Part shown: piece by piece, positions 1 to 32,000 of the stretch
Layout: every line of letters begins with the position of its first letter
Position numbering within the stretch: position 1 is the first letter of the stretch
NCBI RefSeq assembly: GCF_016127575.1
Contig: NZ_CP066018.1
Span: 1,530,001 to 1,562,000 of the forward strand
From: Cupriavidus necator
GTDB lineage: Bacteria > Pseudomonadota > Gammaproteobacteria > Burkholderiales > Burkholderiaceae
DNA: 32,000 nucleotides
Reading direction: 5' to 3'
Translations under genes and position numbers: made by a program
Notes under the pieces: generated by a model
The model's database searches: none
Seen by the model: the letters and a program-made list of their open reading frames with translations, nothing else
Told to the model about the DNA's origin: nothing

Positions 1-917
1 CGGGGTTGCCGACCGAGAAGCTCAACCAGTGCGCGTTCGAGCTGAGCGGCGCCAGCCTCGATCCGAACCGTCCGGCCAAGCTCTTCGTCGGCGAAGGCGT
101 GGTGGGCGGCACCATCCCGGGCGCGCGCATCCAGTTCAACGGCGTGCTGGGCGCCGGCGCGGTGCCGGACACCACCTTCCCGTATTTCCAGTTCATCGGC
201 TTCGCGCAGACCGAGACCGACCTGTCGAAGATTGCCGGCCAGTACAACGGCACGGGCTTCCACGAGGTGCCGTCCAAGCAGTTCCAGCTGGTGGCGCAGG
301 ACTACCGCATGGCGCTGGCTGCCGATGGTTCCTTCACCGTCTGCGACAACGCCACCAACACGTGCGAGCGCAAGGGCAACAACTTCGTGCCGCAGGCGAG
401 CGGCGCGCTGCTGTCGACCAACTACAAGGCCGAGAGCCAGCCGCCCACGCTGGGCGGCACGCTGGGCAAGGCCTACCTGATCGTGGGCAAGCTGCGCGGC
501 CAGCTGGTGCCGGTCATGATCCGCGTGGGCTATGCCAATGACTCGCTCGCCAACGGCCCGCTTGGTGCCGACGACGAGATCGGCATCGGCATGATGGCGC
601 CGGCGGTAGCGCTTACTGAAGGCACGGTCAACGGCGAATACGTCGGCGTGGACAGCAACTTCAACTACCGCGTGACGGCACTGGTCGGCGCCGCGGCCAC
701 CATGATGGATCCGTTCCGGCCGCATGATGCCTCGCTCGCCATCCCGTACCGGCTGGATTTCTCGCAGCAGGTGCCGGGCGTGGTCCGCACGTCGCGGCGC
801 GATGCGCCTGCAGGCTCGGCGCCGACCGGCAAGCTGATGTTCACCGGCGGCGTGTTCGGCTTCCTGGAACAGCGCGACAGCGGCCCGTACTTCACCGTCG
901 GCGCATTCGTGCAGTAA
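1..917 (+). CDS. hypothetical secreted/periplasmic protein, C-terminal part (5' end lies outside the window)
   Basis: The reading frame is open from the window edge (codon phase 3, 6, 9...) and ends at TAA 915-917. Third codon positions are strongly G/C-biased, like the confirmed genes nearby. The protein is Gly/Ala/Val-rich with a Cys pair (CDNATNTC). I recognise no family. Confidence 0.55.
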   Translation, partial: GLPTEKLNQCAFELSGASLDPNRPAKLFVGEGVVGGTIPGARIQFNGVLGAGAVPDTTFPYFQFIGFAQTETDLSKIAGQYNGTGFHEVPSKQFQLVAQDYRMALAADGSFTVCDNATNTCERKGNNFVPQASGALLSTNYKAESQPPTLGGTLGKAYLIVGKLRGQLVPVMIRVGYANDSLANGPLGADDEIGIGMMAPAVALTEGTVNGEYVGVDSNFNYRVTALVGAAATMMDPFRPHDASLAIPYRLDFSQQVPGVVRTSRRDAPAGSAPTGKLMFTGGVFGFLEQRDSGPYFTVGAFVQ

Positions 918-1003
918 GCACGCTGCCAGGCCCGGGCCATTGCAGCCCGGGCCACTGCGCCACGATCCGACCATACAGAGACATCCACTGCCGGGGACAC
1001 AAG

Positions 1004-1843
1004 ATGAAAACCATACGCCTCACGCTCACACTGATGCTGGCCGCGCTGGCCAGCTTCGCCCTGCCTGCCCACGCCCAGAAGAAGGGCGACAACGTGGTAT
1101 CCGCGGGCTGGTTCCATATCCAGACCCACGGCCAGAGCGCTCCGCTGACTACCACCTTGCTCGACGTGCCGATCAACTACCCGCTCGGGCTGCCGTCCAG
1201 CTTCACCGCACCGGGCAGCAGCATCTCGTCATCCAACGCCAATACGCTGGGGCTGACCTTCAGCCACTTCGTCTCCGACCATATCGCGATCACCGCGGTG
1301 GGCGGCATCCCGCCGGAGTTCAAGCTCTACGGCCACGGCGAACTGATCCCGCCCGGCCCGGCCGGAGCGCTCGGGCGCCAGAGCCTGGGCGATCCGTCGC
1401 TGAACCCCATCGTCACCAAGGCACGCCAGTGGAGCCCGGCGGCGATGGTGCAGTACCACTTCCTGGATCCGGGCACGCGCTTCCGCCCGTTCCTGGGGTT
1501 GGGGGTGTCGTACAACTTTTTTACCAACATCGAGGTCAATCCGGCGTTTGCGAGCTCGGTCAACAACAACCTCGGCGCGATCCTGGCGGCGGGGGCGGGC
1601 ATCCCAGGTCCGACTTCGGTGAGTGCGGATGCGTCGTCGTCATGGGCGCCCGTGTTCAATATCGGCGGCACCTACAACTTCGACGAGCATTGGGGGCTGA
1701 CGGCGGCGGTGACTTATATCCCGCTGAAGACGACGTCGACGATGACGATCAAGGCGGCCGACGGGACCGTGCTGTCGACCTCGAAGACCAAGCTGGAGCC
1801 GAATCCGCTGGTGTTCTTCCTGGCGGCTTCGTACAAGTTCTGA
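1004..1843 (+). CDS. ompW: OmpW-family outer membrane protein
   Basis: ATG at 1004 follows a GGGGA RBS-like element. The signal peptide is MKTIRLTLTLMLAALASFALPAHA|Q. Alternating beta-strand segments resemble OmpW (NTLGLTFSHFVSDHIAI, RFRPFLGLGVSYNFF), and the C-terminus ends in the aromatic SYKF. At 279 aa it is longer than classical OmpW. Confidence 0.8.
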   Translation: MKTIRLTLTLMLAALASFALPAHAQKKGDNVVSAGWFHIQTHGQSAPLTTTLLDVPINYPLGLPSSFTAPGSSISSSNANTLGLTFSHFVSDHIAITAVGGIPPEFKLYGHGELIPPGPAGALGRQSLGDPSLNPIVTKARQWSPAAMVQYHFLDPGTRFRPFLGLGVSYNFFTNIEVNPAFASSVNNNLGAILAAGAGIPGPTSVSADASSSWAPVFNIGGTYNFDEHWGLTAAVTYIPLKTTSTMTIKAADGTVLSTSKTKLEPNPLVFFLAASYKF

Positions 1844-1851
1844 CGCTGAAA

Positions 1852-1886
1852 GAAAAAAACGACGCGCCTGAGCGCGTCGTTTTTTA
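1852..1886. terminator. bidirectional rho-independent terminator shared by ompW (+) and the outer-membrane factor gene (-)
   Basis: A 9-bp stem ACGACGCGC / GCGCGTCGT (1859-1867 / 1872-1880) closes a 4-nt loop. An A-run lies on the left and a T-run on the right, between two convergent stop codons. Confidence 0.75.
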
Positions 1887-1911
1887 TTGCTGCAACGGCA
1901 AGCGGCAACCT

Positions 1912-3399
1912 TTACTGCGTCACCGTCCCCGGTTGCGCAGGCGTCGCCTGCTGCGCCACCGGACTGTTCTCCTGCAAGCCACCGCCCAGCGACCGGTACA
2001 GGTCGATCGCGTTGTTCAGCCGCAGCTGCCGCGCCTGGATCAGCGCCTGCTCGGCGGTGAACAGCTGGCGCTGCGCATCGAGTTCGTCCAGGTAGCTGGC
2101 CACGCCGCTGCGGAACCGCAGGCGCGCCAGCTCGTAGCGCGCGGCTTCGGCGTTGCGCACCTCTTCCTGGCCGGAGACCTGGTCTTCCAGCGTGCCGCGT
2201 GCTACCAGCGCATCCGCCACTTCCGCGAAGGCCGTCTGGATGGTCTTCTCGTAGTTGGCGATCTGGATGTTCTTGCGCACGTTGGCCAGGTCCAGGTTGG
2301 ACTTGTTGCGGCCATAGTCGAAGATCGGCAGCGTCAGTTGCGGCGCGAACGACCACGCCTTGGTGCCGGCATCGAACAGGTTCGAGAACGTCGGGCTGAT
2401 GGTGCCAACGCTGGTGGTCAGCGTGATGCGCGGGAAGAACGCCGCGCGTGCCGCGCCGATATTCGCGTTGGCCGACAGCAACTGCTGTTCGGCCTGGCGG
2501 ATGTCCGGGCGTTGCTCCAGCAGGTCCGACGGCAAGCCCGCGGGGATATCGCTGATGATGCGTTCGTCCGACAGCCGCATCGGCTCAGGCAGGTTCCCGA
2601 TGCTGCCGATGGGCTTGCCCACCAGCACTTCAAGCGCGTTCTGCGCCTGCGCGCGCTGGCGTGCTAGCTGCGCGGCGGCGACACGCGCCTGGGCCACCAG
2701 CGACTCGTTGTCGCGCAGGTCCAGCGCGGATGTGGCGCCGACGTCGAAGCGCTGCTTGGCGAGCCCATAGGTGCTCTCGCGCGCCTTGAGCGTGTCCCGC
2801 GCAATTTCGTACTGCTCGGCGAAGGAACGCTCGGACAGATAGGCCTTGGCCACTTCCGACACCAGCGAGATATACGCCGAACGATGCGCCTCTTCGGTGG
2901 AGAAGTACTGCGCCAGCGCCGCGTTCGACAGGCTGCGCACGCGGCCGAAGAAGTCGAGCTCGTAGGACGAGATGCCCAGGTTGGCCTGGTAGACCTGCGT
3001 CACCCCGGGCTGGCCGAGCACGGTCGAGGTCCCGGCGGCGTTGGTGCTGGCACGGGTGTAAGCAGCGTTCGCGTTCACCGTGGGCAGCAGGTCGGCGCGC
3101 TGCACCTGGTACAGCGCGCGCGCTTCTTCGATGCGCAGCGCGGCGGTGCGCAGGTCGCGGTTGTTGTCCAGCGAGGTCGCGATCAGCGACTGCAGGCGCG
3201 GGTCGCGGAAGAACTCGCGCCAGCCGATGTCGACAGCGCGGCGGGTCTCGCCGCTCTTCGCCTCGGCGGTGGCGTAGCCCTCGGGCGCCACCGGGAAGCT
3301 GTCTGCCACCGGCGGGGCAGGGCGGTCATAGTGGGGCGCGAGCGTGCACCCCGTCAGAACGCCGGCCACCAGCAGCAGTGTGGTCAGAGTCTTGGTCAT
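1912..3399 (-). CDS. RND efflux outer membrane factor lipoprotein, NodT/OprM family
   Basis: The start is the internal ATG at 3399 (MTKTLTTLLLVAGVLTGC, lipobox LTG|C), 2 nt downstream of the permease stop. The protein is full length at about 495 aa, with duplicated coiled-coil/beta-barrel repeats typical of OprM/NodT. Confidence 0.9.
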   Translation of the reverse strand: MTKTLTTLLLVAGVLTGCTLAPHYDRPAPPVADSFPVAPEGYATAEAKSGETRRAVDIGWREFFRDPRLQSLIATSLDNNRDLRTAALRIEEARALYQVQRADLLPTVNANAAYTRASTNAAGTSTVLGQPGVTQVYQANLGISSYELDFFGRVRSLSNAALAQYFSTEEAHRSAYISLVSEVAKAYLSERSFAEQYEIARDTLKARESTYGLAKQRFDVGATSALDLRDNESLVAQARVAAAQLARQRAQAQNALEVLVGKPIGSIGNLPEPMRLSDERIISDIPAGLPSDLLEQRPDIRQAEQQLLSANANIGAARAAFFPRITLTTSVGTISPTFSNLFDAGTKAWSFAPQLTLPIFDYGRNKSNLDLANVRKNIQIANYEKTIQTAFAEVADALVARGTLEDQVSGQEEVRNAEAARYELARLRFRSGVASYLDELDAQRQLFTAEQALIQARQLRLNNAIDLYRSLGGGLQENSPVAQQATPAQPGTVTQ

Positions 3400-3401
3400 G
3401 T

Positions 3402-6400
3402 TCAGATTTCCTCTTTCGGCTCGTGCCACTTCTGGTCCAGCATGCGCTGGCGTTTGCTGCCCTTGAAGCGCTTGCGCACCACCACGAAGAAGACCGGCAC
3501 CAGGAAGATCGCCAGCACCGTGGCGGTGATCATCCCGCCAATCACGCCGGTACCGATGGCGCGCTGGCTGGCCGAACCCGCACCGGTGGCGATCGCCAGC
3601 GGCAGCACGCCCAGGATGAACGCCATCGACGTCATCAGGATCGGGCGGAAACGCAGGTGCACCGCTTCCAGCGTGGCTTCGATCAGGCCCTTGCCCTGCG
3701 CCTGCAGGTCCTTGGCGAATTCCACGATCAGGATGGCGTTCTTCGCCGACAAGCCGATCGTGGCGATCAGGCCCACCTTGAAGTACACGTCGTTGGGCAT
3801 GCCGCGCAGCGTCACGCCGAGCAGCGCGCCGAGCACGCCCAGCGGCACCACCAGCAGCACCGAGAACGGGATCGACCAGCTTTCATACAGCGCGGCCAGG
3901 CACAGGAACACGATGATCAGCGACAGCGTGTACAGGATCGGTTCCTGCGAGCCGGCCAGGCGTTCTTCATAAGACTGGCCGGACCACTCGAAGCCGAAGC
4001 CCGGCGGCAGCTTGGCGAAGTTCTCTTCCATCACGCGCATGGCTTCACCGGTACTGCGGCCCGGCGCGGCCTGGCCCGCCAGCTTCACCGCCGGCATGCC
4101 GTTGTAGCGCTCCAGGCGCGGCGAGCCCATTACCCACTTGGAGGTCGCGAACGCGGCAAACGCCACCATGTCGCCGTTGTTGTTGCGCACGCGCAGCTTG
4201 GTCAGGTCGTCCGGCAGGCGGCGGTCTGAGCCTTCTGCCTGCACGATCACCTTGCGCACCCGGCCTTCATAGATGAAGTCGTTGACGTAGTTGGAGCCGA
4301 ACGCAATCGACAGCGTCGAGTTGATGCTCGCCACCGTGACGCCGAGCGCCTTGGCCTTCTCGCGGTCGATGTCGATCTGCAGCTGCGGCGCATCTTCCTG
4401 GCCTTCCGGGCGTACGCCCATCAGCACCGGGCTCTGCGCGGCCATACCGAGCATCATGTTGCGCGCTTCCATCAGCTTGGCGTGACCCTGGCCGGTGCGG
4501 TCCTGCAGGCGGAAGTCAAAGCCCGAGGAGTTGCCCAGCTCGGAAATCGCCGGCGGGTTGAGCGGGAAGATGATCGCGTCCTTGATGAACGAGAGCGCGC
4601 CGAAGGCACGGCCGACCAGGGCCTGCGCGGTCTCGCCGTCGCCGGTGCGCTCCTTCCAGTCCTTCAGGCGCACGAACGCGATACCGCCGTTCTGGCCGCG
4701 GCCGAAGAAGGAGAAGCCCGCCACCGTGATCATCTGGTCAACCACCTTGCTTTCCTTCTGCAGGTAGTAGTCCTCGATCTGCTTGAGCACGCCGATGGTA
4801 CGGTCCTGGGTGGCGCCATTGGGCAGCTGCACCACGGTGATCATGTAGCCCTGGTCCTCATCGGGCAGGAACGACGACGGCAGGCGCTTGAACAGCACCA
4901 CCACGCCGACGATGATGACCGCGTAGATGATCAGGTAGCGGCCGGAGCGCTTGAGGATGCGCGCGACCACGCCCTGGTAGCTGGTGGCCGAACGCGCGAA
5001 GGTGCGGTTGAACCAGCCGAAGAAGCCCGTCTTCTCATGGTGATGGCCGGCTTCCACGGGCTTGAGCAGCGTCGCGCACAGTGCCGGGGTCAGCGTCAGC
5101 GCCAGCAGCGCCGAGAATGCCATCGACGAGATCAGCGACAGCGAGAACTGGCGGTAGATGTTGCCCACCGAGCCCGAGAAGAATGCCATCGGGATGAACA
5201 CCGCGGTCAGCACCAGCGTGATGCCGACGATCGCGCCGGTGATCTGGCCCATGGCCTTGCGCGTGGCCTCACGTGGCGAGAGTCCTTCCTCGCTCATAAT
5301 CCGCTCGACGTTCTCGACCACCACGATGGCATCGTCCACCAGGATACCGATGGCCAGCACCATGCCGAACATGGTCAGCACGTTGATCGAGAAGCCGAAC
5401 GCCAGCAGCGCGCCGAAGGTGCCCAGCAGCGCGATCGGCACCACCAGCGTCGGGATCAGCGTGGCGCGGAAGTTCTGCAGGAACAGGTACATCACCAGGA
5501 ACACCAGCACCACGGCTTCGAGCAGGGTCTTGATCACTTCCTCGATCGAGATCTTGACGAAGGCCGAGGTGTCGTAAGGCACCGAGTACTGGTAGTCCGC
5601 CGGGAAGTTCTTGGACAGCTCTTCCATCTTGGCGCGCACCGCGGTGGCCGTGGCCAGCGCGTTGCCGGTCGGGGCCAGCTTGATGGCGATGGCCGCCGAC
5701 GGCTTGCCGTTGGTGCGGGCCAGCGTCGAGTAGTCGGCACCGCCCAGCTCCACCCGGCCCACGTCCTTGATGCGCACCGAAGACCCGTCCGGGTTGGTGC
5801 GCAGCAGGATGTTGCCGAACTGCTCAGGCGTGGTCAGGCGGCTTTCGGTGGTGACGGTGGCGTTGAGCTCGGTGCCCTTGGGCGAGGGCGTGCCGCCCAG
5901 CTCGCCCACGGCGACCTGGATGTTCTGCTCGCCCACCGCGGCGGTGACGTCGGTCGGGGTCAGGTTGTAGCCGGTCAGCTTGGCCGGGTCCAGCCAGATC
6001 CGCATGGCGTACTCGGTGCCGAACAGGTCGGCCTGGCCCACGCCCGGCACCCGGCGGATCGAGTCGATCACCTGCGCCGAGACATAGTTGCCGAGCTGGA
6101 TCGCGTCGGCCGTGCCGGACTTGGACGACACGGTCAGGAACATCATGTAGTTGTTCCCGGCCTTGTCCACGCGCACGCCCTGCTGGCGCACTTCAGCCGG
6201 CAGGCGCGCTTCCACGCGCTTGAGGCGGTTCTGCACTTCGACCGAGTTCAGGTCGACGTTCGAACCCGGCGCGAAGGCGATGGTGATGCTCGCCAGGCCG
6301 GACGACTCGCTGGTGGAGTTGTAGTAGAGCAGGTTAGGGGCGCCGTTGAGCTCCTGCTCGATCACCGAGGTGACGGAATCCTCCAGCGTCTTGGCCGACG

Positions 6401-6554
6401 CACCCGGGTAGGTGGCGGTGACCGAGATCGTCGGCGGGGCGATGTTCGGATATTGCGCGATCGGCAACTGCAGGATCGACAATATGCCGCCCAGCACGAT
6501 GATCAGCGCGAGCACCCACGCGAACACCGGCCGGTCGATAAAAAACTTGGCCAT
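3402..6554 (-). CDS. efflux RND transporter permease subunit (AcrB/MexB-like, HAE1)
   Basis: The 1050-aa protein has the canonical N-terminus [23 protein letters not shown] and a 12-TM architecture with two large periplasmic loops. A GAGGGAG RBS lies upstream. Confidence 0.95.
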
Positions 6555-6570
6555 AAACTGGCTCCCTCTT

Positions 6571-6601
6571 GGTCTAGCGGTCTAGCCGTATTTGCCGTAT
6601 T
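6571..6601. repeat. two adjacent micro tandem duplications in the adaptor-permease intercistronic spacer
   Basis: GGTCTAGC occurs twice in tandem (6571-6578, 6579-6586). GCCGTATT occurs twice with 1 nt between (6585-6592, 6594-6601). I read these directly from the sequence. Confidence 0.6.
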
Positions 6602-6617
6602 GGTGGTACGGCAGGGT

Positions 6618-7868
6618 TCAGCCTTGCTTGGCGTCAGACTTGGCTTGCTGCGGGCCCTCGGCCTTGGGGGCCGAGGCCGGCGCCGCCGGGGCGGAGGCCG
6701 TCGCCGCGGCCGGTGCCGAGGCCCCGGCCGGCTTGAACGGTACCGCCCTGGCCGGCGCACCGACCTTGACCTTCTGCAGGCCTTCGACGATCACCTTCTC
6801 GCCGCCCTTCAGGCCTTCGGTCACGACCCAGCGGTCGCCAATGGCCTGCGGCGCCTTGACCGGCACCGCCGCGACATTGCCGTCCGTGCCCACCACCATC
6901 ACGCTGGCACCCTGCGCGCCGCGGATCAGCGCCCGCTGCGGCACGGTCAGTGCGTTCTCGTCCACGCCCTGCTCGATCTTCACGCGCACGAAGGTGCCCG
7001 AGAGCAGCTCGCGCTTCGGGTTCGGGAACTGCGCGCGCAGCGTGATCGCGCCGGTGGTCGGGTCGACCGTCATGTCCGAGAACAGCAGCTTGCCGGTGTG
7101 CTCGTACTCGCGGCCGTCTTCCACGAACAGGCGCACGTTGGCGCCGCCGTTGACGCCCTTGACCACGCCGGACTCGATGGCGCGGCGCAGGCGCGTGACT
7201 TCCGAAGCCGGCTGGGTGAAGGTGACCCACATCGGGTCGACCTGCTCCACCAGCGCCAGCTTGGTCGCCTCGCCCTTGCCCACCAGCGCGCCCTCGGTCA
7301 CCAGCGCACGGCCGGCGCGGCCGCTGATCGGCGCGGTCACGGTGGTGTAGCCCAGGTTGATCTGGGCGGTGCGCACCGCCGCCTTGGCCGAGGCCACGTC
7401 GGCGTTGGCCTGGCCGGCGGAGGCCACGGCGTCGTCGTACTCCTGCTTGCTGACCGCGTTGACGGCCACCAGGGGCTTGTAGCGATCGGCCTTCAGGCGC
7501 GCCGACACGGCGTTGGCCTCGGCGCGCTGCAGCGCGGCCTGGGCCGAAGCCAGCGTGGCCTGGTAGGGTGCCGGGTCGATGCGGAACATCACCTGGCCGG
7601 CCTTCACTTCGCCGCCTTCGGTGTAGTTGCGCGACAGCACGATGCCTTCGACGCGAGCACGCACTTCGGCCGTGCGTATGCCTTCCAGGCGGCCCGGCAG
7701 TTCATTGACGACGGCGACCGGCGACGGCGTCACGGTCACCACACCCACTTCCGGCGGCGGCGGGGCGCCGCCTTCGGCCTTCTTGTCGCCGCAGGCAACA
7801 AGCGCCACGGCAGACAGTGCCGCTAGTGCATAGGCAGCAACGCAACGGATACGTTGGGACTTCCTCAT
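6618..7868 (-). CDS. efflux RND transporter periplasmic adaptor subunit (AcrA/MexA-like lipoprotein)
   Basis: The internal ATG at 7868 gives MRKSQRIRCVAAYALAALSAVALVAC with lipobox LVA|C. Lipoyl/hairpin/beta-barrel MFP architecture is present. The C-terminus is an Ala/Pro-rich tail. Confidence 0.9.
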   Translation of the reverse strand: MRKSQRIRCVAAYALAALSAVALVACGDKKAEGGAPPPPEVGVVTVTPSPVAVVNELPGRLEGIRTAEVRARVEGIVLSRNYTEGGEVKAGQVMFRIDPAPYQATLASAQAALQRAEANAVSARLKADRYKPLVAVNAVSKQEYDDAVASAGQANADVASAKAAVRTAQINLGYTTVTAPISGRAGRALVTEGALVGKGEATKLALVEQVDPMWVTFTQPASEVTRLRRAIESGVVKGVNGGANVRLFVEDGREYEHTGKLLFSDMTVDPTTGAITLRAQFPNPKRELLSGTFVRVKIEQGVDENALTVPQRALIRGAQGASVMVVGTDGNVAAVPVKAPQAIGDRWVVTEGLKGGEKVIVEGLQKVKVGAPARAVPFKPAGASAPAAATASAPAAPASAPKAEGPQQAKSDAKQG

Positions 7869-8132
7869 CGATAACCCCATGATGGCAATTTGAGATCTGC
7901 CGCATCGTCCCGACCTGTCATCCGACAAACGGATACGACACAGCCCGCCGCACGGTTTGCGGCGGACAAAAGCGTGATGCTAGCCACAAATCGCGGCGTC
8001 GCAGTGTCAAATGCGACGAACGGCGGCTTTTATGTAACGACTGGATTCATGACCGGCTGGCCTGCGGCAGGGATTGCCAACTGTGCTGGGTATGTCACAG
8101 AAGGCGGCTGGCCGAATGCCGGACAAGCGCGT

Positions 8133-8162
8133 ATTATATATACATTCAAGCATGTATGTTAA
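8133..8162 (-). promoter_or_regulatory. candidate sigma70 promoter for the RND1 operon
   Basis: On the minus strand I read TTAACA (-35, 8157-8162), an 18-nt spacer, then TATAAT (-10, 8133-8138). This sits in the only AT-rich patch of a 617-bp divergent intergenic region. Confidence 0.5.
8137..8160. promoter_or_regulatory. AcrR-type TetR operator (imperfect 24-bp palindrome)
   Basis: The sequence is TATATACATT-caag-CATGTATGTT, with a perfect core ATACAT-N6-ATGTAT at 8140-8157. It closely resembles the E. coli AcrR operator as I recall it (TACATACATT-N4-AATGTATGTA). It overlaps the candidate -35, spacer and -10. Confidence 0.55.
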
Positions 8163-8485
8163 GTTGATGTTGCAGAAGGGACTTTCGGCGCACAACCTGC
8201 GCCGCAGGGCCGCGGCAATACGGATCCCGCCCCCGGTCAAACCCAACCGGCCGGTCCAAATTGCTCCCCACCCGTTCGGAATCACGGCGCAAATCGCCGG
8301 CTCGGGTTAGGATGCGCGCCGTCGTATCGGCTCGCAGGCTGCAAGCACATTGGCATGTGACGACAACGACCCGCCGGCGCGTGCGCCGGCCGTGCGGCTG
8401 CCACAGCGGGGCCGCACCCAGGGAGAACCAACAAGGCTGGCCATGACGGATCCATTGCGTCATGCCGCCGGCACCAGAGACAAAA

Positions 8486-9229
8486 ATGGTCAGACGTACC
8501 AAGGAAGAGGCGCTTGAAACGCGCCACCGGATTCTCGACGCGGCCGAAGCCGTGTTCCACGCCCGCGGCGTGGCACGCCCGTCGCTGGCGGACATCGCCG
8601 AGGCGGCGGGTGTCACGCGCGGCGCGATCTACTGGCACTTCAAGAACAAGAGCGATGTGTTCGCCGCCATGTGCGACCGCGTCAACCTGCCCGTGGAAGC
8701 GCTGTGCGACCCCGAGCGGCTCGCGCGCCAGGAAGACCCGCTGGGCGGCATCCGCGACATCTGCGCCTATGTGATGCGCCAGACCGTGGTCAACCCGCGC
8801 TGGCGCCGGGTGTTCGAGATCATCTTCCACAAGTGCGAGATGGTGCAGGACAACGGCGCCATCTTCGAGCGCCAGCGCCAGTCGCACCAGGAAGGCCTGG
8901 TCAAGATGCGCGAGCACCTGCGCCTGGCCCTGGAGCGCGGCCAGCTGCCCGCCGACCTGGACCTGGACCTGGCCGTCAATGCCTTCCATGCCGCCATCGG
9001 CGGGGTGCTGGCGCACTGGCTGTTCTCGCCCCAGGACTTCGACCTCGACGCCAACGCCGAGCGCATGTCCGACGCCTTCATCGATACCCTGAAGTTCTCG
9101 CCGGCGCTGCGCCACGGCTACGTGCCGCGCCCGATGGCGGCGCTGGACCGGGAACTGTCCACGCTGTGCCAGCAGGCCTGCCCGAACGCCCAGCCGGGCG
9201 GGCTCGATACCGGCGACCTGGTCCCCTGA
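8486..9229 (+). CDS. acrR: TetR/AcrR family transcriptional repressor of the adjacent RND operon
   Basis: From ATG 8486 the protein starts MVRRTKEEALETRHRILDAAEAVFHARGVARPSLADIAEAAGVTRGAIYWHFKNKSDVF, which is near-collinear with the AcrR N-terminal HTH. It is divergent from the efflux operon. It carries a C-terminal extension of about 30 aa relative to typical AcrR. Confidence 0.9.
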   Translation: MVRRTKEEALETRHRILDAAEAVFHARGVARPSLADIAEAAGVTRGAIYWHFKNKSDVFAAMCDRVNLPVEALCDPERLARQEDPLGGIRDICAYVMRQTVVNPRWRRVFEIIFHKCEMVQDNGAIFERQRQSHQEGLVKMREHLRLALERGQLPADLDLDLAVNAFHAAIGGVLAHWLFSPQDFDLDANAERMSDAFIDTLKFSPALRHGYVPRPMAALDRELSTLCQQACPNAQPGGLDTGDLVP

Positions 9230-9234
9230 GCGGC

Positions 9235-9258
9235 GCGCTTATCCGCGCTTATCCGCGC
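9235..9258. repeat. 10-bp tandem repeat GCGCTTATCC x2.4 spanning the stop codon of the binding-protein gene
   Basis: GCGCTTATCC occurs at 9235-9244 and 9245-9254, followed by GCGC. The second copy contains the TAA stop (9249-9251, minus strand). Confidence 0.7.
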
Positions 9259-10448
9259 ATGGCCTCGCGCCAGCGCGCCAGGAATGCGCGCTTGCGCATC
9301 GCGTCCTGCGCGGCCAGCAGGCCCGGGCCGACGCTGATCGGCTTGAGCGCGTAGCCCAGCCGCTCCGACAATGCCGCCGCGGTGTGCACGCTGTCGGTAT
9401 CGGTGCGGATGGTGTAGAGCTGCGAGGTGGACTTGGCCAGCAGCGCCTGGCCCTCGCGCGAGAGCAGGTAGTCCAGCCACAGCCGCGCCGCATTGGGCCG
9501 CGGCGCGCGCCGGGCAATAAAGGCTACTCGCGACATCACCAGCGTGTAGTCGCGCGGGGCGATCACGTCGATGGCCGCGCCACGCTCCATCAGCGACAGC
9601 GCGTACGAACCCAGCAGGTTGTAGCCCATCACCAGCTCGCCGCTGGCGATGCGCTCGATCATCTCGGCGGTGGACGCCGACAGCTGCACCCCGGCGCGCC
9701 CCAGCGCCTGCGCCAGATACCAGAACTCACTGCCCATGCGCGCGTCCTGCTGCGCCAGCAGGTAGCCCACGCCCGAGCGCTCCACGTCATACGTCACCAC
9801 CTTGCCATGCCAGCGCGGCGCGTGCTCCTGCAGCAGCCGCGCCAGCCCGCTGCGGCTGCGCGGCGGGCGCATGCCGGCCAGGTGGTGGCGGTTGTAGACG
9901 ATCACCGCGGGCTCGAAGGTGGTGCCCCAGGCCTCGTCGCGCCACACCGCCCAGCCGGGCAGGCCGGCGCGCTCGGGCGAGGCGTAGCGCTGCGCATGGC
10001 CGTCGTTGACCAGCTTGATCTGCAGGTCCATCGCCGTGCTCCACAGCACGTCGGCGAAGGCCGCATCGGGCGCGGGCCGCTTGCCGCCCAGCGCCGCGGT
10101 CTCGGCCAGGAAGCGCTGGTTCAGCTCGATCGTGTTGAGATCCTGGTAGTGCACGCGGATGCCCGGGTAGCGCGCCTCGAACGCGGCGATCAGCGGCTGC
10201 GCCACTTTCAGGTCGGTCGATGCATAGACCGTGACCATGCCTTCGCGCATGGCGCCGGCGATGGTGGCGTCATACCCGGACGGATACCCCGGCGGCGGCG
10301 CCGGGGGCCTAGACTGGGCATGAAGGGGCCACGCGGCCGGCAAGGTGGCGCCGGCCAGCAGCGATGCGCCCAGCAGGCGGCGGCGCTGCCCCGAGGCAGG
10401 CGGCTCGCAAGCGCACGGCAGGGACGGCGGGGGTGGACGCGTGGGCAC
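9249..10448 (-). CDS. ABC-transporter-type periplasmic substrate-binding protein (family 1, Fe(III)/FbpA-AfuA-like), orphan
   Basis: It has a GTG start at 10448 and a Tat-like signal (GQRRRLLGASLLAGATLPAAWPLHA). The mature part is typical of iron(III)-type SBPs (VTVYASTDLKVAQPLIAAFEARYPGIRVHY, DVLWSTAMDLQ). No permease or ATPase gene is adjacent. Confidence 0.75.
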   Translation of the reverse strand: MPTRPPPPSLPCACEPPASGQRRRLLGASLLAGATLPAAWPLHAQSRPPAPPPGYPSGYDATIAGAMREGMVTVYASTDLKVAQPLIAAFEARYPGIRVHYQDLNTIELNQRFLAETAALGGKRPAPDAAFADVLWSTAMDLQIKLVNDGHAQRYASPERAGLPGWAVWRDEAWGTTFEPAVIVYNRHHLAGMRPPRSRSGLARLLQEHAPRWHGKVVTYDVERSGVGYLLAQQDARMGSEFWYLAQALGRAGVQLSASTAEMIERIASGELVMGYNLLGSYALSLMERGAAIDVIAPRDYTLVMSRVAFIARRAPRPNAARLWLDYLLSREGQALLAKSTSQLYTIRTDTDSVHTAAALSERLGYALKPISVGPGLLAAQDAMRKRAFLARWREAMRG

Positions 10449-10639
10449 GGTGGTCGGAAACGGAAGAACTGCCTGTGGAAGGGAGCGGGCGCACGGACAA
10501 CACGCGCCGGGACCAGCGGGGCGGGGTTATTATAGGCGCCCGCGGCGGGCGCGCTCCATCGGTGCAGCCCCCTGTTCTCCGGACGGTTTCCGCCGCCGCA
10601 ACCGAAACATGGACCAAACCGGCAGAGGAGGAGACCGGC

Positions 10640-11314
10640 ATGCGCATCCTGCTGGTGGAGGATGAAATCGAACTGGCACGCTGGGTCGCCCGCGCGCTGG
10701 AGCAGGGCGGCTTTGTGATCGAGCATGTCGCCGACGGGCTGCAGGCCGAGGCCCGCCTGCAGGCCGAGGAATACGACGCGGTGCTGCTCGACCTGCGCCT
10801 GCCCGGCAAGGACGGGCTGGCCGTGCTCAAGTCCATGCGCGCGCGCGACGACCGCACCCCGGTGCTGATCCTGACCGCGCAGGACACGCTGGACGAACGC
10901 GTGCGCGGCCTGAACCTGGGCGCCGACGACTACCTGCCCAAGCCCTTTGCCATTGCCGAGCTGGAAGCGCGGCTGCTGGCGCTGATCCGCCGCAGCCGCG
11001 GGCGCGCGCATCCGCGCCTGCAGTGCGGCACGCTGGTGTTCGACGGCGAGACCCGCAGCTTCACGCTGGACGGCGCCCCGCTGGCGCTGACCCCGCGCGA
11101 ATCGACCCTGCTGGGCGCGCTGCTGGCACGCAGCGGCCAGCCGCTGACCAAGGCGCAGCTGCTCGACAAGGTGTTCTCGCTCGACGCCGATGTCTCGCCC
11201 GACGCGATCGAGGTGCTGGTCTACCGGCTGCGCAAGAAGCTGGCCGGGCACGGCGTCACCATCGTCACCCTGCGCGGCTTCGGCTACCTGCTGGAGCCCG
11301 AGGCCGGACGCTGA
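10640..11314 (+). CDS. tctD: OmpR/PhoB-family response regulator, TctD-like
   Basis: ATG 10640 lies 8 nt after an AGGAGGAG RBS. The receiver domain reads MRILLVEDE...LLDLRLPGKDG...DDYLPKPF. The winged-helix output domain (LTPRE...VFSLDADVSPDAIEVLVYRLRKKL...LRGFGYLL) resembles TctD. Confidence 0.85.
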   Translation: MRILLVEDEIELARWVARALEQGGFVIEHVADGLQAEARLQAEEYDAVLLDLRLPGKDGLAVLKSMRARDDRTPVLILTAQDTLDERVRGLNLGADDYLPKPFAIAELEARLLALIRRSRGRAHPRLQCGTLVFDGETRSFTLDGAPLALTPRESTLLGALLARSGQPLTKAQLLDKVFSLDADVSPDAIEVLVYRLRKKLAGHGVTIVTLRGFGYLLEPEAGR

Positions 11315-11316
11315 AG

Positions 11317-12771
11317 ATGGCGCGGCGCCATCGCGTCCCGTCCTGGCGCCGCGGCAGCCTGCGCCGGCAACTGCTGTTGCTGCTGGTGCCGGCGCTGGCG
11401 GCGATGATGGCGATCGACACCTGGCTCACCTACGGCACCCTGCGCGACGCCGCCAACACGGCTTATGACCGCTCGCTCTATGGCTCGATCCGCGCCATCG
11501 ACAGTGCCATCGGCATGGCTGGCGACAACGTCCAGCTGACCCTGCCCGATGCCGCCATGGAGATGTTCGAGACGGCGGCGCAGACCCATGTGTTCTACCG
11601 CGTGTCGACCGAGCGCGCCGGCCAGGTCGAGACCGTCACCGGCTACGACGACCTGCCGCTTCCTGCCGGCACCCTCGTCAACAACCAGCCGCGCTTCTAC
11701 GACGCCGAATACCTGGGCGAGTCCGTGCGCATCGCCGCGATGGCGCGGCCGGTATACCGCCCGGACGCGCGCATGCGCGTGATCATCCAGGTGGCCGAGA
11801 CCGCCGAGCCGCGCACCACGCTGATCGGCACGGTCTGGCGCAGCGCGCTGGCGCGCGACCTGCTGCTGATCCTGCTAAGCGCCGGCATCCTGGTGGGCGG
11901 CGTCACCTACGTGCTGCGCCCGCTGGCGCGCGTGCGCGACGACGTGGAAGCGCGCTCGCCGGATGACCTGACACCGCTAACGTTCGAGCGCGTGCCCGCC
12001 GAGGTGCGCCCGCTGGTCGACGCGGTCAACCTGCACGTGTCGCGCTCCGCGGCAATGGCGCAGTCGCAGGCCCAGTTCATCGCCGACGCCGCGCACCAGC
12101 TGCGCACGCCGCTGGCCATCCTGAAGACCCAGGCCGAATACGCCCAGCGCCAGCTGCGCGCCCCTGACCCCGAGACCGCGCGCCAGGCCGCCGGCGAAGC
12201 CGTGGGCGGCATCGTCACCCAGCTGGAACAGGCCGCGCGCCTGACCAACCAGCTGCTGGCGCTGGCGCGGGTACGCCAGCACCACGGCGAAGCCGCCCAG
12301 GAAGCCGATGGCATCGACATCATCGACGCCGTCACCGTGGCCGAGCAGGTGGCGCTGGACTACCTGCCGCTGGCGCGCGGCAAGCAGCAGGACTTCGGCT
12401 GGGAGCCGGTGCCGGGGCTGAAGCTGCCGGTGCGCGCCGACCCCGCGCTGCTGCGCGAGGCGCTGGCCAACCTGGTCCACAACGCGATCCAGTACTCGCC
12501 ACGCGGCAGCCGCATCACGCTGTCGGCCACGCGCGCCGACCAGACCGCGTGCCTGGTGGTGGAAGACGATGGGCCGGGCATTCCGGCCGAAGAGCGCGAA
12601 AAGGTCTTCGCGCGCTTCTACCGGCGCGTTGGCAATGCGGAGCCGGGCTCCGGGCTGGGGCTGGCCATCTCGCGCGAGATGGCGGCGCGGTTTGGCGGCA
12701 CGGTGGAGCTTGGCGACGGCTTGCAGGGCACCGGCGTGCGCGCGGTGCTGAAGCTGCCCATCGGCGAATAA
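11317..12771 (+). CDS. tctE: sensor histidine kinase, TctE-like (2CSK_N periplasmic domain)
   Basis: ATG 11317 lies 2 nt after the regulator stop. The N-terminal TM segment and periplasmic region resemble TctE (TAYDRSLYGSIRAI...VFYRVS...VTGYDDLPLP). The H-box is AAHQLRTPLA. The ATPase N/G boxes are LVHNAIQYSP, DDGPGI and GSGLGLAI. Confidence 0.85.
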   Translation: MARRHRVPSWRRGSLRRQLLLLLVPALAAMMAIDTWLTYGTLRDAANTAYDRSLYGSIRAIDSAIGMAGDNVQLTLPDAAMEMFETAAQTHVFYRVSTERAGQVETVTGYDDLPLPAGTLVNNQPRFYDAEYLGESVRIAAMARPVYRPDARMRVIIQVAETAEPRTTLIGTVWRSALARDLLLILLSAGILVGGVTYVLRPLARVRDDVEARSPDDLTPLTFERVPAEVRPLVDAVNLHVSRSAAMAQSQAQFIADAAHQLRTPLAILKTQAEYAQRQLRAPDPETARQAAGEAVGGIVTQLEQAARLTNQLLALARVRQHHGEAAQEADGIDIIDAVTVAEQVALDYLPLARGKQQDFGWEPVPGLKLPVRADPALLREALANLVHNAIQYSPRGSRITLSATRADQTACLVVEDDGPGIPAEEREKVFARFYRRVGNAEPGSGLGLAISREMAARFGGTVELGDGLQGTGVRAVLKLPIGE

Positions 12772-12774
12772 CCC

Positions 12775-14244
12775 CTAACCATATAACTCCTCCGCCACCG
12801 TCGGATGCAACTGCACCGTGGTCTGCAGGTGCGATTCGCGCACGCCCAGCCGCAATGCCACCGCCAGCGTCTGCACGATCTCGGGCGCGGCGTCGTCCAT
12901 CAGGTGCGCACCGAGCACGCGCCCGCTGCGCGCGTTCAGCACCAGCTTGAACATCGACTGGTGGGAGTTGCCGGCAAAGCGGTTTTCCAGCGAGACAAAG
13001 CGCTTGACCACGGTGCGGATGCGCTCGGGCCTGCCGGCGGCTGCGATCGCCTGGGCCTCGGTCAGGCCCACGGCGCCGATGGCGGGCTCGCAGAACACCG
13101 CGGTCGGCACGAAGTCGAAATCGGCGCGTTCGCCGCGCCGGCCGTACAGGCGGTCGGCCAGCCAGCGGCCCTGCGCGGTGGCCACCGGGGTCAGGTGCAG
13201 GCCGTCGATGGCGTCGCCGAGCGCGTAGATGCCGCGCACGTTGCTGCGGAACTGGCGGTCCACGCGGATGCCGCCCTTGTCGCCAAAGTCCACGCCAACC
13301 GCCTCCAGCCCGAAGCCCTGCACGTTGGAAATGCGCCCGATCGCCGCCAGCGCGGCCTGCGCGCGCACAGCCTCGGTCTGGCCGGGGCGGTCGGTGGGGC
13401 GGTAGCACACTTCAACCGCGCCGTTGGCCTGGCTCAGCAGGTGCACCCTGGCGTTCAGGTGCAGGCGCACGCCGCGCGCGGTCAGTGCCTCGGCCAGCGA
13501 CCGGGAGATGTCGTGGTCGAAGTGGGGCAGCAGCCGGTCGCCGGCAACGATCAGGTCTACCTTGACGCCGTAGCGCGACAGGATCGAGGCCTGCTCCACG
13601 CCGATGTAGCCGCCGCCGATGACCGCAATCGAACCCGGCACGGTCTGCCAGGTGAAGACATCGTCTGAACTGGCGGCCAGTTCGCCGCCCGGGACTTCGA
13701 GCGCGCGCGGGCGCGCGCCGGTGGCGATCAGGATGCGGCGCGCGTGAATGGTCTCGTCGCCGACGCGCACTTCGTCCTTGCCGGTAACCAGCGCATCGCC
13801 GCGCAGGATTTCCACGCCGGATTCGTGCAGGCGCTGGGTGTAGCCCGCGTTCAGCCGCGCAACCTCGGCATTGACGCGCACGATTGCGTCGCGCCAGTCC
13901 TCACGCCCACCGGTATGCGACAGGCAGCCCGACAGGATGGCCGACCAGCCGGCGCCGTAGGACAGCATCTTCTTGGGCACGCAGCCGCGGTTGACGCAGG
14001 TGCCGCCGATGGCATCGCGCTCGACCAGGATCACGCGTGCGCCGTGCGCGGCGGCACGCCGCGCGCAGGCCACGCCGCCCGAGCCGCCGCCGATCACCAC
14101 CAGGTCTGCCTTGCGCACCTTGTCATTGCGCCGCGTGCGGCCGTCGCGCACGCGCGGCACCTGCTCCACCGGCGGCGCCGCGCTGACCTCGCGGGCGCGC
14201 CGCGGTTCCCTGGCCCCGGCGGGGGTTGTCTGGCGCTTAGTCAT
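12775..14244 (-). CDS. glutathione-disulfide-reductase-like FAD/NAD(P)H pyridine nucleotide-disulfide oxidoreductase with N-terminal Arg-rich extension
   Basis: ATG 14244 lies 5 nt after an AGGAGG RBS. The FAD motif is VVIGGGSGG and the redox-active disulfide is GGTCVNRGCVPKK. The second Rossmann motif is IAVIGGGYIGVE. The C-terminal HPTVAEE matches the His-Glu dyad region. About 45 basic residues precede the FAD fold. Confidence 0.85.
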   Translation of the reverse strand: MTKRQTTPAGAREPRRAREVSAAPPVEQVPRVRDGRTRRNDKVRKADLVVIGGGSGGVACARRAAAHGARVILVERDAIGGTCVNRGCVPKKMLSYGAGWSAILSGCLSHTGGREDWRDAIVRVNAEVARLNAGYTQRLHESGVEILRGDALVTGKDEVRVGDETIHARRILIATGARPRALEVPGGELAASSDDVFTWQTVPGSIAVIGGGYIGVEQASILSRYGVKVDLIVAGDRLLPHFDHDISRSLAEALTARGVRLHLNARVHLLSQANGAVEVCYRPTDRPGQTEAVRAQAALAAIGRISNVQGFGLEAVGVDFGDKGGIRVDRQFRSNVRGIYALGDAIDGLHLTPVATAQGRWLADRLYGRRGERADFDFVPTAVFCEPAIGAVGLTEAQAIAAAGRPERIRTVVKRFVSLENRFAGNSHQSMFKLVLNARSGRVLGAHLMDDAAPEIVQTLAVALRLGVRESHLQTTVQLHPTVAEELYG

Positions 14245-14311
14245 CCATGCCTCCTGTCGCGGCACACGGGCCGCATCGACAACAATCAGGCCAGCGCCAG
14301 CAAACAAGAAA

Positions 14312-15208
14312 CTAGGCAGCGGGCCGCAGTTCGGTATTCAGGATCGACGGCCACTCGCGCAGGAAAGTTTCCCCGTCGCGGCGGCCCAGTTCGTAGGCGT
14401 GAGTCATGGCATCGGGCCGGGTGTAGTCCCAGCTCGAGATCGGCACGCGCTGCGAGGGCTGCAGGTACAGGCGGCGCTGGCCGCCTTGCTCAAGCACGAA
14501 ACGGCGCGGGCGCGGATACAGCCTTGTCACCAGCACCAGCACATTGCCCGGGGTGGCATCGAGCGCGTCCACGGGCACGTTGTCGACCAGCCCGCCGTCC
14601 AGCACCGGGCGGCCGCCGCGGCGCAGCACCGGCGTAAACGGCGGCGTGGAGGCCGACTGCAGCAGCAGGTCGGCCAGCTGCTCGGGCGAATCGCAGTCCT
14701 GCGCGCGCACGAACTCCGGCCGGAAGCCCAGCTTGCGCCCCAGCCGCGGGTGCAGCGTCTTGAGCACATGCTTGTCGATGTTGTACGCCAGCAGCCCCGC
14801 TGCCACCGCCAGGCGCGGGCCGCTCCAGCGCGGGATATGGGCCACGCCGATGCGGATCTCCGGCGCCTGCTGCAGGTGCGAGAGGCGCCCGTCGGCGAAG
14901 ATCGTCAGCAGCGCGGTGCGGTAGATGCCGTAATGCGGGAACACGCGCTCATTGCGCAGCAGGTTGCCCCAGTAGGCATTGCGGCGGTTGTTGGACAGGA
15001 CCTCGCGGTAGTAGTCCATGGTCTGATGCGAGTCGTGCGCATAGACCATGCACGCCGTCGCCGCGCCGGCCGAGATCGCGGCGATCACGCGCGGGCGCAA
15101 CTGCAGTTCCGGCGCGACCGCGTCCCACCAGCCCGCCTGCCACCAGCAGCGGTTGCCACCGCCGGCAAAGACGACCTGGTCGAAGGGATGGGCGTGGCCG
15201 GAAGTCAT
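14312..15208 (-). CDS. patatin-like phospholipase family protein
   Basis: The oxyanion motif is FAGGGNR. The nucleophile elbow is a variant, AISAG, instead of GxSxG. The catalytic Asp motif is DGGLVDNVP. The ATG is at 15208. Confidence 0.8.
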   Translation of the reverse strand: MTSGHAHPFDQVVFAGGGNRCWWQAGWWDAVAPELQLRPRVIAAISAGAATACMVYAHDSHQTMDYYREVLSNNRRNAYWGNLLRNERVFPHYGIYRTALLTIFADGRLSHLQQAPEIRIGVAHIPRWSGPRLAVAAGLLAYNIDKHVLKTLHPRLGRKLGFRPEFVRAQDCDSPEQLADLLLQSASTPPFTPVLRRGGRPVLDGGLVDNVPVDALDATPGNVLVLVTRLYPRPRRFVLEQGGQRRLYLQPSQRVPISSWDYTRPDAMTHAYELGRRDGETFLREWPSILNTELRPAA

Positions 15209-15230
15209 GGGCGCTGGCGTTGCGAGGGGA

Positions 15231-15653
15231 TCAGAGCAGGGCGTAGGTGGTGGTGGCCTGCACCGCCAGCTTGCCGTCGGTGCCGGTCAGCTCGATCTCG
15301 CCGAACACCACGGTCTTGCCCAGCCGCAGCACGTTGGCGCGCACCAGCACGTCGCCGTCGATCACCGGGCGCATGAAATTGGTGGTGAGCGTGACCGTGG
15401 TCATCGGGCGGAAGGCGCCCAGCGCGCTGGCCACGGCGACGATCATGGCGGTATCGGCGGCGGACATCAGCACCTGGCCGCAGACCACGCCGCCCGCATG
15501 GCGGAACGATTCGCTGAACGGCAGGCGCAGCGTGACGCCCTGGGCATCGACGGCTTCGGCACGCAGGCCGAGCTGGCGCACCCATGGCGCCAGCACGCGC
15601 TCCAGCGTGGCGTCGATATCGTTGAGGCTGAATTGCGGTGCGGCTTCGGACAT
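15231..15653 (-). CDS. PaaI-family hotdog-fold thioesterase
   Basis: The 140-aa product starts at ATG 15653 (MSEAAPQFSLNDIDATLERV...) and contains the motif HAGGVVCGQVLMSAADTA, typical of PaaI/YigI. The 537-aa ORF in the track is an upstream run-on across the next gene in another frame. Confidence 0.8.
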   Translation of the reverse strand: MSEAAPQFSLNDIDATLERVLAPWVRQLGLRAEAVDAQGVTLRLPFSESFRHAGGVVCGQVLMSAADTAMIVAVASALGAFRPMTTVTLTTNFMRPVIDGDVLVRANVLRLGKTVVFGEIELTGTDGKLAVQATTTYALL

Positions 15654-15703
15654 GGCGCTCCTGGTTCTGGCTGGCCGCACCGTAGCCGTCCTGTAACGGA
15701 CCG

Positions 15704-16762
15704 CTACTCTGTCTCCTCCGGCGCGACGCGATGTTTGAGGCAATGATACAGGGGGCCGGTGGCCAGCACCACGAAGGCCATCCGGATCACGTGGAACGCG
15801 GTCACCAGCGGCACCCCCACCTCCAGCACCTTGGCCGTGATGCACATCTCGGCGATGCCGCCCGGCGTGGTGCCCAGGATCACCGTGGCCGGGTGCGCGC
15901 CCGACTGCGCCGACAGCCCCCAGCCCACCAGCGCCGATACCACCAGCGCCAGCACGGTGTAGAGCGCCACGCCCGACAGGAAGCGCGGCGCGGTATGCAG
16001 GAACTCGCGCGAGAAGCGCACCCCCAGCGAGACCCCGATCAGCAGCTGGCCGGCACGGCTCATCCAGGTGGGGATGGCCGACAGCTCGATCCCGGACGCG
16101 GTCAGCACCGCCGCGGCCAGCAGCGTGCCGATCACGAACGGGTTGGGCATGTTCAGCCGCTTCACCAGCAGCGCCACGCCCAGCGTGATCGCGACCAGCG
16201 CCAGCAGCCCCGGGGCGCTGACCACGCGCGGGCCGGGGATATAGGGGTCGAGCCCGTGGATGCCGCCGTACTGGAAGATGGCCGGCACGGTCACCACCAC
16301 CATCAGCACCCGCAGTGAATGCGCGGCCGCCACCTGGTCGATGCGCGCGCCGTTGCGCTCGGCCAGGTTGGCCATCTCCGAGGCACCGCCGATGGCGGTG
16401 GAGAAGAACGCGGTCTTGAAGGCCACGCCGGTGGTCCGCCGCAGCAGGATGGCACCGCCCGCGCCCAGCACCAGCGCGAACAGCGAGCCGGCAATGATGT
16501 AGGGCAGGTATTCCACCAACCGCGCCACCACGTCCGGCGTGAAGTAGAGCCCGAGCGACGCGCCAATCACCCACTGGCCCGCGTTGCGGGCCTGCGACGG
16601 CGCCCGCAGGTCGGCCCCGGCCATGCGCGCGGCGGCCACGGCCAGCAGCGGGCCGATCATCCACGGCAGCGGGGTATGCAGCGCGGTGCAGAGCAGGGCG
16701 GCGGCCAGCCCGAGCGCCAGCGTGGGCAGCGCGGACAGCCAGGGGTTGGAGAAGAGACGCAT
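15704..16762 (-). CDS. AbrB-family membrane protein (AbrB duplication, putative transporter)
   Basis: The 352-aa polytopic hydrophobic protein has an internal duplication. The N-terminus, ...LHTPLPWMIGPLLAVAAARMAG, is characteristic of the PF05145-type AbrB membrane family. Confidence 0.75.
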   Translation of the reverse strand: MRLFSNPWLSALPTLALGLAAALLCTALHTPLPWMIGPLLAVAAARMAGADLRAPSQARNAGQWVIGASLGLYFTPDVVARLVEYLPYIIAGSLFALVLGAGGAILLRRTTGVAFKTAFFSTAIGGASEMANLAERNGARIDQVAAAHSLRVLMVVVTVPAIFQYGGIHGLDPYIPGPRVVSAPGLLALVAITLGVALLVKRLNMPNPFVIGTLLAAAVLTASGIELSAIPTWMSRAGQLLIGVSLGVRFSREFLHTAPRFLSGVALYTVLALVVSALVGWGLSAQSGAHPATVILGTTPGGIAEMCITAKVLEVGVPLVTAFHVIRMAFVVLATGPLYHCLKHRVAPEETE

Positions 16763-16804
16763 GGTTCAGCGGCCTGGCACGGAAGCGCCGGCGCCTTGTT
16801 GTTT

Positions 16805-16859
16805 TGGAAAACGAGAGACGAAAGACAAGAGGCCCGCACACCATTGGCGTGCGGGCCTC
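16805..16859 (-). terminator. rho-independent terminator downstream of tctA
   Basis: An 11-bp stem GAGGCCCGCAC / GTGCGGGCCTC (16829-16839 / 16849-16859) is followed on the minus strand by the T-rich tract TTGTCTTTCGTCTCTCGTTTTCC. Confidence 0.7.
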
Positions 16860-16886
16860 GCAAAGCTTACCGCAAGATCGCGCGCA

Positions 16887-18401
16887 TCAGGCCGCGTTGT
16901 CGGCCTGCGCGTGCGCCGAGGTGCGGGTCGCGTGCCAGCGCAACAGGCGCGGGATCACCACCACCGCCACGGTCAGCGCCAGGATGGTGGCCGAGATCGG
17001 CTGGCGCAGGAACAGGGTCCAGTCGCCCTGGCCGATCGACAGCGCATTGCGCAGCTGCTTCTCGGCCATCGGCCCCAGGATCATGCCCACGATCACCGGC
17101 GCGGTGGGGAAGTCGAAGCGGCGCATCACCATGCCGAGCAGGCCGACCACGAACAGCAGCAGCAGGTCGAACCACGACTGGCGGATGCCGTAGGCGCCCA
17201 GCCCGGCGAAGATCAGGATGCCGCCGTACAGCAGCGGCGTGGGCACGCGCAGCATGCGCACCCACAGCCCGATCGCCGGCAGGTTCAGCACCAGCAGCAT
17301 GACGTTGCCGATATACAGCGACGCCAGCAGGCCCCACACCAGGTCGCCCGAGGTCTGGAACAGCATCGGGCCCGGCTGCAGGTTGTAGTTCTGGAACGCG
17401 GCCAGCAGGATCGCGGTGGTGTTGGAGGTGGGGATGCCCAGCGTCAGCAGCGGGGCCAGCGTCGCGGTCACTGCGGCGTTGTTGGCCGCTTCGGGGCCGG
17501 CCACGCCTTCGATCGCGCCGACCTTGCCGAAGTCTTCCTTGTGGTCGGACAGCTTCTTCTCGGTGGCATACGACAGGAAGGTCGGGATCTCGGCGCCGCC
17601 GGCGGGGATCAGCCCGAACGGGAAGCCGATGAAGGTGCCGCGGATCCACGCCGGGATCGAGCGCTTCCAGTCCGACTTGTTCATGTGGACCGAGCTGAGC
17701 TTGTTGAAGGTGCCCGCCGGCTGCGGGAAGAACGCGTTGAACAGCGCCTCGCCCACCGCGAACAGGCCCACCGCCACCACCACGATGTCGATGCCGTCGT
17801 ACAGCTCCTGCACGTTCATCGAATAGCGGGTCTGGCCCGACAGCGAATCCATGCCGATCAGGCCGATGCCCAGGCCCAGGAACAGTGCGGTCATGCCGCG
17901 CAGCAGCGACGAGCCCAGCACGGCCGAGACCGTGGTGAAGGCCAGCAGCATGATCATGAAGTACTCGCCCGGGCCGAACTGCAGCGCAACGTCCGCCGCC
18001 ACCGGCGCGAACATCGACAGCATCACCGTGGCGATGGTGCCCGCCACGAACGAGCCGATCGCCGCGGTGGCCAGCGCCGGGCCGGCGCGCCCGTTCTTGG
18101 CCATCAGGTTGCCTTCCATGGCTGTGACCATGGTGGAAGACTCGCCCGGCGTGTTCATCAGGATCGAGGTGGTCGAGCCGCCGTACATCGCGCCGTAGTA
18201 GATGCCGGCGAACATGATCAGCGCGGCGGTCGGTTCCACCTTGGCGGTCAGCGGCAGCAGCATCGCCACCGTCAGCGCGGGGCCGATGCCCGGCAGCACG
18301 CCGATGGCGGTGCCAAGGAAGCAGCCCACCAGGGCCCACATCAGGTTGATCGGCGTGATGGCCACGGCAAAGCCGTGCATCAGCTGGTTCAGGGTATCCA
18401 T
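16887..18401 (-). CDS. tctA: tripartite tricarboxylate transporter permease, large subunit TctA
   Basis: The 504-aa polytopic membrane protein starts [42 protein letters not shown], typical of TctA. An AAGGAG RBS precedes it, and it follows tctB and tctC. Confidence 0.9.
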
Positions 18402-18433
18402 TCGAAGACTCCTTGCTGGACGGGCGGGCGGGC

Positions 18434-18907
18434 TCAGAAGCCGGCGATGGGCAGCAGCGGCAGGTTGATGCCGAGCAGGAACTCAAACAGCGCCCACATC
18501 GGCACCGTGATGCACAGGCCCATCAGCGCGTCGCGCACGATGCGGCGGCTGCCGTAGCCACGCGCCACGCACACCATCAGCAGCGTGGAAGCGATCACGA
18601 AGCCAAGCGTGCCGATCAGCGCCATGTTCAGCACCAGGCCCGCGGCCACCCACAGGAAGCCGCCGAAGTTGTGCGGCGCGTTGGGCAGCTCGGCATCTTC
18701 TTCCGGCATATTGCGGAAACCGCCGCGCACGCCCTGCCAGGTCAGCAGCGCGCCGCACACGGCCAGGCCGACGGCCACCAGCGTGGGCACGAAGCGCGGC
18801 GACAGGCCGGCGTAGCCCTCGTCGCCGGAAATGCCGGACAGCCCGAGGAAGAAAAACAGGGAGAGCGCCAGCACGGCAATGCCGATGGCGAGGTGCGAGG
18901 GTTTCAT
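18434..18907 (-). CDS. tctB: tripartite tricarboxylate transporter small subunit TctB
   Basis: ATG 18907 follows a GGAG RBS. The 157-aa product has 4 TM segments ([22 protein letters not shown]...). It lies between tctC and tctA. Confidence 0.8.
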
Positions 18908-19047
18908 GGAGACTCCTTGGCCTTTGTCGCCAGCATGGGTGCTGGCGTCCGCGACGCTGGCAGGTGCTGCCCGCGCGGCGGCAGGGCCCGGCGACATATG
19001 ATTATTTGTCTGGTATCGCAGGTGGACACCGGGCCCTGCGCCGTTTT

Positions 19048-19134
19048 CCTGCCGCCGGGTTCACCGGCGGGATTGGCAGGCACGACAGGTAAAGCAGGTT
19101 GATGCGGTACTGCCGGTTTGGGTGCTGCCGGCAG
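19048..19134 (-). other. two GC-rich stem-loops without U-tracts in the 230-bp tctC-tctB spacer
   Basis: The first is CTGCCGG-N11-CCGGCAG (19110-19134), 3 nt after the tctC stop. The second is CCGCCGG-N5-CCGGCGG with an outer CCTGC/GCAGG extension (19048-19080). Confidence 0.4.
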
Positions 19135-19137
19135 TTC

Positions 19138-20106
19138 TTACTTGGCCACGCCCAGTTCACGCAGCGAGCCGCCCAGGCGGGCCGATTCGCTGTCGACGAA
19201 CTTGCCGAACTCGTCGCCAGTCAGCAGGAACGGGGTCCAGTCATTCTTCTGCAGCGTGTCCTTCCAGGCCTGGCTCTCGGTGGCCTTGACCACGGCGTCG
19301 ATCATGGCCTTGCGCTGCTCGGCGCTGATGCCGGGCGCGCCGTACACGCCGCGCCAGTTATAGATCTCGACGTTCACGCCTTGCTCCTTGAGCGTCGGGA
19401 TATCGGCGGTGCGGTCCTTGGAGGTCACCGCCAGCGCGCGCATCTTGCCGCTCTTGATGAAGGGCAGGAATTCCGACACGCCGGCGATGCCCACCGTCAC
19501 GTGGCCGCCCATGATCGAGGCCGAGGCTTCGCCGCCGCCCTGGAACGGCACGTAGTTGATCTTCTTGGGATCGACGCCCGATTCCTTGGCGATCAGGCCG
19601 GCCAGGATGTGGTCGATCGAACCCTTGGAGCCGCCGCCCCAGCTGACGCTGCCCGGGTTGGCCTTGAGCTGCGTGGTCAGGTCCTTGACCGACTTGATCG
19701 GCGAGCTGGCCGGCACGGTGATGACCATGGTGTCGGCGAACAGGCGCGCGATCGGGGTGGCGTTCTTCAGCGTGACCGGCGGCTTGTTGGTCTCGATCGC
19801 GCCCACCATCACCGCGCCCACCACCATCAGCGCATTGGGGTTGCCCTTGTCGGTATTGACGAACTGGGTCAGCGCGATGGTGCCGCCGGCGCCGCCCTTG
19901 TTGTCGTATGAAGCGGTCTTGGCCTGGCCCGCGGCAATCATCGCGGCGCCCAGCGAGCGGCCGGTCTGGTCAAAGCCGCCGCCGGGGTTGGCGCCGATCA
20001 TGACCTTGACGCTATCGAGCGCAAAGGCCGGCGCGGCGGCGAAGGTGGCGGCAACGGCGGCCGATGCCATCACGGCATGGGCCAGGCGGGAATAGGTACG
20101 GCGCAT
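19138..20106 (-). CDS. tctC: tripartite tricarboxylate transporter substrate-binding protein TctC (Bug family)
   Basis: The 322-aa protein has the signal peptide ...AAAPAFA|LD and a Bug/TctC-type fold sequence (GGGFDQTGR, WGGGSKGSIDHILAGL). A CAGGAGA RBS precedes it. Confidence 0.9.
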   Translation of the reverse strand: MRRTYSRLAHAVMASAAVAATFAAAPAFALDSVKVMIGANPGGGFDQTGRSLGAAMIAAGQAKTASYDNKGGAGGTIALTQFVNTDKGNPNALMVVGAVMVGAIETNKPPVTLKNATPIARLFADTMVITVPASSPIKSVKDLTTQLKANPGSVSWGGGSKGSIDHILAGLIAKESGVDPKKINYVPFQGGGEASASIMGGHVTVGIAGVSEFLPFIKSGKMRALAVTSKDRTADIPTLKEQGVNVEIYNWRGVYGAPGISAEQRKAMIDAVVKATESQAWKDTLQKNDWTPFLLTGDEFGKFVDSESARLGGSLRELGVAK

Positions 20107-20353
20107 AGCGGTCTCCTGGTGTTACCGGGGATGCGCCATGCCAGCCTGCTGGCAGCCGCGATCCGACCCGGGCGTTCCGGCTGCCACTGCGTTGCGGGGG
20201 ACGGGAAGACAGCCTGGCGGACTGCGCGAAAGGCGCAGTGCCGGTGCTTGTCTCCTGTCCGGCGCGGCGGGGCGTGGCCGGGACTGTTCTTGGACTTTTG
20301 GTGAACGTCAGACCGGAATTACCGGTCATGGGGCGGATTCTAGGCGGGGGAAA

Positions 20354-20370
20354 CTGTCAAAAGGCTGTCA
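20354..20370 (+). promoter_or_regulatory. Pho-box-like 11-bp-phased direct repeat (candidate OmpR/PhoB-family, e.g. TctD, binding site)
   Basis: The sequence is CTGTCAA-AAGG-CTGTCAA, compared with the Pho box CTGTCAT-N4-CTGTCAT. It lies about 250 bp upstream of the tctC start. Confidence 0.4.
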
Positions 20371-20432
20371 ATCGGGGGCAGAAAGGGTCGGGGTTTACGT
20401 GGATGGCGGATTGCAGCGCGGGCGCAGGCCCC

Positions 20433-21269
20433 TCAACCCGCCGGCTTCGCCTGCAGGCACGGGTCCTTGCGCGCCACCGCCGGCACCACCACGGCCATGT
20501 CGAACTCGCCGTCGGCAGGCGGGTTTTCCACATACCCCACGCTGACCACCTGCCCCACGCCCGCCCCCAGCCAGCGCGGCACGCCGATGTCGCGCCGCAC
20601 GTGGCCGTTGCCGGCGATCAGCACCGCGCCGCGCTGCGCGTAGGGGCGCAGCGTCTGCGCCATCACCGCATCGCGCGCGGCCTGCGCCGCCAGCATCCCG
20701 GGCAGCATGGCCTTGGGGAAATTGCCGCAGTGGCCCCGGTCCAGCACCGCCGTCTGCGCGGCCACGAGGTCGCCGGGGAGCGCACCGGACAGACCCAGCT
20801 GCTGGCGCTCGCCGGCCGGGAACAGGCTGTCCAGTCCGCCGCGCACGATCTTGCCGGCGTCGGCGCGCGACAGGTTGGCCGCCACCAGCGGCAGGTCGTA
20901 CCGCAGCGCCAGCGCCACCACCGGCCGGTACAGCGGCCATTGCCAGGCACCGCCGCCGGCCTGGGCGATCAGGTAGTCGGCATCGCGCGGGCGCTCGCGG
21001 CGGGCGCGCTCGATATCGGGCTGGCGCTCGCGGTCGAACTGTTCCATGGCGATGGCCGGGCGCCAGCCTTGCTCGACGGCGCGCGTCAGCGCGGCCAGGC
21101 GCTGCTGCTGCGCGGCGGCGTTGTCGTGGACCTCGCCCAGCAGCACGTAGGACTTGCCGGCGAAGGCGGCGCTGACCGCCTCGGGCGCGGGGCGCGTGGC
21201 CGCGCAGCCGGTGGCGAGCACAGCGACAGCGGCGGCCAGCATGCCGGCAATGCGCAAACGGAATGACAT
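20433..21269 (-). CDS. ChaN-family lipoprotein (haem-binding uptake / Tiki-like superfamily)
   Basis: ATG 21269 follows an AAGGAA RBS. The lipobox is LATG|C. The conserved LLGEVHDN motif and overall ChaN-like sequence are present. Confidence 0.75.
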   Translation of the reverse strand: MSFRLRIAGMLAAAVAVLATGCAATRPAPEAVSAAFAGKSYVLLGEVHDNAAAQQQRLAALTRAVEQGWRPAIAMEQFDRERQPDIERARRERPRDADYLIAQAGGGAWQWPLYRPVVALALRYDLPLVAANLSRADAGKIVRGGLDSLFPAGERQQLGLSGALPGDLVAAQTAVLDRGHCGNFPKAMLPGMLAAQAARDAVMAQTLRPYAQRGAVLIAGNGHVRRDIGVPRWLGAGVGQVVSVGYVENPPADGEFDMAVVVPAVARKDPCLQAKPAG

Positions 21270-21529
21270 CACGCAGTTCCTTTCCCTATCTCGTTGTAGT
21301 GGCGGGGTTGGCGGCCTGCGCTCCCGCTTGTTGCCCGGGTTGGTGTGATGGTCACGTCATCATTCCGTGACGACGCGCGGGCGTTCCAGGCGGTGCGCGG
21401 CGACGTCGAGCGCATCGGTGTTCGCAACCTTGTGCCGGCGCGCCCACGTCACCAGCACGTAGCCGCGCCCGCTTTCAGGCGGATGGCGCGCGCAGCCACT
21501 ACATGTCGCTGATGTCCGACCCTGGCCGG

Positions 21530-21566
21530 CACCTCGAAAGCAAAGAGCCCGCAGCAATGCTGCGGC
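21530..21566 (-). terminator. candidate terminator of the second RND operon
   Basis: A 7-bp stem CCGCAGC-aat-GCTGCGG (21549-21565) is followed on the minus strand by GCTCTTTGCTTTC. Confidence 0.45.
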
Positions 21567-21587
21567 CTCCTCTTGTCTGCCGGTGCC

Positions 21588-24500
21588 TCAGCGCTGGTGC
21601 ACGGTCTCGCCCGGAGCCTTGTCCGGCAGCTTGGTGCCTTCAGAATCAATCTGCAACGGCCCCGTCCCGGAGAACCGGTCCAGCGCGAGGTAGATCACCG
21701 GCGTGATAAACAGCGTGATCACCTGCGAGAACAGCAGGCCGCCGACCACGGCCAGGCCCAGCGGCTGGCGCAACTCGGCACCGGCGCCTAAGCCGAGCGC
21801 CAGCGGCAGCGCACCCATCACCGCGGCGAAGGTCGTCATCATGATCGGCCGGAAGCGCAGCAGGCACGCCTGCCGGATCGCCTTCGCCGGCGTCATCCCT
21901 TGTTCGCGCTGCGCGGCCAGCGCGAAGTCGATCATCATGATCGCGTTCTTCTTGACGATGCCGATCAGCATCAGCACGCCGATCACGGCAATCAGCGACA
22001 GCTCGACATTGAAGATGAACAGCGTCAGCAACGCGCCCACCGCCGCCGAAGGCAAACCCGCCAGGATCGTCAGCGGATGAATATAGCTTTCATACAGCAC
22101 GCCCAGCAGCGTGTAGATCACCGCGATGGCTGCCACCAGCAGCACGATCTGCGTCGCCTGCGACGACTGGAACACCGCCGCGTCGCCGCCCCAGCTGGTG
22201 AAGATCGAGCTGGGCATGGCGATCTCCTGCCGGTAGCGGTCGATGCGTGCCGAAGCATCGCCCAGCGCCGCGCCCGGCGCCAGGTTGAACGACACCGTCA
22301 CCGAAGGCAGCTGCCCCTGGTGGTTGACGGAGATTGGCCCGACCCGGCGCTCGGTGGTGGCGAAGGCTGAGACCGGCACCATCTGGCCGGTCTTGCTGCG
22401 CACATAGAGCTTGGAGAACGCGCTCTCGTCGGTGCGGTCGACATCGGCCGCCTGCAGGATCACGTAGTAGTTGTCGATCGGCGTATAGATGGTCGACACC
22501 TGCCGCTCGCCGAAGGCCGAGTACAGCGCGGTGCGCACGTCCTGCATCTGCACACCCAGCGCATTGGCCTTGTCGCGGTCGATCGACAGGTGCGCCTCCA
22601 GCCCGGACTGCTGCGAATCGCTGGTGACGTCGCGGAAGATCGGATCGGCGCGCATCTTTGCCATCAGCTGGTCGGACGAGTCCTGCAGCTGGCCGGCCTT
22701 CACGCTCTGCAATGTGTACTGGTAGCGGCTCTTGCTCTGGCGCCCGCCCAGCTGCAGGTTCTGCACCGGCGCAAAGTACACCGCCAGGCCCGGCACACCG
22801 GCAACATCGCGCCGCAGCGACTCGATCACCTTCGGCATCGCTTCGCGCTCGCCGCGCGGCTTCAGTTCGACAAACATGCGCCCGGTGTTGATGGCGGGCG
22901 ACGGGCCGCCGCCGATGGCGACCACGATGCTCTTGACCGCGGGGTTGGCGCGCATGCGCTCGGCGGCGTCGCGCAGGCGTTCCGCCATGGCGTCGAAGGA
23001 GATGTCCTGCGGGCCTTCGGCGTTGACGCGGATCTGGCCGATGTCCTCTTCGGGGAAGAAGCCCTTGGGAATGGTGACGAACAGCACCGCGGTCAGCACG
23101 AAGGTCAGGCCCGCGACCGCCAACACGGTGCGGCGGTGCGCCAGGCACCAGTCCAGCCCGCGCGCATAGCGGTGCAGCGTGAACTCGAACAGGTTCTCGA
23201 ACCACTGCGTGGAGCGCATGCCGAAGGTCTGCTTCTGCACGATGTCGGGCTGCGCCGACGCGTGGTCGCCGTAGGCATGGTGCGATTCATCCACCGGCAC
23301 GTTCTCGGCCGACAGGAAGCGCGCGCACAGCATCGGGATCAGCGTCAGCGACACCAGCGCCGATACCAGGATCGCCAGCGACACCACCGCGGCAAATTCA
23401 TGGAACAACAGCCCGATCACGCCCGGCATGAAGAAGATCGGGATAAACACCGCCACCAGCGAGATCGAGATCGACAGGATGGTGAAGCCCATCTCGCGCG
23501 AACCCACCAGCGCGGCCTTCAGCGGCGCCACGCCTTCCTCGATATGGCGCACGATGTTCTCGAGCATAACGATGGCGTCGTCCACCACCAGGCCCACCGC
23601 CAGGGTGATGGCCAGCAGCGAGACGTTGTCCAGGCTGTAGCCGAAGGCCTTCATCAGCGCCACCGTGCCGATCAGCGAGATCGGCAGCGACACCGTGGGG
23701 ATCAGCGTGGCGGCGGCGCGGCGCAGGAACAGGAAGATCACCATCACCACCAGCGCCACCGTCAGCGCCAGCGTGAACTGCACGTCGTGGATCGATTCGC
23801 GGATCGAGCGCGAGCGGTCGTTGACCACCGACACATTGACCGAGCCCGGCATCTGCTGGATCAGGCGGGGCAGGGCGGCGTTGATCGCATCGACCACTGC
23901 CACGGTGTTGGCGTCGGGCTGGCGCAGCACGGCCAGCACAATCGAGCGCTCGTTGTTGAGCCAGCTGCCGGTCTTGATGGTCTCGACGCTGTCCTCGACC
24001 TCGGCCACGTCAGAGAGCCGCACCAGCGCGCCGCTGGGCTGGCTGGCGACGATGATGTTGCGGAAGGCGTCGGCGCTGGTCAGCTGCCGGTTGGCCTGGA
24101 TGGTCAGGGTCTGGCGCGCGCTGTCGAGCGTGCCCACCGGCGTGTTGGCGTTGGCGCGATTGAGCGCCGTGGCCAGCTCGTCTAGCGTCAGGCCGCGCGC
24201 GGCGAGCGCATCGGGGTGGGCGCGCACGCGCACGGCAAAGCGCTTCTGCCCGAAGATCTGCACCTGCGCCACCCCCGGCAGCGTGGCCAGCGTGGGCGAG
24301 ATCAGGTTGTCGCCAAAGGCATTGAGGTCGGCCAGGCTCATCGCCGGCGAGTTGATCGCCAGCAGCAGCACCGGCGCGTCGGCCGGGTTGACCTTGCGGT
24401 ACGACGGCGGCACCGTCATCTCGATCGGCAGCGAACGCTGGGCGCGGAACAGTGCCGCCTGCACGTCGACGGCCGCGTCGTCGATATTGCGGTCGTTGTT

Positions 24501-24785
24501 GAATTCGATGGTGATGCTGGAGTTGCCGAGCGTGTTCTGCGAGCTGATCACCGTCACGCCGGGGATGGTCGCGAACTGCTTCTCCAGTTGCGTGGCCACC
24601 GACGCCGCCATGGTCTCCGGGCTGGCGCCGGGCAGCGTGGCGGTGACCTGGATCACCGGCGAGTTGAAGCTGGGCAGCGCCGCGATCGGGATGGTCGGAT
24701 ACAGCACGATGCCGGCGACCACCACCGCCAGGCACAGCAGCACCGTCATCACCGGACGGCGGATGCAGAGTTCAGACAGCGTCAT
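21588..24785 (-). CDS. efflux RND transporter permease subunit (MdtB/MdtC-like)
   Basis: The 1065-aa protein starts MTLSELCIRRPVMTVLLCLAVVVAG and has RND 12-TM topology. Its ATG lies 3 nt after the adaptor stop. Confidence 0.95.
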   Translation of the reverse strand: MTLSELCIRRPVMTVLLCLAVVVAGIVLYPTIPIAALPSFNSPVIQVTATLPGASPETMAASVATQLEKQFATIPGVTVISSQNTLGNSSITIEFNNDRNIDDAAVDVQAALFRAQRSLPIEMTVPPSYRKVNPADAPVLLLAINSPAMSLADLNAFGDNLISPTLATLPGVAQVQIFGQKRFAVRVRAHPDALAARGLTLDELATALNRANANTPVGTLDSARQTLTIQANRQLTSADAFRNIIVASQPSGALVRLSDVAEVEDSVETIKTGSWLNNERSIVLAVLRQPDANTVAVVDAINAALPRLIQQMPGSVNVSVVNDRSRSIRESIHDVQFTLALTVALVVMVIFLFLRRAAATLIPTVSLPISLIGTVALMKAFGYSLDNVSLLAITLAVGLVVDDAIVMLENIVRHIEEGVAPLKAALVGSREMGFTILSISISLVAVFIPIFFMPGVIGLLFHEFAAVVSLAILVSALVSLTLIPMLCARFLSAENVPVDESHHAYGDHASAQPDIVQKQTFGMRSTQWFENLFEFTLHRYARGLDWCLAHRRTVLAVAGLTFVLTAVLFVTIPKGFFPEEDIGQIRVNAEGPQDISFDAMAERLRDAAERMRANPAVKSIVVAIGGGPSPAINTGRMFVELKPRGEREAMPKVIESLRRDVAGVPGLAVYFAPVQNLQLGGRQSKSRYQYTLQSVKAGQLQDSSDQLMAKMRADPIFRDVTSDSQQSGLEAHLSIDRDKANALGVQMQDVRTALYSAFGERQVSTIYTPIDNYYVILQAADVDRTDESAFSKLYVRSKTGQMVPVSAFATTERRVGPISVNHQGQLPSVTVSFNLAPGAALGDASARIDRYRQEIAMPSSIFTSWGGDAAVFQSSQATQIVLLVAAIAVIYTLLGVLYESYIHPLTILAGLPSAAVGALLTLFIFNVELSLIAVIGVLMLIGIVKKNAIMMIDFALAAQREQGMTPAKAIRQACLLRFRPIMMTTFAAVMGALPLALGLGAGAELRQPLGLAVVGGLLFSQVITLFITPVIYLALDRFSGTGPLQIDSEGTKLPDKAPGETVHQR

Positions 24786-24788
24786 GGC

Positions 24789-26027
24789 TCAGTGCCCCGC
24801 GGTGGCAGGGGCCGGACGGGCGGCGGCGGCCGAGGCGCCGGCGGCCGGGGCCTCGCGCACCAGCGCGCCGGGGCGCAGGTTCTGCATGCCTTCCACGACT
24901 ACGCGGGCGCCGGGTTGCACCCCCTCGACCACGGCGGCGGCGGCAGTGGTGGTCACCACCTGCACCGGCACGCGCGCCACCTTGCTGTCGGGCTGGACCA
25001 CATAGACAAAGCGGCCTTCGGGGCCGGTCACCACCGCCTGCGGCGGCACCGACAGCGCGCCCTTCAGGGTCTGCACCACGGCGTTGACGTTGGCATAGGT
25101 GCCCGGCCACAGCCGCTGCTCCTCATTGTCGAACTGCGCCTTGACGCGGATGGTGCCGTACTGCGGATCGACGGTGTTATCCACAAAGGTGATCCTGCCG
25201 GTCACCGGGGTCTTGCTGCCGTCGTTGGGCAGCGCGGTGACCTGCACCGGGCCGGCGTGCAGCGCCTCGCGCAGCGCGCCCAGCTGCCGCTCGGGCAGGC
25301 TGAAGGTGACGGCAATCGGCTGCACCTGGGCGATGATGACCATCGGCTGGGTGCTGTTGGGCAGCACCAGCGAACCCGGGAAGGCGTTGATCACGCCGGT
25401 GCGGCCGCTGATGGTGGCGCGGATGGCGCCGTAGCTGACCGCCACGCGGCTGGCTTCGATCGCGGCCTGGTCGGCGCGCACGGTGGCGGCAAAACCATCC
25501 ACCTTGGCCTGGGCGGTGTCGACCGCGCTCCTGGAGATGAAGTTGCGCTGCAGCAGCTCCTGGCTGCGCGCGAGCGTGCGCCGGGCATCGGCCAGGTCGG
25601 CCTGGTCGCGCAGCAACTGGGCCTGAGCCTTGGCCAGGTTGGCCTCGTCCATGCGGGTATCGAGCGAGAACAGCAGGTCGCCCGGCCTGACGGTCTGGCC
25701 TTCCTTGATATGGACGGTGCGCACGGTGCTGGACACCTGCGGGCGCACCTCGACCGTGGACAGCGCGGTGACATTGCCGTTGGCCGTGACCTGCAGCGGC
25801 ACGTCGCCCTGCTGCACGCGCGCGGTGGACACCACCACGGCGGCCGGCGCCTTGGGCGCGGGCTTGGGCGCAAACCAGGTACGCCAGGCAAACCAGCCCA
25901 GGCCGGCAATGACCAGCACCACGGCCACCACCGCCCACGGCGATACGCGGCCGCGCCCGGTTCCGGTGGCCGCCCTCCAGTTGCTGTCGACGAAGCCCTT
26001 GGGCTGGTCGATCCTGTCAGATTTCAT
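24789..26027 (-). CDS. efflux RND transporter periplasmic adaptor subunit (MdtA-like, TM-anchored)
   Basis: An N-terminal transmembrane anchor (SPWAVVAVVLVIAGLGWFAW) replaces the lipobox. MFP lipoyl, hairpin and barrel regions are present. The start is uncertain: ATG 26027 or GTG 26048. Confidence 0.85.
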   Translation of the reverse strand: MKSDRIDQPKGFVDSNWRAATGTGRGRVSPWAVVAVVLVIAGLGWFAWRTWFAPKPAPKAPAAVVVSTARVQQGDVPLQVTANGNVTALSTVEVRPQVSSTVRTVHIKEGQTVRPGDLLFSLDTRMDEANLAKAQAQLLRDQADLADARRTLARSQELLQRNFISRSAVDTAQAKVDGFAATVRADQAAIEASRVAVSYGAIRATISGRTGVINAFPGSLVLPNSTQPMVIIAQVQPIAVTFSLPERQLGALREALHAGPVQVTALPNDGSKTPVTGRITFVDNTVDPQYGTIRVKAQFDNEEQRLWPGTYANVNAVVQTLKGALSVPPQAVVTGPEGRFVYVVQPDSKVARVPVQVVTTTAAAAVVEGVQPGARVVVEGMQNLRPGALVREAPAAGASAAAARPAPATAGH

Positions 26028-26166
26028 ATTTGTGTGGACCCTCTGCACCGCGTCTTCGCGCCACTCCCCGTAATCGCCCGGCTGGTTGTGCCCAGATGTT
26101 GCCGGTGCGCGTCGCGCAAAGACTCTACTAGTACCGCGCTTCGCCCGCCGGAGCCAGCGCCGCGTA

Positions 26167-26182
26167 TTACAGTCCGTTACAG
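26167..26182 (-). promoter_or_regulatory. 10-bp-phased direct repeat upstream of the second RND operon (candidate response-regulator site)
   Basis: The plus strand reads TTACAG-tccg-TTACAG. The minus strand reads CTGTAAcggaCTGTAA, which contains GTAAC-N5-GTAAT and so resembles the CpxR-type GTAAA-N5-GTAAA. It lies about 120-155 bp upstream of the adaptor start. Confidence 0.3.
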
Positions 26183-26287
26183 GGTTGCAAGGGTCTGGTA
26201 ATGCCCGGCACCGGCAAACGCCGTCCGGGCCACAGGGGAGGCCGGAGATGTGTTTAGCGGGGCGCTTGTATGGTTAGACAAACATTA

Positions 26288-26926
26288 TCAGAAAAGCTGC
26301 CGCCGGCCATCGCGGCGCCACTGATTGACGCTGTCGACCGACAGTTCGCGTGGCCCGGCCTGCACAACCACGACATCGCCGGCGCGCACTTCTCCCTTCA
26401 GCACCACGCTGAGGTAGACCCCGGAGTAGCCGCTCTGGATCATGTCGCGCACCGCGTGGCGGTAGCCCAGCGCGGCATTGAACTTGTAGCAGGGCTTGCG
26501 CGGCGACTCCACCCGCAGCAGGGCCGTGCCCACGCGCACGAGGTCGCCGATCCAGAGTTGGGATTCAAGCAGCCCCTCCAGGGTCAGGTTCTCGCCGATG
26601 GCGCCAAACGGCAACGGCGGGCCTGACTCAGGCTGCCCGCACGCGCGGCGGCGCGCGTTCCACCACGGGTAGTGCTCGAAGGGATAGGCGTAGACCGCCT
26701 TGTCCAGGCCGCCGTGCACGGTCAGGTCACCCTGTTCGTCGCCGGCCAGGCCCAGCGGCTGCACCTGTACCCGCAACGGGTGCAGCAGGGTACTGACAGG
26801 GTGCTTGCGAATGCCCGACAGCACCACCGCCTCGGTGCCAGCCCCCGCGACCACCAGCGGGATGGCCTTGCCCAGGCTTACCGCCAGCACGCGCGCAAGG
26901 CCCGGCCGAGGTCTGGATTCGCTCAC
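26288..26926 (-). CDS. MOSC domain-containing protein (YiiM-like)
   Basis: The 212-aa protein contains GDEQGDLTVHGG, GENLTLEG and the invariant-Cys region ESPRKPCYKF typical of MOSC/YiiM. It has a GTG start at 26926, which is uncertain. Confidence 0.8.
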   Translation of the reverse strand: MSESRPRPGLARVLAVSLGKAIPLVVAGAGTEAVVLSGIRKHPVSTLLHPLRVQVQPLGLAGDEQGDLTVHGGLDKAVYAYPFEHYPWWNARRRACGQPESGPPLPFGAIGENLTLEGLLESQLWIGDLVRVGTALLRVESPRKPCYKFNAALGYRHAVRDMIQSGYSGVYLSVVLKGEVRAGDVVVVQAGPRELSVDSVNQWRRDGRRQLF

Positions 26927-26958
26927 GTGCGCCCCCGCTTCGTGGTTACCCTTCCGGC

Positions 26959-27026
26959 TGTGGAAAGGGTTGTGGATAAGCTGCGGATATGCCTGAGGAT
27001 AACGGGGCGGATAACACTGTGGACAA
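26959..27026 (-). promoter_or_regulatory. array of six same-orientation, helically phased DnaA-box-like 9-mers
   Basis: Minus-strand reads are CTTTCCACA (26959-67), TTATCCACA (26971-79, perfect consensus), ATATCCGCA (26982-90), TTATCCTCA (26994-27002), TTATCCGCC (27006-14) and TTGTCCACA (27018-26). Start-to-start spacing is 12, 11, 12, 12 and 12 bp. Confidence 0.6.
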
Positions 27027-27091
27027 GTGCTTGGTGCGGTCCCTCACAAGGAAGCCGGCGGCGGGGAGCCGCCTCTGGTTTCAGCCTTGCA

Positions 27092-28264
27092 TCACACCTG
27101 CTGCGCCGCCTGCGGCCGCTGCCACTGGCAGCCCAGCGCCCGGGCGCGTTGCGATACCGCCAGCGCCGCCAGCATCAGCGCCGCCGCGCCCCAGTGCAGC
27201 ATATCGGCGCCGGCCAGCGTATAGATGGCGGCCCCGACCATGGCGCCGGCGGCCTGGCCCAGGTAGATCGATGAAGAATTCAGCGAGATCGACACCGATG
27301 CACGCTCCGGCGCCAGCAGCACCAGCCGCGCCTGCTGCGCGCTGTTGGTGGCAAACCCGCCCGCGCCCCACAGCATGAACAGCAACACCAGCGCAACGCT
27401 GCCCAACCCGGCCAGCGGCCACAGCACCATGGCCGTGATCGAGGTCAGCAGCGTGACCTGCACGATCCGGCTGGGCGTGACCCGGTCCATGCGCGACGCC
27501 GCCATGGCATTGCCGAACACGCCGCAGGCGCCGTAGGCCAGGAACATCAGGCTGAGCGCGCCACCGCTGATGCCGTAAACGTCGCGCATCAGCGGGGCGA
27601 TATAGGTGAACACGGTGAACATGCCCGCCGACGAGATCATGGTGGTCAGCACCACCAGCATGATCGGCTTGTGGCGCAGCACCGCGCCCCAGGCCTCGCG
27701 CCCGGCCGGCGGCACCTTCAGCCCGCGCGGCAGCGCGCGCCAGACCGCCGCCGACACCAGCAGCGCCAGGGCCCCGACCAGCGCCATGCTGACGCGCCAG
27801 CCCAGCGTGCTGGAAATCCACGTGCCCAGCGGCACGCCCACCACGCTGGCAATGCTCCAGCCAAGAAACACAAAGCTGATGGCACGCCCGCGCGTCTGTG
27901 CGTTGACCAGCAGCGGCAGCGTGGCGGCGGTCTGGGGCGTATAGATGGCCGCGCCGATCGCGGTCAGGAAGCGGATCGCCATCAGCGCCGCAAAGCTGGG
28001 CGCAAACGCGGCGGCCAGGTGCATTACCCCGTAGACCAGCAGCGACCCGGCCAGCAGCAGCCGGCGGTCGATGCGCGAGCCCAGCGTGGCAAACAGCGGG
28101 GCGCCGATGCAGGTGGCCAGCGCAAACACCGAGATCAGCTGCCCGGCGCTGGCCGCGCCCAGCCCGAAATCGCCGGCAATGTCGTTCAACATGCCGGTAA
28201 CGATCATCGCACCGGTGCCAATGACGAAGTTGCCGACGCAGAGCGTCACTAGCCTGGGGTCCAT
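27092..28264 (-). CDS. MFS transporter (12-TM, AraJ/drug-sugar efflux-like)
   Basis: ATG 28264 gives MDPRLVTLCVGNFVIGTGAMIVTGMLNDIA... and a hydrophobic MFS pattern over 390 aa. The longer ORF-track start adds a Pro/Gly-rich non-membrane leader that I consider unlikely. Confidence 0.8.
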   Translation of the reverse strand: MDPRLVTLCVGNFVIGTGAMIVTGMLNDIAGDFGLGAASAGQLISVFALATCIGAPLFATLGSRIDRRLLLAGSLLVYGVMHLAAAFAPSFAALMAIRFLTAIGAAIYTPQTAATLPLLVNAQTRGRAISFVFLGWSIASVVGVPLGTWISSTLGWRVSMALVGALALLVSAAVWRALPRGLKVPPAGREAWGAVLRHKPIMLVVLTTMISSAGMFTVFTYIAPLMRDVYGISGGALSLMFLAYGACGVFGNAMAASRMDRVTPSRIVQVTLLTSITAMVLWPLAGLGSVALVLLFMLWGAGGFATNSAQQARLVLLAPERASVSISLNSSSIYLGQAAGAMVGAAIYTLAGADMLHWGAAALMLAALAVSQRARALGCQWQRPQAAQQV

Positions 28265-28411
28265 GCCGGCCTTGGGAATTGTGGATTGGCGCAGGGGGCG
28301 CCTTGTTGTTGTCTGGGCTGCCGCGGGCCCTGGCAGGCCGGGCGGTAAGGGAAGTCCCGAGTGTAGCGGTTTCATGGAATTCGCGTTTCCCGGAGGAAAT
28401 GCCCGGCCAGA

Positions 28412-28450
28412 TGTGAAACACCCCTGTCCCGCATGGCGGAACAGGGGTGT
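28412..28450 (-). terminator. candidate terminator after the dehydrogenase gene (long hairpin, short U-tract)
   Basis: The hairpin ACACCCCTGT(c)CCGC-atg-GCGG(a)ACAGGGGTGT spans 28418-28450, giving about 14 bp of stem. It is followed on the minus strand by TTTCAC. Confidence 0.5.
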
Positions 28451-28490
28451 CGGGGGCGGGCCGTCCGGAGGCAATCCGGCCGCTGGTGAC

Positions 28491-29516
28491 TCAGCGCGTC
28501 AGCACCGGCGCCAGCGCCTTCGGGTTGACGATGCAGTCATGGTTGCCGGCCAGCACGTCCAGGATGTTCTGGAACGCGGTGCGGAAGTACAGCTCGTAGC
28601 TGTCGCGCTCAACATAGCCCAGGTGCGGCGTGCAGATGCAGTTTTCCATGCGCAGCAGCGCGTGGCCCTGCAGGATCGGCTCGGACTCGAACACGTCGAT
28701 GGCCGCCATGCCCGGGCGGCCCCGGTTCAGCGCGGTGACCAGCGCGTTCTCTTCCAGCAGTTCGGCACGGCTGGTGTTGACGAACAGCGCCGTGGGCTTC
28801 ATCCGGGTCAGGTCAGTCATCTTGACGATGCCGCGGGTGTCGTCATTCAGGCGCAGGTGCATCGACAGCACATCGCTGTCGGCAAACAACTGCTCCTTAG
28901 ATTCGGCCACGCCCAGCCCGTCGGCACGGGCGCCTTCGAGCGACGCCTCGCGGCCCCAGACCAGCACCTTCATGCCAAAGGCGCGGCCGTAGCCAGCCAG
29001 CAGCCGGCCGATCTTGCCGTAGCCCCAGATCCCCAGCGTCTGGCCGCGCAGCACCTGCCCAAGGCCGAAATTGGGCGGCATCGTCGTCGATTTCAGCCCC
29101 GATTGCTGCCAGGCGCCATGCTTCAGGCTGGCGACGTATTGGGGAATGCGTCGCTGCGCCGCCATGATCAGCGCCCAGGTCAGCTCCGCCGGCGCAACTG
29201 GCGAACCCACGCCCTCGAGCACAGCCACGCCACGGTCGGTGGCGGCATCCAGGTCGATATGGCTGCCGGGGCCGGCGCCGACCTTGCCGGTCTGGCTGAT
29301 CAGCTTCAGTTTGGGCAGTTTTTCCAACAGTTGCCGGGTGATGCGTGTGCGTTCGCGGATCAGAACCACGGCTTCGACGTCTGACAGGCGTGCGGCCAGC
29401 TGGCCCACGCCCTTGACGGTGTTGTTGAACACCTTGACGTCGTGCCCCTCCAGCAAGCTGAAGCAAGGCAGCTTGCGCACGGCATCCTGGTAATCGTCGA
29501 GTACGGCAATCTTCAT
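28491..29516 (-). CDS. D-isomer-specific 2-hydroxyacid dehydrogenase family protein (NAD-binding)
   Basis: ATG 29516 gives MKIAVLDDY.... The NAD motif is LGIWGYGKIGRLLAGYG. The catalytic region is ...NCICTPHLGY with the conserved His. Confidence 0.85.
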   Translation of the reverse strand: MKIAVLDDYQDAVRKLPCFSLLEGHDVKVFNNTVKGVGQLAARLSDVEAVVLIRERTRITRQLLEKLPKLKLISQTGKVGAGPGSHIDLDAATDRGVAVLEGVGSPVAPAELTWALIMAAQRRIPQYVASLKHGAWQQSGLKSTTMPPNFGLGQVLRGQTLGIWGYGKIGRLLAGYGRAFGMKVLVWGREASLEGARADGLGVAESKEQLFADSDVLSMHLRLNDDTRGIVKMTDLTRMKPTALFVNTSRAELLEENALVTALNRGRPGMAAIDVFESEPILQGHALLRMENCICTPHLGYVERDSYELYFRTAFQNILDVLAGNHDCIVNPKALAPVLTR

Positions 29517-29978
29517 CGGCAACTCTGGTTATCTAACGGTCTTGTGCCGGTTGGTGCGCGCGGCCACCGAGCAGCGCGCCGGCCAACAGTATTGTTGAGA
29601 AATATCGAAAAACCCGCGCCGGCCGGTGGCGGCGATTGTTGCATAGCAAAAAACAGGGGGGTGCGCCAGTGGTATCCTTGCCCGTTCCGGTGCCGCCGCG
29701 GATTGTCGGTCGAGCATTGCTCCCGCCACGCGATCGCACCCGGGCAAAGTCCGGCCAGCCCGCGCAGCCACCCCTGCGCGCGCGAAGCGCAACTGTAGCG
29801 CAGCCGCAGGGACCGCCGCGACCTTTTGCATAAACGGGGCCGCCGCGGAGTTGTAACGGGATGTGTCGATCCGAGTGTGACCATCACTCCGGGCGTGTGA
29901 CGGCCCCATCTGCCCGCTGGCCAGGCTTTGCAAGGATTCCTTCCCTTCCTTCCCCTTTACGAATCTGGAGTCTGCAGT

Positions 29979-31835
29979 ATGAACCACCCCACGATGCAAG
30001 GTACGGCGCCCGTCAATGCGCCGGCCTGGGTCAAGCACCCCAAGCTGGTGGCCTGGGTCGCGGAAATCGCCGCCCTGACCAAGCCTGACAATATCTATTG
30101 GTGCGACGGCTCCCAGGAAGAATACGACCGCCTGTGCGAGCAGATGGTCGCCGCCGGCACCATGAAGCGGCTGAACCCGGCCAAGCGCAAGAATTCCTTC
30201 CTGGCACTGTCGGACCCCTCGGACGTGGCGCGGGTGGAAGATCGCACCTTTATCTGCTCTGAAAAGCAGGAAGACGCCGGCCCCACCAACAACTGGACCG
30301 CACCCGCCGAGATGCGCCAGACGCTGAACGGCCTGTTCGACGGCTGCATGCGCGGCCGCACGCTGTATGTGGTGCCGTTCTCGATGGGCCCGCTGGGTTC
30401 GCCGATCGCCCATATTGGCGTGGAACTGTCCGATTCGCCGTATGTGGCGGTCAATATGCGCATCATGACGCGCATGGGCCGCGCCGTGTACGACGTGCTG
30501 GGCACCAACGGCGAGTTCGTGCCGTGCGTGCACACCGTGGGCAAGCCGCTGGCCGCCGGCGAGCAGGACGTGGCCTGGCCGTGCAATCCGACCAAGTACA
30601 TCGTCCATTTCCCGGAAACGCGCGAGATCTGGTCGTTCGGCTCCGGCTACGGCGGCAACGCGCTGCTGGGCAAGAAGTGCTTTGCACTGCGCATTGCATC
30701 GACCATGGGCCGCGATGAAGGCTGGCTGGCCGAGCACATGCTGATCCTTGGCGTGACCTCGCCCGAGGGCAAGAAATACCACGTCGCCGCCGCGTTCCCG
30801 TCGGCCTGCGGCAAGACCAACTTCGCCATGCTGATCCCGCCCAAGGGCTTCGAGGGCTGGAAGGTCACCACCATCGGCGACGACATCGCCTGGATCAAGC
30901 CGGGCCAGGACGGCCGCCTGTACGCGATCAACCCGGAAGCCGGCTACTTCGGCGTGGCCCCGGGCACCAGCGAGAAGACCAACTACAACGCGATGGCGAC
31001 GCTGAAGGAAAACGTCATCTTCACCAACGTGGCGCTGACCGACGACGGCGACGTGTGGTGGGAAGGCATGACCAAGGAAGCGCCGGCGCACCTGATCGAC
31101 TGGCAGGGCAAGGACTGGACCCCGGAAATCGCCAAGGCCACCGGCGCCAAGGCTGCGCACCCGAACGCCCGCTTCACCGCGCCGGCATCGCAGTGCCCGT
31201 CGATCGACGACAACTGGGACAACCCGGCCGGCGTACCCATTGATGCGTTTATCTTCGGCGGCCGCCGCTCGACCACCGTGCCGCTGGTGACCGAGGCCCG
31301 CAACTGGACCGAAGGCGTCTACATGGCCGCCACCATGGGTTCGGAAACCACCGCCGCGGCCGCCGGCCAGCAGGGCGTGGTGCGCCGCGACCCGTTCGCC
31401 ATGCTGCCGTTCTGCGGCTACAACATGAGTGATTACTTCGGCCACTGGCTCGAACTCGGCAAGAAGCTGGAAGCCGCGGGCGCGAAACTGCCGAGGATTT
31501 ACTGCGTCAACTGGTTCCGCAAGGACGCCGACGGCAACTTCGTGTGGCCAGGCTTCGGCGAGAACATGCGCGTGCTGTCGTGGATGATCGACCGCGTGGA
31601 AGGCAAGGGGCAAGCCGCCGAGCATATGTTCGGCACTACCCCGCGCTACCAGGACTTGAACTGGAATGGCGTTGACTTCACACCGGCGCAGTTCGCGCAG
31701 GTGACTTCAATCGACCGTGAAGCGTGGCAGCAGGAGCTGGTGCTGCATGATGAGTTGTTCACCAAGCTGCGGCATCGGCTGCCGCAGGCGCTGGCGGATG
31801 TGCGGGCGGCGCTGGGCAAGCGGCTGGAAGGCTGA
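29979..31835 (+). CDS. pckG: phosphoenolpyruvate carboxykinase (GTP)
   Basis: ATG 29979 follows a TGGAG RBS. The 618-aa protein has GTP-PEPCK signatures: FPSACGKTN (P-loop), GDDIAWI and [22 protein letters not shown]. Confidence 0.95.
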
Positions 31836-31867
31836 TCGCGCCACGGTTCGCGCAGTTCGCAATAAAG

Positions 31868-31900
31868 ACGCCCGTCTCTGCCGAGACGGGCGTTTTTTTT
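31868..31900. terminator. rho-independent terminator after pckG (bidirectional with the convergent LuxR-type gene)
   Basis: An 11-bp stem ACGCCCGTCTC / GAGACGGGCGT with loop TGCC is followed by a T8 run. An A-rich tract lies on the other side. Confidence 0.85.
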
Positions 31901-32000
31901 ATCCCGCCTCGCTATCCCCCAGCGTCTCCACTGCGTACTTCACCAACCCCGCCCGCCCCTCGATCCCCAGCTTGCGCTTCAGGTTCAGCCGGTGCGTCTC
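31899..32000 (-). CDS. LuxR/FixJ-type HTH protein, C-terminal 33 codons only (rest outside window)
   Basis: My manual minus-strand translation gives ETHRLNLKRKLGIEGRAGLVKYAVETLGDSEAG*, with TAA at 31899-31901. It matches the recognition-helix end of the LuxR/GerE HTH (typically V..H..NI..KL). The ORF is too short to appear in the track. Confidence 0.55.
   Translation of the reverse strand, partial: ETHRLNLKRKLGIEGRAGLVKYAVETLGDSEAG

Follow-up and report, generated by a model that had tools for sequence, protein, structure and literature searches.

A conserved array of six co-oriented DnaA-box-like 9-mers upstream of a MOSC/yiiM gene in Cupriavidus: a candidate DnaA scaffold outside the origin

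Between the genes of an MFS transporter and a MOSC-domain protein on chromosome 1 of an H16-like Cupriavidus necator, six 9-mers that resemble the DnaA box TTATCCACA occupy 68 bp (26959–27026, minus strand) in one shared orientation. We read this array, on sequence grounds, as an extra-origin DnaA-box cluster and a candidate DnaA oligomerisation scaffold with mainly local output. We hold this reading tentatively, and slightly prefer a local gating of MOSC/yiiM transcription over an action on DnaA itself.

Results

Anatomy and genomic setting of the array

Positions refer to the window, i.e. the whole stretch of 32,000 nucleotides that was analyzed. The start-to-start spacing of the six 9-mers is 12, 12, 12, 11, and 12 bp, which leaves gaps of 3, 3, 3, 2, and 3 nt from box A to box F, and the array comprises one 9/9, two 8/9, and three 7/9 matches to the consensus (Table 1); box F matches the Schaper–Messer form TT(A/T)TNCACA at 8/9 positions. 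A first-pass annotation had described six same-orientation 9-mers at intervals of 11–12 bp with gaps of 2–3 nt, and its coordinates, sequences, and match counts were all reproduced. Its term "helically phased" is imprecise: With a mean period of 11.8 bp instead of 10.5 bp, the array is regular, yet not strictly located on one face of B-DNA. Tandem Repeats Finder did not report the array because its copies are too diverged.

Table 1. Features of the MFS–MOSC intergenic region and its surroundings. Strong and weak grades of the boxes are predicted; clade 2 comprises the loci L081, L084, L085, and L086.
Feature	Position	Strand	Sequence and remarks	In related loci
Box A	27018–27026	−	TTGTCCACA, 8/9; strong anchor, MFS-proximal end	Invariant in 8 clade-1 genomes and L209; clade 2, TTTTCCACA or TTGTCCACA
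Box B	27006–27014	−	TTATCCGCC, 7/9; weak site	Invariant in clade 1 and L209; clade 2, TTGTCCAAC, TTGTCCAGC, or TTATCCAGC
Box C	26994–27002	−	TTATCCTCA, 8/9, mismatch at position 7; weak or intermediate site	Invariant in clade 1 and L209; clade 2, CTGTCCACC
Box D	26982–26990	−	ATATCCGCA, 7/9; weak site, followed by the only 2-nt gap	Invariant in clade 1; clade 2, TGTTCCCTG or TGACCCACA; L209, TTGTCCACA
Box E	26971–26979	−	TTATCCACA, 9/9; perfect consensus anchor	Invariant in clade 1; clade 2, TTATCCACG; L209, CTATCCACA
Box F	26959–26967	−	CTTTCCACA, 7/9 to TTATCCACA; MOSC-proximal end	Clade 2, perfect TTATCCACA; L209, degenerate
Invariant 10-mer	27029–27038	−	CGCACCAAGC; just upstream of box A	Identical in 8 clade-1 genomes and L209; absent from clade 2
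Hairpin	27057–27073	.	GGCGGC-GGGGA-GCCGCC; GC-rich, after the MFS stop; flagged on the plus strand by the scan	
MFS transporter gene	27092–28264	−	Pfam MFS_1, 3.3e-43; 390-aa call, ORF open to 28474	
MOSC-domain (YiiM-like) gene	26288–26926	−	Pfam MOSC, 6.9e-32; GTG start at 26926	
Ribosome-binding stretch of the MOSC gene	26931–26938	−	GCGGGGGC; G-rich	

The MFS gene, which is the upstream neighbor of the array, and the MOSC gene are co-directional and separated by 165 nt; both were also called in the related locus L087, the latter with 212 aa, and names of its JGI homologues read "YiiM". From the MFS stop (27092–27094), 65 nt extend to box A, and within this segment lies a GC-rich hairpin, probably a weak terminator of the MFS transcript. 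Relatives carry a different sequence at this position and, judged by eye, most of them can fold a hairpin there; locus L209 has none. At the other end of the array, box F is 32 nt away from the MOSC GTG codon, the corresponding distance being 20 nt in most relatives. In relatives without the array, the MFS–MOSC spacer is only 48–70 nt long, which suggests co-transcription of the two genes; the array would therefore sit inside the transcription path. The 10-mer next to box A is no further DnaA box (3/9 in register), and it is kept unchanged in clade 1 and L209 although 57% of the neutral sites vary.

The clustering exceeds chance

Counting both strands together, the window holds 35 sites with at most two mismatches to the box; besides the array, no group of at least three such sites within 100 bp was found in these 32 kb. 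Same-strand TNTCCNC pairs 11–12 bp apart occur five times in the array and once elsewhere in the window, against a simulated mean of 0.095 per window. A two-copy 10-bp duplication at 9236–9255 is the only similar repeat pair outside the array. Control sequences of other genera, approximately 458 kb in total, contain 0.05 boxes per kb with at most one mismatch, and one group of three boxes (at most two mismatches) within 80 bp, in mixed orientation. The earlier claim of a non-random array is hence upheld within the window as well as against the control DNA. A borrowed plasmid oriV module was considered and rejected, as none of 72,556 plasmids searched by blastn matched the array.

Selection acts on the 9-mers and not on the spacers

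Across eight Cupriavidus species (clade 1), 1 of 54 box columns is variable compared with 10 of 14 spacer columns (p = 3.5e-8), while 58 of 101 four-fold sites of the adjacent gene vary (57%). The boxes differ from these four-fold sites (p = 1.9e-13) and the spacers do not (p = 0.39); therefore the selected unit is exactly the 9-mer in the DnaA-box register. Selection on the 9-mers is thus very strong, whereas the spacers evolve neutrally. Judged by this evolutionary signature, each 9-mer should count, the weak ones included, and the bases in between should not.

In the second lineage (clade 2), the box sequences differ, yet spacing (12, 12, 12, 11, 12) and orientation are identical, and both lineages share a strong–weak–strong layout with strong boxes at the ends and weak ones in the middle. 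All array-bearing genomes have co-oriented boxes with gaps of 2–3 nt, and a perfect TTATCCACA is present in each of them save L209, which has CTATCCACA. Of 13 loci, 12 are free of indels within the array, the exception again being L209 with a 12-nt step from box D to box E and a shifted, degenerate box F. Among the 16 distinct boxes, positions T4-C5-C6 are the most invariant (nearly invariant) and position 7 is variable.

With boxes and phasing kept in 13 related loci and substitutions falling into the spacers instead of the boxes, the conservation proposed in the first-pass annotation as a test is borne out. From 9 of 22 related loci the array is absent, with no replacement array within the examined flanks (0.2–4 kb), and some of the close relatives concerned keep an identical gene order. 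Such a lineage-restricted distribution fits an accessory element and not a core one.

Which molecule reads the repeats

The near-invariance of TCC and the variability of position 7 do not quite correspond to the E. coli preference TT(A/T)TNCACA, and this speaks against DnaA as the binding protein. Position 7 of the box matters for E. coli DnaA, and the E. coli oriC arrays have an 11-bp period (2-bp gaps) as opposed to the 11.8 bp of the Cupriavidus array. A different DNA-binding protein might accordingly read direct repeats with a TCC(A)C core and a period of 12 bp, not 11 bp, for instance one that regulates the MFS/MOSC/RND cluster, and the repeats would then resemble DnaA boxes partly by coincidence. 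The dominance of T4-C5-C6 and the drift of position 7 across the distinct boxes would suit such a protein. Regulators of the OmpR family bind direct repeats, and the gene of one lies 16 kb from the array (10364–11314). However, this regulator adjoins tctCBA and a sensor kinase (2CSK_N domain), which it probably serves, and OmpR-type sites have a 10–11 bp repeat with usually two to four units. Moreover, a perfect or near-perfect full-length TTATCCACA occurs in every array-bearing genome, all nine positions of the box are conserved, and the window contains no similar repeat pairs apart from the duplication mentioned above. We consequently judge another protein improbable. For DnaA itself, the box-recognition residues of the Burkholderia cenocepacia protein, which belongs to the same family, have been reported to be identical to those of E. 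coli (PMC4948915).

The repeats might also act as RNA, either as a sponge of the CsrB/RsmZ type with six plus-strand GGA motifs and an end hairpin, or as a structured leader of the MOSC mRNA. Each repeat does have GGA, which is complementary to TCC, as its invariant core, and the terminator-like hairpin just downstream is called on the plus strand. Yet the fold of either strand is no more stable than that of shuffled controls (z = −0.20 and −0.04), and no consensus fold with GGA in its loops emerges from the alignment (−6.9 kcal/mol). Rfam has no match to the array: A scan of 26700–27300 at E ≤ 1 returned only a meaningless miRNA match inside the MFS gene. Furthermore, the whole 9-mer is conserved with the spacers as the free positions, the rigid 12-nt spacing is unlike any sponge RNA known to us, and a literature search of titles and abstracts brought up no Csr system for Cupriavidus. 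Lacking stability above shuffles, a conserved fold, and an Rfam family, the RNA reading was rejected as highly implausible.

The array is hardly an origin module

Replicon records conventionally begin at dnaA, and the array lies approximately 43 kb from the end of its record, where this gene is conventionally placed. In complete genomes, array-bearing loci are located 43–61 kb from the record end, and an array-less orthologous locus (L082) at about 80 kb. The Pfam-supported genes of the window are biased toward the minus strand (16 of 21), which fits an origin beyond the high-coordinate end of the window and argues for a fork that passes through it in one direction.

Could the array be a displaced or second DnaA-assembly module of the chromosomal oriC? 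A metagenome scan for TNTCCNC repeated four times with a 12-bp period provided, among the matches listed, one comparator: Locus L201 combines an AT-rich block with two opposed arrays of TTATCCAC[AC] at a period of 11–12 bp and looks like a real origin built from a like array type, so that each half of this probable origin is a tight same-orientation array. The listed matches included no further Cupriavidus arrays; by eye, most were 12-nt tandem repeats in unrelated DNA. Origin positions on the main chromosomes of Burkholderiaceae are, moreover, uncertain, with DnaA-box clusters dispersed over the origin region (PMC4948915; PMC2864759). Against an oriC module, an AT-rich unwinding element is lacking within 600 bp, as the first-pass annotation had already stated for the immediate surroundings: The lowest-GC 40-mer in this range is the array itself (47.5% GC). 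The only really AT-rich spot of the window, at 8132, is 19 kb away from the array. In addition, a second, opposed array is missing, the intergenic space between the co-directional genes measures merely 165 nt, and close relatives with the same gene order lack the array. The GC skew over the window is flat and noisy with no switch seen, 32 kb being too short a span. An origin function thus appears scarcely credible.

A search for an integration host factor (IHF) site near the array gave no match to WATCAANNNNTTR with at most one mismatch; the best nearby IHF-like match, CACCAAGCACTTG, has two mismatches and is absent from clade 2.

Comparison with known DnaA-binding systems

The arrays of E. 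coli oriC (R1-R5M-tau2-I1-I2 and R4-C1-I3-C2-C3, with 2-bp gaps) share with the Cupriavidus array the near-abutting 9-mers in the same orientation, the number of about five to six positions, and the anchoring of weaker sites, one to three bases off consensus, by strong consensus boxes. They differ in that Cupriavidus has a single array instead of two opposed ones, with neither an unwinding element nor an IHF site nor an origin context, and gaps of mostly 3 nt (12-bp period) instead of 2 nt. Cooperative assembly of ATP-DnaA on clusters of low-affinity sites has been described (PMC8682772).

Like E. coli datA, the array is a non-coding DnaA-box cluster outside oriC, DnaA binding being predicted for Cupriavidus. 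The boxes of datA are spread over several hundred base pairs and its function needs an IHF site, whereas the six Cupriavidus boxes fill 68 bp with no IHF-like site; a sequence relationship is neither expected nor seen. The target of datA is DnaA itself instead of the unwinding of DNA (PMC4585315, PMC10950094). With E. coli DARS1 and DARS2, which alter the nucleotide state of DnaA (PMC4585315, PMC8682772), the array has in common that it is a small DnaA-box cluster outside the origin. All six Cupriavidus boxes are co-oriented on the minus strand and an opposed box is missing. In the DARS core, by contrast, one of the three boxes points the opposite way, and DARS2 also requires IHF and Fis; a DARS-like element is therefore unlikely. 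The label "datA/DARS-like locus" given earlier needs correcting in that the opposed box of DARS and the IHF site of datA are both missing; that the array is DnaA-box-like and has no unwinding element is upheld.

The DnaA-box clusters (DBCs) of Bacillus subtilis are origin-proximal, jointly affect initiation, and contain looser boxes in mixed orientation over hundreds of base pairs. They are likewise intergenic, yet belong to a different phylum, and the Cupriavidus array is far more compact and regular. They have been described as binding DnaA stably at high box density and affinity and as modulating their neighbors, sda positively, ywlC and yydA negatively (PMC2533591). DnaA-regulated promoters, such as those of dnaA, nrdAB, and Pseudomonas aeruginosa gidA/oriCII, have boxes at or upstream of the promoter and usually carry one to few of them; the Cupriavidus array, in contrast, is a phased array of six sites, and a consensus scan found no promoter. 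For gidA/oriCII, the boxes make transcription DnaA-dependent (PMC13438810).

The closest parallel by taxonomy is found in the same genus: A tight DnaA-box cluster on chromosome 1 of C. metallidurans CH34 (3,707,588–3,707,653) was mentioned in passing in 2010 (PMC2864759), so the remark of the first-pass annotation, which was not aware of such a locus in this bacterial group, needs qualifying. The dnaA gene of CH34 begins at position 104, with the GC-skew switch located about 90 kb before it (PMC2864759). By position and box count, on which the comparison is based, four near-consensus boxes in 65–66 nt equal the length of a six-position array and lie on the same side of dnaA, at a distance of about 220 kb as compared with about 43 kb here.

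Discussion

Local output or control of DnaA

For a scaffold that acts on its neighborhood, we propose the following sequence of events. DnaA would form a head-to-tail oligomer of six protomers on the array, with the high-affinity end boxes (A, and E/F) filled first and the weak middle boxes B–D filled cooperatively, presumably only when ATP-DnaA is abundant. The resulting complex would span the full 68 bp from the MFS terminator to the ribosome-binding site of MOSC/yiiM and either occlude a promoter within the array or block read-through from the MFS gene; yiiM expression would then track the level of DnaA-ATP and hence the replication cycle. Because box F is located only 20 nt (here 32 nt) from the MOSC start, a promoter must overlap the array or lie upstream of it. 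A consensus scan of 26600–27400 found no promoter of the sigma-70 type, and none is conserved between the two clades; hand-fitted hexamers (TTGTCC-N19-TATCCT) were dropped, as they are not conserved in clade 2. The patchy, lineage-restricted occurrence fits a cis-regulatory add-on. Two further points count against a local output: One or two boxes suffice in known DnaA-regulated promoters, so that six of them, conserved so precisely, seem excessive for a repressor site, and upstream of MOSC homologues in other genera DnaA boxes are not in excess (1 match in 16 kb, i.e. background), so no general DnaA–yiiM logic is evident.

Alternatively, the array may bind DnaA near the origin and lower the initiation potential in the manner of datA or the DBCs, by titration or by hydrolysis of DnaA-bound ATP in the oligomer, with the neighboring genes being incidental. 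Anatomy and selection signature agree with such a control locus as well as with a local output; the invariance of the weak boxes B–D is expected of sites that discriminate ATP-DnaA; and in other genera MOSC genes are not associated with DnaA boxes. The distance to the record end and the gene-strand bias would also suit it, and the CH34 cluster, which is comparably tight with 4 boxes in 65 nt, occupies a different position on the origin side. However, the near-origin position is a property of the whole syntenic block and is therefore not independent evidence. Six sites would titrate merely a handful of molecules, so a catalytic role is needed, and that of datA depends on the IHF site which was not found near the array. 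Finally, the array is missing at 9 of the 22 related loci with no replacement in their flanks. In our assessment this makes a control locus somewhat unlikely. A more specific version, which we consider less likely again, would be a minimal IHF-independent control locus, consisting of one head-to-tail scaffold of six sites close to the origin of chromosome 1: It would capture ATP-DnaA after initiation and inactivate or buffer it, and array-less species would have equivalents at other origin-side positions, such as the CH34 cluster.

Significance

Judged from its sequence, the array is a real candidate for a DnaA-sensing switch or for a DnaA control site outside the origin. Control of DnaA beyond E. 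coli and B. subtilis is largely unexplored, and datA and DARS have no recognizable counterparts in most groups; here, a compact and sharply defined element is available in a genetically tractable and industrially used species. If its output is local, as we slightly prefer, DnaA would act on the gene of a MOSC/YiiM enzyme through an unusually elaborate switch. The YiiM family has been implicated in the detoxification of mutagenic N-hydroxylated base analogues, and the switch would tie the protection of nucleotide pools to the state of replication. A global output would instead open a first way into the homeostasis of DnaA in those beta-proteobacteria whose genomes are multipartite. In case it is an IHF-independent control locus, it would be, to our knowledge, the first datA-like element defined outside enterobacteria among Gram-negatives, and, in an organism with two chromosomes, it could also set the moment at which the second one fires in dependence on DnaA.

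Anatomy of the array

The six 9-mers, located exactly where the first-pass annotation had placed them, lie on the minus strand and are lettered A to F in minus-strand reading from the MFS gene to the MOSC gene. Their start-to-start steps of 12, 12, 12, 11 and 12 bp leave gaps of 3, 3, 3, 2 and 3 nt: The regular spacing implied by the earlier wording "helically phased" holds, but the period is 11.8 bp and not the 10.5 bp of the helical repeat.

Features of the array, its neighborhood and other sites in the window
Feature	Position	Strand	Remark
Box A TTGTCCACA	27026-27018	minus	8/9 to TTATCCACA
Box B TTATCCGCC	27014-27006	minus	7/9 to TTATCCACA
Box C TTATCCTCA	27002-26994	minus	8/9 to TTATCCACA
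Box D ATATCCGCA	26990-26982	minus	7/9 to TTATCCACA
Box E TTATCCACA	26979-26971	minus	9/9
Box F CTTTCCACA	26967-26959	minus	7/9 to TTATCCACA
10-mer CGCACCAAGC	27029-27038	minus	just upstream of box A
Segment with 12-nt insertion AGCCGGAAGGGT	26927-26958		insertion between box F and MOSC ribosome-binding site
MFS transporter gene	27092-28264	minus	Pfam MFS_1; upstream of array
GC hairpin	27057-27073		after MFS stop codon
MOSC-domain YiiM-like gene	26288-26926	minus	212 aa, GTG start; downstream of array
RND efflux pair	24789-26048, 21588-24785		downstream of MOSC gene
Isolated TTATCCACA	25177-25185	plus	within membrane-fusion gene
Isolated TTTTCCACA	20524-20532	plus	within ChaN-domain ORF (20433-21272)
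OmpR-family response regulator and 2CSK_N-domain sensor kinase, tctCBA tricarboxylate transporter operon	10364-12771, 16887-20106
Tandem duplication, GCGCTTATCC twice, then GCGC	9236-9255		exact, 10 bp
AT-rich stretch TATTATATATACATTCAAGCATGTATGTTAAGTTGATGTT	8132-8171		23% GC

On both strands of the 32-kb window, 35 sites match the DnaA box with at most two mismatches, and no second group of three such boxes within 100 bp was found there. Five sites have at most one mismatch (1.56 expected per window), three of them inside the array. Same-strand TNTCCNC pairs at 11-12 bp occur five times consecutively in the array and once elsewhere in the window; simulated sequence yields a mean of 0.095 per window. 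About 458 kb of control DNA around MOSC homologues of other genera has a box density of 0.05 per kb (≤1 mismatch) and, as its densest group, one mixed-orientation trio (≤2 mismatches) within 80 bp. The rest of the window and the control DNA hold no comparable cluster, and the first-pass observation stands confirmed.

The two isolated plus-strand sites together amount to the chance expectation. The window's sole strongly AT-rich stretch is flanked by a membrane-fusion/AcrB/OEP efflux operon (6618-7928 and downstream, minus) and a divergent TetR-family gene (8462-9229, plus), and is probably their common promoter/operator region. The tandem duplication lies where the TetR gene stop and a solute-binding-protein gene converge, and can be read as a pair of TTATCCGCG units 10 bp apart, each 7/9 to the DnaA box.

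Conservation and distribution

Orthologous loci were retrieved by way of the MOSC protein. Clade 1 comprises eight genomes (the window, Cupriavidus sp. TMH.W2, C. necator SHC 2-3, C. alkaliphilus, C. neocaledonicus, UYPR2.512, "R. pickettii" RAL3 and C. oxalaticus) with MOSC proteins 85-94% identical to that of the window. The array is nearly constant among them, next to an MFS 3′ end and hairpin that can hardly be aligned. Variable columns make up 1 of 54 in the boxes versus 10 of 14 in the spacers (Fisher p=3.5e-8). At four-fold degenerate sites of the MOSC gene, 58 of 101 vary in the same genomes; the spacers are indistinguishable from these (p=0.39) and therefore behave as neutral, whereas the boxes differ (p=1.9e-13); even second codon positions, of which 11% vary, are much less constrained than the boxes. 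Judged from these alignments, the unit under selection is exactly the 9-mer in DnaA-box register, the three weak boxes included. Of the new results, this evidence of selection is the strongest.

A second lineage, clade 2 (Cupriavidus sp. WKF15, C. yeoncheonensis and two metagenomic contigs; MOSC 70-77% identical), carries an array with the position, orientation and 12,12,12,11,12 spacing of clade 1 and different box sequences, in one case TTTTCCACA / TTGTCCAAC / CTGTCCACC / TGTTCCCTG / TTATCCACG / TTATCCACA. Good boxes at the ends (A, E/F) and three poor ones in the middle are common to both clades; in the variant locus L209 (MOSC 80%), position D is strong and F decayed. The conservation sought among relatives was thus found, as 9-mers kept in clade 1 and spacing kept in clade 2.

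The 10-mer CGCACCAAGC, 3/9 to the DnaA box in register, shows no variation among the eight clade-1 genomes and L209, though neutral sites vary at 57%, and is absent from clade 2; extended by the next bases it becomes CACCAAGCACTTG, the IHF consensus with two mismatches. The 12-nt insertion, also found in UYPR2.512 (L010), lengthens the distance between the array and the MOSC start codon from 20 to 32 nt; other array-bearing genomes keep 20-21 nt, except L209, in which position F is degenerate.

Nine related loci do not carry the array: Three are without the MFS gene and the remainder keep it, with an MFS-MOSC spacer of 48-70 nt in L083, L210, L211 and L213 and of ~150 nt in L082. The array is accordingly real, selected and lineage-restricted, with more than one gain or loss in its history. 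The MFS gene was itself inserted between the genes for the 2-hydroxyacid dehydrogenase and the MOSC protein, and is missing in three Cupriavidus lineages (L006, L007, L008). The array was found solely in MFS-bearing genomes, yet not in all (L082, L083, L210, L211 and L213 are without it), and consequently arose after the MFS insertion or was lost repeatedly.

Candidate binding protein

Probably, the array is occupied by DnaA in vivo: In each array-bearing genome at least one box equals or nearly equals the consensus, and conservation extends over the entire 9-mer. In E. coli oriC, strong anchors flank weak DnaA sites. The array has this layout too, and ATP-DnaA is reported to assemble cooperatively on clustered sites of low affinity (PMC8682772). 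In B. cenocepacia, of the same family, the box-reading residues of DnaA are reported to match E. coli DnaA exactly (PMC4948915). Two features count against DnaA: Invariance within the boxes is highest at T4-C5-C6, with variation at position 7, and the period is 12 bp instead of 11 bp. The OmpR-family regulator (10364-12771 region), whose position with the 2CSK_N kinase beside tctCBA is likely a TctD/TctE arrangement, was considered as a binder and set aside.

Among the matches listed by a generic metagenome scan, L201, a 1.4-kb contig without dnaA, also points to DnaA: An intergenic AT-rich block, followed by two opposed tight arrays of DnaA boxes with a period of 11-12 bp (GTGGATAA-type, then TTATCCAC[AC]-type, ~450-720, reverse strand), is flanked there by genes for a gamma-glutamyltranspeptidase and an inositol-monophosphatase-family protein. 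L201 is a probable replication origin made of arrays of the same kind as that of Cupriavidus. Among the matches listed, four tandem TTTTCTCCACAG copies, whose 9-mer TTCTCCACA is 8/9 to the DnaA box, occur in three unrelated AT-rich metagenome contigs of 32-43% GC (L108 2918-2965, L127 8855-8902, L197 780-827), followed in L127 and L197 by repeated GTTTCTGGGTAG-like units.

In its form, the Cupriavidus array is like half of the DnaA-assembly region of an origin, set between two ordinary genes. A chromosomal origin was rejected: An opposed array is lacking, just 165 nt separate the co-directional genes, relatives with the same gene order are without the array, and, in agreement with the "no unwinding element" of the first-pass annotation, no AT-rich element was found within 600 bp. 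A plasmid origin module was rejected after blastn of the array against 72,556 plasmids gave no match. Six plus-strand GGA motifs and the hairpin led us to consider a CsrB/RsmZ-like RNA, which was likewise dismissed: Both strands fold no better than shuffles (z = -0.20, -0.04), the array alignment has no consensus fold, an Rfam search gave no match, and fixed 9-mers with free spacers are not the pattern expected of a GGA-loop RNA.

Genomic setting

Upstream of the MFS gene lie genes for a 2-hydroxyacid dehydrogenase and GTP-PEPCK. The PEPCK protein is identical on CP196472.1 (4,049,929 bp), where gene order is the same, which puts the array near 4,006,700, ~43 kb from the record end. Array-bearing loci in other complete chromosome-1 records lie 61, 54 and 43 kb from the end, the array-less L082 ~80 kb. 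Such records start at dnaA by convention. In C. metallidurans CH34, dnaA starts at position 104, and GC skew switches ~90 kb before it, beside three perfect DnaA boxes (PMC2864759). The window's GC skew is flat, and the minus strand carries 16 of its 21 Pfam-supported genes; this strand bias would fit a fork arriving from the high-coordinate end and an array position between the true origin and dnaA.

Possible functions

Extra-origin DnaA-box clusters are known as datA and DARS in E. coli and from B. subtilis (PMC4585315, PMC2533591); among them, this array is unusually compact and regular. We found no description or test of it in the literature; the earlier annotation's remark that it knew of no such locus in this bacterial group calls for a qualification, since a tight cluster in CH34 was mentioned in passing in 2010 (PMC2864759). 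The suggested likeness to DARS is unlikely because all six boxes are co-oriented. That the array acts on DnaA itself, like datA or the B. subtilis clusters, is the somewhat less likely of two readings: Conserved weak ATP-DnaA-type sites near the origin resemble such a device, MOSC genes of other genera show no DnaA-box association, and the comparably tight CH34 cluster lies at a different origin-side locus (PMC2864759), but simple titration would take more than six sites, and an IHF site like that of datA was not found near the array.

Control of MOSC/yiiM expression by a DnaA oligomer, which is not mutually exclusive with action on DnaA, is our slightly favored, tentative proposal from the sequence context. 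The array fills the space from the probable MFS terminator to the MOSC ribosome-binding site, and box F ends 20 nt from the start codon in most genomes (32 nt in the window), so that any MOSC promoter overlaps the array or sits upstream; a consensus scan found no promoter at the array. A repressor would need fewer boxes than the six kept so exactly here, which counts against such control. The short spacer in most array-less relatives suggests MFS-MOSC co-transcription, and the patchy distribution suits a cis-regulatory add-on. A DnaA oligomer on the array would occlude initiation or stop read-through, and yiiM expression would thereby be tied to ATP-DnaA.
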